Part shown: piece after piece, positions 1 through 57,761 of the stretch
Layout: each line of letters begins with the position of its first letter
Position numbering within the stretch: position 1 is the first letter of the stretch
Assembly: GCA_039810045.1 (NCBI GenBank)
Contig: JBDHWF010000005.1
Coordinates: 1-57,761, forward strand
Reading direction: 5' to 3'
Length of the DNA: 57,761 nt
DNA from: Chloroflexia bacterium
Lineage (GTDB): Bacteria > Chloroflexota > Chloroflexia > Thermomicrobiales > CADCWN01
Notes under the pieces: model-generated
What the model saw: only the letters and a program-made list of their open reading frames with translations
The model's database searches: none
What the model was told of the DNA's origin: nothing
Translations under genes and position numbers: made by a program

Positions 1-235
1 CATCAGCAATCAAGTAGAGCGTATTCTGGGGGGTGCGTCGTGAGCGTTCTCGAATATTCTCGCGGCAGAGGTCAAGGCCGATACCAAACCTGGCTGGCGC
101 TGCCGCTGCCCACCGCTGTACATATCGTCCATCGCCAGTACCGAGATCGATCAGCGTTTCCTGCGCAGCATTAATCTGTGCCAGTAGTTGTTGGCGGTTG
201 ATCACCAATGTTTGGCGGCCAACAATTCCCTCCAT
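1..235 (-). CDS. Class I SAM-dependent methyltransferase resembling NpmA/KamB 16S rRNA (m1A1408) methyltransferases; 3' end runs off the window
   Basis: Not in the ORF track. Manual translation from ATG (CAT 233-235) gives MEGIVGRQTLVINRQQLLAQINAAQETLIDLGTGDGRYVQRWAAAAPARFGIGLDLCRENIRERSRRTPQNTLYLIAD, open to the edge. It has the IDLGTGDG SAM motif, GxD..EN, and an N-terminal beta-hairpin-like segment as recalled for NpmA. GGAG lies 6 nt upstream. Confidence 0.8.
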   Translation of the reverse strand, partial: MEGIVGRQTLVINRQQLLAQINAAQETLIDLGTGDGRYVQRWAAAAPARFGIGLDLCRENIRERSRRTPQNTLYLIAD

Positions 236-615
236 GTTCTACTCCGTTCATTACTCAACAACTTTCAGTGTTGAGCAGGAACGGAGGGGCACGCGCGCTA
301 TAGCCATAGTGTCAACCAAAGGCCAACGCCCCAGGGCTATCCTCTAGGTGTGGATCAGACAGAAACAGCAAAGCGCCCACCTGCCTGTAAACCAGGGTGG
401 GCAGCCAATAGTGAATTATCAGGTGTGGGCTAGATCAGCATGGGGGCCGAGCCAGCAACCCTCGAAATCGCGTGATCATCGGGCAGTCTCACACTACAAC
501 TTGCGAATTACTACGAGTAGCGTACCATACCGCAGGAAGATCGTGCTCAACGCGCACAGAAGTTCAACCATTGTGGCGAACAATCTCGGTGACTACTTGT
601 GATGGAGGATAATCA

Positions 616-2211
616 ATGACGATGCGCCTGTACACCAACGCAACGATCCTGACGATGAATCCCACACAACCAACGGCAGAAGCAGTATTGATCGACAATG
701 GCCGCATCAGCTTCGTGGGAAGCCTCGCTGAGGCTCGGCACTATAGCCGCCCTGATTGCCAGACTATCGACCTGGCGGGCCAAACAATGATCCCCGGCTT
801 CAATGAAGCCCATAATCACATGATTTCGTTTGGGTTGAGTCTGGCGCAAATCGACGCTGGCTATCCGGCAACGCAGTCGATTACGGCCATGATGGATGCC
901 TATCGAAAACAAGCTCAGGCGCAGCCCAACGCCGCCTGGATTCGCGGGCGGGGCTACGACGACAACAAACTTGCGGAGCGCCGTCACCCCAATCGCTACG
1001 ATTTAGATGCAGCAGTGCCTGATCGTCCAGCGATTGTTACCAACGCTTCAGGCCACATGAGCGTGGTCAACAGCAAAGCCCTGCAACTGGCGGGGATTGG
1101 GCCAGCTACTGCCGATCCGCAGGGTGGGCACATTGTCCGCGATGAGCATGGGGAGGCCACGGGCCTGCTGCAAGAAACGGCACAGCAATTGGTCACCCAG
1201 CATATCCCCGAGGCGAGCGCTGCTGATCTACGGGAGGCCGTTCGCCGTTGTTGCGAGGCGTATGCCGCCGCTGGGATCACCAGTAGCCAGGACGCCTCCA
1301 GCAGTAGTGGTGAGGAGATCGCCGCCTATCAGGATGCCCGCGAACATGGCGAACTGCTGCTGCGTACCAACCTGATGATCCGCGATAACCTCTTACCGCA
1401 TCTCGCCGCCTTGGGTTTGCGTGGTCGCTTTGGGGATAACCGACTACGGATTGGCCCGATCAAGTTCTTCTCCGATGGCAGCCTGATCGGGCGCACTGCC
1501 GCCGTGACCGAACCATTCGCTAACGACCCCCGCACCGATAATCTGGGCCTGGAAATGATGCCGCAGGAGGAACTGAACGAACGCGTCTGGTTAGCGCATC
1601 GGGCGGGGTTCCAGATTGCCACCCACGCCATTGGGGATCGCGCTATCGGGATGGTTCTCGATGCCTACGAAAGTGCCTTAGCGCGGCTACCCCGCGCTGA
1701 TCATCGACATCGCGTCGAACATTGCGGCATCTTGCGCCCAGATCTGATCGGGCGACTGCGCGATCACCAATTCCTGGCCGTCAGTCAGCCGATCTTCGTC
1801 TCGGAATATGGCGATGGGTTCCTCCGGCACCTCGGCGAAGAACGTGTGCGCCTGACCTACCCGTTCAGTACGCTGCTTGATGCTGGGATCACCCTGGTCT
1901 TTTCGTCCGACTGCCCAGTCTCGGCCTTCCAACCGCTCAAGGGGATTCGGGACGCCGTTTGTGAACTGACTGGCAGTGGTGAGCCGTATGTACCAGCCGA
2001 AGCAATTACCGTGGAAGAAGCGTTGCACGCCTACACTGTAGCTGGGGCATTCGCTTCATTTGAGGAACAAGATAAGGGACAGATCGCCCCAGGGATGTTG
2101 GCCGACTTCGCGATCCTGCAAAACGATCCGCGCAAAGTTGACCCGCGCACGATTGCGGAGATTCCTGTCACGATGACGATTGTTGGTGGCGAACCGATCT
2201 TTGGCGGTTGA
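616..2211 (+). CDS. Amidohydrolase 3 family (YtcJ-like) metal-dependent hydrolase
   Basis: IPGFNEAHNH, IKFFSDGSL, THAIGDRA, HRVEHC and FSSDCP motifs; GGAGG RBS. Confidence 0.93.
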   Translation: MTMRLYTNATILTMNPTQPTAEAVLIDNGRISFVGSLAEARHYSRPDCQTIDLAGQTMIPGFNEAHNHMISFGLSLAQIDAGYPATQSITAMMDAYRKQAQAQPNAAWIRGRGYDDNKLAERRHPNRYDLDAAVPDRPAIVTNASGHMSVVNSKALQLAGIGPATADPQGGHIVRDEHGEATGLLQETAQQLVTQHIPEASAADLREAVRRCCEAYAAAGITSSQDASSSSGEEIAAYQDAREHGELLLRTNLMIRDNLLPHLAALGLRGRFGDNRLRIGPIKFFSDGSLIGRTAAVTEPFANDPRTDNLGLEMMPQEELNERVWLAHRAGFQIATHAIGDRAIGMVLDAYESALARLPRADHRHRVEHCGILRPDLIGRLRDHQFLAVSQPIFVSEYGDGFLRHLGEERVRLTYPFSTLLDAGITLVFSSDCPVSAFQPLKGIRDAVCELTGSGEPYVPAEAITVEEALHAYTVAGAFASFEEQDKGQIAPGMLADFAILQNDPRKVDPRTIAEIPVTMTIVGGEPIFGG

Positions 2212-2224
2212 AAGGGGGCCAGCA

Positions 2225-2833
2225 ATGCCTAGCATTGATCTTCGTAAAACACAAAAAGCGCTCTACACCCCACCACACGGTAAGATCCAGGTCGTCGAGA
2301 TCCCCACGATGCAGTATCTGGCAATTGACGGACAGGGCGACCCCAACACGAGCCCCGCCTACACCGACGCGGTCAGTGCCCTCTACACGCTGGCCTATGG
2401 GATCAAGGCCGAACGTAAGCGCGACGGTGCAGTTGACCATACAGTGCTGCCGCTGGAAGGCTTCTGGTGGATGGCTGATGGACATCCATTTTCGTTCATT
2501 GAGCGCAGTGGTTGGCGCTGGACCATGCTGATTCGCCAGCCTGACGATACCACTGCCACGCAATTTTCGGCGGCAGTGACCCAAGCAACCAAGAAGAAAA
2601 AGCTCGACAGCCTTGCTACTGTCCGCCTTGAAACAATCACCGAGGGACTGGTAGCGCAAACGCTGCACTACGGGCCATATGCTGACGAAGCCCCGACGAT
2701 TGACCTGTTGCACGCAGCGATCACGGCGCAAGGGCATCAGGCGCGGGACAAGCACCACGAAATCTACCTGACCGATCCACGCCGTAGTGCGCCAGAGAAG
2801 ATGCGGACGATCTTACGCCAGCCAATCAGGTAA
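2225..2833 (+). CDS. GyrI-like small-molecule-binding domain protein
   Basis: YLAIDGQGDPN, LEGFWW, WTMLIRQP, HYGPYADE and HHEIYLTDPRR are typical of stand-alone GyrI-like proteins. Start moved to ATG 2225. Confidence 0.88.
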   Translation: MPSIDLRKTQKALYTPPHGKIQVVEIPTMQYLAIDGQGDPNTSPAYTDAVSALYTLAYGIKAERKRDGAVDHTVLPLEGFWWMADGHPFSFIERSGWRWTMLIRQPDDTTATQFSAAVTQATKKKKLDSLATVRLETITEGLVAQTLHYGPYADEAPTIDLLHAAITAQGHQARDKHHEIYLTDPRRSAPEKMRTILRQPIR

Positions 2834-3365
2834 GCGCAGAAGCGTCTGGCTCAGCGATCCCTTCGGTAAGCTGATACTCCTGGATCCTATCGGCACTGGC
2901 GTAGAGAAACTGCCCATAGAGGGTCTTCCCTTGCAGGATCAAGGGGAGCCAGTAAGGGTCATCAACCCACATCTCGGCATAGGGGATGGCCTGACGCTGG
3001 AACCAGCGCGGCGCGACTTCTTCGGTTTCGTGTGGTTCGCCACTCCATGCCGTAGCAAGGTAGACGCAAACTTGCTGATCCCAATCGGCAAAGGTTGGCA
3101 GGGCGGGAAAGAAGAAGTCGAGCGTGGCTACGCGTTGCAACCGTTGCGGTGTAACGCCGATCTCTTCCTCGGTCTCACGGATCGTGGTCGCCAGGATTGC
3201 CTCGCCTGGTTCAGGCTTCCCACCCACGCCGTTCCATTTCCCCAGGCCAAAGCCGCGTTTCTTCCGGGCCAGGAGGATTTCATCCCCGCGCACCAGCAGG
3301 CAGAGTGAAGCCTGCCGTAATGGAGCCTGCTGGGCGGCGATCCGCTCGGCTAGTGTTTCCATCAA
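2826..3365 (-). CDS. Nudix hydrolase, 8-oxo-dGTP diphosphatase (MTH1/NUDT1-like)
   Basis: KKRGFGLGKWNGVGGKPEPGE..RETEEEIG Nudix box; MWVDDPYWLP. Confidence 0.88.
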   Translation of the reverse strand: MMETLAERIAAQQAPLRQASLCLLVRGDEILLARKKRGFGLGKWNGVGGKPEPGEAILATTIRETEEEIGVTPQRLQRVATLDFFFPALPTFADWDQQVCVYLATAWSGEPHETEEVAPRWFQRQAIPYAEMWVDDPYWLPLILQGKTLYGQFLYASADRIQEYQLTEGIAEPDASALT

Positions 3366-4639
3366 TGAACCTGCGTTCCTGTTAGGTTGCCCCCAGCACG
3401 GTAAGCATCCCGCAAAATCTCAATCGGATGTTTCGTGGGCACCGCTGAACCATGCGTGATCTGCCAGCGACAGGTTTCACTATCACAAAGGGCCAGCGGT
3501 TGCGGCATTGTCGCCGCTGTCTCCCGCACAAACCTGAATAATCCCGCCCCAACGTCCATTCCGATTTGGTATTTCTCCTGCTTCAGACCATAAGTGCCAG
3601 CAATGCCGCAACAGGCAGCCTCGCTCTCCGCGACCCGCAGGCCAGGAATCAAGGTCAGCAGATCGAGCGCAGGCCGCCCGATCCGATGCGCCCGTAACTG
3701 GCATGGGGGATGATAGGGTAACGGCCCATCGGTAAATTCGGGGGGAAGCGCAAAGTCGGTGCGAAGTTCGCCACGTTCGTGCAGATCGCGCAAAAATTCG
3801 CAAATATCCCAGGTATGTGCCGTCAGCAACCGGGCATCAGCGCTGTGGATCCCCAGCAGTTCCGGCGCTTCTTCTTTCAACGTCAGGGTACAACTGGTCG
3901 AAGTGCCAACAATCGGATAACCACGCCGAACCCAGGGCAATAATGTTTGGAGATTCGCCTCATGCTGCTGACGCGCCGCTGCAAACTCCCCATTTGAGAG
4001 CATCGGCAATCCACAGCAGCGCTGGCGGGCCAGAATCACCTCAAAGCCGTTGTGTTCCAACACTTCAACTGCGGCAAGGCCAACGTGTGGCTCATAATAA
4101 TTCGTCGCACAGCCGTGAAAGAAGACGACTTTCTTGGTGGCCGAGCGTAAGCGGCCACGCCGCTTACGGAAGATCCGCCGAAATGTCTGGCCGGAAAATG
4201 GCGGCAGCGGCGCGTGACGATCCACGCCAATCGTGCGCTCGATCACCTGCCGCAATGGGCCATTCCTGAGCGTCCAGTTCGCCAGGGGCGCAAAAAGATC
4301 GCCCACCTGCCCCAGCAGTTCAGCCCGCCCCAGCAAACGGTTCCGCAGGGGCAACCCACGTTCCGCCACGATCTCTGCCCGCGCGCGGGCATTCAACTCA
4401 GCAATCTTCACCCCGGTTGGGCAGACCATATTGCAGACCCGACAGCCCGAGCAGTAATCGACCGAATGATCGGGCGAGGGCTGCCCAGGGCGGCGGAATC
4501 GTTGGGCCTGGGGGCCAACGTATTTCGGGCCGGGGAAAAGATCGGTCACCGCAGCGACGGGGCAGGCGGTCGTGCAAATGTTGCACTTGATACAGTGATC
4601 GAGCGATTGCTCTAGTGATTGTAAGATTGGGTCGCTCAC
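3362..4639 (-). CDS. glpC: Anaerobic glycerol-3-phosphate dehydrogenase subunit C
   Basis: Two CxxCxxCxxxCP 4Fe-4S motifs and two CCG domains; GTG start after AAGGAG, overlapping the glpB stop. Confidence 0.9.
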   Translation of the reverse strand: MSDPILQSLEQSLDHCIKCNICTTACPVAAVTDLFPGPKYVGPQAQRFRRPGQPSPDHSVDYCSGCRVCNMVCPTGVKIAELNARARAEIVAERGLPLRNRLLGRAELLGQVGDLFAPLANWTLRNGPLRQVIERTIGVDRHAPLPPFSGQTFRRIFRKRRGRLRSATKKVVFFHGCATNYYEPHVGLAAVEVLEHNGFEVILARQRCCGLPMLSNGEFAAARQQHEANLQTLLPWVRRGYPIVGTSTSCTLTLKEEAPELLGIHSADARLLTAHTWDICEFLRDLHERGELRTDFALPPEFTDGPLPYHPPCQLRAHRIGRPALDLLTLIPGLRVAESEAACCGIAGTYGLKQEKYQIGMDVGAGLFRFVRETAATMPQPLALCDSETCRWQITHGSAVPTKHPIEILRDAYRAGGNLTGTQVH

Positions 4640-5925
4640 AGCAACTCCTTTGTAAACGTGGCGGCCTGATCTACGGGTTCCCGCACGCCCAGCAGATCGT
4701 TCAAGACTGTTCCTGCCGCATACCAACCAGTCGCCAGGGCTACCCCTTCGTACGACCCTTCACGGATCAGGTCAGTGCCACCGAGGGCGGCACCAGCCAC
4801 CACCAGGTTGGTATAGAGCGGCGCGCCATTGGCAGCAATCGGACGCAGCGCTGCATCAGTCAGAATCCCTGCCGTGTGTATCGGTTGCGGGGCAATGAAC
4901 TGATTGGCAAACCATGCGCCACGATGGGCGGGCGCGACAACTGGGAGACCCAAGGCTGTTTCGGTGAGTTGGCCGCTTTGCTCGGCGCGAAAACCACCAC
5001 CAGCAATCCCGCCAGTCGCCAGCAAAAAGGTCGCTGCCTGATGACGCTGTTCCCGCGCCGCTGCTGCGCTATAGAGCGCCGTGATCCGCCCTGCATTGCT
5101 TTCGACGCGTGTGATCCACGAACCAAGTTGAATCCGGCCCCCAGCGCTGGTAAAGGCTTGCGCCAGGATCGTGTACAGGCGCATTCCTGGAACCGAAGGC
5201 GGCAATGTTGGCACCTCGAATACAGGGACACCAGCGTGATCACTCAGGTCAGCAACGACGCGAGCGGCCTGTGATTGCCCCAGTACTGCCGGAAACGCAA
5301 TCTGGGTCGCAGTGCCGCGCACTGCCCGCAATTGCCGCCCAACAGCCTGTCGAAACGATGGCTGCTCAAACAGTTCAGCCAAGATCGTTGGCGTAAACCC
5401 GTGCCGCCGTGCGGTTGTGGGCAACGACAGCCACTGCGCCTGCGCCGCAACGCCCTGCGCGCGGAGATTCGCCGCCATCAGGGACGGGAAGAAATCGCGC
5501 AACTCCTGAAATCCAGCAATCAACAGTGCCGCAGCGTCAGCGCGTGGGACAGCGCCAGCCGCCATAGTTGCCGGCACAAATGCCAGCGGTAATCGCGCCC
5601 CTAACGCGGTTGGCAGATACTGATTACGGGCCAGATCGCCGCTGAACGGGTAGTCAGCCGCCGCGCAATGCGCCTGGAGCAGATTGAGGGCTGGGGCTAA
5701 CGCCGCCAGCCCAGCGCGGGCATAGGGATGGTTGGGCTGCCCGGCAAGGTAGGTAACTGTTGCGGCAGGCGAGGAACCATGCGCCACACCAACCGCACCA
5801 TGCGCCCAGTGGGTGGCCCCATGCCCTTTCGCGATAATCAACACCTGTAACCCCGCCTCAGCGAGCCGCAAACCACTGACTAGCCCCGCTAAGCCAGCAC
5901 CAATTACGATGCAATCGTAGGTCAT
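4636..5925 (-). CDS. glpB: Anaerobic glycerol-3-phosphate dehydrogenase subunit B
   Basis: MTYDCIVIGAGLAG FAD motif, EVPTLPPSVPGMRL, LATGGIAGGG. True start is ATG 5925. Confidence 0.9.
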   Translation of the reverse strand: MTYDCIVIGAGLAGLVSGLRLAEAGLQVLIIAKGHGATHWAHGAVGVAHGSSPAATVTYLAGQPNHPYARAGLAALAPALNLLQAHCAAADYPFSGDLARNQYLPTALGARLPLAFVPATMAAGAVPRADAAALLIAGFQELRDFFPSLMAANLRAQGVAAQAQWLSLPTTARRHGFTPTILAELFEQPSFRQAVGRQLRAVRGTATQIAFPAVLGQSQAARVVADLSDHAGVPVFEVPTLPPSVPGMRLYTILAQAFTSAGGRIQLGSWITRVESNAGRITALYSAAAAREQRHQAATFLLATGGIAGGGFRAEQSGQLTETALGLPVVAPAHRGAWFANQFIAPQPIHTAGILTDAALRPIAANGAPLYTNLVVAGAALGGTDLIREGSYEGVALATGWYAAGTVLNDLLGVREPVDQAATFTKELL

Positions 5926-6060
5926 CGTTCCCCACCTATCGTCAGCGCCACTGGCAAAAGTGTCCCTGATTCGGTAGCGATTATCAAACACCCCGCGTAA
6001 CTCGCGCTGATAATAGTAAGATACCCCTGACGATGCGCCACGAGGGTGAAGGAGGGAAGC

Positions 6061-7218
6061 ATGGCAGCAACATATGATGTTATTGTCATTGGCCTGGGGG
6101 GGATGGGCAGTGCGACTGCCTACCAGCTTGCGGCACGCGGTCAACGGGTGTTGGGGCTGGAACGCTATGCGCCCGCCCATGATCATGGGTCGAGTCATGG
6201 GCAATCACGAATCATTCGGCAAGCCTATTTTGAGGACCCTGCCTATGTCCCCCTGCTCCTACGGGCCTATGAGCTTTGGCGGCAGCTTGAGGCGGAAACA
6301 GGCCAGGATCTGCTCGTCGTCACTGGCGGGCTGATGCTCGGTGCGCCCGATAGTCACGTTGTTCAGGGGGCCATTCGCAGTGCGAAGGAATGGAACCTGG
6401 CCCATGAGATCCTTGATGCCGCCGCAATCCGCCGTCGCTTTCCCCTCTTTACCCCCCATGACAATGAGATCGCGCTCTACGAGACGGAAGCGGGATTTGT
6501 CCGGCCAGAGGCGGGCGTTACCGCGCACCTCGACCGTGCCACGGCGCTTGGGGCAACCCTCCATTTCAACGAACCAGTGATCGGGTGGAGCGCCAATACC
6601 CACGACGGTACTGTGCGCGTCGCAACGGCACAGGGGAGCTATGAGACGGCGCAGCTGGTCATTACCCCTGGTGCATGGGCACCCGACCTGTTGCAACGGC
6701 TCGGCTTACCGCTCGAAGTCGAACGGCAGGTGATGTACTGGTTTGCCCCAGAGGGTGGGGATGCCCCATTCCAGCCAGATCAGTTCCCAATCTACATCTG
6801 GGAAACGCTTCCTGGCGTTACGATCTACGGCTTTCCATCGAGTGAAGGGCCGGGCAGCGGGGCGAAAGTCGCGTTCTTCCGCGTCCCAGGGCCACACCAC
6901 GTCACGACACCAGAGGTGATTGATCGGGAGATTCACTCCGCCGAGATTGACCAGATGCGAAGCGCCATTGCCGAGCGCATCCCCGCTCTGAATGGCGCGT
7001 TCCTACGGGCGAAGACCTGTATGTATACCAACACCCCCGACGAGCATTTTGTGATCACCAACCTGCCCGAGTCACCGCAAATCACCATTGCGGCTGGGTT
7101 CTCCGGCCACGGCTACAAGTTCGCTTCGGTTGTTGGGGAAATCCTGGCTGATCTGGCGACGACTGGCACCACCAACCACCCAATCGACCTGTTCAACCTA
7201 CAACGATTTGGCGGTTAA
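6061..7218 (+). CDS. solA: N-methyl-L-tryptophan oxidase / monomeric sarcosine oxidase
   Basis: [32 protein letters not shown] (covalent-FAD Cys), GFSGHGYKF. Confidence 0.9.
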
Positions 7219-7294
7219 GGGTGATCAACGTGGAAGCAATATGCCAGCTTTCCAGCAGCAGAATTACGCTGGGCGAGGAAGCGAGGAAGCGTCA

Positions 7295-7591
7295 CTAAAA
7301 GTAGACCAGTTCGCTCTCGGCTTCAATGATCGCTACGGGCAGATGAAAGCTATCAATGAAGTCAGCAACCTGATCAAGGGTGGCGCGGGCCTGCGCCGCA
7401 TCGCTCGTGGCATAGGCAATCGTCAGTTCGGCGATCTGCCAGCGATCTTGGGCGCCAGTCTCGGCTACGGACAGGTTGAACTTTTCGCGCAGGCGACTCT
7501 GCAACGAGCGCAGTACCTGGCGCTTATCTTTCAGCGAATGGCTCATTGGTAATTGCAGGCGCAAATGTCCCGCAGCAACAATCGCTGCCAT
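7295..7591 (-). CDS. DUF503 (YlxP-like) protein
   Basis: SHSLKDKRQVLRSL..LREKFNLSVAE...QDRWQ pattern. Confidence 0.85.
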   Translation of the reverse strand: MAAIVAAGHLRLQLPMSHSLKDKRQVLRSLQSRLREKFNLSVAETGAQDRWQIAELTIAYATSDAAQARATLDQVADFIDSFHLPVAIIEAESELVYF

Positions 7592-8673
7592 CAGACTGTC
7601 GGGGCAGATGATTCCTGATCAGCCAGACCGGGAGGATCAAAGTTGAGGATACTTGCCATCAGTTGCTCGCGCTCGTTGCGCTCACGCTCCATCTGCAATT
7701 CCATCTTCTTCACCCGATAGAGCGTTTCCTCTTGTAAGTGCCGCACATGAGAGATCAGGTCAGCAATCAGGCCGAACAGCGCGATAAAGATTCCGATAGT
7801 CAGCAGGCTACCACCAGCGATAACCGATTGGATATACCGTGCGCCCGTCGCCGCGCCAGTAATGCGGTAGAAAAGATAGCGCAGTAAAAAGATGATCCCG
7901 ATCAATCCCAGGCTGGCGCCAGTGAGGACAAAGAACTTCAGCGGCTCATACATCGCGTAGATCCGCGCAATGGTCGCCCCCTGCTTCTTGATATAGTCCC
8001 AGGTGCCACGCATCAACCGTGAGGGACGCGTCACCTTATTGGTACGAATCGGTACCGATTCGATCACCATATTCTTCTTACCAGCCTGGATAATCGTTTC
8101 CATCGTGTACGAGTGTTTGGTCACGACATTCAGGCGCAACGCCGCTTCACGGGAGTAGGCCCGAAAGCCGCTGGGGGCGTCTGGCACATTCGTCCCCGAC
8201 CCTTTTCGCACTACCCACGAGCCGACTTTCTGCAACACTTTCTTCGCTGGTGAAAAGTGTTCAATCGTGTCAGTCTGCCGATCGCCAATGACCATATCGG
8301 CCCGATGCTCTATGATCGGCCTGATCAATTCGGGGATCGCCTCTTGTGGATATTGATTATCGCCGTCGGTATTGACGATAATATCGGCCCCGCGCCGTAA
8401 TGAAAAATCGAGGCCGCTCTGAAAGGCCTCAGCCAGCCCTTTATTCCGCACATGGCGCACGACGTGATGAACGCCGTGTTGTCGCGCTACTTCAATCGTG
8501 CGATCGGTGCTGCCATCATCAATGAGCAGCAGTTCAATCGTCGCGATCCCCGGGATGTACTTCGGGATAGTTGCCAGGGTAGCGGGCAGCGTTTCTTCCT
8601 CATTCAGACAGGGAATCTGAATGATCAGCTTGAGGCCGGTACCACTAACGCCCTGCCACTCCCCGCTCACCAT
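7591..8673 (-). CDS. Glycosyltransferase family 2 with C-terminal membrane helices
   Basis: IPCLNEE, IDDGSTD, NTDGDNQY (DxD), SGFRAYSR. GGAGG RBS favours ATG 8673. Confidence 0.9.
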   Translation of the reverse strand: MVSGEWQGVSGTGLKLIIQIPCLNEEETLPATLATIPKYIPGIATIELLLIDDGSTDRTIEVARQHGVHHVVRHVRNKGLAEAFQSGLDFSLRRGADIIVNTDGDNQYPQEAIPELIRPIIEHRADMVIGDRQTDTIEHFSPAKKVLQKVGSWVVRKGSGTNVPDAPSGFRAYSREAALRLNVVTKHSYTMETIIQAGKKNMVIESVPIRTNKVTRPSRLMRGTWDYIKKQGATIARIYAMYEPLKFFVLTGASLGLIGIIFLLRYLFYRITGAATGARYIQSVIAGGSLLTIGIFIALFGLIADLISHVRHLQEETLYRVKKMELQMERERNEREQLMASILNFDPPGLADQESSAPTV

Positions 8674-8758
8674 GCCCACCTCCTACGGCGATGCCAGTTG
8701 TGGCCGCCGTTCACCCGAGTTTCGCGCGTGTTGTGGTAGCGACGCGAGTGCAGATACC

Positions 8759-10048
8759 TCACTCGCGTCGATGCGAACGCCCTGCTGGGACATGGGCCGA
8801 ATTACTGACCCCGGTAAAGATTGGTAATGCCTGATGTCCAACAATAAAACGCTCGGTATCAACGTCGGTATCGCCTTCAATCACGCGATCACCGTTAGGG
8901 TTGCGCCCTGGCAGGCCACCAATCGACGCAATCAGTTCTGGCGTAACTGGCTCATCAATCCCCGCGAGTTTGTTGATTTCTTCAATCAGCGTTGGCAGAA
9001 TATCGATCTCGGCGCAGGTGCGGAAGATCTCTCCCTTCGCGTAGATCACACCCTTCCCGCGCCCACCAGCCACACCAAGGTCGGCATCGCGTGATTCGCC
9101 AGGGCCATTCACCACACAGCCCATCACCGCTACTTTGATCGGGGTGCGTACTCGTTCGAGATATTTCTCAACACGTTCCGCCAGGGCGATCAGGTCGATC
9201 TCGACCCGGCCACAGGTCGGGCAGGCCACCATCGTTGCGCCCCGCTGCCGCAAGTTGAGGCTCTTAAGAATCTCAAACCCGGTATAGACTTCCTCAACGG
9301 GATCGCCCGCCAGGGATACGCGCAAGGTGTCACCGATTCCCTGCGCTAGCAGATAGCCCAGGCCAACGGCGGAGCGAATTGAGCCAGCTTTGGGCGTACC
9401 CGCTTCGGTCACGCCCAGGTGCAAGGGGTAATCCACGCGGTCGGCAATCCGCAGATAGGCTTCGATCATCGTCGGCACATCGAACGCCTTCAGCGAGATC
9501 TTGATATTGGTATAGTCCATATCTTCAAGGATGCGGACGTGCTTCAACGCCCCGCGCACCATTTGTTCAGCAATCAGTTCGGTGGTGTTGTTCACCGATT
9601 GGGTGATTTCATCCGATTCTTCTTTGCTGATCTTGGGGATTGAGCCGAAATTGACGCCAATCCGAATCGGCACCTCGCGCTCTTTCGCCTTCGCCACGAC
9701 CTGCCGCACATATTCTTCTTTCTCGATATTGCCAGGGTTCAGCCGCAGGGCGTGAATCCCACCATCGAGGGCCGCGAGCGCGAGGCGATAGTCAAAGTGA
9801 ATATCGGCCACCAGTGGCACCGGGGTCTGCCTGACGATCTCTGGCACTGCCGCTGCCGCCTGCTTATCTGGCACAGCGATCCGCACAATATCGACGCCAG
9901 CATCAACAAGGCGAGCGATCTGCTCGATCGTCGCCTTCACGTCAGCCGTGTCGGTTGTGGTCATCGATTGCACACTAATGGGGGCATTGCCCCCAATCAG
10001 CACGTCACCAATCCGTAGCTGGCGCGCTTTTCGCCGTTGTGGCAACAT
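8759..10048 (-). CDS. ispG: 4-hydroxy-3-methylbut-2-en-1-yl diphosphate synthase
   Basis: VQSMTTT, ADIHFD, RLNPGNI, HLGVTEAG, GDTLRVSL, CPTCGR..VMGCVVNGPGE. Confidence 0.97.
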   Translation of the reverse strand: MLPQRRKARQLRIGDVLIGGNAPISVQSMTTTDTADVKATIEQIARLVDAGVDIVRIAVPDKQAAAAVPEIVRQTPVPLVADIHFDYRLALAALDGGIHALRLNPGNIEKEEYVRQVVAKAKEREVPIRIGVNFGSIPKISKEESDEITQSVNNTTELIAEQMVRGALKHVRILEDMDYTNIKISLKAFDVPTMIEAYLRIADRVDYPLHLGVTEAGTPKAGSIRSAVGLGYLLAQGIGDTLRVSLAGDPVEEVYTGFEILKSLNLRQRGATMVACPTCGRVEIDLIALAERVEKYLERVRTPIKVAVMGCVVNGPGESRDADLGVAGGRGKGVIYAKGEIFRTCAEIDILPTLIEEINKLAGIDEPVTPELIASIGGLPGRNPNGDRVIEGDTDVDTERFIVGHQALPIFTGVSNSAHVPAGRSHRRE

Positions 10049-10115
10049 TATCTTCTCTCTCCTTCTGGCAGGCAACAGCCTGGAATAGTATCGTCTTTAC
10101 AGGCCAATCAGCGGC

Positions 10116-11216
10116 TTACTTGGGAATAAACGAATCACCACGCACGAGTCGCAGAATATCCTGGAAGCCAATCATGAACATCAGCGCCAGTAACATCAGC
10201 AGGCCCACAAAATGCACCATACCTTCACGCTCTGGGGCGATCTTTCGCCCACCGCGTAAAATCTCCAGGATGACGAAGACGAGTCGTCCACCATCCAGGG
10301 CAGGCAGGGGCAGGAGGTTGAGCAGAAAGAGGTTGAGCGAGAGCAGCGCAGCGAGGTTTCCCAGAGTCGCCCACAATGGCAGCGAACTCCGCTGCACGAT
10401 CTCCCCAGTCAATTGCCCCATCCCAATCGGCCCGGCAATATCATTGGTGCTGACACGCCCACTGAACAACTGGCGCAAGCCATCTACCTGCAAGGCAACA
10501 GCATTCCAGGCACTGCGTACCCCTTCGTAGGGGGCTTGCCAGAGTGGTACTGGTTCGTAGGCAACCTGACTCAGCAACGTCACACCAGTTCGCCCCTGGC
10601 CTTCAGGGTACGTTACCCGTGGGGTCACTTCAGTCTGAACTTGCTGACCGTTACGCAACAGAGTTACTGGTAGCGGTTTCCCGGCATATTCCTCTGACAG
10701 TGTTCGCAATTCCTGGGCATTGGTAATCGGTTGCCCCGCCGCTGCAATAATCTGATCGCCATGCTGCCAACCCGCCGCCGCTGCCGGAGTATCTGGCTGT
10801 ACGATATCAATCGTTACGGTGCTATTCGGCCCAGGCCGGCCCTGGGCAACCGCTAGCGCCGTGAAAATCAGAATTGCCAGCAGCAGGTTCATAATCACGC
10901 CTGCAACAAGCACAAACGCCCGTTGCGGCGCGGTCTTGGAAACGAACGAATCGTCGCCATAGGCAGCACCACCATCAGGGCGCAGGTCGTCCTGCCCGTA
11001 CATCTTGACGAAACCACCAAACGGGATCCAGTTGATCGAGTAGATAACGCCACTCTTCGCTGTATACCCCCACAGCCGTGGCGGCAGACCCATCCCAAAC
11101 TCTTCAACGCGAATGCCGACCAACCGTGCGGCGACGAAATGGCCGATTTCGTGGACGAGAATCAGGATGCCAAGAATAGGAACAATCCAGAGGGAATTGA
11201 GGAGGCCGCTCGGCAT
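10116..11216 (-). CDS. rseP: Site-2 (M50) RIP metalloprotease with PDZ domain
   Basis: HEIGH, NLLPLPALDGG and a PDZ segment; usual rseP-ispG synteny. Confidence 0.93.
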   Translation of the reverse strand: MPSGLLNSLWIVPILGILILVHEIGHFVAARLVGIRVEEFGMGLPPRLWGYTAKSGVIYSINWIPFGGFVKMYGQDDLRPDGGAAYGDDSFVSKTAPQRAFVLVAGVIMNLLLAILIFTALAVAQGRPGPNSTVTIDIVQPDTPAAAAGWQHGDQIIAAAGQPITNAQELRTLSEEYAGKPLPVTLLRNGQQVQTEVTPRVTYPEGQGRTGVTLLSQVAYEPVPLWQAPYEGVRSAWNAVALQVDGLRQLFSGRVSTNDIAGPIGMGQLTGEIVQRSSLPLWATLGNLAALLSLNLFLLNLLPLPALDGGRLVFVILEILRGGRKIAPEREGMVHFVGLLMLLALMFMIGFQDILRLVRGDSFIPK

Positions 11217-11417
11217 AATTTCCACTCGTTTCAACAGCCCACAATGCTCGTAAATTGGCAGGGCAGTGGGCAACCTTTTCCCTGCCAGTATAGCATACGC
11301 CCTTCCTCAGGACGCCTGACAAGCAGAAAATGTTTCAGCGCAGCAACCAGACTGAGGCAACCAGAACAGGCTATACTAATAGAGTGACACCGCACGTTTG
11401 CTGAAGGAGTCTTGGTT

Positions 11418-11669
11418 ATGAACCGCTTTTTTCGCCTTGCTGTCGATGAGACGACGCTGACCGATGCGCTCTACGAGTTTGTCGTCGAACCAAGCGCTAA
11501 CTCGCGCAATACGCTGCCAGTGATCCTTGAACTCAATGATGTTGCCCCCGAAATGGTCGAAGTGATGGAAAGTATGATCCTCGATGGTGTCGATCAGCGG
11601 CATTATGTTGAAGATTACGTCCATGCCGTCGTCACTGGCGAAGGGCTGACCGACCAGCCATCGCAATAA
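11418..11669 (+). CDS. Small acidic hypothetical protein (83 aa)
   Basis: AAGGAG RBS; fills the gap between rseP and pyrB with protein-like composition. Confidence 0.7.
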   Translation: MNRFFRLAVDETTLTDALYEFVVEPSANSRNTLPVILELNDVAPEMVEVMESMILDGVDQRHYVEDYVHAVVTGEGLTDQPSQ

Positions 11670-11751
11670 GCAACCCTCGGCATTCCTCAACCATTACCAG
11701 ATCCACCGCCACCGTTGAGATCGAGGCTACAGCGATCTGTGCGCATACCCC

Positions 11752-11781
11752 TTGACGGATGTACGTACGGACAGGTAGACT
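11752..11781 (+). promoter_or_regulatory. Putative sigma70 promoter of pyrB
   Basis: TTGACG-N18-TAGACT; the spacer contains ATGTACGTAC. Confidence 0.45.
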
Positions 11782-11834
11782 AGCGACAATTTAAGGTGGT
11801 GGCGGTAGCGACTGGCGGGAATAGGGGGACAGAC

Positions 11835-13097
11835 GTGACGCTGAAAGGCAGAAGCATTGTCAGCATCGGCGATCTGAGCCGAGCGGAGATTGAGTTAATT
11901 TTCCGTTGTGCCGAACGATTTGCGGCGCAACCTCGTGGACAAACCCATCTGGGTCGCGGCTTTCAGCTAGCGACTCTTTTTTTTGAGCCAAGTACCCGCA
12001 CTCGACTCTCCTTTGAGTCAGCAATGAATCGCCTGGGCGGAGCGGTTCTCACCGTCGCTGATGGCGCTCAATCGTCAGCGTCCAAAGGGGAAACACTGGC
12101 GGATACAGCCCGCATTGTCAGTGCCTATGCTGACCTGATCGTACTGCGCCACCCAACCGAAGGCTCAGCGCGCGTCGTCGCCGATGCGGCGACAGTGCCA
12201 GTGATTAATGGTGGTGATGGCGCACACGAACACCCCACCCAAACCCTCTGCGATCTCTATACCCTTGGGCAGGAATGCGGCAAAGTGGAAGGGCTCACCG
12301 TCACACTCTACGGCGACCTCAAGTATGGGCGGACAGTACACTCACTGGCCTATGGGCTGGCCCTTTTTGGCGGACGCATCATCTTTGCCCCAGCCGACCC
12401 TGCGCTGGCCCCTCCGGCCTACGTGCTGGAACAGTTACGCACGGTCTATGGCGTGGAACCTGAGTGGTGGGACCCAAACTCTGGCACGCCAATGCCCACC
12501 GCTGACGCGCTCTACCTGACACGGGTCCAAAAAGAGCGGTTCACCGGCAGTACGGCTGGCGCGCGTGATTACCCACGAATTGATCTGGCGACATTACAGC
12601 GCTGGGGCGTGGCCGACTCGACGATCTTGATGCATCCGCTACCGCGCGCTGGCGAACTTGATCCGAACCTGGATCAGGAAACGCGCAGCGCCTACTTCCG
12701 ACAGGCAGCCTATGGCGTCCCCGTGCGGATGGCCGCAATGGCGCTTATCCTAGGGATTGCTGAGGAAGAGTGGGCCAGTGGCTGGGGTGCCAGACGCAGC
12801 CCGGTGCCTGCGACGCCAGCAACCGTTGGGAGTACGCAGCAGGCAATCGAGTTTGCCAATCCTGATACCTGTTGCCCCAATCCTCGGTGCATCAGCAATC
12901 GGGAGGGGGAATCGGTAACGCAGCAGTTTGTCTTGATGCGACTGGGCCTGATCAGTAAAGTACGTTGCCACTATTGCGACGCCATTGTGCGTAGCGATGA
13001 ACTCGGCGTACCAGCCGATTACACGGCGGCTCAGCTGCCGCAGAGTATTTCATTGCAGGAGTCAGCGCTTTATCAACCAGCTATTCTCGCTGATTAG
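11835..13097 (+). CDS. pyrB: Aspartate carbamoyltransferase catalytic subunit fused to a C-terminal PyrI-type zinc domain
   Basis: FFEPSTRT, HPTQ, GDLKYGRTVHS, RVQKER, MHPLPR. C-terminal CPNPRCIS...CHYCD. Confidence 0.93.
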   Translation: MTLKGRSIVSIGDLSRAEIELIFRCAERFAAQPRGQTHLGRGFQLATLFFEPSTRTRLSFESAMNRLGGAVLTVADGAQSSASKGETLADTARIVSAYADLIVLRHPTEGSARVVADAATVPVINGGDGAHEHPTQTLCDLYTLGQECGKVEGLTVTLYGDLKYGRTVHSLAYGLALFGGRIIFAPADPALAPPAYVLEQLRTVYGVEPEWWDPNSGTPMPTADALYLTRVQKERFTGSTAGARDYPRIDLATLQRWGVADSTILMHPLPRAGELDPNLDQETRSAYFRQAAYGVPVRMAAMALILGIAEEEWASGWGARRSPVPATPATVGSTQQAIEFANPDTCCPNPRCISNREGESVTQQFVLMRLGLISKVRCHYCDAIVRSDELGVPADYTAAQLPQSISLQESALYQPAILAD

Positions 13098-13127
13098 CGC
13101 GATAGCACAGCAAGAACGAAGTGCAGC

Positions 13128-13154
13128 AAGGGAGGGCCGCTATGACCCTCCCTT
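13128..13154. terminator. Hairpin between convergent pyrB and ABM-like genes
   Basis: AAGGGAGGG-ccgctatga-CCCTCCCTT. Confidence 0.6.
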
Positions 13155-13209
13155 TCGCGATTGCACCATCCTGCTCCAAAGAAACACTGCGGGCTGGATA
13201 GAGCCCTGG

Positions 13210-13500
13210 TTATGCTGGTTGATAGACCTGGTAGAACCCAGAGAATGGCACGCCACTCAGAAACTTGCCAACTGACTCTTCAAGTTCACGCGCTTCTGGG
13301 GAATAGCTAAACTGATAGTAGTCCTGATCGCTCTCCCAGTAGGCGATCAGGGTATAGCGCCCACCAAGATAATCAGCCAACAGCGACAATGAATTGAACC
13401 CCGGCCAGCGCGACATCGCTAATTCTGAGTCATGGGCAATCTGTGCGGCGGCTCGAGGCCGACCAAAGCCAACATCGAAGCGTAACAACTTCGCGTACAT
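13210..13500 (-). CDS. Small ABM/dimeric alpha-beta barrel-like protein
   Basis: MYAKL.RF....PGF.SL.LL.D..GRY..I.YWES pattern; GGGG RBS-like sequence before ATG 13500. Confidence 0.65.
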   Translation of the reverse strand: MYAKLLRFDVGFGRPRAAAQIAHDSELAMSRWPGFNSLSLLADYLGGRYTLIAYWESDQDYYQFSYSPEARELEESVGKFLSGVPFSGFYQVYQPA

Positions 13501-13592
13501 TTTCCCCCTCACCATTTCGCTTAGCCGACCAAAGGCGCTGCTCAGGCCATCGTTATGTCGTAATTATGCACGCTCTGCCCAAATCGGCAACT

Positions 13593-15425
13593 CTAGCGTT
13601 GATCATAGATCGCCGGATCATTAGCTGCATCCTGAACGCTCATTGCAGTGGCAACAGGCAGTGTAAAGGTAAAGGTTGCGCCTGGGCCATCCAGGTTATT
13701 GCGTGCGCTGAGGATTCCACCATGCGCGCTGATCAGGTGTTTGGCAATAGCCAGTCCAAGGCCAGTACCACCGCCACTTCGCGCCTTATCGGCCTTATAG
13801 AATCGCTCGAAGATCCGCGGTAAGTCGTCAGGATCAATCCCCGTACCACTATCTCGCACGGCGAAAGCAACCATTCCCTCTTGTGGCACAGCACTGACAA
13901 TAATCTGCCCCCCAGGTGCAGTGAACTTAATCGCATTATGTAAGAGGTTGAGCAGAACCTGACCAATTCGATCGCGATCGGCAAAGACGGCAGGCAAATC
14001 TGCACGATCCTCTATGGTCAGCAGCAGGCCCGCCCGTTCAGCTTGCGTTGCCAGCCGCATTACCCCCAAATGCAGTAAGTCGAGCGGGGCAATCGGCTCG
14101 CGGGTCAATGGCACCTGCCCTGATTCAATCCGCGAAAGTTCAAGCAGTTCACGCACGAGTTGGGTCAGGTGATCCACCTCGCCATTCATCAGCGACAGGA
14201 AGTGGCGGGCGGCATCTTCCTCTTCAATCGCCCCGCCATCCAACGTTTCAACCAGCGCTTTCAGCGAAGCGAGTGGTGTACGCAATTCGTGCGAGATATT
14301 TGCGACGAAATCACGCCGCGCGGTTTCCAGGCGGCGCACTTCGGTAAGATCCTGGAGCACCAACAGGACAGGTTGCCCTGCAACACCGCGCACCGGGGCG
14401 GCGACCGCACGAATCGTCCGCCGCCCAGCGCCCAGTTCCAGGAGCATACTGGAAGTCTCGCCACGCCGCCGTGCGCCTTCAACCAGGCGCGGCAGTTCGT
14501 GATCATGGGCGACCTCGATCAAGGCGCGACCATGCACCGCCCGCTGCGGGCGCGAGGTCTGGCGTGATAACACTGGGGAGAGCAACCGTTCAGCGGCGCT
14601 ATTCGCCAGCACAACTTCGCCAGCGTGATCAATCATCAACAGCCCATCACCCATCGTTTCCAGAATTGCTGAGAGTTTGGCCCGCTCATCAGAAATAATC
14701 CCAATAGTCTCCCGCAATTCATCAGCCATACGGTTGAAGGTGAGCCCAAGCTGCCCGATCTCATCAGTGCCACGAGGGTCAGCCCGCAGATCAAGATCGC
14801 CCGCTGCCATCCCACTGGTGACCGCTGTCAGCGCGTTGATCGGCTGAATAATATAACGGGAAAGCAAACTCGCCAGGAGTGCCGCCAAAATCCCACTGAC
14901 CAGAACGCCGAGAAACGCCACAAACCGCAATCGGGCAATCTGATCATTCACGCTATCGAGCGATTGTGCGACCCGGGCAACGCCAATCAGCGTGCCATCG
15001 CGCCGAATGGGCACCGCTGCATAGATAAGTTCCCGCCCTAATGTTGTGCTCTGACGCACACTCACTCCACGCTGATCAGCCAGCACCGCAGCAACTTCTG
15101 GCCTGGTAGCATGGTTTTCCATCAGCGCGGGCGCGCCATCCGAGTCGCCAAGGACTGTCCCATCCAATCTGATGATCGTAATGCGATTCGTTACGTCTGA
15201 GGCGAGATCTTTGGCGAGCGCGTCAAGCAGGGGAGGGTCATCCCAGCGTACTACTGCCGACCGGGCCACGAGATGCGCCTGGCCGATCAGTTGGGTTTCG
15301 GCATTGGAAATCGCCAGATCACGGGCAACCTGAATCAGATAAATCGCCAGCAACGTTGTTACCACCAGTACCAGTGGCACGGTGGTGAGAAGTAAACGTG
15401 AGCGAAGGCCAATTGTACGATTCAT
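13593..15425 (-). CDS. Sensor histidine kinase (PhoR/WalK-like; 2 TM, HAMP, PAS, HisKA, HATPase)
   Basis: DEIGQLG HAMP, NISHELRTPL, NLLHNAIKF, DSGTGI, GGTGLGLAIAK. Confidence 0.95.
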   Translation of the reverse strand: MNRTIGLRSRLLLTTVPLVLVVTTLLAIYLIQVARDLAISNAETQLIGQAHLVARSAVVRWDDPPLLDALAKDLASDVTNRITIIRLDGTVLGDSDGAPALMENHATRPEVAAVLADQRGVSVRQSTTLGRELIYAAVPIRRDGTLIGVARVAQSLDSVNDQIARLRFVAFLGVLVSGILAALLASLLSRYIIQPINALTAVTSGMAAGDLDLRADPRGTDEIGQLGLTFNRMADELRETIGIISDERAKLSAILETMGDGLLMIDHAGEVVLANSAAERLLSPVLSRQTSRPQRAVHGRALIEVAHDHELPRLVEGARRRGETSSMLLELGAGRRTIRAVAAPVRGVAGQPVLLVLQDLTEVRRLETARRDFVANISHELRTPLASLKALVETLDGGAIEEEDAARHFLSLMNGEVDHLTQLVRELLELSRIESGQVPLTREPIAPLDLLHLGVMRLATQAERAGLLLTIEDRADLPAVFADRDRIGQVLLNLLHNAIKFTAPGGQIIVSAVPQEGMVAFAVRDSGTGIDPDDLPRIFERFYKADKARSGGGTGLGLAIAKHLISAHGGILSARNNLDGPGATFTFTLPVATAMSVQDAANDPAIYDQR

Positions 15426-15473
15426 CGTTTACTCCGCACTCTCGCTGCTGCCCATTATTGCAGAGCCAAACAA

Positions 15474-16202
15474 TCAGGCGGTGAAGCGATAGCCGAGGCC
15501 CCGCACGGTGAGCAGGTGGACGGGCGCGCTGGGCTGCGGTTCGATCTTCTCCCGCAGCCAGCGAATATGCACATCGACGGTGCGTGTATCCACGGGGTAA
15601 TCATAGCCCCACACCCGCGCCAGCAGGACATCTCGCGAAAGCACGACATTGTTATTTCGCGCGAGAAAGAGCAAGAGATCAAACTCTTTGGGTTTCAGAT
15701 CCAACAATCGCCCATCCCAACTCGCCTGATGCTGCTGCGGATCCATTTGCAACAGACCAAGCCGAATCGGTTGCTCACGTTCCTCCTCAGGGGAAGCAGC
15801 CTGCGCCCCAGCAAGCTCGCTCCGCCGAAGAAGAGCTTTGAGGCGGGCGAGTAGTTCGCGCATTGAGAACGGTTTAGTCAGGTAATCATCAGCGCCGAGT
15901 TCCAGGCCGAGAACCTTATCGAGTTCCCCTTCTCTAGCCGTCAACAGCAGAATTGGCACCGCCGAGTCCCGCCGCAAGGTGCGGCAGACCTCAAAGCCAT
16001 CGAGCCCCGGCAGCATCACATCCAGCACCAAGGCATCGGGCCGCTCCCGCTTCGCCAGCGTCAGGGCACTCGGCCCATCATAGGCCTGCACCGTCTGGTA
16101 GCCTTCCCGCCGCAACGTGTAGCTGATCGTTTCCGTCAGCACCCGCTCGTCATCCACCACCAGGATCTTCTTACCTGTTCGAAACTCAGGGCCGCCGGTC
16201 AT
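15474..16202 (-). CDS. OmpR/PhoB-family response regulator
   Basis: ILVVDDE, LDVMLP, GADDYLTKPF and winged-helix RTVDVHIRWLREK. Confidence 0.95.
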   Translation of the reverse strand: MTGGPEFRTGKKILVVDDERVLTETISYTLRREGYQTVQAYDGPSALTLAKRERPDALVLDVMLPGLDGFEVCRTLRRDSAVPILLLTAREGELDKVLGLELGADDYLTKPFSMRELLARLKALLRRSELAGAQAASPEEEREQPIRLGLLQMDPQQHQASWDGRLLDLKPKEFDLLLFLARNNNVVLSRDVLLARVWGYDYPVDTRTVDVHIRWLREKIEPQPSAPVHLLTVRGLGYRFTA

Positions 16203-16354
16203 CGTACCCCTCATTGGTCTGCCCAATCACACAGCAACATTGTACTCTATAGGTTAAGCAGAATAATTGAGATTGCTCCATCCTGCGGGTAGAATGGGGA
16301 ACGGAACGGCAAGCGGCACTGACGTTGCACGGCTGCTCGCGCTGGAGGATAACG

Positions 16355-17359
16355 ATGCGCATTGCTCTTGATGCGATGGGGGGAGATCACGCCCCAGCTG
16401 AATCGGTCGCTGGTGCAGTGGCTGCGGCACGGGCCCATGGCGTAGAAGTAGCCTTGGTGGGCCGCACAACGGCAATTGAAGCGGAACTGGCGAAACATGA
16501 TTGTGCGGGATTGCACCTGCCAATCGTCGAAGCGCCAGATCTGATCGACATGGATGAACACGCCGCCAATGCCGCCCGCCGCAAGCCAAATGCTTCAATC
16601 AACGTTGCCCTGAGGCAGGTGAAAGACGGCACCGCCGCGGCGATGATTTCAGCGGGGAATAGCGGCGCAGTTATGGCCGCAGCACTCTTTGTTTTGGGTC
16701 GGGTACCAGGAATCGAACGTCCAGCAATTGGCGCGGTGTTACCAGCCCCCACTGGTCGTATTTTGCTGATTGATGCTGGAGCAAATACCGACCCAAAGCC
16801 CTCACAGATGGTGCAATTTGGGCAGATGGGGGCGATCTTCATGGAAAAGGTACAGGGAATTCATCGCCCTCGAGTTGGGCTGCTCGCCAATGGCGAAGAG
16901 GCAACCAAGGGCAATGAGCTTGTTCAGGCAACCCATCCCTTGCTAGCGGCCAGCGGCCTGAACTTTATCGGCAATATCGAGGGGAAAGATATTCCCGCAG
17001 GTGTGGCTGATGTTGTTGTGGCTGATGGCTATACGGGAAATGTTGCCCTCAAACTCACTGAAGGGGTTTCCTCGATGTTGCTGGGCATGATCCGCACGGA
17101 GTTGACCGCAAACCCACTCACCAAACTGCTGGCAGCGGGCTTGCGCCCAGCATTCGGGCGGGTACGGGCGCGGCTCGATTACCGCGAAGTTGGTGGCGCG
17201 CCCCTGCTGGGCGTGAATGGCGTGGTGGTGATTGCCCATGGACGCTCGGATGCCCGCGCCATTGAAAACGCTATTCGCGCCTGTAAAGAAGCCGCTGAGG
17301 GTGGCACGGTCGCCGCGATCCGTTCGCTGCACCCAACGGCCCCAGTCGCTGAAGATTAG
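16355..17359 (+). CDS. plsX: Phosphate acyltransferase
   Basis: IALDAMGGD, SAGNSGA, IERPAI, DAGAN, DGYTGNVALK, GGAPLLG, HGRS. Confidence 0.97.
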   Translation: MRIALDAMGGDHAPAESVAGAVAAARAHGVEVALVGRTTAIEAELAKHDCAGLHLPIVEAPDLIDMDEHAANAARRKPNASINVALRQVKDGTAAAMISAGNSGAVMAAALFVLGRVPGIERPAIGAVLPAPTGRILLIDAGANTDPKPSQMVQFGQMGAIFMEKVQGIHRPRVGLLANGEEATKGNELVQATHPLLAASGLNFIGNIEGKDIPAGVADVVVADGYTGNVALKLTEGVSSMLLGMIRTELTANPLTKLLAAGLRPAFGRVRARLDYREVGGAPLLGVNGVVVIAHGRSDARAIENAIRACKEAAEGGTVAAIRSLHPTAPVAED

Positions 17360-17362
17360 CCG

Positions 17363-18202
17363 CTATTGCTCATCAACGTATTTGGTGGAAAAGGTGAGTT
17401 GCGTAAAGCACTCTGGCGCGTGATTATCAATTGAACCGATCTTATTCCACGCCAGCCCCGCATAGACCACCTGGCCCAGCAGGTTCAGCTTTTCGTAGCG
17501 GGCAAATAACAGCCGCCAGTTATCACCATCTTGGGGCGGAATACTACGCCCCCCCGCCAGCGCCCCCATCCCCGACCAGGGGAACGCCAATTCGACGCGC
17601 CAACCCTGATCAACCGTGGTTGGGTCGTTGAGCGTGCCATCAATGTAGACTGCGGCCCGTAGACCGGGAAAATCCCAATCGGGGAAGGCCCAACGGGCTT
17701 TACGCGGGTGATTGCCCCACCACATCCCTTCGCCCGCCCGATCAAAGTTGCCACCAAAGGAGAGCGCAGGCCGCCCAAGAAGATCAAACTCTGGCGTATC
17801 AAAGCGACTGCCACGCTGGTACGCATCCTGCCAGATCAGGAAGACTTCATAGATCGTTCCGAGGGCGTTCATCTCAAATTCGTAGTAACAATCGCCACCG
17901 TCAATGAACACTTCAATATCGTTCTCGTAGAAGATCAGCGAGTCGCGCTCGGTGCGCTCAGCCGTCACAAACGGTTCCTCCAGCCAGAACCCCACATAAA
18001 GGGCTTCGTCATTCCAGAGCGCAGCGGCGCGGGTATCATAGAGCCCTGGCTGACCAGTAACGACATCAACAAAACGGGGGGAGCGTGGGGCCTGCTGCCA
18101 GGAAGCCGCATCCAACCGCCCATCAAGCGGTAAACGCTCGCGGGTGCGATAGCAGGTGTAGTGCGCTACTTCCTGCGCGCCAGAGTAATACTGTTCCATC
18201 AT
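17363..18202 (-). CDS. Carbohydrate-binding family 9-like (DOMON-type) protein
   Basis: LDGRLD..SWQ, LWNDEALYV, ENDIEVFID, YYEFEMNALG, WRVELAFPW. Confidence 0.75.
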   Translation of the reverse strand: MMEQYYSGAQEVAHYTCYRTRERLPLDGRLDAASWQQAPRSPRFVDVVTGQPGLYDTRAAALWNDEALYVGFWLEEPFVTAERTERDSLIFYENDIEVFIDGGDCYYEFEMNALGTIYEVFLIWQDAYQRGSRFDTPEFDLLGRPALSFGGNFDRAGEGMWWGNHPRKARWAFPDWDFPGLRAAVYIDGTLNDPTTVDQGWRVELAFPWSGMGALAGGRSIPPQDGDNWRLLFARYEKLNLLGQVVYAGLAWNKIGSIDNHAPECFTQLTFSTKYVDEQ

Positions 18203-18346
18203 TTCCCCCCATTAACCTGTCCCCCATGGTGTAGCACGCGGAGTGTAGCATGCTCGGTGAGGCGTGGGGCTTTGCGAACTGAACGTACACCGTTACAATT
18301 ACCCTGACCGGTTAGCACTGACCCGTTGCGGCAAAGGGAGTTGACG

Positions 18347-19582
18347 ATGAATCAACCCACACAATCAATCCTGATGATTCGGCATCATCCGATTTTATTG
18401 CTGGTACGTGCCTGGCAGCCAGGACTATTGCTGTTGATTTCGGCCACCCTGGTACTGATCTTTGCCAGCGCCCCAACGGAGATCGCCCCTTCCTGGTTTT
18501 GGCTGACCATCTTGGGCGGGCTCTTTCTTGTCGGTGCCGTCTGGCTAGCAGCGGCCTACCTGAGCTGGAATAATGATCGCCTCTACCTTACCGCCACGCG
18601 GTTAATTGAAATCGCTGGGATTAGTGGCCTGCGGGAAGAGCGCCGCGAATTACGCATTGATCAGCTACAAAGCGTTGAGATCGACTTTAGTAATCCCATT
18701 ATGCGCTGGTGTGGCTGTGCCGACCTGGTTATTTCACTCACTGCCATTGGGCCACTGCGCTTCGCTGCCGCCCGCGATCCGCTCGTCGTGCGAGAGCGGA
18801 TTCTGGCGCGGCTAGATGAGTATGCCCATCAGCGTGAACAAGTTGATGATGCAACAGTCCATGCCAGTATTGAGGCGTTATTAGAACAAGAGGAAACGCC
18901 GCTCCTGCCCCAGACGGAGCCACAGCAGCGAGGATCACTACAGCCTGGGCAACGGTTCCAACTACCAGCACCACGTCCACTTTTTTTTGGTCGCCAGATC
19001 GCCGGGGTAGCGTGGCGGCGGCACCCCTGGTTTCTCTGCCGCGCCTGGGTTGGGCCAATCCTGGTATTGATCATCGCGATGACATTCCCATTCCTGCTTG
19101 ATCGAATCGCCCTGCCATTAACCGCATCAACACGTAATGGCCTAACGCTCTGCCTCCTGGTAGTGGGGCTGTTCTGGTTGTGGTGGCAATGGGCAGATTG
19201 GCGTAATGATCACTATGTTGTCACGCCAGATCGGTTGGTCGAGATCGAGCAGATGCCCTTGGGATTGCGGCAACAGTTTACGGAAGCGGCCCTCGATAAG
19301 GTTCAGGATATTCGCTATCGGATTCCAAACCCATTAGCAAACTTGCTAAATTACGGCGATGTCATGGTACGCACCGCCAGCACCAACCAACCATTTATTT
19401 TTCGGGGGATCGCCCGGCCACGCCAGCTTGCTGCACAAATTGATCACCACGTCACAGCGTTACGGCTGGCTGAGGAGCAAGGTCGCCATCAGGCGATTCG
19501 TAGCGAATTTGCCCGCTGGCTCACAGCGTATGACGAGCTGCGAAATGAGATCCCGCTCTCTACCGAACAGGCACCAGAATAA
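18347..19582 (+). CDS. Membrane protein with two bacterial PH (bPH_2) domains
   Basis: Two units of TM pair plus W.ND.(L/Y).(L/V)T..RL.EI...Q.V. Confidence 0.8.
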   Translation: MNQPTQSILMIRHHPILLLVRAWQPGLLLLISATLVLIFASAPTEIAPSWFWLTILGGLFLVGAVWLAAAYLSWNNDRLYLTATRLIEIAGISGLREERRELRIDQLQSVEIDFSNPIMRWCGCADLVISLTAIGPLRFAAARDPLVVRERILARLDEYAHQREQVDDATVHASIEALLEQEETPLLPQTEPQQRGSLQPGQRFQLPAPRPLFFGRQIAGVAWRRHPWFLCRAWVGPILVLIIAMTFPFLLDRIALPLTASTRNGLTLCLLVVGLFWLWWQWADWRNDHYVVTPDRLVEIEQMPLGLRQQFTEAALDKVQDIRYRIPNPLANLLNYGDVMVRTASTNQPFIFRGIARPRQLAAQIDHHVTALRLAEEQGRHQAIRSEFARWLTAYDELRNEIPLSTEQAPE

Positions 19583-19810
19583 AGCAGTGACACGTTGCGC
19601 ACAACGGAAGATGGCGGGTCGCCGCACTTACGGTGGGGGGCAATAGCGATGCTCAACCACAACTGCCCCCCACCGGGAAGCGTAAGTACGGCCACGAAAG
19701 GTACTGCGCTACTTGTTAGCGTACAGTAGGTTGCCGCCCCTGGCAAGAGGAAAATGTGCAAATTCCCCTGCTTTGCACATTTTCCCCAGTGTTTTCTGTG
19801 CAAAGCAGTT

Positions 19811-21397
19811 TCAGTGCAGTGGGAGAATGGGAAAGGCCCGTTGCGCATCCTGCACCAGCAACCAGTACGGCGTAGCTGTTTGGGTCAACGTATCCAGGCC
19901 CAGCGTAGCAGCGATGGTTGCTAGACCACGTTGATCGGCAGCGACCTGGCGAATCTCGCAGAAATAGCCGAGTTGTGCCACGCGATCAAGCGCGATCTCC
20001 CAGCCGCCATGCCGATAGCGTCGACGTTCTTTCCGCACTTTTCCTTGTTCACGGTAGCCAAGATTGCGTAAGAGCGGTAAGACCCGTGGGCGGGCTTCGT
20101 GAGTAGTAATCGCACTATCGGCGGTCGTGTCCGCATACGATACCCAGGCAGTATCTTCACGCAGGCGCACTCGTAGGTAATCATCAGAAAGCGCGGCTGG
20201 GGGGCGATAGAAGTAATCATCTTCAGTCGCCGCGCTGAATAATGTGGCCCCACTCGCCAACAACACCTCTTCACGGGGCCAGCCGAAGTACTTCATCTGC
20301 ACTGCAGGGGTATGGTGCTGATCAGCAGCGAGCAGCGGGGCATTATCGATCACAATCAGGTCTGTCGTCCGGGCGGCAGGGTCTAAGTAGCGCCGCTGCG
20401 ATGGCACCACATATTCACCAAGGCGCCGCAAAATCAACCAGGGATCGACGCTTGCTGCGGCGAGGTCAGTCACCAGATAGTGAATCAAGGGCCGCGGGAG
20501 GCCAACTTTGACCCAGGCAGAAAAGACTACTGCATCTTCGCTCCCCAACACGCGGTTCACCACAATCCGTGGGCCTGTCGTTGGCAAATCAGCCTGCGTA
20601 ATCCGTAAACGCTCAGTCAAGCCTTCCGCCAAGCGGTTCGCCTGTTCCGAGCCGCGCGGCGAAGCCAGGGCGATCACGGCTCCATCGCCCGCCTGCACCG
20701 CCTGATCGCCCAAGATCTCTAGCGCCAGCGCAGGCCCGACCACTGGCAACCCCAGGCCACGCTTCCAGGCCAACGCCCGCCCACGTTTGCTGCCCCGCAT
20801 CGGCAATACCCCGTAGGTTCGCATCAGCCAGAGAGCGAGGTCGGCAACCGCGCCTTCATCGCCATCAAACAGTTCGATCTCAATCTCTGTCTCCCGATAA
20901 ACGGGGGCATCTTCAAGCTGCAACCGGTCAAGCGCCAGCGCCACCCGCGCCCCATCAGATCGAACCAGTTCGATCTGATGCCGAATCGTGAGCAACGTAA
21001 ACAATGGTACAAGCGGCTGGTTCCCCGCAAGCCGCCGAGCCCGCTCGATTGGCGCACATTTTACCTTTGGGAAATCACCCTTATTCCCGTTTACTTTCCC
21101 CGACAATCGCACATTGATTTCTCGCCGTCGCGCCACACCATCGCGCCCTGGGCCACGGCCTCGCTTGAAGGTCCACTCAACTCCACCCGCGCCATCATCA
21201 AGGATGCGCCGCCGTAATGAGCAACTGGCTGCTTCAAGTGTGCCGTTCGGTGTATCAAAATAGGTATTATGCTGTACTTCGTCCTGCCGCCCGCAGATGC
21301 GCCAGCCAGGAAACGCAGTACGCGCTGCCAGGGCATCCAGCGTCCCCTCACCAGCCGGAGCAAACTTCACTTCGAGTTCAATACCGCGCCGTGCCAT
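19811..21397 (-). CDS. CYTH - degenerate uridine-kinase-like - CYTH multidomain protein
   Basis: N-terminal IELEVKF, NTYFDT, SLRRR, EIEIEL. Middle segment ends ..PSQRRYLDP....DLIV. C-terminal EDDYF, YLRVR, VRKERRRY, LDRVAQLGYFCEI. Start could be GTG 21433. Confidence 0.8.
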   Translation of the reverse strand: MARRGIELEVKFAPAGEGTLDALAARTAFPGWRICGRQDEVQHNTYFDTPNGTLEAASCSLRRRILDDGAGGVEWTFKRGRGPGRDGVARRREINVRLSGKVNGNKGDFPKVKCAPIERARRLAGNQPLVPLFTLLTIRHQIELVRSDGARVALALDRLQLEDAPVYRETEIEIELFDGDEGAVADLALWLMRTYGVLPMRGSKRGRALAWKRGLGLPVVGPALALEILGDQAVQAGDGAVIALASPRGSEQANRLAEGLTERLRITQADLPTTGPRIVVNRVLGSEDAVVFSAWVKVGLPRPLIHYLVTDLAAASVDPWLILRRLGEYVVPSQRRYLDPAARTTDLIVIDNAPLLAADQHHTPAVQMKYFGWPREEVLLASGATLFSAATEDDYFYRPPAALSDDYLRVRLREDTAWVSYADTTADSAITTHEARPRVLPLLRNLGYREQGKVRKERRRYRHGGWEIALDRVAQLGYFCEIRQVAADQRGLATIAATLGLDTLTQTATPYWLLVQDAQRAFPILPLH

Positions 21398-21544
21398 CGC
21401 CCTCGCACGTCCTCTCTCTACTAGCCCCGTCACTGATCCGCCCGTAGTGTAGCCTGCACATTCCGCTCAGGCCAACCAAGCAAACCGCAGTTGGAGCCAT
21501 TAGACCATTGTTTTTCCTGACTCTGGCAGTATACTTGGAGGCAA

Positions 21545-21800
21545 AGCGTTGAGCAGGTCGAGTGCCTGACGGTCGGTCTACAGCGAGGGTGTGCCAATGG
21601 CTGCAAGCCACCCGACCAGATCGCAGAATACCAGCCTCCTGTGAGCTAGCCCCGAACCAGCGTCCTGCTGCGAAGGCGGCTCGGCAGTCACCGTTACCGA
21701 CATGGAATGAGGGCATCCCTGCGGTTGGGGATGCTGAAGCTGGGTGGCACCGCGAAAGAGACTCTTTCGCCCCAACGGGGGTGGAGGAGTTTTTATTTTG
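21545..21800 (+). promoter_or_regulatory. T-box riboswitch (transcriptional) upstream of alaS
   Basis: T-box AAGCTGGGTGGCACCGCG (21737-21754); antiterminator GCGAAAGAG/CTCTTTCGC; terminator CTCTTTCGCCCC/GGGGTGGAGGAG followed by TTTTT (21762-21794); CCGTTA stem IIA/B motif; stem-I-like pairings; TATACT -10 at 21530. Confidence 0.88.
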
Positions 21801-21865
21801 CTACTCATCAACAACGGCAAGGATCGCGATTGATAGGCCTAGAACAGATTTTCGCTTCTCAAGTC

Positions 21866-21894
21866 TTGACATAGTACGTTCGCGGCCTGATAAT
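21866..21894 (+). promoter_or_regulatory. Putative second sigma70 promoter of alaS, downstream of the T-box terminator
   Basis: TTGACA (21866-21871) - 17 nt - GATAAT (21889-21894). Confidence 0.55.
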
Positions 21895-21982
21895 TATGTA
21901 CGTACATCAGGCCGCGTTGACGGAGGTCTGGTCACCGCCAGAAGATACGACCAGCACCAAGCGTTGATGTGGAGGGAATTGC

Positions 21983-24655
21983 ATGGTAGCAAAGAACCAA
22001 CAAGAACCTACGGTAATGACCGGCAATGAACTGCGTAGCCGTTTTGTTGACTATTTCAGCGAACGGCTAGGGACAGAATTGCCTTCGGCATCCCTGGTTC
22101 CACACAATGACCCTACCGTGATGCTCACGGTGGCGGGGATGCAGCAGATGATCCCCTTCTTTATGGGCTTGGAACAACCACCTACGCCCCGGCTTTGCTC
22201 AGTACAAAAGTGCTTTCGCACGGTTGATATTGATGAAGTCGGCGACGAAAGTCACCTGACCTTCTTTGAAATGCTCGGCAATTTTTCGGTTGGCGATTAC
22301 TTCAAGCGTGATGCGATTAGTTGGGCCTGGGAACTGCTGACCAAGGGCTACGGGATGGACCCTGACCGCCTCTGGGTGACGGTCTACCCGAAAGATGACG
22401 AAGCACGCGCAATCTGGCGTGAGGTGGTGGGGCTGCCTGAAGAGCGGATCACCATTACCGCCAATCCAGAGAAAGATAACTGGTGGGGGCCAGTTGGCCC
22501 GACTGGGCCATGTGGTCCTTGCTCCGAGATTTACTACGACTTCGGCTATACCGAAGGGCGCACTGGCGACCAGCCAGGGGATGACGGTGGCCGCTTTTTA
22601 GAGGTCTGGAATCTCGTCTTCATGGAGTTCAACCGCAACGATGATGGCACCGATACTCCCCTACCTCGGAAAAATATTGATACGGGAATGGGCCTGGAAC
22701 GCCTGACGATGGTGGTGCAAGGGAAACGCTCGGTTTACGATACTGACCTCTACCAACCGATTATTCAGAGTGCAGCAGCCCTGACTGGCACCACCTACGG
22801 CGAGAACCCCAAGACTGACCGTTCCTTACGGGTAATCGCCGACCATAGCCGCGCCATCACGTTCCTGATTGGCGATGGGGTCTTACCAGACAATGAAGGT
22901 CGGGGATATATTCTCCGCCGAATCCTGCGCCGCGCCGTGCGCTATGGGCGGTTGCTCGGCCTGGAACGCCCCTTCCTCACCGAAACAGCGGGGGTGGTGA
23001 TCGAGCAGATGCGCGGGCAATACCCTGAATTAGTCGAACGGCGCGAGCGAATCTTTCAGGTGATTCGCAATGAAGAAGAGTCGTTTGGGCGAACCCTCAC
23101 CCGTGGGCTGAGTCGCTTCGCTACCCTGGTTGCAGGAATCAAGGCCGAAGGACAGGAAACCATTCCAGGAGCTGAGGCTTTCCGCCTCTACGATACGTAT
23201 GGCTTTCCCTTTGACCTCACAGTTGAACTCGCCAACGAAGCCGGTCTCACCATCGACCGCACCGAGTTTGAGCAGGCGATGGATGTGCAACGCACGCTCA
23301 GTCGTGAAGGTTCGCACTTCGGCAAGCAGTCGCATCGCGACCTGGAAACATATGCGGGGTTACGGCTACCGCCAACAGAGTTTTTAGGCTACGAGCAAGA
23401 CCGCGCTGAAGGAACGATTGTTGCCCTGATCGGCGCAAATGGGCCGCAGGAATCCGCACAGACGGGCGATCAGGTCGAAATCATCCTGGATCAAACCCCG
23501 TTCTATGCCGAGGCTGGTGGTCAGGTTGGCGATACCGGGTTACTGACCAGCGGCAGCGGGCAATTCCGCGTTACGGACACCCAGCGACCAGTCGCCGGCA
23601 TTACCGGGCATCGGGGCGAAATTGAGGCCGGGACATTCAGCGTTGGTGATACTGTCGAGGCAGCGATTAACGTTGATCGTCGCGCTGATATTCGCCGTAA
23701 TCACACCGCGACACACGTCTTGCACCGGGCGCTACGGCTGGTTCTCGGCGCACACGCGCAACAGGCTGGCTCCCTGGTCTCCCCTGATCGCCTGCGCTTT
23801 GATTTCACCCATCAACAAGCCCTTCGTGCCGACGAACTACGCCAGGTTAGCGAAATTGCTAACGCGGCTACGCTGGCGAATGATCGCGTCTATGCCGACG
23901 TGATGGATCAGCAAGCAGCGCTGGCAACTGGCGCGATGGCGCTCTTTGGCGAGAAATATGGCGATCAGGTTCGGGTTGTCACCATTGAGGAGTTTTCCAA
24001 AGAGCTTTGCGGTGGCACCCACGTTTCGGCAACTGGCGAGATCGGCCCAATCGTCATTACTGGCGAATCGGGTGTGGCCGCTGGGGTACGGCGGCTTGAG
24101 GCGCTCACCGGACGGGGCGCATTGGCCTATCTCGCCCAGGTGCAAGCCGCAACCGATGCCCTCTATGCCCAGTTCCGCACCCGCACCCCAGAGCAATTGC
24201 CGACCCACGTTGAGGGCTTACGCAGCCGTATCCGCGACCTGGAACGTGAGGTTGAGCAGTTGAAGGGGCAGGTTGCGGGTGGGCAGGCAGGCAACCTCCT
24301 CAATGCCGTACAAGAGGTCGCTGGCGTAAAAGTGCTGGCGACACGCGTATCAGTGCCAGATGCTGGCGCACTGAGCCAGCTTGGGGATCGGCTACGCGAT
24401 ACCATTGGTACAGGGATCATTGTCCTCGGCACGGTCGTCAACGACCGCCCAGCACTGCTCACCATCGTGACGCCCGAAATCGTGGAACGTGGGGTAAAAG
24501 CAGGCGCCATCCTTAGCGAAACGATCCAGGGGATGGGTGGGCGTGGTGGTGGGCGGCCTGATCGGGCGCAGGGTGGGGGCGGCGACGCCACCAAACTTGA
24601 TCAAGCACTCACGCTGGTTCCTGCACTCGTTGAACGTATCCTCGGCGGTAACTAA
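21983..24655 (+). CDS. alaS: Alanine--tRNA ligase
   Basis: LTVAGMQQ, QKCFRT, HLTFFEMLGNFS, DTGMGLER, NHTATH...CGGTH editing site and a C-Ala domain. Confidence 0.99.
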   Translation: MVAKNQQEPTVMTGNELRSRFVDYFSERLGTELPSASLVPHNDPTVMLTVAGMQQMIPFFMGLEQPPTPRLCSVQKCFRTVDIDEVGDESHLTFFEMLGNFSVGDYFKRDAISWAWELLTKGYGMDPDRLWVTVYPKDDEARAIWREVVGLPEERITITANPEKDNWWGPVGPTGPCGPCSEIYYDFGYTEGRTGDQPGDDGGRFLEVWNLVFMEFNRNDDGTDTPLPRKNIDTGMGLERLTMVVQGKRSVYDTDLYQPIIQSAAALTGTTYGENPKTDRSLRVIADHSRAITFLIGDGVLPDNEGRGYILRRILRRAVRYGRLLGLERPFLTETAGVVIEQMRGQYPELVERRERIFQVIRNEEESFGRTLTRGLSRFATLVAGIKAEGQETIPGAEAFRLYDTYGFPFDLTVELANEAGLTIDRTEFEQAMDVQRTLSREGSHFGKQSHRDLETYAGLRLPPTEFLGYEQDRAEGTIVALIGANGPQESAQTGDQVEIILDQTPFYAEAGGQVGDTGLLTSGSGQFRVTDTQRPVAGITGHRGEIEAGTFSVGDTVEAAINVDRRADIRRNHTATHVLHRALRLVLGAHAQQAGSLVSPDRLRFDFTHQQALRADELRQVSEIANAATLANDRVYADVMDQQAALATGAMALFGEKYGDQVRVVTIEEFSKELCGGTHVSATGEIGPIVITGESGVAAGVRRLEALTGRGALAYLAQVQAATDALYAQFRTRTPEQLPTHVEGLRSRIRDLEREVEQLKGQVAGGQAGNLLNAVQEVAGVKVLATRVSVPDAGALSQLGDRLRDTIGTGIIVLGTVVNDRPALLTIVTPEIVERGVKAGAILSETIQGMGGRGGGRPDRAQGGGGDATKLDQALTLVPALVERILGGN

Positions 24656-24657
24656 GC

Positions 24658-24690
24658 GCAAGCAGCGCGAGCAATGTTCGCGCTGCTTGC
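24658..24690. terminator. GC-rich hairpin after alaS (no U-tract)
   Basis: GCAAGCAGCGCGA-gcaatgt-TCGCGCTGCTTGC. Confidence 0.5.
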
Positions 24691-24744
24691 CTGCCCCCGA
24701 CCGAGCAGATACAGGCAGGTATATCGGCACTCGAAGGAGGGGCC

Positions 24745-26973
24745 GTGAACGATGTAGAGCTAGGTCGAGAACAAATTACCGTTGCGGCAAACGACACCCT
24801 TGATCGGGTCCTCGAAGCATTGCGCGCCACGACGAGCAATGCCGTTATTCTTGCCGTGGATGAGCGCAGCCCCCTGCTGATCAGCCTCCAACAGTTACAT
24901 ACCCTAGACGAAGTGGCACAGGCGCAGGGAGTCCAGGTTGCAATTGCCTCAACAAACAGAAAGCTGCTCAATGCAGCCAGGGTCTTTGGGCTGGAAGTTG
25001 TTGACGTACACGAACAACCACTGCTTGAATCAACCAGTTCACCGCAACTCCTGGCCGGGCAACCGCTAGGGCGACTCGACCTGCAGCGGCATGGAGACCC
25101 TGAGTTTGCACCAATAGCGCCCGAACCACAACAACAGGCGCGGGTTAATCTCACACCACCGCCAGCAACCGCCGACGACCTAACCGAGCTTGAATCCGCA
25201 GACGAACTGCCTGAAGCGCTGCTGACCACAACGCCGCCTACTGACGAAGACCAACAGGAAGCCCGTCTCGATCCGTATGGTCAGCCATATGATCCAGACG
25301 AAGCAGCGCAAGATGATCTGGCAGCGGATGATGGCTGGGATGAGCCGCAAGCCTACGACCCTGAGCAGGAGGAGTATGACCAGCAACCGCCACGCGGGTT
25401 AGCGGGCTACTGGCACGATGTTCGCGCCTGGATCGAGGCTCGCCGGAGCCGAAAAGCTCAGGCCGATTACGACGATGAGCAAGATGCGATTCTGGAGCCT
25501 GATGAAGACGGCTGGGATGAGCCTCCGTACCAGTTACGGCAAGCAGCCAAACCGATTATTGCCGATCACGCTACTACTGATGAGGATGAGGACGAACCAG
25601 CCGCCACGCCCTATCAGCCTGTCGTGCTGCCCTTTACTCCACGCAATGGGCGATCGCGACCACCCCAAAGTGAGCAAACGGCGCGGCTGCCTGTCATCAC
25701 CTCTGCCATCGCCTACGAACACGACCTTGACGAGGATGAGCCTGAGCTGGAGGAGGGGGACGAACGCTGGCAACCTGCCCCACACCGCGCTGGCACCCGC
25801 CACTTTGCCATCGGTAGCCTCTTGTTTACCTTGCTGATTCTTGGCAGTATTGTGGCAGTAATCCTCTACCTGCTCGTGCCAACCGCTACAGTGACGTTAG
25901 CGGCGCGCACCGGCCAAGTGACCACGGATTTTCGCGTGGTAGTAGCAGAGATTGACCCGAGTTCGCCCGAAGGGCAGCCAACCAATGCGCGTATTATCGT
26001 CCCTGCGAAGCGGCTGATTGTGCCAGTCAATGGGGCAGCAACCCGGCCTGCAACTGGTGCCCGCCTGGAGCCAGATCTGACGGCGGGCGGCGTAGTTATC
26101 CTCACAAATCCCTCTACCGCCGCAGCGACGGTGCCGAACGGCACACGCCTGGAAGCGACTGATGGGCGCATTTATGTCACCACCGAGGAAGTCACTGTCG
26201 CCGCCGCTGATCCATTTGGCGCAGGGGCATTCGGATCGGCCCCGGTCAACGTTGCCGCGACGATTCGCGGTAGTGGAGGCAATGCGCCGATTGGCGTAGT
26301 ACGCGGGCAATTGGCCAGCGGGATCTATTACACCAATAAGACCGTGCCGATTGCTGGCGGCAGCGACCGCCGCATCTCCACGATCTCTGCCCAAGACCGC
26401 GCCGCGGCCCAGGCAGCCGCTGAGGAAGCTGCCCGTGCGAAAGGCCAAGCGGCATTCAATGGCGCGGTTCCCGCAGGGAGTACGGTGATGCACGACACGC
26501 ATGGTGTTGGCAATTTTAAGGTGCAGTTCAGTGCTGCCGAAGGCACCGATGGCGATAACGTTACGGCCACTATTACTGCAGAGGCCACGGGGTTGGTCTA
26601 TCAGCCAGCCGAGGTTGAAGCACAAGCCCGCGACGAGGCAACCAAGCGGCTCAATAGCGCCGCCAAGCCAGGAGAGTCAGTAGTGGCTGGCACAGTGCAG
26701 ATCAATACCCCGCAACTGGTCGAAGATCTGCCTGGCCAGTTGACCTATAGTATTACTGGCGGAGCGCAAACTCGCGCCGTCCTTGGCACCGAAGCCGATC
26801 GCGATCGGCTGGCGCAGGATCTCGCCCATAAAGATGACGATGAAGCACGCGCTATTCTAGCCGCGCTACCTGGGGTAGCTTCATCAACGATTCAATATCA
26901 GACTGGCCCATTCCCGATGCGGATGCCCTGGTTATCTTCCCATATTCAGGTGCAAATTACTGAGGCCCGCTAA
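24745..26973 (+). CDS. Membrane-anchored baseplate J/gp47-like domain protein
   Basis: N-terminal alpha/beta domain, long acidic low-complexity linker, one TM (FAIGSLLFTLLILGSIVAVILYLLV), then A.G.V.LTNP..VP.GT.L...DG..Y.T.E and V.A...GSGGN baseplate-J-like motifs. Confidence 0.75.
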   Translation: MNDVELGREQITVAANDTLDRVLEALRATTSNAVILAVDERSPLLISLQQLHTLDEVAQAQGVQVAIASTNRKLLNAARVFGLEVVDVHEQPLLESTSSPQLLAGQPLGRLDLQRHGDPEFAPIAPEPQQQARVNLTPPPATADDLTELESADELPEALLTTTPPTDEDQQEARLDPYGQPYDPDEAAQDDLAADDGWDEPQAYDPEQEEYDQQPPRGLAGYWHDVRAWIEARRSRKAQADYDDEQDAILEPDEDGWDEPPYQLRQAAKPIIADHATTDEDEDEPAATPYQPVVLPFTPRNGRSRPPQSEQTARLPVITSAIAYEHDLDEDEPELEEGDERWQPAPHRAGTRHFAIGSLLFTLLILGSIVAVILYLLVPTATVTLAARTGQVTTDFRVVVAEIDPSSPEGQPTNARIIVPAKRLIVPVNGAATRPATGARLEPDLTAGGVVILTNPSTAAATVPNGTRLEATDGRIYVTTEEVTVAAADPFGAGAFGSAPVNVAATIRGSGGNAPIGVVRGQLASGIYYTNKTVPIAGGSDRRISTISAQDRAAAQAAAEEAARAKGQAAFNGAVPAGSTVMHDTHGVGNFKVQFSAAEGTDGDNVTATITAEATGLVYQPAEVEAQARDEATKRLNSAAKPGESVVAGTVQINTPQLVEDLPGQLTYSITGGAQTRAVLGTEADRDRLAQDLAHKDDDEARAILAALPGVASSTIQYQTGPFPMRMPWLSSHIQVQITEAR

Positions 26974-26976
26974 CCA

Positions 26977-27423
26977 ATGCGTGCGCTGGGGATTGACGTT
27001 GGTTCACGGCGGATCGGTGTCGCCTTCTCCGATGATCTGGGAATCCTGGCGGCCCCCTGGCAGACGGTAGCGGTGAACAAGGGCGAAGAGTTCACCATTC
27101 TGGCCGATCTCGTACGCGAACGTGCGATTGAAATCGTCGTGATTGGCCTGCCGACCAGCCTTGATGGCACCGAAGGACCACAGGCAGCAGCAGTGCGTGC
27201 TTTTGCTCAAACGCTGGCGCAGTACCTTGGCGAAGTTCCGTACACCTTCGCTGATGAACGTTTTACCACGGTCGAAGCCGAGCGTATCTTGATCGCGCAG
27301 CGGGTCAGCCGCGAAGAACGTCGCAAACGAATCGATGCCGCCGCTGCCGCGATCATGTTGCAGGCGTGGCTCGATGCCCAGCGACCACCAGCGTTGGCCT
27401 GGCGCGAGGAAGATGAATACTGA
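26977..27423 (+). CDS. ruvX: YqgF/RuvX pre-16S rRNA nuclease / resolvase
   Basis: LGIDVGSRRIGVA, VIGLP, DERFTT, IDAAAA. Confidence 0.95.
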   Translation: MRALGIDVGSRRIGVAFSDDLGILAAPWQTVAVNKGEEFTILADLVRERAIEIVVIGLPTSLDGTEGPQAAAVRAFAQTLAQYLGEVPYTFADERFTTVEAERILIAQRVSREERRKRIDAAAAAIMLQAWLDAQRPPALAWREEDEY

Positions 27424-27597
27424 CTGGTATTATGTCACCTCTGCTATACTACCGTGCAGGGAGGCAGGGCGAAGGTTCGTCGGCTGCCACCGTGGATGTC
27501 CCGGAACGTGTGAGTGTCAGGTCAACAATCTGGCGCGGAGCGATGTCGGGGCAGTGAATGCACCGATAGCGTGACCGTTAGCAGATTGGATTAACCG

Positions 27598-28788
27598 TTG
27601 GAAACACTCGCCGTATCGACTCCTGCAACAGATGACCCTACAGCACCAGCAACATCACCAGAGACTGAATCACATTTCAGCGATTATCCCTTGCGCCCGG
27701 AAATTCTCCGCGCCCTGGAAACGATGGGCTACAGCCAGCCCACGAAGATTCAGGCGGCGGTCTTACCACCGCTATTGGCTGGGCAGGATATTTTTGGGCA
27801 GGCCCAAACAGGATCAGGCAAGACTGCCGCGTTTGGGATCCCCACGATCAACCGCCTGCGGCCTACTGGCGTGGTCAGCGCAATTGTGCTGGTGCCAACG
27901 CGCGAGCTTTGCCGCCAGGTCACCACTGAACTCGAAAAACTCGCCGCTGGCACTGGCCTCAAGATCCTCTCCGTCTATGGTGGCACCAGGATGCGCGGGC
28001 AGTTCACCGCATTAGAGCGCGGCGTTGATATTATCGTTGGCACGCCAGGGCGCGTGCTCGATCACCTGCGGCGGGGGACGCTGAGGGTGGATCAGGTGCG
28101 GATCGTTGTGCTTGATGAAGCAGATGAAATGCTTGACATTGGCTTTGCGGAAGATATTGAGCAGATTTTGCGGCGCACGCCGCGCGACCGCCAGACAATG
28201 CTCTTTTCCGCCACCATGCCCCGCTGGGTCGAGCGGTTGGTGCGCCGCTACCAGCGCTCGCCAGTTCACATTGCGATCGAGCCAGAGCGGGCGACCGTGG
28301 CGACCGTAGCGCAATACTATTACGAGTTGGCGGAGCGCGATAAACTTGATGGTTTCCTCTCGTTTGAGGACGACTTTGGGCGGGATGCCCGCCTGCTAAT
28401 CTTCCGCCGTATGCAAGTTGGGGTAGACCGTCTGGCCCAACAACTGACTCGCGAAGGCTGGCTCGTCCAGGCGTTGCACGGCGGGATGGCACAAGTCGAC
28501 CGTACCCGTACGATTGACGCCTATCGCCAAGGCGATCTGCGCGTCCTGATCGCGACGAACGTCGCCGCGCGGGGGCTCGACATTCCTGATATCACCCACG
28601 TGATCAATTACGATATTCCCCAGAACCCTGAAGAGTATATTCATCGGATTGGACGGACGGCCCGTGCTGGCAAAACGGGTATCGCCATGACCTTCGTCAG
28701 CGAGTGGGATTATCCGTTCCTTGAAGCGATTAAAGCCCAGGTTGGCGACGCCCTCCAGCCAGCGGAACTGCCACTCTATCAACGCTAA
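27598..28788 (+). CDS. DEAD-box RNA helicase (core only)
   Basis: Q motif, AQTGSGKT, PTREL, TPGR, DEAD, SAT, ARGLD, HRIGRTAR. Start codon uncertain. Confidence 0.95.
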   Translation: METLAVSTPATDDPTAPATSPETESHFSDYPLRPEILRALETMGYSQPTKIQAAVLPPLLAGQDIFGQAQTGSGKTAAFGIPTINRLRPTGVVSAIVLVPTRELCRQVTTELEKLAAGTGLKILSVYGGTRMRGQFTALERGVDIIVGTPGRVLDHLRRGTLRVDQVRIVVLDEADEMLDIGFAEDIEQILRRTPRDRQTMLFSATMPRWVERLVRRYQRSPVHIAIEPERATVATVAQYYYELAERDKLDGFLSFEDDFGRDARLLIFRRMQVGVDRLAQQLTREGWLVQALHGGMAQVDRTRTIDAYRQGDLRVLIATNVAARGLDIPDITHVINYDIPQNPEEYIHRIGRTARAGKTGIAMTFVSEWDYPFLEAIKAQVGDALQPAELPLYQR

Positions 28789-29046
28789 CGTGACAAGAGC
28801 CTCCCCCCACCTACGATCAACGGGGCGATTTGATCACGGTGCGTGAATCAAGCACGGCAGAATACTCGTAAATGGAGCGAGGCAATCGGTGATTGCCACC
28901 ATGAATTGTGCCATGACGATGGTGTAACCTTAGTATTGCGGTTAGCCTCAGGAAGGATGGCACAATTCCTGCTTCCAATACTGGAATGTATAGGCACGTT
29001 GTGGGACAAGACCGCACCGTAGCAGCGAGAGAGAGGACAGAGATCA

Positions 29047-29337
29047 ATGAGCGGGCTGATGCGTGGGATGATCGATCAAGTTCTCAAGAATATGGGCGAA
29101 GAAGAACGCGCGCAATCGGTGAACTACGTCACTGATCGTATGGTTGAGCGGATGAGCAATGCTGAGCGCGTTGACCTGCTGATGGCGATCCTTGATCGGG
29201 TCATGAGTAACCTTTCGCCAGAAGAGCGCGTTGGGCTAGCCGATCAGGTAGCCAACAAACTCAGTAGTGTTGAGGCCAGCGATGAAGCCCTGCTCGGGCG
29301 CATCGATACCAGTGCTGCCGATGACCTGCGCGGCTAA
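29047..29337 (+). CDS. Small helical-repeat hypothetical protein
   Basis: GAGG RBS; three 20-aa repeats D-x5-(M/L)-(G/S)-x2-E-R. Confidence 0.8.
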   Translation: MSGLMRGMIDQVLKNMGEEERAQSVNYVTDRMVERMSNAERVDLLMAILDRVMSNLSPEERVGLADQVANKLSSVEASDEALLGRIDTSAADDLRG

Positions 29338-29366
29338 CTAGCGGCACAGAGGAGGAAAAGAGAACG

Positions 29367-30719
29367 ATGGAGGCTGAACCAGAGAAAGAGCCCAGAGCGA
29401 TCCGCGAGGATATATTCATTGAAGCAGACGATGTGACGCATAGTGTACGTGGCTTCGACTTTGATAACCTGTCCACGTCACAGGTGGTAGGTCTAGCTAC
29501 TGGCGCGGCTGCCCTGCTCGGGACAATTGTCGCAGCCTTGGGGCCAGCGCAAACGGATCAACCGCGCCGCGACTTCAAAGCGGTGGGCGATGGGGGCAAA
29601 GGGAAACCAATTGTTGCCGTGGTCGAAGGCCGCAAAATCTCTGACCGCACCAGGAAACAACTACGCCGTCAGATTGATACCCTTCAGGAAGAAATTAATC
29701 GGCTTGAGCCAGCCGTAGAGAAGCAACGCAAGGAGCGTGGGATTATCGCAGCGGATGAACTGCTTGTCCCTGTGTCAGAAAAGGAGCAACCCCCAATGAG
29801 TGATGAAGCAGTATTAGCGGTCTTGAAGAATGGGAAGTTAACTCGTAAATCACGGAAACAACTTCGCAAAGAAGTTGACGGTATTCGGAAAGATATTGAT
29901 CGGGTAGACAAGGCGATTGCGAAAAAGATTCGCAGTAATCAGCGGCAGGCCAACATTAACGAGGCCCGCGCTGCCGTGGGCGAAGCAGTTGGGAATGTCG
30001 GCGATAACCTGGGCAAGAAGATTGCCGCCGTTGGCTCAGCGACCGCCGCTGCCGCTGCACCAATCATCGAACGTGCGCTCAATGCTGAAAGTCAGATCCG
30101 CGACAATGCCCGCCAGGTGGCAGACAACACCCGTGATAGCGCCCGCAACTTTGCCGACACTGCCCGCGATCAAGGCGGCGACCTCTCCGACCGCGTGCGA
30201 AACGACGTTGTGCCAGCGGTAGCGGAACGAGCAACCAAAGTGCAGGGGTTTATGCAAGATGTCCTGCCACAAGTAGCGCAGCTTGTGCGCGATGATCTGT
30301 TGCCACAGGTGGTGCAGAAAGTACGGGAAGAGTTACTGCCTCAGGTAACTGATACTGCCAGTAAAGCGGGGGAAGCGGTGAGCGCCTTCGCCGCCACCGG
30401 GGCCAATGTTGGTCGCGATACCGCGAAAACAATCGCCAAGGGCGATCTGGCCAAAGAGGTCAGCAAGCAGACCTACCGTGGCCGGAAACAGGCCGCCAGC
30501 GCGCTTTCCAATCTGGCGGCGCAGCTTGAGCCACCAAAGCAGCGAAGCAACGCCAGCAATTTCTTCATGTTTGCGCTGATTGCCGCCATCGCTGGGGGCA
30601 TCATCTACATCTTCCAGAATGAGGAACGTCGGAAGAAGGTAGCCGAGACAACCCAGGCGTTAGTTGAGCAGGGCCGCGAGATTGTTCGCGACTTCCAGGG
30701 CTACGACGAGGAGTTCTAA
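29367..30719 (+). CDS. Hypothetical helical-repeat protein with N- and C-terminal hydrophobic segments
   Basis: GAGGAGG RBS; 450-aa ORF; apolipoprotein/LEA-like repeats; C-terminal TM. Confidence 0.85.
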   Translation: MEAEPEKEPRAIREDIFIEADDVTHSVRGFDFDNLSTSQVVGLATGAAALLGTIVAALGPAQTDQPRRDFKAVGDGGKGKPIVAVVEGRKISDRTRKQLRRQIDTLQEEINRLEPAVEKQRKERGIIAADELLVPVSEKEQPPMSDEAVLAVLKNGKLTRKSRKQLRKEVDGIRKDIDRVDKAIAKKIRSNQRQANINEARAAVGEAVGNVGDNLGKKIAAVGSATAAAAAPIIERALNAESQIRDNARQVADNTRDSARNFADTARDQGGDLSDRVRNDVVPAVAERATKVQGFMQDVLPQVAQLVRDDLLPQVVQKVREELLPQVTDTASKAGEAVSAFAATGANVGRDTAKTIAKGDLAKEVSKQTYRGRKQAASALSNLAAQLEPPKQRSNASNFFMFALIAAIAGGIIYIFQNEERRKKVAETTQALVEQGREIVRDFQGYDEEF

Positions 30720-30752
30720 GAAGAAGCGCACCACCACAGCGAAAGCCTATTC

Positions 30753-30780
30753 ACAGGCGGGGCCAACTGGCCCCGCCTGT
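30753..30780. terminator. Hairpin between convergent genes
   Basis: ACAGGCGGGGCC-aact-GGCCCCGCCTGT. Confidence 0.7.
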
Positions 30781-30784
30781 CATT

Positions 30785-32035
30785 TTAACTAACCGCAGCC
30801 AGGATCATATTGGCGAAGCGTGCCGCCCGAAATTGCTCGGAAGGCCATCCACTGCGCCTTGCCCGGTTCGTCAGCATAATGCAGGCAAGATCCTGGGTGG
30901 GGTCTGCCCAGGCCAGCGTGCCAGTGGCACCAGCATGACTGAATGTGGCGGCAGCGGTCAGATCGCCCAGTTCTCCACCACGCTTCGCGCCTTTCACGGC
31001 CCAACCAAGGCCCCAATCGACCGTCGGCAGCGGGGGATCGTTGGGGAAACCATCGCGCAGTTCAGGGGCAAGATCAGCCGGAGCATCCGGCGGCGCATAT
31101 TGGATTGTCGTCATCGCCTGTACGGTGGCTGGTGCCAGCAACGGGGCAGCGTCAGCCACGAAGCGGGAGCGCCCGCCACTGGAGGGTAAAAAGAGATCGA
31201 CAAAGCGGATCAGATCGCGTGGTGTGCTAAAGAGACCACCCCAGGGAATCCCCAGGCTTTGATAATAGCGGCTATTCGCCATTTCATAGCTCGTTCCGTC
31301 CTGGCCCGTTTCCTCGACCCGCGCAATGCGGTTGGCCCAGGTTGCGGGAGGCAAGAGTGCACTATTACGCATCTCTAGTGGGGCAAGGATCATCTCTTGC
31401 ACAAACTGATGGTAGCGGGCGATTGCCGGAGTTGCCACCACCTGCCCCAGCGTCCCATCTAGGGCGCGAGCCACCGCCTCCGCCGCCAGACCGATCCCCA
31501 CATTACTGTAGTAGTGATAGGTGCCTGGTGCGAATAGCACGGGTTGCTGCATGAAGGCCGTGATGAACGCAGAAATTGGTTCCCCCGCCTGTCGCAGGGC
31601 CAGATTATTCGCCGAGAAGCCCGGTAGTCCTGAGCAATGGGCGAGAGTGTGGCGCAAGGTGATTGCCCGCCGTTCAGCGCTGGTGGGAGCCTGATCGAGG
31701 AATTCAGGTAGGAGCGTGTAGAGTGGCTGGTCAAGCGCCAAAAGGCCACGCTCCACCGCCATTAACACGGCGGTGGCGGTCACTGGCTTGGTGATCGACG
31801 CTAAACCCCAAATCGTTTCCTGATCAACAACACGACCAGTCTGCCGATCAGCCACGCCCAGGTACGCCTCCCCAACGATCTGACCACCCCGCGCCACCAG
31901 CACTGCCGCCCCAGGAAGTACCCCTTCCGCAATCCACGATTGCACTAGCGCGAACGCCTGTTGTAATGCTTCCGCCGAGACTCCCGCTGCTGCCGTATCG
32001 CCGAGGATAATTCCTGGTGCTGTATTTCCGCCCAT
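30785..32035 (-). CDS. Serine hydrolase, beta-lactamase/class C-like family
   Basis: ASITKP (SxxK), YYSN (YxN), HAGATG. Confidence 0.9.
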   Translation of the reverse strand: MGGNTAPGIILGDTAAAGVSAEALQQAFALVQSWIAEGVLPGAAVLVARGGQIVGEAYLGVADRQTGRVVDQETIWGLASITKPVTATAVLMAVERGLLALDQPLYTLLPEFLDQAPTSAERRAITLRHTLAHCSGLPGFSANNLALRQAGEPISAFITAFMQQPVLFAPGTYHYYSNVGIGLAAEAVARALDGTLGQVVATPAIARYHQFVQEMILAPLEMRNSALLPPATWANRIARVEETGQDGTSYEMANSRYYQSLGIPWGGLFSTPRDLIRFVDLFLPSSGGRSRFVADAAPLLAPATVQAMTTIQYAPPDAPADLAPELRDGFPNDPPLPTVDWGLGWAVKGAKRGGELGDLTAAATFSHAGATGTLAWADPTQDLACIMLTNRARRSGWPSEQFRAARFANMILAAVS

Positions 32036-32057
32036 CGGCTGCCCCCTGGATAGAAAA

Positions 32058-32090
32058 ACCTGCGCCGCCCTGATTAACGGCGGCGCAGGT
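32058..32090 (-). terminator. Intrinsic terminator of the VPS10-like gene
   Basis: 12-bp stem ACCTGCGCCGCC/GGCGGCGCAGGT followed by a U-run on the minus strand (plus-strand A-run at 32054-32058). Confidence 0.75.
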
Positions 32091-32098
32091 ACTCTGGC

Positions 32099-35000
32099 TT
32101 ACCACTTCTTGGTTGGCGGCACAATCGCTGGCAATTGCGCTTCTTGCATCGTCGCGTTGAACGCCCCCAGTTGGGTGACCAGGATTCCCTCCAGGGCTTC
32201 AAACTGAGTATCAACGCGAGTGACGACATCGGCAAAGACCTGCTGCGCTCCTTGTGTTGGCGCAGCATCAGCACTACCGACCACGCCAGTCAATGCGGCG
32301 AGTTTGTTATTCAAGCGGATTGGGAAGTTCAAGGGGTCTTCGTGCGACTTCGACTGCTGCTGAATCAGTTCACGTTCCACCGTGGTCAGAGCCTCGCCCA
32401 GGGCTTTGGCCGCCGTTGCGACCTGCTCCGCCTGTGGCGTCTGGGCAGTGCGTTCTGCCCACGACTCCGCCTGCTGCCGCAAGGACCGGATCATCAAGAT
32501 CGCCTCGTGGGTTTCGGTGAGTTTATCGCGAATTTGTAGCAACAGCGCGAACTGCGCCGCCAAGTCCTCGTCATTCGCCGCAGCACGGGGGTCTTTGACA
32601 AAATCAAACGATGCATTCTGCTGTTGCCCGTCAACGACCAGTTCGACGGTGTAGCGTCCAGGAGGGGCGAGCGGCCCGGTTACTCCGCCAGCCCAGAAGA
32701 CAGCTCCAGGCACGGCGGTAGCGTCGGGATAGCGGGCATTCCAGACGAAGCGATTGAGGCCAGCCTGCATCTTTGGTTTCGGCTCTGGGGCCGCGCCGTG
32801 CGTGTCCGGCTTCTTCTCGCTCTCCTGGCCCTCTTTCGTCACTGTATTGGTAAATGACTTGATCTCTTGCCCTGCCCCATCAAGGAAACGTAACGTTAGT
32901 GACTCTTTCGGAGCCTCGGGCAGATAGTAATAGACCGTAATCCCTGGTTCGGGATTATGACCTGCATCAAGAAACCCCAGAGCTTTCTCGCCGCTTGGCC
33001 CAGGGACGACCCTGGTGCGCACGGCAAGGCCGCCCGCATTGCCATAGGCTCGTAGTTGATTGGGGTCGAGCGTGGGCCGCCGCCCAGGAACCAGAAATCG
33101 CGTCGTATCGCGCGGGGTAAAGAGGTGGGCTGCGTTAGCCTGCTGCTCGGCAAGCTGGTGCAACGGGGTCAGGTCATCAAGAATCCAGAAGCCCCGACCG
33201 TGCGTCGCCAGCACCAGATCGTGATCTTTCACGACGAGATCGTGAATTGGCACCACTGGCAGGTTGCGGCCCAACGGGGCCCAGGTAGCCCCATCGTTCA
33301 GCGACACCCAAATACCAGCCTCAGTACCAGCATAGAGAATCCCCGCCTTCGCTGGATCAGCGCGAATCGCCCGAGTGAATTGTTCGTCAGGAATCCCCGC
33401 ACTGATGCGGGTCCAACTCTGCCCAAAGTCGGTAGTTTTGTAGAGGTATGGGGTGAGGTCGTCCCACTTGTAGCGGGTAGCAGCAACATAACAGGTGCCT
33501 GCATCGTGCGGCGACGGCTCGATAATACTGATCAAGGCCCACTCCGGCAGCAGGTCAGCCGGTGGGGTCACATTCTGCCAACTCTGCCCGCCATCCTGGG
33601 AGACATGGATCAGGCCATCGTCTGAGCCAGCCCAGAATAGATCGCGCTGTACGGGCGACTCTGCAAAGGCGAAGATCGTGCCGTAATACTCAACACTCGT
33701 ATTATCCTGCGTGATCGGCCCACCCGATGACCCCATTTTCTCCTGATCGTTGCGCGAAAGGTCGGGACTGATAATCTCCCAGGTGCCACCTTCATCGCCA
33801 GAGCGATGGACATATTGCGAGGTAACATAGAGGGTGTTGGGATCATGGGGAGAGATCATGATCGGGAAGGTCCACTGGAAGCGATATTGCTGATCGCCCG
33901 CCGACCAGCCAATCGGGTTCTCCGGCCAAACGGCGATATTTCGCGACTGCCGCGTGCTGTGATCGTAGCGCGTGAGGAGGCCGCCATATGACCCAGCGAA
34001 GATGATATCGGGGTTATCCGGGCGCACAGCGATATAGCCACTCTCACCTCCACCAACGGGAAAGGTCTCGGCCCAGGTAATTGCCCCCGCATCAGAGCGG
34101 CTGGGGAGGCTGAGGGTCGTATTATCTTGCTGCGCCCCATGCACCCGATAGGGAATACGGTTATCGGCGATGACGTGATAAAACTCTGCGGTCGCCTGAT
34201 TATAAATTGACGACCAGGCAGCACCACCGTTGAACGAAACAACTGCGCCACCATCATTGCCCTGAATCATACGCTGCGAATCACGGGGGTCAAACCAGAT
34301 ATCGTGGTTATCGCCGTGTGGTGTGGGATAGGCCTGGAAGGTTTTTCCACCATCGATCGAGCGCCAGTTGTTCACGTTCGGCACCCAAACAACTTCGGGA
34401 TTCTGCGGATCGGCGATTACATGGGCGTAATACCAGGCCCGTTGCAATAATTCGCGCTCTTCGTTCAGCTTAGTCCAGGTTGCGCCACCATCGTCCGAGC
34501 GAAAGAACCCACCTTGTTCAGCCTCGACCAGCGCCCAGACTCGTTCTGGCCGCGCTGGCGATACCGCAACGCCAATCTTCCCTTTCACCCCTTTTGGTAG
34601 GCCAGGGGCATTGGTCAATTCTGTCCAGGTATCGCCACCATCAGTCGATTTATAGAGGCTGCTCCCAGGCCCACCACTGGTGAGGGTCCAGGGGGTACGC
34701 CCAGCTTCCCAGAATGCGGCATAGAGGATGCGGGGATTGGTGGGGTCAATGTCGAGGTCAATCGCGCCGCTGCGCTCATCGCGGAACAAGATCTGCTGCC
34801 AGCTTTGCCCACCATCTCGCGACCGATAAAGCCCGCGCTCTGCGTTTGGCCCCCAAACGTGGCCTAACGCGGCCACGTAGACGGTGTTGGGATCACGCGG
34901 GTCAATGCGTACCCGCGCGATTGCGCGGGTCTCGGCCAGACCAAGGTGTCGCCAGGTCTTGCCACCATCGGTCGAGCCATAGACACCATCGCCGTGGGCA

Positions 35001-35323
35001 ACGTTGCCACGGATCGTCGTCTCCCCCATCCCGGCGTAGAGGACGTTCGGATCGGAAGGAGCCACCGCCAACGCGCCAACCGAGGCGGTCTTGAAGAAGC
35101 CGTCTGAACAGTTCTCCCAACTCAGGCCGCCATCAATCGTCTTCCAGACCCCACCACCCGTCGAGCCGAAATAGAAGGTTAGCCGATTGACGGGATCGCC
35201 AGCGACCGCCACCACGCGCCCGCCCCGAAACGGCCCAATATGCCGCCAGGATAACCCTTGTATTGTCGCCTCTTGCAGCGAGGCTGCTGTCTGTTGCGCC
35301 TTTGGATCAGACACTGCTATCAC
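32099..35323 (-). CDS. VPS10/sortilin-like BNR (Asp-box) repeat beta-propeller protein, often annotated as glycosyl hydrolase
   Basis: WRHIGPFRGGR, many S/T-x-D-G-G-x-T/S-W Asp boxes and a C-terminal helical domain; AAGGAGG RBS before GTG. Confidence 0.9.
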   Translation of the reverse strand: MIAVSDPKAQQTAASLQEATIQGLSWRHIGPFRGGRVVAVAGDPVNRLTFYFGSTGGGVWKTIDGGLSWENCSDGFFKTASVGALAVAPSDPNVLYAGMGETTIRGNVAHGDGVYGSTDGGKTWRHLGLAETRAIARVRIDPRDPNTVYVAALGHVWGPNAERGLYRSRDGGQSWQQILFRDERSGAIDLDIDPTNPRILYAAFWEAGRTPWTLTSGGPGSSLYKSTDGGDTWTELTNAPGLPKGVKGKIGVAVSPARPERVWALVEAEQGGFFRSDDGGATWTKLNEERELLQRAWYYAHVIADPQNPEVVWVPNVNNWRSIDGGKTFQAYPTPHGDNHDIWFDPRDSQRMIQGNDGGAVVSFNGGAAWSSIYNQATAEFYHVIADNRIPYRVHGAQQDNTTLSLPSRSDAGAITWAETFPVGGGESGYIAVRPDNPDIIFAGSYGGLLTRYDHSTRQSRNIAVWPENPIGWSAGDQQYRFQWTFPIMISPHDPNTLYVTSQYVHRSGDEGGTWEIISPDLSRNDQEKMGSSGGPITQDNTSVEYYGTIFAFAESPVQRDLFWAGSDDGLIHVSQDGGQSWQNVTPPADLLPEWALISIIEPSPHDAGTCYVAATRYKWDDLTPYLYKTTDFGQSWTRISAGIPDEQFTRAIRADPAKAGILYAGTEAGIWVSLNDGATWAPLGRNLPVVPIHDLVVKDHDLVLATHGRGFWILDDLTPLHQLAEQQANAAHLFTPRDTTRFLVPGRRPTLDPNQLRAYGNAGGLAVRTRVVPGPSGEKALGFLDAGHNPEPGITVYYYLPEAPKESLTLRFLDGAGQEIKSFTNTVTKEGQESEKKPDTHGAAPEPKPKMQAGLNRFVWNARYPDATAVPGAVFWAGGVTGPLAPPGRYTVELVVDGQQQNASFDFVKDPRAAANDEDLAAQFALLLQIRDKLTETHEAILMIRSLRQQAESWAERTAQTPQAEQVATAAKALGEALTTVERELIQQQSKSHEDPLNFPIRLNNKLAALTGVVGSADAAPTQGAQQVFADVVTRVDTQFEALEGILVTQLGAFNATMQEAQLPAIVPPTKKW

Positions 35324-35395
35324 TGAACTTCCTCCTTACAGTGTATATCGCGAGACTCGCCTGGCCCAGCGTTGTACACCAGACAGATCGTCATT

Positions 35396-35412
35396 GGTGT
35401 GAACGTGGACAG
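35396..35412 (+). repeat. 17-bp motif GGTGTGAACGTGGACAG, copy 1
   Basis: Exact match to the copies at 35429, 39612, 44778 and 47671. Confidence 0.97.
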
Positions 35413-35428
35413 GCAGTTGTAGTAGTTA

Positions 35429-35445
35429 CTGTCCACGTTCACACC
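35429..35445 (-). repeat. 17-bp motif, copy 2 (inverted; overlaps the SDR stop codon)
   Basis: CTGTCCACGTTCACACC on the plus strand. Confidence 0.97.
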
Positions 35446-36212
35446 GCAGTCCAACCACCATCAATCAGCAGGGTGTGGCCCGTGACCATATCTGAGGCAG
35501 CCGAGGCAAGGTAAACCACCCCACCAGCGATATCTTCTGGCTTCGCCAGTTGCCCAAGCGGAATCCGGCCCAGCACATCATCACGGAAAGCGGTATCTTC
35601 AAACATCGGGCGAGTCAGTGGTGTTTCGACAAATGTAGGGCCAATTGCGTTGACTCGCACGCCATACTGCGCCCACTCAAACGCCAACACCCGCGTCAGG
35701 TTCACTACCCCTGCTTTGCTGGAACAATACGCAGCGCGTTTCCAGTAGCCTACCACCCCCATCTGTGAGGCGATATTGACAATCTTGCCGCTTCCTTGCT
35801 TGATCATCACCCGCCCCACTGCCTGAGTCGTAAAGAACAGCCCTTTGAGATTAATATCCAGGACACGATCCCAGTCTTCTTCGGTAACATCGAGCGCAAG
35901 TTTCGGGATATTCACCCCGGCATTGTTCACCAGAATATCGATCTGTCCAAACTTGTCGATGGTAGTCTGCACCAGACCATCGATCAATTCTCGCTGCATG
36001 ACATCGAGCGGGACGACCACAGTTTCCGCACCATAGTCCTGCTGTGCCATCTTCGCCGTTGCCTCTGCCGCCTCAGTCTTCCCAGGCAGTTCGGTCAGCA
36101 CCAGTTGTGCCCCCGCCTGGGCCAGGGCTAACGCCGCTGCCTGCCCTAACCCCGTCCCTGTGCCTGTCACAATGGCGACTTTCCCCTCAACTCGCGCGCT
36201 TGGGAATTGCAT
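35439..36212 (-). CDS. Short-chain dehydrogenase (gluconate-5-DH/KduD-like)
   Basis: TGTGTGLG, NNAG, NIAS, YCSSK, VNAIGP, DGGWTA. Confidence 0.93.
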   Translation of the reverse strand: MQFPSARVEGKVAIVTGTGTGLGQAAALALAQAGAQLVLTELPGKTEAAEATAKMAQQDYGAETVVVPLDVMQRELIDGLVQTTIDKFGQIDILVNNAGVNIPKLALDVTEEDWDRVLDINLKGLFFTTQAVGRVMIKQGSGKIVNIASQMGVVGYWKRAAYCSSKAGVVNLTRVLAFEWAQYGVRVNAIGPTFVETPLTRPMFEDTAFRDDVLGRIPLGQLAKPEDIAGGVVYLASAASDMVTGHTLLIDGGWTAV

Positions 36213-36254
36213 CACTTCCTCCAATCACGATCGTCCCACAAAACTTGTCCAGCA

Positions 36255-36785
36255 TTACCACAGTTCCCCTTCACGCCATTCCGCCGTAATCTGGGCGGTC
36301 AGATCGAGTGGCGGCGTTTGTGGCGTCCGCATGATCATGATCTCCTCATCTGGTGTTGGCAGTAGCCCGGTGTCCGTGCGGATCGCGGTCGGGCCACGCC
36401 AATGCTGCCACCCCAAGCGCTCGTAGAACGGGGCGACGGCTGGGGAGAGCGCACAAAGCTCATAGTTGCCTGTTTGCTGGGCCACTTCCTGCATCACCAA
36501 CGTGCCATATCCCTGACCTTGCCAGCGCGGGGCAGTCGCCACCGCCTCGATATAGGCCGTTTGCAACGGTGCTATCCCCGCAGGCTGAAGCCACCGCGTG
36601 ACCCAACAGGCGTGGCTTACGAGTTCCTGCCCTACACGCAGCAAGATGTGGCGCGAACCAGGCAGGAGCGCAAAAAGCTGATCGAACGGTTCGGCAAAGG
36701 CAGCGGCGCACAATGCGATGATGGCCTCGCGTTCATCGTGGCCAAGGGCTGCTGCATCCTCAATCGTGATCGTGACTGTTGCCAT
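36255..36785 (-). CDS. GNAT acetyltransferase resembling aminoglycoside 2'-N-acetyltransferase AAC(2')-I
   Basis: YIEAVATAPRWQGQGYG, YELCALS, FYERLGW.HWRGPT, TP.E and the C-terminal L...I..EWR.GELW, matching the recalled AAC(2')-Ic pattern (LYASRGWLPWHGPT...CDWRAGDVW). Confidence 0.8.
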   Translation of the reverse strand: MATVTITIEDAAALGHDEREAIIALCAAAFAEPFDQLFALLPGSRHILLRVGQELVSHACWVTRWLQPAGIAPLQTAYIEAVATAPRWQGQGYGTLVMQEVAQQTGNYELCALSPAVAPFYERLGWQHWRGPTAIRTDTGLLPTPDEEIMIMRTPQTPPLDLTAQITAEWREGELW

Positions 36786-36905
36786 ACGCCCTTTCCGTCA
36801 ATCCTGTCTCTGGCCTTATACTAGGATTGCTTACGGCGGTCAATGATCGCCTGCTGACAGCGAGAGGGAACCGAGCCTGAGGGCTCACCACCGTGCGGAG
36901 GATCA

Positions 36906-38621
36906 ATGAACGGCGCAGAAATCCTGGTTGCGATGCTGAAGGCCTATGAGGTCGAGGTGATCTTTGGCGTGCCTGGGGATACGACCATGCCTCTTTACGA
37001 TGCACTCCACGCTGCCCGCGGTGAGATCAGGCATATTATGGCGCGTGATGAACGGTCGGCGGGCTTCATGGCCGACGCATACGCCCGCCTGACAAACAAG
37101 CCAGGAATCTGTGAAGGGCCTTCCGGCGGTGGGGCGACCTATATCGTCCCTGGTGTAGCCGAGGCGAACGGCTCATCAATCCCGGTGATCTGCTTCACTT
37201 CAGATATTCCACTCGCCGACGAAGATCGCGGCACGCTGACCGCGATCAATCAGCAAGAACTCCTCCAGGCCGCTACAAAGTGGAGCACGACCGTCAAGCG
37301 GGCGGACAAGATCCCCGAAACAGTGCGCCGCGCCTTCCGACAGGCCACGAGTGGCCGCCCAGGGGCAGTTCACGTTGTCTTACCGGAAGATATTCTGGTC
37401 GAAGAAGTAGCGAACCCGCAGATCTATGCTGAGCCTACCTGTATGCAGTATCCCTCATATCGCACGCGGGGTGCGGCGGAAGAAACCCGCCAACTCTATG
37501 ACCTGCTGTTACAAGCCGAGCGACCAGTGATTATTGCTGGTGGTGGCGCAGTTATCTCTGGCGCTTGGGATGAGCTGAACGAATTGGCGACGCTCCTCAA
37601 GATCCCGGTTGGTACCAGTATCAACGGCAAAGGAGCGCTGGCCGAAGATCACCCCTGGTCGATTGGCGTGATTGGCGGAAATGGCGGGAAGCCGGAAGCA
37701 AATGTAATCGTTGGTGAGGCCGATACTATCCTCTATGTTGGCACCCGCGTTAACTCGCTGATCACCTTGTCCCTGACCAACCCTGGCCCTGATGCGGGCA
37801 AAACAATCTTGCAGATCGACGCTGATCCCACCCAACTGGGCAACAATCTGCCTGCCACTGTGGCAGTCTGCGGTGACGCCAAACTCACCCTAGCAGAACT
37901 CGCAGCCTGGGCGCGTGAGGAACGCGGCAAGGTTGATGCGCCACCGTTACGCAGCGGGTGGGAACGCGCAGCCCTAGCGCAACGGCTTGCGCCATTCTGG
38001 GATGAGTTCGAGGCCAAGGGCCGCTCGGATGCCTACCCGATCAAGCCACAACGGATCTTCGCCGCCCTGGATCGAATTCTGCCGCACGCCAGCGTGATCG
38101 TTGCTGACCCTGGCACGATGACGCCATTTACCGCTGGCGCGTTTGAGATTCGCCGACCCGGTCGCTCGATCGTGATTCCCCGCGCACATGGGGGGCTGGG
38201 CTACGCGATCCCCGCTGTCGTTGGCGCGAAGATCGCCCGCCCGCACGAAACAGTCGTTTGTCTCTGTGGCGATGGTTCATTCGGGATGAGTGGCACAGAA
38301 CTGGAAACAATTGGTCGGCTCAATCTGCCAGTGACCTTGATTCATTTCAATAATGGCGCATTCGGCTGGATCAAGATGCTCCAGCATCTGTACTTTGACG
38401 ACCGTTTCTTCGGCGTGGACTTTACGCGCATTGACTATGCCAAAATTGCCGAAGGCTTTGGTGTCCGTGGAATCACGATCACCCATCCTGACCAGATCGA
38501 AGACGCGATTGGGGAGGCAACCAGGCGCAGTAGTCCCACCTTCATTGATGTGCAAACGGAGATTGAATTGACCGAAGTGCCACCAGTGGCGGCTTGGCAA
38601 AAAGCGCTGGCAGGTCGCTAA
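36906..38621 (+). CDS. Thiamine-diphosphate-dependent enzyme (acetolactate synthase-like)
   Basis: IFGVPG, RDE..AGFMADAYAR, GPSGGG, GDGSFGM...NNG TPP motif. Confidence 0.92.
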   Translation: MNGAEILVAMLKAYEVEVIFGVPGDTTMPLYDALHAARGEIRHIMARDERSAGFMADAYARLTNKPGICEGPSGGGATYIVPGVAEANGSSIPVICFTSDIPLADEDRGTLTAINQQELLQAATKWSTTVKRADKIPETVRRAFRQATSGRPGAVHVVLPEDILVEEVANPQIYAEPTCMQYPSYRTRGAAEETRQLYDLLLQAERPVIIAGGGAVISGAWDELNELATLLKIPVGTSINGKGALAEDHPWSIGVIGGNGGKPEANVIVGEADTILYVGTRVNSLITLSLTNPGPDAGKTILQIDADPTQLGNNLPATVAVCGDAKLTLAELAAWAREERGKVDAPPLRSGWERAALAQRLAPFWDEFEAKGRSDAYPIKPQRIFAALDRILPHASVIVADPGTMTPFTAGAFEIRRPGRSIVIPRAHGGLGYAIPAVVGAKIARPHETVVCLCGDGSFGMSGTELETIGRLNLPVTLIHFNNGAFGWIKMLQHLYFDDRFFGVDFTRIDYAKIAEGFGVRGITITHPDQIEDAIGEATRRSSPTFIDVQTEIELTEVPPVAAWQKALAGR

Positions 38622-39409
38622 GGGCGGGGGGCAGACCCATGGCGGCGTGGGCCGCCTTGTTGGGCGCGGCGCATCGATTGGTTCGCAAAGATCAGGTAGG
38701 TAATGACCAGAGTGCTGGCAAAGGCCCACCACTGAATGGTGTATGCCAGGTGCGAGCCACTGCTGAGATCGGGCGGCCCGACAGCACGCGGCAGGGGCTC
38801 CTTTGGCGCAACAGGGAGCCGCTGCACCCAATATGGGAGCAGTGGGTAGGGGACCATGGCCCCGATTGCCGCCAGATCAACCTGCGAAACAACCCCAGGC
38901 TCAGCGCTTGGGGTGCTTTGGGGTTGCGATTCATAGATCAGGCCCTCAAATGTGGCCTGATCATTTTGCTGATAAGCGCGCCGATTGGTCGCTTCCTGGT
39001 AGGGAATCCAGCCCCGGTCAACCAGCAGCACCTGTTCGGTGCCTGCAATCTGGAGCGGAGTCAGTAAGTGTACCCCTGCCTGCCCATCAAGGGAGCGGTA
39101 GCGCAGTTCAACTTCGTTGGCGTAATCCCAACGCCCAGAGACCTGTACCCGCCGATAGGTCAGGCTGGCAAGGTTGTTCGTTTGGATTGCCTGGGCATTC
39201 AAGGTGATCGGCGGTAGCGCCAATTGGCGCGAGATGGCGGCGTTCGCAGCCAATCGCCCCTGCCAACGACCAAACTGCCACCCGCCAAGCCACAGCATGA
39301 CACCTGTCGCCAGGATCACGACCAGCGTGGCGAGCAACCATCGCCCGTGCCACAACCTACGCCAGAAGTGCGGCACCAACGCAAAGCTGTTGCGCCGCTG
39401 CCTGCTCAC
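38618..39409 (-). CDS. SURF1 family protein
   Basis: LG.WQ..R, G.HLLTPL, LVDRGWIP, HLAYTIQWW. Start uncertain. Confidence 0.88.
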   Translation of the reverse strand: MSRQRRNSFALVPHFWRRLWHGRWLLATLVVILATGVMLWLGGWQFGRWQGRLAANAAISRQLALPPITLNAQAIQTNNLASLTYRRVQVSGRWDYANEVELRYRSLDGQAGVHLLTPLQIAGTEQVLLVDRGWIPYQEATNRRAYQQNDQATFEGLIYESQPQSTPSAEPGVVSQVDLAAIGAMVPYPLLPYWVQRLPVAPKEPLPRAVGPPDLSSGSHLAYTIQWWAFASTLVITYLIFANQSMRRAQQGGPRRHGSAPRP

Positions 39410-39611
39410 GCCATAGCCGCCATGGGGGGCCTGCTTCGTTCGTGGTGTTGATCCTAAACCCAACTGCTTTTACTCATTCATTGCGGACAACGATCCTGGG
39501 CCGCAAGGCCACATTGCCTTGCGGCAAGGACAGTATCACTATCCATATTCTATGGTAACTCGCCTGAATGTCCCAGAGGATCGGCGCGCCTTATGCGGCG
39601 AAGTGGCCTTT

Positions 39612-39628
39612 GGTGTGAACGTGGACAG
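39612..39628 (+). repeat. 17-bp motif, copy 3 (intergenic)
   Basis: GGTGTGAACGTGGACAG between the SURF1 and Lon-N genes. Confidence 0.97.
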
Positions 39629-39711
39629 CCAGCAGCAAGCAGATTACAGCGAGGGGGATAGTAGCGGGTCACGGGATATTTCCGTGGCGAGATTGCGAAG
39701 CGGCTACTGGC

Positions 39712-40392
39712 TTAGTTATCTTGCAGCAAGGCTGCTGCCCCCTGCACCTGATAGATCGCTGGGGCAGCGCCAAACTCTCGAAACATTCCTCGCTCTCGTC
39801 GCAATAAGCGTTGTTCCTCCAACAGGCGCATATCGGTTGAGAATGCTTCCAGTAAGCGTTGCTTCTCCCAGGGGTAGATCGGTAGATAATGCGCGACCAG
39901 ATAGGAAGCCGCCGTTGGATCATCAGGAAAGGCGAGCGGCTCACGCTGCGTGTTCGTTACCGTCGCCAGATCGTCAAGCATTCCTTCAAACTGTTCTTCG
40001 ACGTTGGCCCGCAAGATCTCCAGTCCCCTGCTATCCTGTTCCTCCTCTGAAAGAAGCTCCACCTGGGCAGTGAGGTATTCCAGTTCATACTGGCTCTCTA
40101 AAATCTGAAAGCGTGAGGTGCCACGAGTCACCAGGTTATAGCGACCATCATCCATACGGATATGTCGCACAATCCGCGCTACCGTGCCAACGGTATACGG
40201 CACTTCGCGGTTATGCGGCGTCACTCCTGGACTGACCAGCGCCACCCCAAATGTTCGATTCCCTTCCAGGCATCGCGCGATCATCGCTTTGTAGCGTTCT
40301 TCAAAGATGTGCAATGGCAGCGGCATCCCTGGAAAAAGAACGACATTGAGCGGAAAAATTGGAATGGTGAGGATTGTTGTTGGTTGTTCCAT
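39712..40392 (-). CDS. Stand-alone Lon N-terminal (substrate-binding, PUA-like) domain protein
   Basis: IPIFPLNVVLFPGMPLPLHIFEERY, VGTVARI, G..RF.I. Confidence 0.9.
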   Translation of the reverse strand: MEQPTTILTIPIFPLNVVLFPGMPLPLHIFEERYKAMIARCLEGNRTFGVALVSPGVTPHNREVPYTVGTVARIVRHIRMDDGRYNLVTRGTSRFQILESQYELEYLTAQVELLSEEEQDSRGLEILRANVEEQFEGMLDDLATVTNTQREPLAFPDDPTAASYLVAHYLPIYPWEKQRLLEAFSTDMRLLEEQRLLRRERGMFREFGAAPAIYQVQGAAALLQDN

Positions 40393-40561
40393 CGTACCAC
40401 CAGTATCTGCAAATGACTCTCCCTATTATACTCCCCCGCACAAATATCGTGCGGCGATCAGGCCACGCACCACCACTCCTGACAGCCATAAGCACCATAT
40501 ACTAGAATGAAATACTAGAATAAAGGAGCAAAGAACTTACGCTGTATCCACTGGGGAGGAG

Positions 40562-41242
40562 ATGACACAAGAACCACCAACCCAACAACGCTACCATTAT
40601 CCAGCGATCGCCGTTGATATGATCATCTTCACGATGGGCGACGACGATTTGCAGGTGTTGTTGGTGCAACGCCGTGGTCAACCATTCGCCGGGCAATGGG
40701 CGTTTCCTGGGGGCTTTGTTGACCCCGATGAATCGCTCGATGCTGCCGCCGTGCGTGAACTGCGCGAGGAAACCGCCGTCAGCGACATTTATTTGGAACA
40801 ACTCTACACCTTCGGCGAACCACAGCGCGATCCACGCGGGCGCGTGATCTCGGTCGCCTACTTTGCCCTGGTGCGTCAGCCGCCCGCCGTTACCAGCGGG
40901 GACGATGCCGCCGATGCCCAATGGTTTCCCTTACAGGCACTGCCACCGCTCGCCTTCGATCACGCCACGATTCTCGATTACGCCCTGGAACGGGTGCGGA
41001 ATAAGGTAGAGTACACCAATATTGTCTACAGCCTATTGCCAGCAACCTTCACGCTGACCGAATTACAACGTACCTATGAGATCATTTTGGGCCGCCAGAT
41101 TGATAAGCGCAATTTCCGCAAGAAGATCAGCTCGCTTGATCTCGTTGTTCCTACTGGTGATGTCCGTCGTGATGGGGCCCATCGTCCGGCCAAGCTCTAT
41201 CGCTTCCGCTCACGCGAACCACGGATTGTAGAAATCTTCTAA
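40562..41242 (+). CDS. NrtR-type Nudix/winged-helix regulator
   Basis: WAFPGGFV..ES..AA.RELREET, LEQLYTFG.P.RDPRGR, LAFDH, FTL.ELQ..YE.IL, NFRKK, HRPAKLY. Confidence 0.9.
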   Translation: MTQEPPTQQRYHYPAIAVDMIIFTMGDDDLQVLLVQRRGQPFAGQWAFPGGFVDPDESLDAAAVRELREETAVSDIYLEQLYTFGEPQRDPRGRVISVAYFALVRQPPAVTSGDDAADAQWFPLQALPPLAFDHATILDYALERVRNKVEYTNIVYSLLPATFTLTELQRTYEIILGRQIDKRNFRKKISSLDLVVPTGDVRRDGAHRPAKLYRFRSREPRIVEIF

Positions 41243-41413
41243 GCACAACTTCGCCAATTGGCTGTCAGCACAAGGCTCATTTCCTGCTTGTAGCAATTGA
41301 TAATAGACATTCCCATAACCTTGTACCTGCGTAGACTATTCGACATGAATTGACATATTCGCTATATTTCCCCGATCAAACAGCGAGCGCTGCGCGTGAA
41401 GGGAGGAATGCTG

Positions 41414-42616
41414 ATGCAGATTCGTCGCTGGCGACGCACTGTACGACTGAGCGCTACCGCGATCATCGTACTGCTCTTGCTTGCCCCTGGCGCAACAGCA
41501 TTGGCCGCGCCAATCACCCGCGAACAAGCGCTGGTTCCCCCAATCGTCCCATTCCCTGGCGCAGTCACCTTTCGTCTTTTTGCCACCCGTGAAGGGCTGG
41601 TTGGCGGGATCACCGCGAATGGGCATCAGATCAAAGAGCGCGATCGCTTTGTTGCCCTGCCTTCGAAGGCAGCACTGGCGAAGAAAGATGGCTACGACAA
41701 GCAAGTATTGGTCTCCTATAAAGGGCGTCAGGCAGTTGCGCCAGTCTGGGATGTTGGACCGTGGAATATCAAAGATAACTATTGGGATCCACCAGCAGCC
41801 CGGGTAACGGGCAACGGCTTGCCGCGTGGTTGGCCCGCTGCCCAGGCCCAGTTCTTCGACAAATATAATGGCGGGATTAGCGATAAGGGCTATGTCGTGC
41901 GTAACCCCGCCGGCATCGATCTGGCTGATGGCCTGTTTTGGGATGACCTGAAAATGACTGATGGCGATTGGGTCGATGTCACCTTCCTCTGGCTCAGCCC
42001 CGGTGGAGCCTACTTCAGCCAACCAATTGACCCACAAGTGCGCCAGCCAATCGCCCCTTTCCCTTCAACAGCAACAAAGCGCTATTTCAGCGAAACCGGC
42101 CATAGTCTGGCCGACCCATTCAAGCAGTATTGGGAGCAACACGGCGGCCTCGCACAGTTCGGCTTCCCGCTAACCGAGCCATACCGCGAGCGCAGCATCG
42201 ATGATGGCAAAGAGTATCTGGTGCAATATTTTGAGCGGGCGCGGTTTGAGTATCACCCCGAGAGCGCCAACCCTGAGTATCAGGTGTTACTCGGCTTCTT
42301 GGGGAAAGTGTTTCATCCACCTGATCCACCAGTTCCCGCCAAGCCCAACGCCCGCTTCTTCCCAGAAACGGGGCACAATCTCGATGGGCTCTTTCGGAGC
42401 TATTGGGAAGCGAATGGTGGTCTGGCGATCTACGGTTTGCCAATCAGCGAGGAGATCAGGGAGGTCAGCCCAATCGACGGCAAGCCATACACGGTGCAGT
42501 ATTTTGAACGGGCGCGGTTCGAGGCACACCCAGAATACGCCGCACCGTACAATGTTTTACTCGGCCATCTTGGTCGCCAATTGCTCGACCTACGTGGGGC
42601 TTTCCCCGTGCGCTAG
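41414..42616 (+). CDS. Secreted protein: RlpA/double-psi beta-barrel-like domain plus two Chloroflexi-type surface repeats
   Basis: Signal peptide; TANG..FVALP...VWDVGPW...GIDL; two repeats (Y/F)F.ETGH.L...F..YW...GGL...G.P..E...VQYFERARFE.HPE. Confidence 0.8.
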   Translation: MQIRRWRRTVRLSATAIIVLLLLAPGATALAAPITREQALVPPIVPFPGAVTFRLFATREGLVGGITANGHQIKERDRFVALPSKAALAKKDGYDKQVLVSYKGRQAVAPVWDVGPWNIKDNYWDPPAARVTGNGLPRGWPAAQAQFFDKYNGGISDKGYVVRNPAGIDLADGLFWDDLKMTDGDWVDVTFLWLSPGGAYFSQPIDPQVRQPIAPFPSTATKRYFSETGHSLADPFKQYWEQHGGLAQFGFPLTEPYRERSIDDGKEYLVQYFERARFEYHPESANPEYQVLLGFLGKVFHPPDPPVPAKPNARFFPETGHNLDGLFRSYWEANGGLAIYGLPISEEIREVSPIDGKPYTVQYFERARFEAHPEYAAPYNVLLGHLGRQLLDLRGAFPVR

Positions 42617-43240
42617 GTGGGCCTGATCATTACGCCGTAGAAATGTCGCAGGCTGTCCTGCTATCCACGCAGCAGGGTCAATGGTGACTTCACTTACGGC
42701 GCAGTTGCCAATCCCCATGTGGGCATTCGGCCATTGATCGCCTGGTTCACGCAAGAGGTAACTGATCGCCCAGGCCAAGGCCCCACCATGCGAAACAAGC
42801 ACGACTGCCTGAGCATCGTCGAGATGTTGCGTAATCAGGTTGTCCAGTTCTGCAACGATGCGGGCGGCAAAGATCGCGCCACTTTCTCCACCAGGCCAGG
42901 TAAAGGCGACCCCATCTTGCTGGAACGCCGCCAGTTGATCGGGGAAACACTCTGCCCACTGCGCGAAGGTCAGGCCGGCGGCCTGGCCTACATTGATTTC
43001 AGCCAGGGCGGGCCGGGGCTGAGGCGTCAGGCCCGTTGCTGCCCCGATGATCTGTGCCGTCTCAAAGGCCCGTGCAAACGGACTACTGTAGAGGCTGCCC
43101 AGATCGCCACGCTGCGCAAGCGCAGCAGCGAGCGCCCGCGCTTGCTGGCGGCCCTGATCAGTGAGCGGATCATGCTCATCTTGGAGTTGGTGGGCAAGGT
43201 TGCCCGTTGTTTCACCATGCCGAACAAGGAGCAGGCGCAC
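42590..43240 (-). CDS. Histidine phosphatase family protein (paralog 2)
   Basis: RHGE, SSP..RA..TA, AEIN.G, SHGG. Confidence 0.92.
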   Translation of the reverse strand: MRLLLVRHGETTGNLAHQLQDEHDPLTDQGRQQARALAAALAQRGDLGSLYSSPFARAFETAQIIGAATGLTPQPRPALAEINVGQAAGLTFAQWAECFPDQLAAFQQDGVAFTWPGGESGAIFAARIVAELDNLITQHLDDAQAVVLVSHGGALAWAISYLLREPGDQWPNAHMGIGNCAVSEVTIDPAAWIAGQPATFLRRNDQAHLAHGESPT

Positions 43241-43242
43241 GC

Positions 43243-43914
43243 TCAGACCTCAGTTGATTCCTCAGCCATTTCGCCTAATGCCAGCACCTCCTCTGGCTCA
43301 GGCGACAGATGGCTAATTTCATTGTGGCAGACAAAGGTAACGGCTTGCTCATCTTCATCAATGGTGACTTCGGTCAGTGAGCAGTTGTGCAATTGATGAC
43401 GGGGCCATTGCTCACGCGGTTCTCGTAGCAAATGATCGATCATCCAGCCCAAGGCGCCGCCATGTGAGACAACGATGACCCCGCCCCCTTCCAGCCGATG
43501 CGCACTAATAATCGCATCAACCGCTGCGGCTACCCGCGCAGCCAATTGCAGGCCACTCTCCCCCCCAGGCCAAACGAAACTTGGCCCCAGTTCGTTGAAT
43601 TGCTCGGCTAGGTCGGGGTGGGCAGCGGTCCATTCATCGAAGGTCATGCCAGCAGCGTCACCCAGGTTAATCTCAGCCAGGTCGTCTAACGGAATGGGGC
43701 GCAGGCCGATTGCTGCGCCAATCGTCTGCGCCGTCTCCAGAGCGCGGGCGGCAGGGCTGCAATAGAGTACTCGCAGGTCAGCCCGTTCGGCCAGGAGTGC
43801 GGCAATCTCGCCAGCCTGGATGCGTCCACGCTCGGTAAGATGGTCGTCGTCCATTTGCAGCCGACGGCTCTGATTACCAACCGATTCACCATGCCGTACC
43901 AGTAGTAGTTGCAT
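43243..43914 (-). CDS. Histidine phosphatase family protein (paralog 1)
   Basis: RHGE, CSP..RA..TA, AEIN.G, SHGG. Confidence 0.92.
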   Translation of the reverse strand: MQLLLVRHGESVGNQSRRLQMDDDHLTERGRIQAGEIAALLAERADLRVLYCSPAARALETAQTIGAAIGLRPIPLDDLAEINLGDAAGMTFDEWTAAHPDLAEQFNELGPSFVWPGGESGLQLAARVAAAVDAIISAHRLEGGGVIVVSHGGALGWMIDHLLREPREQWPRHQLHNCSLTEVTIDEDEQAVTFVCHNEISHLSPEPEEVLALGEMAEESTEV

Positions 43915-43922
43915 TGCTATCC

Positions 43923-44666
43923 TTATTCCTCGCTGAGGATCACCCCGCCAGCCGGTGTCACCATAATTGTATGCTCAAACTGCGCGGCCCAACCACCATC
44001 GAGAGTACGCACACTCCACCCATCCGCGTCGAAATCAACATCAGGTGCGCCTTCGACCAGAATAGGCTCAATGGTAATCACCAGCCCATCTTCCAAGATT
44101 GGCCCCGTCCCAGGGCGGCCAACAAATGGCACATCGGGGTCTTCATGCAAGTTGTGGCCCAAACCATGCCCAGTAAATCCCCGAACCAGGTTGAAGCCGC
44201 GCCGTTCGCCGTAACGCTGCATCGCGGCGCTAATATCGCCAACGCGCTTCCCCGTTACCACCGCCCGAATGCCCGCCTCCATTGCGCCATGTGTTGCGGC
44301 GATCAGCCGTCGCCGTCTGGCCCCAATCGCCCCAACTGGCACTGTTACGTTGGCATCGCCACAATACCCAGCCAGGCGCATTCCCGCGTCGATACTAATA
44401 ATGTCGCCTGCCTGCAATTGCTGGTCGCCCGGAACACCGTGCAGCACGACATCGTTAACCGAGGTGTTGATGCAGCCAGGGAAACCTGCCTCAACGTTAA
44501 AGATTGGCTCTGCGCCGATCCGCGCCAGGTAGTTGGCGGCGTGAGTATCCAGCGTCGCCGTGGTAATCCCCGGTTCAACCAGCGCCGCCAACTCCTGCAA
44601 CAGGCTCATTGTGGCGCGGTTCGCTCGCCGCAATCCGGTCAGATCTGCCAAATCTTTGATAACCAT
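43923..44666 (-). CDS. map: Type I methionine aminopeptidase
   Basis: SVND.VLHGVP, DIISID..GYCGD, GHGLG..LHEDP, TIEP, AQFEHT; all metal ligands present. Confidence 0.93.
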   Translation of the reverse strand: MVIKDLADLTGLRRANRATMSLLQELAALVEPGITTATLDTHAANYLARIGAEPIFNVEAGFPGCINTSVNDVVLHGVPGDQQLQAGDIISIDAGMRLAGYCGDANVTVPVGAIGARRRRLIAATHGAMEAGIRAVVTGKRVGDISAAMQRYGERRGFNLVRGFTGHGLGHNLHEDPDVPFVGRPGTGPILEDGLVITIEPILVEGAPDVDFDADGWSVRTLDGGWAAQFEHTIMVTPAGGVILSEE

Positions 44667-44777
44667 GAAAATCTCCCTCGCCCGTATCGTGCCCTATGCA
44701 GGGAGGATAGTAGCACGAACGGCCATTTTCTACTTCTCGCACGAGTTGGATACGAATTACGGTCCGCCGCTGCCTCT

Positions 44778-44794
44778 GGTGTGAACGTGGACAG
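44778..44794 (+). repeat. 17-bp motif, copy 4 (intergenic)
   Basis: GGTGTGAACGTGGACAG between the divergent map and M16 genes. Confidence 0.97.
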
Positions 44795-44884
44795 TCACCA
44801 CAACCCTATCAAACGCGTTACTTTCCGTGCGACAATACGATCTCTTGCTGTTATCTAAAGGCCTGAGCGAGCCAGAGAGGAATT

Positions 44885-47563
44885 GTGAGAAAGATGAACG
44901 ATAGCCCAACCCGCCTGACAACGTTAGCGAACGGCCTGACGATCTTGACCCATGAGACCCATACAGCCCCCGTCGCCACGTTTTGGGTCTGGTACGGAGT
45001 GGGCGCACGCAATGAAATACCAGGATATACGGGCATCTCCCACTGGGTTGAGCATATGCTTTTCAAGGCTACGCCCAAGCTCGGTGCTGGGGAAATATTT
45101 CGGCTGGTCAACAAGAACGGCGGGACGCTGAATGGATTTACCTCGCTCGACTATACCGCCTATTATGAACCCCTTCCTGCCGATAAACTCGACCTCGCAA
45201 TCACGATTGAAGCAGATCGGATGATCAACGCTCGTTTCGACCCTGCTGAAGTGGCTTCTGAGCGCACAGTCATTATCTCGGAAAAGCAGGGCGGCGAAAA
45301 TTATCCGGCCACCCACCTGCGCGAAACAACAGTCGCCGCCGCTTTTCGGATTCATCCGTATCGGCAGGGAGTCATTGGGTATCTCAGTGATCTGCAAGCG
45401 ATCACGCGTGATGACCTCTATCACCATTATCAAACCTATTACGCACCAAATAACGCGACCGTCGTAGCTGTGGGCGATTTCCAGACGGAGGAATTGCTCG
45501 CCAAGATTGAATCTGCCTTCGGGGCGATCCCTCGTGGCGGTGCAATACCGCTCGTCCGCTCGGTAGAGCCAGCCCAAGAAGGTGAACGACGGGTGTTGGT
45601 TCGTCGTCCAGGGCCATTACCGCAATTTCTGGCGTCCTATCATGCTCCAGCAGTGACCAGCCCTGATGTTTTTCCGCTGATGGTGCTGGATGCGATCCTC
45701 AGTGGGGCTGGGGCGATGGGGATGTCGGGCGGTGGGGCGAGCCTGGGGCGATCATCACGCCTCTACCGCGCGCTCGTTGAAACGGAGCTTGCATCCAGTG
45801 CCTCGAGCAGTTTCAGTCTGATGAAGGATCCGTACCTCTTTAGCCTCTCGGCTGGGCTGCGCCCCAATGTATCATTGGAACACGTTGAGCAGGTCTTCTT
45901 TGAGCAGGTTGATCAACTGCGAAGCCAACCCCCCACTGATGAAGAGCTGGCCCGCGCCCTCAAAGGACTACGTGCCCAATTCGCCTACGCCAGTGAAGGG
46001 GTAACCAGTATTGCCTACTGGCTCGGCAGTATGAATACGATTAATACCTATACTATGTATGAGCAATTCTTACCTCAACTTGCCACAGTTACCGCTGCCG
46101 ATGTACAGCGAGTGGCGCAGCAATACCTCACCCCAGACAACCGCACGGTAGGGCAATTTATCCCTACCGCTGATGGCGGCAATGCCGGGACACCAGCAGC
46201 CGCGAGTTACTGGCCGCTGCAAGAATATCGCTGGCTACAGCAGCCACCAGTTAACGCAGCAGCCACGCCGACTGAGCCAGCGTCTGGTAAGCCCACCCAC
46301 GTAGCGCTTGAACGGCAGACCCTGCCTAATGGCATTGTCGTCCTGGGCAATGAACGACTAGAGTCGCCAGCGGTAGTCGTGCGGGCGCGGATGCGTGCTG
46401 GGGCCTTCTATGATACGCAGGCGACTGAAGGGTTAGCGCGGCTTACTGCACTAATGTTGCAACGCGGCACAGCAAATCATAGCTTTGCCGAACTCAATGC
46501 CTTAACTGATGCATTAGGGGCATCAATTGGCGTGGACCCTGGGCGGATCGTAATTGACCTGCGCGTGCGCTGTCTGGTCGAGGATTTCGAGCAGATGGTG
46601 GAGTTGTTGGCTGATCTGCTACAACGGCCTACCTTCCCACAGGTTGAACTCGAGAAGGTGCGTGGGCAAACCCTGACCGCGATTCTCCAGGGTGATCAAG
46701 ATACTGGGACGCTGGCCGAGCGTGGTTTGCGCACCAACGCATACCCTGCTAATCACCCCTACGCCCGCTCCGTGATTGGCACCAAAGAGTCAGTGATCGC
46801 GCTCGACCGCGCGGCGCTAGTCGAATTCCATCAAGCATATTATCGGCCCGATCTACTTTCTATCTCAGTCGTTGGTGGGGTGCCGTTTGCCGAAGCGCTT
46901 GAGGTAATCACGACCCACTTCGGACAGTGGCAGGTACCTGGACCACAGCCCACCTTAGTGATCCCACCAGCCGCTATGCCCACTGCCCGTCAGTGGCATG
47001 AAGCCAACCTAGCGGGGAAATCACAGTCAGATATTGCGATGGGTCATCCTTCAATTCCCCGCACCGACCCTGACTATTATGCGCTGGAACTTGCCAATAT
47101 GATTCTCGGTCGCTTTGGGCTTGGCGGGCGATTAGGCAAGAGTGTACGGGAAAAACAGGGGCTGGCCTACTTCACTGGCAGTAGCCTTGCCGGAGGGTTG
47201 GGGCCAGGAGCCTGGGCTGCCCGCGCTGGGGTCGCACCAGAAAACGTTGAGCAGGCAGTGGACAGTATTTTGGCCGAGATTGAGCAGATACGGACAGCAC
47301 TGGTGAGTGCAGAAGAAATGACTGATGCGCTCGATTATCTGACTGGCTCACTACCGCTGGGCTTAGAAAGCCAGGACGGTGTAGCACGGCTCGCCCTGGA
47401 TATTGAGTTCTACAACCTGGGGCTGGACTACCTGGATCGCTATGCCGCTATTCTGCGGGCAGTCACGCGTGAACAGGTGCAGCAAGCAGCGCAGCAGCAT
47501 CTGCACCCCGACCACATGGTAATCTCCGTCGCTGGGCCACCACGTACGCCCAAAGCCGAGTAA
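44885..47563 (+). CDS. M16 zinc peptidase with two fused M16 modules
   Basis: HWVEHMLFK (HxxEH) with a downstream E in the first half; the second half lacks the motif. Confidence 0.92.
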   Translation: MRKMNDSPTRLTTLANGLTILTHETHTAPVATFWVWYGVGARNEIPGYTGISHWVEHMLFKATPKLGAGEIFRLVNKNGGTLNGFTSLDYTAYYEPLPADKLDLAITIEADRMINARFDPAEVASERTVIISEKQGGENYPATHLRETTVAAAFRIHPYRQGVIGYLSDLQAITRDDLYHHYQTYYAPNNATVVAVGDFQTEELLAKIESAFGAIPRGGAIPLVRSVEPAQEGERRVLVRRPGPLPQFLASYHAPAVTSPDVFPLMVLDAILSGAGAMGMSGGGASLGRSSRLYRALVETELASSASSSFSLMKDPYLFSLSAGLRPNVSLEHVEQVFFEQVDQLRSQPPTDEELARALKGLRAQFAYASEGVTSIAYWLGSMNTINTYTMYEQFLPQLATVTAADVQRVAQQYLTPDNRTVGQFIPTADGGNAGTPAAASYWPLQEYRWLQQPPVNAAATPTEPASGKPTHVALERQTLPNGIVVLGNERLESPAVVVRARMRAGAFYDTQATEGLARLTALMLQRGTANHSFAELNALTDALGASIGVDPGRIVIDLRVRCLVEDFEQMVELLADLLQRPTFPQVELEKVRGQTLTAILQGDQDTGTLAERGLRTNAYPANHPYARSVIGTKESVIALDRAALVEFHQAYYRPDLLSISVVGGVPFAEALEVITTHFGQWQVPGPQPTLVIPPAAMPTARQWHEANLAGKSQSDIAMGHPSIPRTDPDYYALELANMILGRFGLGGRLGKSVREKQGLAYFTGSSLAGGLGPGAWAARAGVAPENVEQAVDSILAEIEQIRTALVSAEEMTDALDYLTGSLPLGLESQDGVARLALDIEFYNLGLDYLDRYAAILRAVTREQVQQAAQQHLHPDHMVISVAGPPRTPKAE

Positions 47564-47592
47564 GGAAGCAAATAGCGGTAGCGGTTCGGAAG

Positions 47593-47621
47593 ATCAGGGC
47601 TGGCTCAGAGCCAGCCCTGAT
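47593..47621. terminator. 14-bp inverted repeat after the M16 gene, at the left edge of the origin region
   Basis: ATCAGGGCTGGCTC-a-GAGCCAGCCCTGAT. Confidence 0.65.
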
Positions 47622-47630
47622 GTATGGTGA

Positions 47631-48180
47631 TTATCCACACCTGTGGAAAAATGGTGGATAGAATCTGTCACTGTCCACGTTCACACCGCTGGTTAATCTC
47701 ATCGACGATTGCTTATCCACAGCATGATCAACTTATCCACAGGGAATGATCAGTTATCCACAAGCCAATTGGTTGCTCGGCATCGTTCTAACAGCTTTGG
47801 GCAGGGAAATGTGTCATTTCCATTGGATTATTGCCAAATTTGTCATCGTAACTGCTTCTCGATCTAGAACAGCAATGATCATAATGATTGTGGATAACTC
47901 TGGGGAAAGCAGGGGATAAGTTCCCAAATCTGGGGATAAGGTTGGGTATAGTCCGTGGGTGGTTTGTGGAGAAGATCGCTTCGCACTACGCCGTTCTCCA
48001 CAGGCCCACCAGTTGTGGACAAGTTATCCCCAGGCTTTGGCAAAGGATTTTCCTTGTCATTGCTAAGGAAATGAGCGTTATCCACCGTATCCACACCCCC
48101 TACGATCGAATACTGGTTTAATCCTGATCTTTAATCAAATAAATAAAGATGGTCGAATCCTTCGTGGCAAAAGTGGATAA
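47631..48180. other. Probable chromosomal replication origin (oriC)
   Basis: Five perfect TTATCCACA boxes (47631, 47713, 47733, 47754, and 47889 reverse). About nine 1-mismatch boxes (47642, 47931, 47965, 47994, 48014, 48024, 48078, 48087, 48172). AT-rich tract at 48117-48150. Gene-free. Confidence 0.85.
47671..47687 (-). repeat. 17-bp motif, copy 5 (inside the oriC candidate)
   Basis: CTGTCCACGTTCACACC between DnaA boxes. Confidence 0.97.
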
Positions 48181-48274
48181 CGTTACGAACGAACTAGCCC
48201 CTTGCTATACTCACCATCCGATATACAGAGAACCCTTCCAGGCTGCTAATAGCCGAAGGGAAAGGGAGACAGCA

Positions 48275-49270
48275 ATGCGCAACCTGCGAACTGAGGGAGG
48301 CAGCGATCAATCGGCGACTCAGCCACGGCTGGCCGTTGATCTTGGTGATGCCACTATTCACGCTGCCCTGATTGATTCCGCTGGGCAGATTATTGCCCGG
48401 CAACAGGCGCTAACAGGGCTACAGGATGGCGTAGAGGCCGTTCTTGACCGGGTAGCGAAGACGATCAATATGGTGGCTATCGAAGCCACCATAGCCGCTG
48501 ATACCCCGGTGGGCGTTGCGCTGGCGGAGTCACTGCAAGCAGCGGCGGAGGTGAGGCAAGTTGCGCCCACCCTGGACTGGCGCAACTTGCCGCTACGGGA
48601 TCTGCTGACGGCACGAATCGGCAAACCAGTAACGATTGACAGCGGTATCCATGCTGGGACGTATGGCGAGTGGCGCTATGGCGCTGGTCAAGGTGCCAAT
48701 CACTTTATCTTTATTAACTGTGACAATGAGGTGAGCGCAGGAATTGTGATCGATGGACACCTTTTGTTGGGGCAGGCAGGGCGGGCGGGCGCAGTTGGGC
48801 ATATGGTCATCACCGTAGATGGCCCACAGTGCCACTGTGGGGGCCGTGGCTGCGTAGAAACGTATGTAGGGGGCTGGGCGATTGAATCAGCCGCCGCCGC
48901 GCTTCTAGAGGCTGGTATGCCCAGTATCCTGACGGAACTGATGGCTGAGCGTGGCGAGAAGCTTAGTGGTCCGTTGATCAACTATGCCGCTGCCCATGAT
49001 GATGGTGTGGCACTTGAGGTGCTGGCGCGGGCTGGACGGGCGCTGGGGTTTGCCGTGGCGTCGTTGATCCAGCTGTTTAATCCGGAGATCGTGGCGATTG
49101 GCGGTGATGTGATCAGCGCTGGTCAATTCCTGTTTGATCCGTTGCAGGAAGCGTTGGCGGAACAACTGCTTCAAGATTTTGAGCAAAATATGCAGGTAGT
49201 CCCTGCGGTACTTGGCCGGGATGCTCGCTTACTTGGCGCTGCTGCTTTGACCCAACTGGTGGCACACTGA
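48275..49270 (+). CDS. ROK-family protein with degenerate catalytic motifs
   Basis: ROK fold with H..CHCGGRGCVETY zinc motif; kinase motifs altered; GGGAG RBS before ATG 48275. Confidence 0.88.
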   Translation: MRNLRTEGGSDQSATQPRLAVDLGDATIHAALIDSAGQIIARQQALTGLQDGVEAVLDRVAKTINMVAIEATIAADTPVGVALAESLQAAAEVRQVAPTLDWRNLPLRDLLTARIGKPVTIDSGIHAGTYGEWRYGAGQGANHFIFINCDNEVSAGIVIDGHLLLGQAGRAGAVGHMVITVDGPQCHCGGRGCVETYVGGWAIESAAAALLEAGMPSILTELMAERGEKLSGPLINYAAAHDDGVALEVLARAGRALGFAVASLIQLFNPEIVAIGGDVISAGQFLFDPLQEALAEQLLQDFEQNMQVVPAVLGRDARLLGAAALTQLVAH

Positions 49271-49303
49271 GCGGCCATACCGCAATAATGAGCAGTTAAA
49301 GTA

Positions 49304-49329
49304 AAGGGAGGGCCAACAGGCCCTCCCTT
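49304..49329. terminator. Hairpin between convergent ROK and oppA genes
   Basis: AAGGGAGGGCC-aaca-GGCCCTCCCTT. Confidence 0.7.
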
Positions 49330-49351
49330 GGTCATGCTGCGCGTTGCGCCC

Positions 49352-51352
49352 TTACTTCTTGACGTAGAGAGAGCGTGACTGATCGGAGAAAATGTTCCAG
49401 TTTGGCTGGGGGATACCAGCCTTCGTCATGGGAATACCACCTAGCTTCGACTTGAACAACGCGTAAGCGAAGCCGTAATACAGCGGCACATAGGCACCGT
49501 CTTCCTGCATCAGCTTCTCTGCCTGGCGATAGAGTTCGCCACGCTTCGTGGTATCTGGCTCAGCAGAGGCCTTCTCCACAAGATCGTCATAGGCGCTATT
49601 GCTCCACGCCTGCCGCTTGCCACTGGCCTTGCGGCTGTAGAAGACATCCTTGTAGAAGTTGTTCGGGTCGGGATAGTCCATATACCAGCGGATGAAGATC
49701 AACTGGTACTGGCGACCGAACATTGGAGCATTGAAGGCGGTGGTCGGCTTGATATCAAGCTCGATCTCCAACCCTAAGTTCTGCTTCAACTGCGCCTGGA
49801 TAAACTCAGCAGCAGTCTTTGTTACTGCCCCTTCATCGCGCATCGACATCACCACCTTGCTGGGGAACTTGCCACCAGCGTATGGCGTGCCATCCAACAG
49901 TTTCTTGGCCGCGTCTGGATTGAAGTCCACCGCAGTCTTAAACTCAGGATACTTCGCTGGATCGATGAAATATGGAATATCAGGAGCGATCAGGCTGTAG
50001 GCTGGCTCACCCAGGTTTTGGATGACCTTGACCAGTTGATCGCGGTTGATCGCTTTCTGCATCGCCAACCGCACCTTCTTGCCATTATCACCACTGAATG
50101 GCTCCTTATCGACCTCAGGCACAAGGTAGAAGAGCCCACTTTGCGAGTGCCGCACCAACTCGGTCTTCAGTTTTGGATCGGCGAGCAATCGGGGAATATC
50201 ACCAACGGGAATCCCGGTAAAGGAGCGATAGTCAATCTGACCAGTTTCGTAGGGAGCCAGACCAGCAGTGTTTGGAATAACTGGCACATTGATCGTTTTA
50301 AGATTGGGCTTTGTGCCAGCATACTTGTCGTTCCGCTCCATTGTATATTGCTTGCCACGTTCCCATTTCGTCAGCACGAATGGACCATTTGAGATTACTG
50401 GTGCGCCGGTAACCGCTGGCTCCGTCCACTTGTCACCAAATTTATCGACTGATGGCTTGTGAGCGGGCAGGGCGGCGGCATAGGCCGAGAGGATTGGGAA
50501 GTATCCCCGCGGTCCTTCAAGAGTCACTTCGAGCGTATTCTTGTCGATGGCCTTCAAGCCCAGATCGCTACCTTTGGCACCCTTTCCTGTATTGAATGAC
50601 GAAGCATTCTTGATGTCGAGCAGGAACCCAGCGTAGGCAGCGGCAGTGGCCGGGTCAAGCTGGCGGGTCCAGGACCAGATGAAGTCATCTGCCGTCACCG
50701 GATCACCATTGCTCCACACAGCCTTCGGATCAAGCTTATAGGTAATCTTCGCGCCATTGTCACTAAAGGAGTAAGATGTCGCTACGCCAGCACAGAGAGC
50801 ATAGTCTGGATCATAGCGAAGTAAGCCATCCCAGATTGACGTCGAACCATTACAATAGAGGTCTTTGTTGAAGTCAAAGCTACTGGGATCTTCAGCTGTG
50901 AAAGAGTTGAAAATTTGCTGAGCATCGGCTGCTGCATCCGTTGGCTTCGGCAGCGAGGCCGGCCAGGTCGAGAGCTCTGGTACAGCACTACCCCCTGCTG
51001 CTGGTGTGCTACCTGCGGGACGTGTTGCTGTGCCAGCGGCTGGGGCTGTGGAGCCAGCTGGTGATGCAGCGGCAGCGCCAGATGCTGATGGGGCAGTCGA
51101 AGCCGCTGTTGATGGCCTGGCCGAAGCCGCTGTTGATGCGGCAGTTGAGGCGGCGGCTGATGGTGCGGTGGAAGCAGGTGCCGTTGTTGGGGTCTCACTT
51201 GCCCCACAAGCGGCGAGGGCTGCTGCACCACCAAGTGCGCCCATCAGGGCCAGGAATTGCCGCCTGGGCATCCGCCCAGCTTTCATCCGTTCTTCGAAAA
51301 GTTTGACCTGTTCAGGATCATTTAACCAATCTGTTGGCGTCGGTACGCGCAT
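49352..51352 (-). CDS. oppA: Peptide ABC transporter substrate-binding lipoprotein (OppA-like, Tat signal)
   Basis: PRRQFL twin-Arg motif, ALAAC lipobox, A/S/T/P linker, family-5 motifs (WSNG.PVTA.DF, NGPF.L..W, YPDP). Confidence 0.92.
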   Translation of the reverse strand: MRVPTPTDWLNDPEQVKLFEERMKAGRMPRRQFLALMGALGGAAALAACGASETPTTAPASTAPSAAASTAASTAASARPSTAASTAPSASGAAAASPAGSTAPAAGTATRPAGSTPAAGGSAVPELSTWPASLPKPTDAAADAQQIFNSFTAEDPSSFDFNKDLYCNGSTSIWDGLLRYDPDYALCAGVATSYSFSDNGAKITYKLDPKAVWSNGDPVTADDFIWSWTRQLDPATAAAYAGFLLDIKNASSFNTGKGAKGSDLGLKAIDKNTLEVTLEGPRGYFPILSAYAAALPAHKPSVDKFGDKWTEPAVTGAPVISNGPFVLTKWERGKQYTMERNDKYAGTKPNLKTINVPVIPNTAGLAPYETGQIDYRSFTGIPVGDIPRLLADPKLKTELVRHSQSGLFYLVPEVDKEPFSGDNGKKVRLAMQKAINRDQLVKVIQNLGEPAYSLIAPDIPYFIDPAKYPEFKTAVDFNPDAAKKLLDGTPYAGGKFPSKVVMSMRDEGAVTKTAAEFIQAQLKQNLGLEIELDIKPTTAFNAPMFGRQYQLIFIRWYMDYPDPNNFYKDVFYSRKASGKRQAWSNSAYDDLVEKASAEPDTTKRGELYRQAEKLMQEDGAYVPLYYGFAYALFKSKLGGIPMTKAGIPQPNWNIFSDQSRSLYVKK

Positions 51353-51615
51353 GGAGTGTCCTCCTCTGTCTCTATCCCTCGCCCACTCCGACCAGGGGCG
51401 AATTACCGATATTCCAGTACGGGCGTATCTGGCTAGCCATTCAGGGGTGTTCCGCCTGTCATTGCGGGACCAAGAGCATACGCCCTCCTTTCCAACATCC
51501 TAGCTCGCCATTGACACAACCGTGCGTCGGCATCGTGAAAATCGATACGGGCTATTGTGTCTCCGGCCCGTGGTGACCGTAGCAAATACGGTCATGGAGT
51601 CAGCGATTTGAGGTA

Positions 51616-52557
51616 TTAGTCGCGCTTTGAACCGGGATCAAGCGCGTCACGCAGACCATCACCTAAGAAGGTAAATGCAAGCATCGTGATGCCCAACGCT
51701 AATGACGGCCAAACTAACATCCAGGGATATGAGCGGAGATATTGCTGGTTCTCGCCAACCATCAACCCCCAACTGGTCTGTGGGGGGCCGATGCCAACGC
51801 CAATGAAACTAAGGAACGACTCGGTGAAAATAGCGGTGGGGATACCAAACGTCAGCGAGACAATGATCGGGGTAAGCGCATTGGGTAGCATGTGCTTGAT
51901 AATCATGCGGGAATCAGTGGCCCCAATCGACCGGGCGGCGATCACAAAATCTCGTTCGCGCAAGGTCAGAAATTGGGATCGTACCAGGCGAGCGAGCGTG
52001 ACCCAGCCAGTGAGCCCAATGGCAATAAAGATATTGCCAAGCCCGCGTCCCCACATTGACATCAGCAGGATGACGAACAGGAGTTGTGGGAAGGCATACA
52101 TGACATCAACAAAGCGCATCAGCAGGAGATCAGTCTTGCCACCAAAGAAACCTGAGATTGCCCCAATTGGTACACCAATGGCTAAGACAATGAGCTGCGC
52201 GACCAGCCCAACCAGCAGCGACACCCGCGCGCCCCAGATGATCCGGCTGAGAATATCGCGACCAAGTTGATCTGCACCCATTGGATATTTGGCACTGGGT
52301 GGAGCATAGAGCGAGTCATAGTTTTGAGCATCCAGCCCTTCGCGAGCGAGGACTGGGGCAAAAACTGCGAGAAGCCCAATAAAGATAACGGCAACTAAGC
52401 CAGCGATCGCCAGTTTGTTTTTGCGGAGGCGTCGCCAAGCATCATTCCAGAGGCTTGATTGCTTGCGGGTTTTCTTGCCTAAACCAATATTGGCAAGGCC
52501 CGACTCTGCTGCTGGCGGTTGCCCTTCTCGGGGTGCGGGTGAAATATTCTCTGCCAT
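51616..52557 (-). CDS. oppC: Peptide ABC transporter permease
   Basis: MGADQLGRD, GARVSL, FV.AARSIGA, ESFLSFIG.G, GDGLRDALDP. Confidence 0.93.
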   Translation of the reverse strand: MAENISPAPREGQPPAAESGLANIGLGKKTRKQSSLWNDAWRRLRKNKLAIAGLVAVIFIGLLAVFAPVLAREGLDAQNYDSLYAPPSAKYPMGADQLGRDILSRIIWGARVSLLVGLVAQLIVLAIGVPIGAISGFFGGKTDLLLMRFVDVMYAFPQLLFVILLMSMWGRGLGNIFIAIGLTGWVTLARLVRSQFLTLRERDFVIAARSIGATDSRMIIKHMLPNALTPIIVSLTFGIPTAIFTESFLSFIGVGIGPPQTSWGLMVGENQQYLRSYPWMLVWPSLALGITMLAFTFLGDGLRDALDPGSKRD

Positions 52558-52608
52558 TCCAGCTTTTCTCCCTATCTCAGCAGTCGTAATGTTTTAGTCC
52601 CTTACCGT

Positions 52609-53547
52609 TTAGCGGCCCAGGCGGATGCGTGGATCAAGTACCCCATAGAGCATATCAACGATCAAATTCATAATGGCGAGGAAAGCGCCATACAGAAGGA
52701 TCACCGCCATAATCATTGGATAATCACTACTCAGCATACTGGTGACAAAGAATTTCCCCATCCCATTGATCGCAAACATTTGCTCAACCACGAATGTACC
52801 AGTGCCGACTGCGGCGAAGAGTGGGCCAATGACGGTAATTACAGGTACCAGAGCGTTTTTCATCACGTGGGTCATAATAATTTGGCGTTCTGAAAGACCC
52901 TTTGCCCGCGCAGTGCGTACATAGTCAGAGCGTAGCACTTCAATCATACTCGCGCGGGTGTAGCGCGTAAGTGTCGCAATAGGAAAGAGGGCGAGAACAA
53001 GGGTTGGTAACACCAATGTCTTTGGATCGGCGAAATCCCAGCCAGTCGCTGGTAACCATTTGAGCACCAGCGCGAATAAGACAATTAAGAGAACCGCGAT
53101 GACGAAATTGGGTAGTGATGTGCCTAAAACGGCAATGCCAGCACTCAAATAGTCAATCCACGAATTTTGTTTAATCGCGGCAAGTGTGCCGAGGGTAATC
53201 CCCACAATCGTCGCAAGCAGCATCGCCATCGCCCCAAGTTGGAGTGAGATGGGGAAGGTTTGCCCAATAATTTCATTGATGGTACGAGTTTTATAGGTAA
53301 ACGAAGTGCCAAAGTCACCGCGCATAGCATTCCAGAGGAAGGTGCGATATTGCCACCAGAGCGGCTTATCGAGATTGTACTTGGCGCGGAGATTAGCCAT
53401 TGCTTCGGGACTGAGCGCATTGCGCCCCTGAATACTGGGATCAAGCGGGCTCCCAGGTGTGTTGTGGGCGACGGCAAAGACAATTGCCGACATAACGAGC
53501 AGGGTAGGCACCAACCAGAACAGGCGATTCAGTGCGTACTGAAGCAT
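52609..53547 (-). CDS. oppB: Peptide ABC transporter permease
   Basis: GDFG.S, PISLQLG, YVRTARAKGL, H..KNAL.P, DPRIR; AAGGAG RBS before ATG 53547. Confidence 0.93.
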   Translation of the reverse strand: MLQYALNRLFWLVPTLLVMSAIVFAVAHNTPGSPLDPSIQGRNALSPEAMANLRAKYNLDKPLWWQYRTFLWNAMRGDFGTSFTYKTRTINEIIGQTFPISLQLGAMAMLLATIVGITLGTLAAIKQNSWIDYLSAGIAVLGTSLPNFVIAVLLIVLFALVLKWLPATGWDFADPKTLVLPTLVLALFPIATLTRYTRASMIEVLRSDYVRTARAKGLSERQIIMTHVMKNALVPVITVIGPLFAAVGTGTFVVEQMFAINGMGKFFVTSMLSSDYPMIMAVILLYGAFLAIMNLIVDMLYGVLDPRIRLGR

Positions 53548-53846
53548 GCGTATACTCCTTAAAAGAGTCAATTCAGATACCCATCACTGGTGATGGGCTA
53601 TAGCCTGAATGGTCCGCGTTGGTTACTCAGTAATCCCCCATGCTGATCGCTCTGGATTACTCAACCAACCACTTACCTACTTGGCAAAGACCGTCCTACT
53701 TAGGGTGCGTTTTCAGTATAACAGGAGACGCATGAGAACGTGCTAAAGTTCCCACCTTCGGTGATCAAACCGAGATCTTCCTGAACCCTCCCACCCAGTT
53801 TCGGGTAAGTCGTCACAATCTCTGCCTAACTTGGCATGGTTGCCGC

Positions 53847-53875
53847 ACTGTAACATAGGGTAAAACAAGTGTCAA
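53847..53875 (-). promoter_or_regulatory. Putative sigma70 promoter of oppBCA
   Basis: Minus strand TTGACA-17 nt-TACAGT with a TG extended -10; implies a leader of about 290 nt. Confidence 0.65.
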
Positions 53876-54106
53876 TACAGGTTGGAAGACAAATCCTCTC
53901 AGCAATTCTCGGCTAATTAGTAAGAATCTTGTATTTAGCCCCTTGCATTATGCTATCCTACCTGCTACATCTATCCTGGATCTGGTACCGTGCCTCTGGT
54001 CTGGAAGCTGGTATGACAGTGATCACCATTTCTGGGACAGGGGAACGGACGTATCCTGGAGTCGATGGCAGAGTTTGCGGCTAGTGGGCATTGCAGGAGG
54101 TCGAAG

Positions 54107-55075
54107 ATGACAGCAGGAGCAGCGGAGCATCCAAAATATCTGTGGTGGGATGGAAAAAAAGTGCCCTGGCAGGACGCCACAGTTCACGTTTCACAAATGC
54201 ACTGGTCAGCAGTATCAGCAATCTTTGAGGGGATCATGGCGTACTGGAACGATGAGCAGGAAGAGCTCTTCGTTTTTCAGCTTGATGCCCACCTCGCACG
54301 GTTGCTGCGTTCGCAGAAGATGATGCGGATGCGCCAGGATTACACGGTGGAGCAACTCAAAGAGGCCATTGTCGATCTGTTGCAGGAAAACGATCACCGC
54401 CATGATACCTATGTCTTCCCTTATGCCTATCCCGCTGGCGGGCAACGGTTTCGCTCGTTTAACTCGGCCTCAAACTTGGGCGCAGCGCAGATTATGGTGA
54501 CAACACGCCCTTCGGCTTCGCACCTGCTGAAGAATGATCTGAAGCACGCTTGCACCAGCACCTGGGTGCGCATCTCGGACAATGTGATGCCACCGCGGAT
54601 CAAGAACATTGCTAACTATCGTAATGGCCAGCTCGCCTCTGCCGAAGCCAGTATCAATGGCTACGACACTCCCGTGATGTTGAACGCCCAGGGGAAAGTG
54701 GCTGAAGGCCCAGGCTCGTGCTTGATGATGGTGCGTGACGGGAAACTCGTTACCCCAACGGGCACCGATTCGATCCTGGAAAGCATCACCCGCGTGTCAA
54801 TCATGCAGCTGGCCAGGGATCTGGGGATCGAGGTTGTTGAGCGAACGATTGACCGTACCGAACTTTATATTGCCGATGAGGTCTTTTTCTGTGGTACTGC
54901 CGCAGAGATTACCCCGGTTGCCTCGGTCGATCGTTACGAGGTTGGTGATGGCAAACTTGGCCCGGTCACTACCAAGCTGGAGCAACTGTTCCACGATATT
55001 GTGCGCGGCAAAGAGCAACGGTATAGCTCCTGGGTTACCCCAGTTGGTATCCGCAAAGCCGTCGCCGCGGACTAA
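54107..55075 (+). CDS. ilvE: Branched-chain amino acid aminotransferase (class IV PLP)
   Basis: IFEGI, HL.RL..S, KNIANY (PLP Lys), AEGPGS, LESITR, FFCGTAAE.TP; GGAGG RBS. Confidence 0.9.
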   Translation: MTAGAAEHPKYLWWDGKKVPWQDATVHVSQMHWSAVSAIFEGIMAYWNDEQEELFVFQLDAHLARLLRSQKMMRMRQDYTVEQLKEAIVDLLQENDHRHDTYVFPYAYPAGGQRFRSFNSASNLGAAQIMVTTRPSASHLLKNDLKHACTSTWVRISDNVMPPRIKNIANYRNGQLASAEASINGYDTPVMLNAQGKVAEGPGSCLMMVRDGKLVTPTGTDSILESITRVSIMQLARDLGIEVVERTIDRTELYIADEVFFCGTAAEITPVASVDRYEVGDGKLGPVTTKLEQLFHDIVRGKEQRYSSWVTPVGIRKAVAAD

Positions 55076-55093
55076 CAGTCTTCTACACGCAAG

Positions 55094-55143
55094 ATAGAAT
55101 GAGCCAACCGCAGCGGGTACCCGCTGCGGTTGGCTCATTCTAT
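55094..55143. repeat. Perfect 50-bp palindrome with no spacer
   Basis: ATAGAATGAGCCAACCGCAGCGGGT|ACCCGCTGCGGTTGGCTCATTCTAT. Confidence 0.97.
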
Positions 55144-55178
55144 GAGGGTAAGGCAGGGGCAGTTGAAAGGAGTTGGTG

Positions 55179-56318
55179 GTGAGTCCACAACGGATGCGGC
55201 TACGCGACCTAGGGATTGTGATCGGTACAGGCACACCTGGCCCGCTCAATGCGATCACTGATGTCCCTGGTGTGCGGGTTGGGCACACCACCCTGATTAC
55301 TGGTGATGGCACCTTAGCGGTAGGCGCTGGCCCAGTGCGCACTGGGGTCACCGCCATTCACCCACACGAAGGCTCGGTCTTCACGGCGACTATCCCCGCC
55401 GCAATTACGGTGTTAAATGGGGCAGGTGAGATCACTGGGCGGTCACAGGTAGATGAGTGGGGGATTCTGGAATCCCCGATCTTGATCACCAATACCCTGT
55501 CAGTCGGTACGGTTCATCGTGGGTGTATCGACTGGATGGTTGCACGGGAACCAACATTGGGGCAACAAGATTTCGCCATTCCCGTCATTGCTGAAACCTA
55601 TGATGGGTTCCTCAATGATATTGCGGGGCAGCACGTCAGTATCGCCGATACGTTCGCGGCGCTCGATACTGCGACCAGCGGCCCCGTAGCTGAAGGGAAC
55701 GTTGGTGGTGGCACGGGGATGGCTCTCTTTGGGTTCAAAGGGGGCATTGGCACCGCCTCGCGCGTGGTACCGCTTGGCGAGCAACACTATACCGTAGGAG
55801 TGTTGGTGCAGGGCAATTTTGGGCGGCGGCCACAGCTCCTGATCGATGGTGTGCCAGTTGGGCTGGCGATCACTGATCTGTTACCAGAGGCAGGCCCAGA
55901 GTCAGCGGCTGCGGGCGAGCAGAAAGAGGGCTCGATTATCGTGGTCATTGCCACCGACCTTCCGCTGGCAGATCGGCAGCTTGCGCGCCTCTGTCGGCGG
56001 GGTGCGCTGGGGATCGCCCGTACTGGTGGAACCGCAGGCAACAGTTCTGGCGACCTGCTGATCGCTTTCTCGAATCCCCCGGCTGTGCGTGTGCCTCGGC
56101 ACACACCAGCCACTGACGTTTTTCTGACGACACCACGGTTACATGACAGGTTGATCGACCCGGTATTCAACGCCACCGTTGATGCTACCGCCGAGGCGAT
56201 TGGTAATGCCCTGGTCGCGGCAGAAACGATGACGGGCCGCGACGGGCACACCCTCCATGCGTTACCACACCAGCGATTGCGGGAAATCATGCGGGCGCAT
56301 GGGCGATTGCAGTCGTAG
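55179..56318 (+). CDS. P1/S58 family (DmpA/BapA-like) aminopeptidase
   Basis: NAITDVPGVRVGH, VRTGVTA, LNGAGE, EGNVGGGTG, VIATD.PL, GNSSGD processing site. Confidence 0.92.
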   Translation: MSPQRMRLRDLGIVIGTGTPGPLNAITDVPGVRVGHTTLITGDGTLAVGAGPVRTGVTAIHPHEGSVFTATIPAAITVLNGAGEITGRSQVDEWGILESPILITNTLSVGTVHRGCIDWMVAREPTLGQQDFAIPVIAETYDGFLNDIAGQHVSIADTFAALDTATSGPVAEGNVGGGTGMALFGFKGGIGTASRVVPLGEQHYTVGVLVQGNFGRRPQLLIDGVPVGLAITDLLPEAGPESAAAGEQKEGSIIVVIATDLPLADRQLARLCRRGALGIARTGGTAGNSSGDLLIAFSNPPAVRVPRHTPATDVFLTTPRLHDRLIDPVFNATVDATAEAIGNALVAAETMTGRDGHTLHALPHQRLREIMRAHGRLQS

Positions 56319-56330
56319 GAGGGCCGTTGC

Positions 56331-57761
56331 TCAGGTTGCCATAGGGACTATCTGTAGGGGAGTAGCGATCTGCTGACGTACCAGCAGGCACTCACCAGGC
56401 GCAAGGTCGTTGTGCTGCGCGGCGATCGTTGGTGATAAATGGAGGGCGCGTGCATAGGCGTGCTGTGCTTCTGGGGGGCAGGCAAAGAGCGCCAGCGTTG
56501 GGTGTAGTGCCAATAGTTGATCAACAAGGGTACGGGGCATTGCCGCGAATGACTCCGCCGCAGACCAGAGAGTGATACGTTGCTGTGCAACGAGGGTGAA
56601 TAACTCACCCAGCAGGGCTGGGCCAGTTGTTGCGGTTGCGACTGCCGTGAGATCATCGATAATCAGCAGTTGTTGCGGCTGTTCAGCGGCAGGTTGCTGA
56701 TAGAGTTGATCAAGAATGGCCCGCAAGGCGATCACCGTACACCCCAGACTTGATACGAGATGCTGCCCCGGTTGGTCAGGCTGTGCATCATAGATGGTGA
56801 CGCGGTGCTGATCGCGCTTTGGCACAGGAACGCGTTGCGCCCCGGTAGCGGCCAATAGTGCTGCTAGGTGTCGCGCTGGTTCACTGGTACTCTCTCGCAG
56901 ATGGGTGACTAACGCGCTGAGTTGGGCTGGTTCGCCCCAGGCCAGTTCGCCATCAGCCAACCCCAGCACCATCGCTGTCAGGTCGCCACACTCGTCTTCA
57001 CTCAAATCTGGGCAGAGATCGGTGAGCAGGCTAATGATCATCTTGGCCCAGTTGGTGACGCGCTCGGTTGAGGCTACGAGCGGTTGGTGCAACAAGGGTG
57101 TACCAAGGCTACTGAGCAGATCGCCAAGTTCCAGGGCTACTGCGTGATGGCGCCCTGCGGCTGCTGCGGCAAATGAGCGCCAGCCCCCACTTGTATCAAG
57201 CACCGTGATTGCGCGATCAGTCGCCAGTTGCCCGATTGCTAGGGTCTGCAAGACCACTGTTTGCGCCGTATTGATCTGGCCGATGGCACAGAACACTTCG
57301 TTGGGTACGAGATAGGTTGCAACACCATCACGGCGAAGGCCAAGCGGTAGGCCCTGATCATGGGCAATGGCTGAAGCAGGGAATGGCATAGCAGGCGTCA
57401 GCGGTGAGAGGAGCGCTGAACCACGTGTCGTCAGCAATAACCCACGTCCAAGCACGGGCGTGCTGAGTGGCGCACAAGAACGTAACATATCGTCACTACA
57501 GCCGGGCCCAAACGATGCCGCCAGGAACCCCAAGTGTTGGAGGGCTGTTTCCACATCGGCCCGCAGCGCCCGCGCCCCCGCTGGTTCCACGGAACAGGCG
57601 ATCAGCAACCGTGCTGGTCGTGGGCGATCTTCGCTCGTACTGCTTGCCGCCAGCAAGCTGAGTAACTCCCGTTGCTCAGCCAAAAGATCAGCAGTTTCCC
57701 CATGATCGCTCTGTCTACTGGGTCGACCAGCACGGCACCCCTCAATTTCATCGGTGATTGC
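56331..57761 (-). CDS. Degenerate VirB4/TraC (FtsK-HerA superfamily)-like protein; 5' end lies beyond the window
   Basis: The frame is open from 57761 (AITDEIEG...LLAEQRELL). Pattern .IGQINTAQT..ITVLDTSGGW..LLIIDDL..L..GECLLV follows the VirB4 C-terminal layout with broken Walker motifs. Confidence 0.6.
   Translation of the reverse strand, partial: AITDEIEGCRAGRPSRQSDHGETADLLAEQRELLSLLAASSTSEDRPRPARLLIACSVEPAGARALRADVETALQHLGFLAASFGPGCSDDMLRSCAPLSTPVLGRGLLLTTRGSALLSPLTPAMPFPASAIAHDQGLPLGLRRDGVATYLVPNEVFCAIGQINTAQTVVLQTLAIGQLATDRAITVLDTSGGWRSFAAAAAGRHHAVALELGDLLSSLGTPLLHQPLVASTERVTNWAKMIISLLTDLCPDLSEDECGDLTAMVLGLADGELAWGEPAQLSALVTHLRESTSEPARHLAALLAATGAQRVPVPKRDQHRVTIYDAQPDQPGQHLVSSLGCTVIALRAILDQLYQQPAAEQPQQLLIIDDLTAVATATTGPALLGELFTLVAQQRITLWSAAESFAAMPRTLVDQLLALHPTLALFACPPEAQHAYARALHLSPTIAAQHNDLAPGECLLVRQQIATPLQIVPMAT

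What the first reader, a model, noticed from the sequence alone, without database searches (positions are those of the whole stretch)
35396..47687. Five identical copies of an unrecognised 17-bp motif leading into oriC: candidate non-canonical centromere / origin-anchoring system
Seen: GGTGTGAACGTGGACAG occurs exactly at 35396(+), 35429(-), 39612(+), 44778(+) and 47671(-, inside the DnaA-box cluster). All are intergenic or at a gene end, in unrelated gene contexts, in both orientations, within about 12 kb left of the origin. I found none in the first 35 kb or the last 10 kb by eye. A given 17-mer has odds of about 1 in 1.7e10 per site, so this is not chance. The core TGTGAAC|GTGGACA is a 14-bp pseudo-palindrome around ACGT, and the reverse strand also reads as tandem GTCCAC-GTTCAC. 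Known: parS (TGTTTCACGTGAAACA) and RacA ram sites are short palindromes clustered near oriC, but this motif does not fit the parS consensus. Inference: the binding site of a lineage-specific ParB with altered specificity, or of an unknown origin-organising protein. No parAB is in the window.
Basis: partly seen in the sequence, partly recalled or inferred. Interest (0 to 1): 0.92.

Follow-up and report, generated by a model that had tools for sequence, protein, structure and literature searches.

The report
Orphan 16-bp site array around oriC
A 16-base DNA word kept letter-for-letter in about ten copies around the replication origin of one uncultured Thermomicrobiales genus is real and under selection. 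It is probably not the ParB centromere, because the genus keeps a separate parS-like pair, so it most likely marks the origin region for a protein not yet identified.

Summary
GGTGTGAACGTGGACAG occurs exactly five times in the window, and nowhere else in it even with 3 mismatches (0.2 expected).

Genome-wide there are 7 distinct exact copies and 2 near copies. The flanks are unrelated, so it is not a MITE or REP element.

The 16-nt core GGTGTGAACGTGGACR is present at 9-10 copies in all four species of this genus and in no other genus of the family or order sampled. Copies sit at syntenic positions in several species. In the best-assembled congener, 8 of 9 copies lie within 38 kb on both sides of the only DnaA-box cluster. 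Orientation is not conserved. Some copies are inside genes or at gene 3' ends.

The interpretation needs correcting. The genus does keep a parS-like pair, TGTAAAACGTGAAACA x2, identical in three species. It lies at the ancestral parS locus, on another contig. The DNA-reading helix of the chromosomal ParB is that of relatives that use canonical parS. A second ParAB pair has its own palindrome.

So the 16-mer is an orphan. My best reading (about 0.45) is a ParB-independent array of binding sites for an unidentified protein that marks the origin region, similar in logic to RacA-ram. Rivals are extra ParB sites, a regulon, and DnaA control.

The parts
35396..35412 (+). Motif copy 1. It is the left member of an inverted pair, 73 bp upstream of the start of the BNR/sortilin-like gene.
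   Evidence: Exact match. The pair is conserved at the same BNR/SDR intergenic position in G003 (7801+/7842-), and one copy is upstream of the G001 BNR fragment. The spacer is not conserved (16, 24 and 36 nt), so the pair is two independent sites, not a MITE.
35429..35445 (-). Motif copy 2. It is the right member of the inverted pair and overlaps the last codons of the SDR gene (stop codon at 35439-35441).
39612..39628 (+). Motif copy 3. It lies between the 3' end of the Lon-N-domain gene and the start of the SURF1 gene.
   Evidence: The same intergenic position is occupied in G003 (13267) and G001 (11899). The distance to the SURF1 start varies from 150 to about 1100 bp, so the site is not fixed relative to a promoter.
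44778..44794 (+). Motif copy 4. It lies in the divergent intergenic region between the M24 and M16 peptidase genes.
   Evidence: The alignment of this intergenic region from three species shows the motif as one of three conserved islands. In G003 the motif is inverted in place.
47671..47687 (-). Motif copy 5. It lies inside the left part of the DnaA-box cluster.
   Evidence: G001 has a copy at the same border between oriC and the M16 gene (L047:3093).
47631..48180 (.). Probable oriC. This is the only DnaA-box cluster in the genome.
   Evidence: There are 14 boxes with at most 1 mismatch in 600 bp. No other cluster of 4 or more boxes exists in the 4.16-Mb assembly. GC skew changes from negative to positive at about 48 kb. 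dnaA is on another contig, C73.

Best explanation
The motif is a genus-specific array of high-information binding sites with the 16-nt core GGTGTGAACGTGGACR. There are about 9-10 copies per genome, spread over a few tens of kb on both sides of oriC. It is separate from the parS-like pair that the chromosomal ParB most likely uses.

I infer that a sequence-specific DNA-binding protein, not yet identified, occupies these sites. I also infer that occupancy at this chromosomal position is what matters, not regulation of particular genes. The role would be to mark, compact or anchor the origin region. That would make it a second, ParB-independent, centromere-like system, comparable in logic to RacA binding ram sites in Bacillus.

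Shown here:
- the sites exist;
- they are conserved and selected;
- they cluster at the origin;
- orientation is not conserved at at least one shared position;
- a separate parS-like pair exists.

Inferred:
- that a protein binds the sites;
- that this protein is not ParB1;
- that the role is structural.
For: 1. Non-chance and rarity. There are 5 exact copies in 57.8 kb against 0.2 expected, and 7 exact plus 2 near copies in 4.16 Mb.

2. Discrete sites. The flanks are unrelated right up to the motif edges in 24 sites from four species.

3. Genus-wide conservation. There are 9-10 copies in each of G000-G003. The other 3 genomes of the family have at most one 1-mismatch hit to the 14-nt core, which is chance level. 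Of the 34 order-level relatives, 3 have a single 1-mismatch hit and 31 have none.

4. Origin clustering.
- In G002, 8 of 9 copies lie between 5 kb left and 33 kb right of its DnaA-box cluster, on one 136-kb contig.
- G001 has the order ROK gene, oriC, site, M16 gene, site, then further genes and a third site on one contig.
- The window cluster is the only DnaA-box cluster in G000, and GC skew flips there.

5. Phylogenetic footprint. The same intergenic positions are occupied in species whose flanking proteins are 59-90% identical, while the surrounding intergenic DNA has diverged.

6. Position rather than promoter.
- One site is in the middle of a citE-like gene in all four species, where it encodes CVNVD.
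- One is near the 3' end of a metallophosphoesterase gene.
- One is 17 bp after a HAD gene's stop codon in G001 (about 10 bp in G000).
- One in G002 lies between convergent genes.
- The M24/M16 site is inverted in G003.

7. ParB1 is already accounted for.
- The parS-like pair ATGTAAAACGTGAAACAT is identical at six sites in three species. It is syntenic with the parS of the sister genera, and in G006 that parS lies 4.4 kb from a DnaA-box cluster.
- The ParB1 recognition helix equals that of relatives that use canonical parS.

8. ParB2 has its own palindrome. The ParB-like protein on C159 is found only in G000.
Against: - No binder was identified.
- No DNA-binding gene with the right distribution across genomes was found near the sites.
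- The genus-specific MarR next to one site is missing from G002, which still has 9 sites.
- Several sites lie 70-150 bp upstream of gene starts, and one lies between two conserved promoter-like islands. A regulatory role at those sites is not excluded.
- The assemblies are fragmented MAGs. For G000, the origin-proximity of contigs C12 and C28-C164-C274 rests on synteny with G002, not on a closed genome.
- All evidence is comparative. Nothing shows binding.
Confidence: 0.45

Rival explanations
1. The sites are extra loading sites for the chromosomal ParB (ParB1). On this reading ParB1 in this genus recognises both the parS-like pair and this shortened, asymmetric word, and the array enlarges the centromere from 2 sites to about 11.
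For: - The distribution is what parS arrays look like in species with many parS sites: about 10 nearly invariant 16-mers near oriC, in both orientations, some inside genes.
- The centre AACGTG is shared with the genus parS-like site TGTAAAACGTGAAACA.
- The right arm GTGGACA is the parS half GTGGAACA minus one base. This is read directly from the sequence.
- Relatives have only 1-3 parS sites.
- ParB1 has one genus-specific change next to the known specificity position, A177 to S/C, where all 26 other sequences have A.
Against: - Only 7-8 of 16 positions match parS.
- Both arms are one base shorter than in parS, which shifts the outer TGT contacts.
- ParB1 keeps every residue that is invariant across the order. 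At the four positions I recall as setting ParB versus Noc specificity, it carries residues also seen in relatives that use canonical parS. The position numbering is from memory.
- A conserved parS-like pair already exists for ParB1.
Confidence: 0.15
2. The sites are operators of a genus-specific transcription factor, for example the MarR encoded next to one site. On this reading the origin clustering is a by-product of where its target genes lie.
For: - Several sites are 70-190 bp upstream of gene starts (BNR, M24/M16, and SURF1 in G000).
- The M24/M16 site sits between two conserved promoter-like islands.
- The core is a 5-of-7 pseudo-palindrome, TGTGAAC/GTGGACA.
- A MarR gene 356-565 bp from one site has orthologues only in this genus, at 68-72% identity; elsewhere only 27-31% paralogues are found.
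Against: - In G002, 8 of 9 sites lie in 38 kb around oriC, next to functionally unrelated genes.
- Some sites are mid-gene, at gene 3' ends or between convergent genes.
- The distance to the SURF1 start ranges from 150 to about 1100 bp.
- Nearly all 16 positions are invariant at nearly all sites. That is unlike operator sets.
- G002 has the sites but no detectable MarR orthologue, and the HAD-motif-MarR-P450 block is absent beside its priA gene.
Confidence: 0.15
3. The sites are accessory sites for replication control. Each would be a pair of weak DnaA-box-like elements (TGTCCAC, GTTCACA), or a site for an initiation regulator, that titrates or modulates DnaA around oriC. This would resemble datA or the DnaA-box clusters of Bacillus.
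For: - One copy lies inside the DnaA-box array in G000 and another at its edge in G001.
- Each half matches TTATCCACA at 6 of 9 positions. This is read directly from the sequence.
- All copies are origin-proximal.
Against: - The boxes in this oriC are TTATCCACA-type. The motif differs from it at positions that I recall as important for DnaA contact.
- The two box-like halves are offset by 6 bp, not about 11 bp.
- DnaA binding would not require all 16 bases to be invariant.
- Sister genera have oriC without the motif.
Confidence: 0.07
4. The sites are relics or targets of a mobile element or a site-specific recombinase, such as terminal repeats or attachment sites.
For: - The word is asymmetric and conserved exactly.
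- One inverted pair exists per genome.
Against: - The flanks are unrelated and the pair spacers are not conserved.
- No transposase or integrase lies next to the sites.
- The sites are held at syntenic positions across four species.
- There are only about 10 copies, all around oriC.
Confidence: 0.03

Closest known systems
Chromosomal parS/ParB centromere (consensus TGTTNCACGTGAAACA)
   Same: - Both are 16-bp, nearly invariant sites.
- Both have a handful to a few dozen copies, concentrated near oriC.
- In both, sites occur in either orientation, between genes or inside them, and are conserved among related species.
   Different: - The sequence matches parS at only 7-8 of 16 positions.
- The word is asymmetric, and each arm is one base shorter than in parS.
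- The genus has a separate conserved parS-like pair and a ParB with an ordinary recognition helix.
RacA-ram origin-anchoring system of Bacillus subtilis (from my own knowledge: about 25 copies of the 14-bp inverted repeat TGACGCCGGCGTCA spread around oriC and bound by RacA)
   Same: It is a second family of specific sites, independent of ParB, that marks the origin region alongside parS. Function depends on position, not on the neighbouring genes.
   Different: - The sequence is unrelated.
- This motif is not a true palindrome.
- There are fewer sites, in a narrower span of tens of kb.
- No RacA-like protein was identified, and the lineage is not known to sporulate.
Noc/NBS and other offshoots of ParB with switched specificity
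   Same: The idea that a ParB-family protein could evolve a new 16-bp target.
   Different: - NBS differs from parS at only two positions per half and keeps the palindrome.
- Noc sites are spread over most of the chromosome.
- Here, no ParB paralogue with the right distribution exists. ParB2 has its own palindrome, and the ParB-like protein on C159 is confined to G000.
Plasmid iterons, or the heptad sites of omega-type ribbon-helix-helix centromere proteins
   Same: The motif can be read as an asymmetric unit built from two adjacent 6-7-bp subsites, GTGAAC and GTGGAC. It is associated with an origin.
   Different: Iterons and heptads form tight tandem arrays of 4-10 units. Here, single two-subsite units are scattered over tens of kb.

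Membership tests
Canonical chromosomal parS | 16-bp palindrome matching TGTTNCACGTGAAACA with at most 1-2 mismatches | tested here: not met
   Aligned on the central CG, the motif matches at 7-8 of 16 positions. This is read directly from the sequence. No match to parS with at most 1 mismatch exists in G000.
Canonical chromosomal parS | Sites clustered in the origin-proximal region | tested here: met
   Five sites lie within 12.3 kb of the only DnaA-box cluster in G000. In G002, 8 of 9 sites lie within 38 kb around its oriC.
Canonical chromosomal parS | It is the cognate site of the chromosomal ParB, with no other parS present and a ParB helix that fits the site | tested here: not met
   A separate conserved pair, TGTAAAACGTGAAACA, lies at the ancestral parS locus. 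The ParB1 helix is like that of relatives that use canonical parS. The only genus-specific change in the DNA-binding region is A177 to S/C.
Canonical chromosomal parS | Bound by ParB, with CTP-dependent loading | not testable with these tools
   This needs EMSA, ChIP or a clamp-loading assay.
RacA-ram type origin anchor | A family of specific sites distinct from parS, spread around oriC, whose function depends on position | tested here: met
   The sites track the origin region, and at the M24/M16 position the site is inverted in one species.
RacA-ram type origin anchor | Presence of a RacA homologue and the GC-rich 14-bp inverted repeat | not tested
   By inspection, the motif is unrelated to the ram sequence as I recall it. 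I did not search for RacA.
REP, MITE or other dispersed repeat | Many copies spread along the genome, with extended conserved flanks or a hairpin unit | tested here: not met
   There are 9 sites per genome. The flanks are unrelated beyond 16-17 nt. The spacers of the inverted pair are not conserved.
Transcription-factor operator set (regulon) | Promoter-proximal placement at a roughly fixed distance from gene starts, with sites varying around a consensus | tested here: inconclusive
   Some sites are 70-190 bp upstream of gene starts. Others are mid-gene, at 3' ends, or between convergent genes. The sites are almost invariant.
DnaA box | 9-mer TTATCCACA with at most 1-2 mismatches | tested here: not met
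   The best reading of either half gives 6 of 9 matches. A scan at up to 1 mismatch does not pick up the motif.

The most novel reading that the evidence does not exclude
The 16-mer is the recognition site of a previously undescribed, ParB-independent protein that marks the origin region in Chloroflexota. It would be a second chromosomal centromere or anchor system working beside a reduced two-site parS. It arose within one genus and is readable as an asymmetric, 32-bit address.
Probability: 0.35. Interest if true: 0.8.

Novelty: new variant of a known kind. Interest (0 to 1): 0.55.

Why it matters
Apart from parS/ParB, very few families of specific sites are known to mark bacterial origin regions. 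RacA-ram is the main example.

This case offers a clean, highly specific bait for finding another such system. The array is 16 bp, almost invariant, conserved across four species and origin-centred, and it has no assignable protein. The lineage (Thermomicrobiales, Chloroflexota) has unstudied chromosome biology. In it, parA, parB, parS, dnaA and oriC are all unlinked. In complete genomes of related genera, the second ParB lies on a second large contig.

The case also corrects an easy mistake. The window lacks parS, but the genus keeps a degenerate, asymmetric parS pair elsewhere. That pair is itself a useful natural variant for work on ParB specificity.

If the binder turns out to be ParB1 after all, it would be the first chromosomal ParB shown to load at a shortened, non-palindromic site.

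Tried and rejected
1. "No parS in the genome": rejected. A scan at up to 1 mismatch found none. The two-mismatch hits on C28 turned out to be a conserved pair, identical in three species and syntenic with the parS of the sister genera.

2. ParB1 with altered specificity: not supported by the 29-sequence alignment.

3. ParB2 (C175) as binder: rejected. Its operon is flanked by its own palindrome TTACCAAASTTTGGTAA, which has 4 copies in the genome and none near the motif.

4. The ParB-like protein on C159 as binder: rejected. It is found only in G000 and sits in a mobile-element context.

5. MarR beside the C28/C164 site as binder: it is genus-specific. It is absent from G002, which keeps 9 sites, and the block is missing beside the G002 priA gene. 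It remains only a weak candidate.

6. A small centromere-binding protein downstream of the chromosomal parA: none is present. parA lies alone between thrS and guaB.

7. DNA-binding genes in the window: only an NrtR and an OmpR-type response regulator with its kinase. Neither fits a contiguous two-hexamer site.

8. MITE or hairpin reading of the inverted pair: rejected because the spacers are not conserved.

9. An analogous array with a different word near oriC in sister genera or relatives: none found in the loci fetched. The repeated words in G004 and G002 are heptanucleotide tandem repeats.

10. Literature search on parS in Chloroflexi and on non-canonical parS: nothing relevant.

11. Earlier notes of this scan, searched by sequence: nothing.

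12. A search for the G002 orthologue of the BNR gene, to test whether sites follow genes or position: uninformative, because the gene has many paralogues.


Full report
**1. The observation**

The 17-mer GGTGTGAACGTGGACAG occurs exactly at 35396(+), 35429(-), 39612(+), 44778(+) and 47671(-). Allowing up to three mismatches adds nothing in the window. Dinucleotide-preserving shuffles give a mean of 0.2 matches, and none of 100 reaches five.

My gene map comes from ORFs and Pfam hits:
- BNR/sortilin-like gene, 32099-35323(-)
- SDR, 35439-36224(-)
- SURF1, 38618-39463(-)
- Lon-N-domain protein, 39712-40392(-)
- M24 peptidase, 43923-44666(-)
- M16 peptidase, 44885-47563(+)
- ROK kinase, 48149-49270(+)

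On this map all five copies fall between genes. Copy 2 overlaps the last codons of the SDR gene. Copy 5 lies among the DnaA boxes.

**2. Is the neighbour really oriC?**

The stretch 47.6-48.2 kb holds 14 DnaA boxes with at most one mismatch. It is the only place in the 4.16-Mb assembly with four or more boxes in 600 bp. GC skew is mostly negative to its left and positive to its right, with the cumulative minimum at about 48 kb. dnaA lies on another contig, C73. This agrees with an earlier first-reader note on the same stretch.

**3. Distribution across the genome**

The whole assembly (274 contigs) has eight exact hits: five in the window, one at the end of C28, and two on C164. There are also two near copies on C12. 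The end of C28 overlaps the start of C164, and the end of C164 overlaps C274. C28:33373 and C164:63 are therefore one site. The true count is seven exact copies plus two variants.

The flanks are unrelated immediately outside the word. This rules out a MITE or REP element.

**4. Conservation**

I searched 40 relatives.
- The 16-mer (up to 1 mismatch) is found at 6-10 copies in all four genomes of the window's genus.
- It is absent from the three other genomes of the family.
- Among 34 genomes of other families in the order, three have a single 1-mismatch hit each and the rest have none.
- The 14-nt core gives 9-10 copies per genome of the genus. The other family genomes give at most one 1-mismatch hit each, which is chance level.

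The only organisms that appear more than once are uncultured Thermomicrobiales MAGs. This also names the lineage.

Across 24 sites in four species the conserved unit is GGTGTGAACGTGGACR. Position 17 and everything beyond it vary.

**5. Position**

G003:C128 is collinear with the window from the BNR gene to the M16 gene. It carries the inverted pair at the BNR/SDR junction, a site between the SURF1 and Lon-N genes, and a site between M24 and M16.

G001:C255 has, on one contig: ROK, DnaA-box cluster, site, M16, site, M24, further genes, Lon-N, site, SURF1.

G002 is the best-assembled genome. Eight of its nine copies are on one 136-kb contig, from 5 kb left to 33 kb right of its DnaA-box cluster.

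The G000 contigs that carry the remaining sites have orthologous genes on that same G002 stretch. The HAD-adjacent site C164:6254 corresponds to G002:C315:19781. The region of the citE-like gene on C12 (site C12:20020) maps next to G002:C315:43770.

The site family therefore follows the origin region.

**6. Evidence that position matters rather than promoters**

- The site in the middle of the citE-like gene encodes CVNVD. It is kept in G000, G001 and G003 while nearby synonymous positions differ. G002 has a 1-mismatch copy (C315:43770) at the position that this synteny points to, so I count all four species.
- A second coding copy, also read as CVNVD, lies near the 3' end of a metallophosphoesterase gene.
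- One site is 17 bp after a HAD gene's stop codon in G001 and about 10 bp after it in G000.
- One G002 site lies between convergent genes.
- The distance from the Lon-N/SURF1 site to the SURF1 start ranges from 150 to about 1100 bp.
- In the alignment of the M24-M16 intergenic region, the motif is one of three conserved islands. In G003 it is inverted in place.
- There is also turnover. G001 and G003 have sites at positions that are empty in G000.

**7. The parS question**

Most genomes of the other families in the order carry 1-3 canonical parS sites. In the complete or near-complete ones, these sites lie 5-8 kb from a small DnaA-box cluster and far from parB.

The window's genus has no match at up to one mismatch, apart from one TGTTCCACGTGGAACA in G002.

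The two-mismatch hits in G000 are two identical 19-mers on C28, 2 kb apart. A targeted scan shows exactly two copies of TGTAAAACGTGAAACA, 2.0-2.9 kb apart, in G000, G001 and G003. The extended block ATGTAAAACGTGAAACAT is identical at all six sites, and the flanks are unrelated.

This locus is syntenic with the parS-like sites of the sister genera:
- G005: TGTAACACATGAAACA and TGTTCCACATGAAACA
- G006: TGTTTTACGTGAAACA, 4.4 kb from a DnaA-box cluster

The G002 parS-like site lies on the contig syntenic with C28.

So the genus keeps a degenerate, asymmetric parS pair at the ancestral place.

**8. The ParB proteins**

ParB1 (C57, 298 aa) aligns with 28 orthologues. All 53 columns that are invariant across the alignment are retained in this genus. 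These include the arginine, asparagine and glycine-histidine positions of the DNA-binding region. Only two columns separate the genus from all the others: position 30, and A177 to S/C just after the RLLx motif. Relatives with almost the same helix, such as GRSRVSVTNTLRLL, have canonical parS.

ParA (Soj) is encoded alone on C17, between thrS and guaB.

A ParA2-ParB2 operon on C175 has 65.7% GC, against 58.3% for the genome. It is flanked by the palindrome TTACCAAASTTTGGTAA, which occurs four times in the assembly.

A third ParB-like protein, on C159, sits among relaxase-like, UvrD and primase genes. It is found only in G000.

Each ParB-family protein therefore either has a better candidate site than the 16-mer or is not shared by the genus.

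**9. Search for the binder**

Pfam scans of the window genes show only two DNA-binding proteins: an NrtR regulator, and an OmpR-type response regulator with its kinase. The unannotated proteins show no obvious DNA-binding region.

A MarR gene 356-565 bp from the C28/C164 site has orthologues only in this genus. G002 lacks it. It also lacks the whole HAD-motif-MarR-P450 block beside priA, yet keeps nine sites. G002 is only 83% complete, so this is not a firm exclusion.

No binder can be named.

**10. Reading**

The data fit best with an array of binding sites that marks the origin region, is independent of ParB1, and is recognised by an unidentified protein.

The asymmetry is strictly conserved: TGTGAAC on one side against TGTCCAC on the other, and a conserved GG on one side only. 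Almost all 16 positions are invariant. This suggests a reader that is not a simple symmetric dimer. It could be a monomer with two reading heads, two tandem subunits on GTGAAC and GTGGAC, or a heterodimer. This step is inference.

The rivals are:
- extra ParB1 sites (0.15);
- a regulon (0.15);
- DnaA-related replication control (0.07);
- a relic of a mobile element (0.03).

**11. Comparison with known systems**

In distribution the array behaves like a multi-copy parS set. In logic it behaves like the RacA-ram system, which I describe from my own knowledge.

It fails the sequence test for parS, for ram and for DnaA boxes. It fails the cognate-ParB test for parS. I therefore do not file it as a member of any of these families.

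**12. Verdict**

This is a real, selected, origin-centred family of sites confined to one uncultured genus.

The weaker claim, the site of an unknown origin-organising protein, is the best current reading but is unproven.

Interest is moderate to high. The bait is precise and the experiments are simple, but all evidence is comparative and comes from fragmented MAGs.

Noticed in passing
Outside the window: G000 contig C28:14564-14582 and 16563-16581; also G001:C623:5875 and 8818, and G003:C382:13886 and 16823: A conserved parS-like pair, ATGTAAAACGTGAAACAT, with one perfect parS half and one degenerate half. It is identical at six sites in three species and sits at the locus that holds parS in the sister genera. 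It is probably the real ParB1 loading site.
   Followed up: yes
Outside the window: G000 contigs C175:4788 and 6706, C177:296, C97:326: The palindrome TTACCAAASTTTGGTAA flanks a ParA2-ParB2 operon on a contig with 65.7% GC, against 58.3% for the genome. It is likely the partition site of a second replicon or plasmid. In complete genomes of other genera in the order, the ParB2-type gene lies on a second large contig.
   Followed up: partly
window 47631-48180: oriC is detached from dnaA, which is on contig C73. It is also detached from dnaN, parA (C17) and parB (C57). It is the only DnaA-box cluster in the assembly, and GC skew flips here.
   Followed up: yes
window 44667-44884: Besides the motif, the M24-M16 intergenic region has two other islands conserved in three species: GATAGTAnCAnGAA near M24 and CCGTGCGACAATA near M16. 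They are probably promoter or leader elements of the divergent peptidase genes.
   Followed up: no
Outside the window: G000 contig C159:2745-4022: A ParB-like N-terminal domain protein with a distinct helix-turn-helix, next to relaxase-like, UvrD and DnaG-type primase genes. It is absent from all 20 relatives searched. It is probably part of an integrated or plasmid-like mobile element.
   Followed up: partly
L041 (G002:C315, 20-40 kb), and L045 and L046 (G004:C111): Heptanucleotide tandem repeats in intergenic DNA of a congener and a sister genus: (GACTCAC)n, (GACGTTC)n/(TTCGACC)n and (CGCTCCA)n. One such array lies just upstream of the M16 orthologue in G004.
   Followed up: no
Relatives G014, G018, G022, G026, G030 (family f5, genus g11): These genomes lack canonical parS at up to 1 mismatch. 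Their ParB recognition helix reads GKNRTTVANGIRLL instead of GKSRxAVANxLRLL. This may be a second, independent drift of the ParB/parS pair in the order.
   Followed up: no
L034 (G040:C1:2589400-2609300), positions 17458, 17534, 19643, 19720: AAGCCCACTGAAGGG occurs four times, as two inverted pairs, 7.5-10 kb from the parS of this relative. By its contig sizes I take G040 to be Sphaerobacter-like. Nature unknown.
   Followed up: no
window 29367-30719 and 24745-26973: Two large proteins without Pfam hits. One is a 450-aa coiled-coil protein with basic repeats and a C-terminal membrane anchor. The other is a 742-aa protein with a long acidic region and one membrane span. Both lie in the origin region.
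   Followed up: no
L044 (G002:C2:2907-2922): A perfect palindromic parS variant, TGTTCCACGTGGAACA, lies inside the 3' end of a histidine-kinase gene, where it encodes VPRGT. A weaker site, TGTTTCACACGAAACA, lies 860 bp further on. The same palindrome occurs once in each of two genomes of another family (G035 and G039).
   Followed up: partly

Follow-up and report, generated by a model that had tools for sequence, protein, structure and literature searches.

Does the chromosome of this Thermomicrobiales bacterium begin its replication in a 711-bp intergenic region (47564-48274) that is crowded with DnaA boxes and lies apart from dnaA? The region, with 47% GC against 58% for the genome, is part of a contig of 57.8 kb (C5) in a draft genome of 274 contigs (4.16 Mb, 58% GC, 96% complete); the entire contig was analysed and is referred to here as the window. 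A preliminary description had read the box cluster as a relocated origin and had named a DnaA-titration locus of the datA/DARS type as the alternative. As suggested by our analysis of the sequence, the whole intergenic region very probably serves this organism as its only DnaA-dependent origin of chromosome replication (oriC). The unique cluster, the AT-rich tract, the flip of GC skew and a conserved module that lies at the skew minimum in relatives together argue for an oriC and not for a datA/DARS-type locus. Directly observed, and described below, are how the region is built, that it is unique in the genome, how far it is conserved, and the change of skew.

The DnaA box TTATCCACA occurs 19 times in the window with at most one mismatch, compared to 7.8 +/- 3.0 in shuffled sequences. 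Fourteen of the 19 boxes, five of them perfect and nine with one mismatch, are packed into 47631-48180, well above chance, as about 0.07 would be expected per 550 bp. This count agrees with the number given in the preliminary description, and the back-to-back pairs at 48014(-)/48024(+) and 48078(+)/48087(+) were found as described there. With two mismatches allowed, the boxes at 47653 and 47911 join and the total in 47564-48274 rises to 16. In the genome-wide ranking this cluster comes first with 14 boxes, followed by a cluster of four (contig C111), and it holds five of the 13 perfect boxes of the whole genome. The module formed by the tandem boxes, CCCC and CTA is single-copy and no second true cluster was found in the assembly, which is 96% complete and whose gaps could in principle hide another one.

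The runner-up cluster (C111:6780-6840) lies directly upstream of mraZ and is made of GTGGG-type repeats every 10 bp; it is the mraZ operator, a look-alike, and is accompanied by no skew change. In Thermomicrobiales this operator carries GTGGG/GTGGA repeats every 10 bp, in which a search recognizes two or three nearly perfect DnaA boxes. The first origin search in closed relatives relied on pairs of perfect boxes, and the true modules were then found by their layout; triplets with a spacing of 42 bp in genomes G040, G033 and G019 were discarded because they lie immediately before mraZ, carry CCCAC repeats with a 10-bp period and so represent its operator. In G040 the operator is exemplified by L097:10290-10345. 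The mraZ operator resembles the present locus in its two or three TTATCCACA-like words, but differs from oriC in its 10-bp GTGGG periodicity, its position next to mraZ and its lack of an AT tract and of a skew change.

The anatomy of the intergenic region was read from left to right and compared with an alignment of the oriC region from four species of the genus (alignment A1, 58% mean column identity), in which the sequence has diverged except for conserved blocks at the boxes, at the CCCC-CTA segment and at the AT tract. Just past the stop codon of the M16 gene lies a GC-rich palindrome (47593-47621, a self reverse-complement match), which is probably a transcript-end hairpin, albeit one without a T-run; the terminator scan made no call on it, nor did the promoter/terminator scan make any call in the origin region, and no Rfam family or tRNA was found in the window. 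The distal box group (47631-47661) consists of a perfect box at 47631(+), a box with one mismatch at 47642(-) and one with two mismatches at 47653(-), and a similar +/-/- group occurs in G038. A copy of the genus-specific 17-mer GGTGTGAACGTGGACAG follows on the minus strand (47671-47687). Next come three perfect boxes at 47713, 47733 and 47754 (47713-47762), all pointing rightward on the plus strand, whose spacing of 20 and 21 bp places them on one face of the helix; this triplet is kept as TTATCC(A/C)CA across the four aligned species.

The gap of 126 bp between the plus-strand triplet and an opposed minus-strand array holds a spacer (47785-47885) with invariant columns outside any box. These conserved blocks, namely GTTCTAAC (47785-47792), CTAGAACA (47864-47871) and TGATCATAAT (47876-47885), are shared by the four species and may be bound by an architectural or regulatory protein; a GTTCTAC...GTAGAAC pair is present also in the origin of G038 (family f5). 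The opposed phased array on the minus strand (47889-47973) comprises a perfect box at 47889, boxes at 47911 (two mismatches) and 47931 (one mismatch), and a further one at 47965. The first three are spaced by 22 and 20 bp, the same triple array is found in G038, and the words TGTGGATAAC, GGGGATAAC and TGGGGATAAC are nearly invariant in the alignment. Three more boxes, at 47994(+), 48014(-) and 48024(+), occupy 47994-48032, the last two back to back.

At the right end of the region two abutting plus-strand boxes, TTATCCACC and GTATCCACA (48078-48095), face the predicted unwinding region. They are followed on the same strand by the GC cluster CCCC (48096-48099), which appears as (G/C)CCC in relatives, and by the segment CTACGATCGAATACTGG (48100-48116), which opens with the triplet CTA. 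This triplet, complementary to the DnaA-trio 3'-GAT-5', stands first in every family examined. The AT-rich tract at 48117-48150, the predicted DNA-unwinding element (DUE), starts 21 bp past the tandem boxes; its GC content of 17.6% makes it the lowest-GC 34-mer of the 57.8-kb contig and places it in the lowest 0.013% of the genome. Its part TTAATCAAATAA is conserved in the congeners. Beyond the tract a last box on the minus strand (48172-48180) faces back toward the DUE. The 711 bp contain eight GATC sites compared to a genome mean of six, and eight or more are present in 27% of genome windows of the same size; since GATC is not enriched, nothing points to control of the Dam/SeqA type known from E. 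coli.

On its left the region is bordered by a fused M16 peptidase gene of 892 aa (44885-47563, plus strand; Pfam Peptidase_M16 and M16_C) and on its right by a ROK-family gene (48275-49270, plus strand), both identified by Pfam and both as named in the preliminary description. The start of the ROK gene is likely the ATG at 48275, preceded by a GGGAGA ribosome-binding site, and not the longest-ORF start at 48149, as the long ORF aligns with its homologues only from residue 39-61 onward. A replication fork leaving the region leftward would meet the M16 gene head-on. The relatives of the M16 peptidase are found in Chloroflexota MAGs labelled Chloroflexia or Thermomicrobiales. The use of M16 as an origin marker was tried by searching 80 Chloroflexota loci for box clusters beside the M16 orthologue, and was abandoned because linkage of gene and cluster was confined to the same genus. 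Elsewhere in the window, four large ORFs matched no significant Pfam family: 24745-26973 (+, 742 aa), 29367-30719 (+, 450 aa), 41396-42616 (+, 406 aa) and 56331-57761 (-, at least 476 aa). Two tandem paralogous histidine-phosphatase (His_Phos_1) genes lie at 42590-43914 (-), and the list of longest ORFs prefers spurious plus-strand frames over this pair and over an M24 peptidase gene at 43923-44666 (-).

The GC skew of the window changes at the same place. The best change-point on the contig falls at 47 kb, where the skew passes from -0.030 to +0.052 (t=4.4), and in strength it ranks second among the 77 contigs of at least 20 kb; a change from negative to positive is what an origin produces, and it looks the same in either orientation of the contig. 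A formally stronger change-point of this polarity (t=4.8) occurs on contig C55, at the 5-kb edge limit and without boxes. As a control for coding strand, a regression on 48 genes gave a side-of-origin effect of 0.049 +/- 0.009 (t=5.5) along with a strand effect of 0.033, and the genes of the minus strand have a mean skew of -0.065 to the left of oriC and of +0.041 to the right, although the switch here rests on a short right arm of only 9.6 kb with seven genes.

A region homologous to this one is carried by the congeners G001, G002 and G003. The order M16-oriC-ROK is kept in G001 and G003, and in G002 about 5 kb separate M16 and the cluster; on the right side of oriC, beyond roughly the first 8 kb, gene order is scrambled between G002 and the present genome. 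Beyond the genus, the module was searched for as the pattern TCCNCANNATCCNCANCCCCTA with at most one mismatch in 121 genomes of the order. The search returned one match in the present genome and found the module in 35 of the 121 genomes, almost always as a single copy; these genomes represent 20 of 43 genera and each of the five families. Looser versions were recognized by eye in G032, G036, G040 (near 2.594 Mb) and G008 (near 1.778 Mb). None of the genes that flank the origins is common to different families, whereas the module is kept.

The relatives also allowed the skew to be followed over longer distances. In G032, closed in one contig of 3,614,371 bp, the cumulative skew of a contiguous stretch of 160 kb reaches its minimum at 1,928,341, exactly at the module. 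At the positions sampled, skew is below zero between 0.4 and 1.93 Mb and above zero from 1.93 Mb round to 0.1 Mb, a genome-wide sign pattern, as far as sampled, that fits a single origin at the module; dnaA of this genome (1,068,426) lies about 860 kb away, within the negative-skew arm. On the 2,429,122-bp contig C2 of G033 the local minimum (2,217,690) lies close to the module (2,215,680), with dnaA at 1,475,170, about 740 kb off. The cumulative-skew check proposed in the preliminary description, carried out on the window and on sampled relatives, thus came out in favour of an origin, with the switch at 47 kb in the window and a local minimum within 2 kb of the module in both closed genomes. 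Negative-to-positive skew was likewise seen around the clusters of G008, G040, G027 and G004; the switch lies about 9 kb from the module in G004. In three genomes with weak skew it is 10-25 kb off, and these three and G004 all show origin polarity.

The exception is G002. Its homologous cluster of 17 boxes (10,225-11,368 of contig C315; 136.6 kb, 67% GC) is flanked on both sides by a skew of about -0.1, i.e., there is no switch at the cluster. Further along the contig the skew drops to values between -0.3 and -0.4 and then, near 55 kb and thus 44 kb from the cluster, turns abruptly to +0.15 to +0.33, independent of gene strand; at this flip point neither boxes nor an AT tract were found. This pattern does not fit the oriC reading, and its amplitude is far above normal replication skew. 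Values of 0.2-0.4 over tens of kb were noted in G002 at C315:26000-112000 and at C24:45001-65000. On C24 the skew runs from +0.19 to +0.35, and other contigs of the same MAG are ordinary.

The absence of dnaA, dnaN, gyrB and parA/parB from the window, claimed in the preliminary description, was upheld by Pfam scans of its 45 ORFs, and rpmH is missing from the neighbourhood as well, the sole rpmH-like frame of the genome being located on contig C155. The dnaA gene was located on contig C73 (12038-13519) among unrelated neighbours, and neither dnaN nor a box cluster was found beside it there, in line with the proposed detachment of origin and dnaA. A second, weak Bac_DnaA match (PF00308) was observed at C132:5388-6368 (-). 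On visual inspection the translated frame shows a Walker-A motif and, at its N-terminus, a segment that is rich in Cys and resembles a zinc ribbon; these features suggest a helicase loader of the DnaC/DnaI type, and a similar frame of 280-330 aa is present in every relative checked.

Several other explanations for such a cluster have to be weighed. In E. coli, datA and DARS are clusters of DnaA boxes away from dnaA, with few boxes, no DUE and a location off the skew switch. An accessory site of this kind, at which DnaA would be titrated or recycled while the real origin fires elsewhere, would agree with a locus that is not beside dnaA or any replication gene and with the cluster of G002 that lies off the local skew switch. 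The present locus differs in its many boxes, in a DUE candidate adjoining oriented tandem boxes and in the skew that flips at this very place; the assembly holds no other box cluster except the mraZ operator, none near dnaA and no other candidate for oriC, and in the two closed genomes the module coincides with a local skew minimum and a sampled genome-wide sign change. As none of the marks of a datA/DARS-type site (no DUE, position off the skew switch, a separate oriC) was found here, the alternative put forward in the preliminary description did not hold up, and we consider it very improbable.

The locus could also be the origin of a megaplasmid or second chromosome that would use the chromosomal DnaA, secondary replicons of this sort being present in Thermomicrobium and Sphaerobacter. 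Members of the order do carry large secondary replicons (PMC2615216), and a draft assembly cannot assign the contig to a replicon. However, the window contains the core housekeeping genes alaS, ispG, plsX, pyrB, map and ruvX on the flanks of the locus, no RepA or ParAB genes were found nearby and no plasmid similarity was found for the oriC region; furthermore, the module is single-copy and lies on the sole contig of G032 and on the dnaA-bearing 2.43-Mb replicon of G033, so this origin assignment appears slightly less probable still. Least probable of all is a transcriptional control region through which DnaA or a look-alike, MraZ, would regulate the ROK or the M16 gene. The mimicry of DnaA boxes by the mraZ operator in this order and the box at 48172, about 100 bp upstream of the ROK start, speak in its favour, but 16 boxes within 550 bp, facing both ways and phased at 20-22 bp, go far beyond what a promoter needs, the locus has neither the 10-bp GTGGG periodicity nor an mraZ gene, and the flanking genes vary between families while the module persists.

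With the region read as oriC, a course of initiation can be proposed in which DnaA binding, the site of unwinding and firing within 47564-48274 are all predicted from the layout of the sites. DnaA encoded on C73 would first occupy the five perfect boxes and then fill the opposed phased arrays, i.e., the plus-strand triplet at 47713-47762 and the minus-strand array at 47889-47973. The abutting boxes at 48078-48095 would orient a DnaA-ATP oligomer over the CCCC spacer onto one strand of the segment that begins with CTA. The duplex would open in the 17.6%-GC tract at 48117-48150, where the replicative helicase would be loaded, possibly by the putative DnaC/DnaI-like loader encoded on C132, and forks would depart in both directions.

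The proposed arrangement can be compared with the basal unwinding system (BUS), which was defined in incC of Bacillus subtilis by DnaA-boxes 6/7, a GC cluster, DnaA-trios and an AT-rich region (PMC6669920, PMC8287927) and was found bioinformatically in 85% of predicted origins (PMC8287927, PMC7561715). On the strand that carries the boxes the DnaA-trio 3'-GAT-5' appears as CTA, and typically 10-13 bp separate the trios from whichever box is better conserved (PMC8287927, PMC7561715). Like BUS, the present oriC has tandem boxes that face the unwinding region, followed by a GC cluster, a first triplet CTA and an AT-rich tract, and the first triplet follows the upstream box after 13 bp, a distance within the reported peak of 10-13 bp. 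Of the two boxes, the upstream one is nearer to consensus in three of four congeners, as in BUS; in the window both boxes carry one mismatch. A box of BUS, often one of a tandem pair, faces the trios from within 16 bp, and here the CTA lies 4 bp past the second plus-strand box in five families. Unlike in BUS, the two boxes abut without a spacer and the origin forms one block, not a bipartite structure around dnaA. BUS calls for three or more DnaA-trios in a row (3'-[G/A]A[T/A]-5', or in a looser form 3'-NAN-5'). Here CTA alone fits and is conserved, and a regular run of [G/A]A[T/A] trios was not evident after it: the next NTN run in frame with it starts at 48118 (TTA ATC CTG ATC TTT), an out-of-frame run ATA CTG GTT begins 14 bp after the box, and G032 and G040 have CTA CTA. 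Since no regular trio repeat follows the first triplet, the origin can be assigned to BUS only in part.

A second point of comparison is oriC of E. coli, which occupies the mnmG/gidA-mioC intergenic region and is not adjacent to dnaA, lying about 40 kb off. As at the present locus, the DUE is found at one end beside an oriented box, away from dnaA, and two arrays of DnaA sites oppose each other; the opposed phased triplets described here recall the two opposed DnaA sub-complexes at E. coli oriC. The present locus differs in that GATC is not enriched, the boxes are spaced by 20-22 bp and dnaA lies hundreds of kb away in closed relatives. Within the order itself, dnaN, dnaA, gyrA, gyrB, spo0J and gidA are dispersed in Thermomicrobium roseum, so that marker genes could not place its origin and GC skew had to be used instead (Wu et al. 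2009, PMC2615216). That report describes no origin sequence, whereas the box architecture and the module were defined here and traced across the order. Separation of oriC from dnaA is an old, order-wide and normal state in Thermomicrobiales. Of the "relocated origin" of the preliminary description, the origin part is supported by the unique cluster, the DUE candidate and the skew, whereas the word "relocated", which hints at a recent event in this genome, is inapt because the separation is order-wide.

Furthermore, the surroundings of the origin carry a sequence peculiar to the genus. The 17-mer GGTGTGAACGTGGACAG is present in eight exact copies in the genome, five of which lie at 35.4-47.7 kb of the window (17 bp each, at 35396, 35429, 39612, 44778 and 47671), four of them on the left side of oriC at a distance of no more than 12.3 kb and one inside it; the remaining three were found at C28:33373 and at C164:63 and 6254. 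Each congener has nine copies with at most one mismatch, with no control matches, and the copies located on the oriC contig number eight of nine in G002, six of nine in G003 and three of nine in G001. Outside the genus the 17-mer is essentially absent, the sole match being one with a single mismatch in G006. Two ParB homologues are encoded in the genome (C57, C175), and canonical parS gave no match with up to two mismatches anywhere in it. Because ParB homologues are present and canonical parS is absent, GGTGTGAACGTGGACAG could be a non-canonical centromere or an origin-regulator site, and a parS-like or origin-regulating role is possible. A broader model, which we put forward only tentatively and regard as rather doubtful, would see the Thermomicrobiales oriC as a self-contained cassette in which the distal boxes, the two phased triplets that oppose each other and the tandem boxes-CCCC-CTA-DUE unit keep a fixed geometry while the neighbours have been reshuffled between families, and to which this genus would have added a second layer, about nine copies of GGTGTGAACGTGGACAG per genome clustered within about 30 kb of oriC, one of them inside it, as a candidate substitute for parS or as origin-regulator sites.

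E. coli, Caulobacter and cyanobacteria are well-known cases of an origin that does not adjoin dnaA, and the kind of origin described here is ordinary; it leaves the knowledge of replication initiation unchanged, and that replication genes are dispersed in this order was already reported in 2009. The practical consequences concern the search for origins in draft genomes of Thermomicrobiales, for which the usual markers dnaA, dnaN, gyrB and parB are useless and in which the mraZ operator imitates clusters of DnaA boxes and misleads searches that look for perfect ones. A simple diagnostic for oriC in such drafts is a pair of abutting DnaA boxes with CCCC and then CTA behind it, and an origin at the level of sequence is now given for this uncultured genus.
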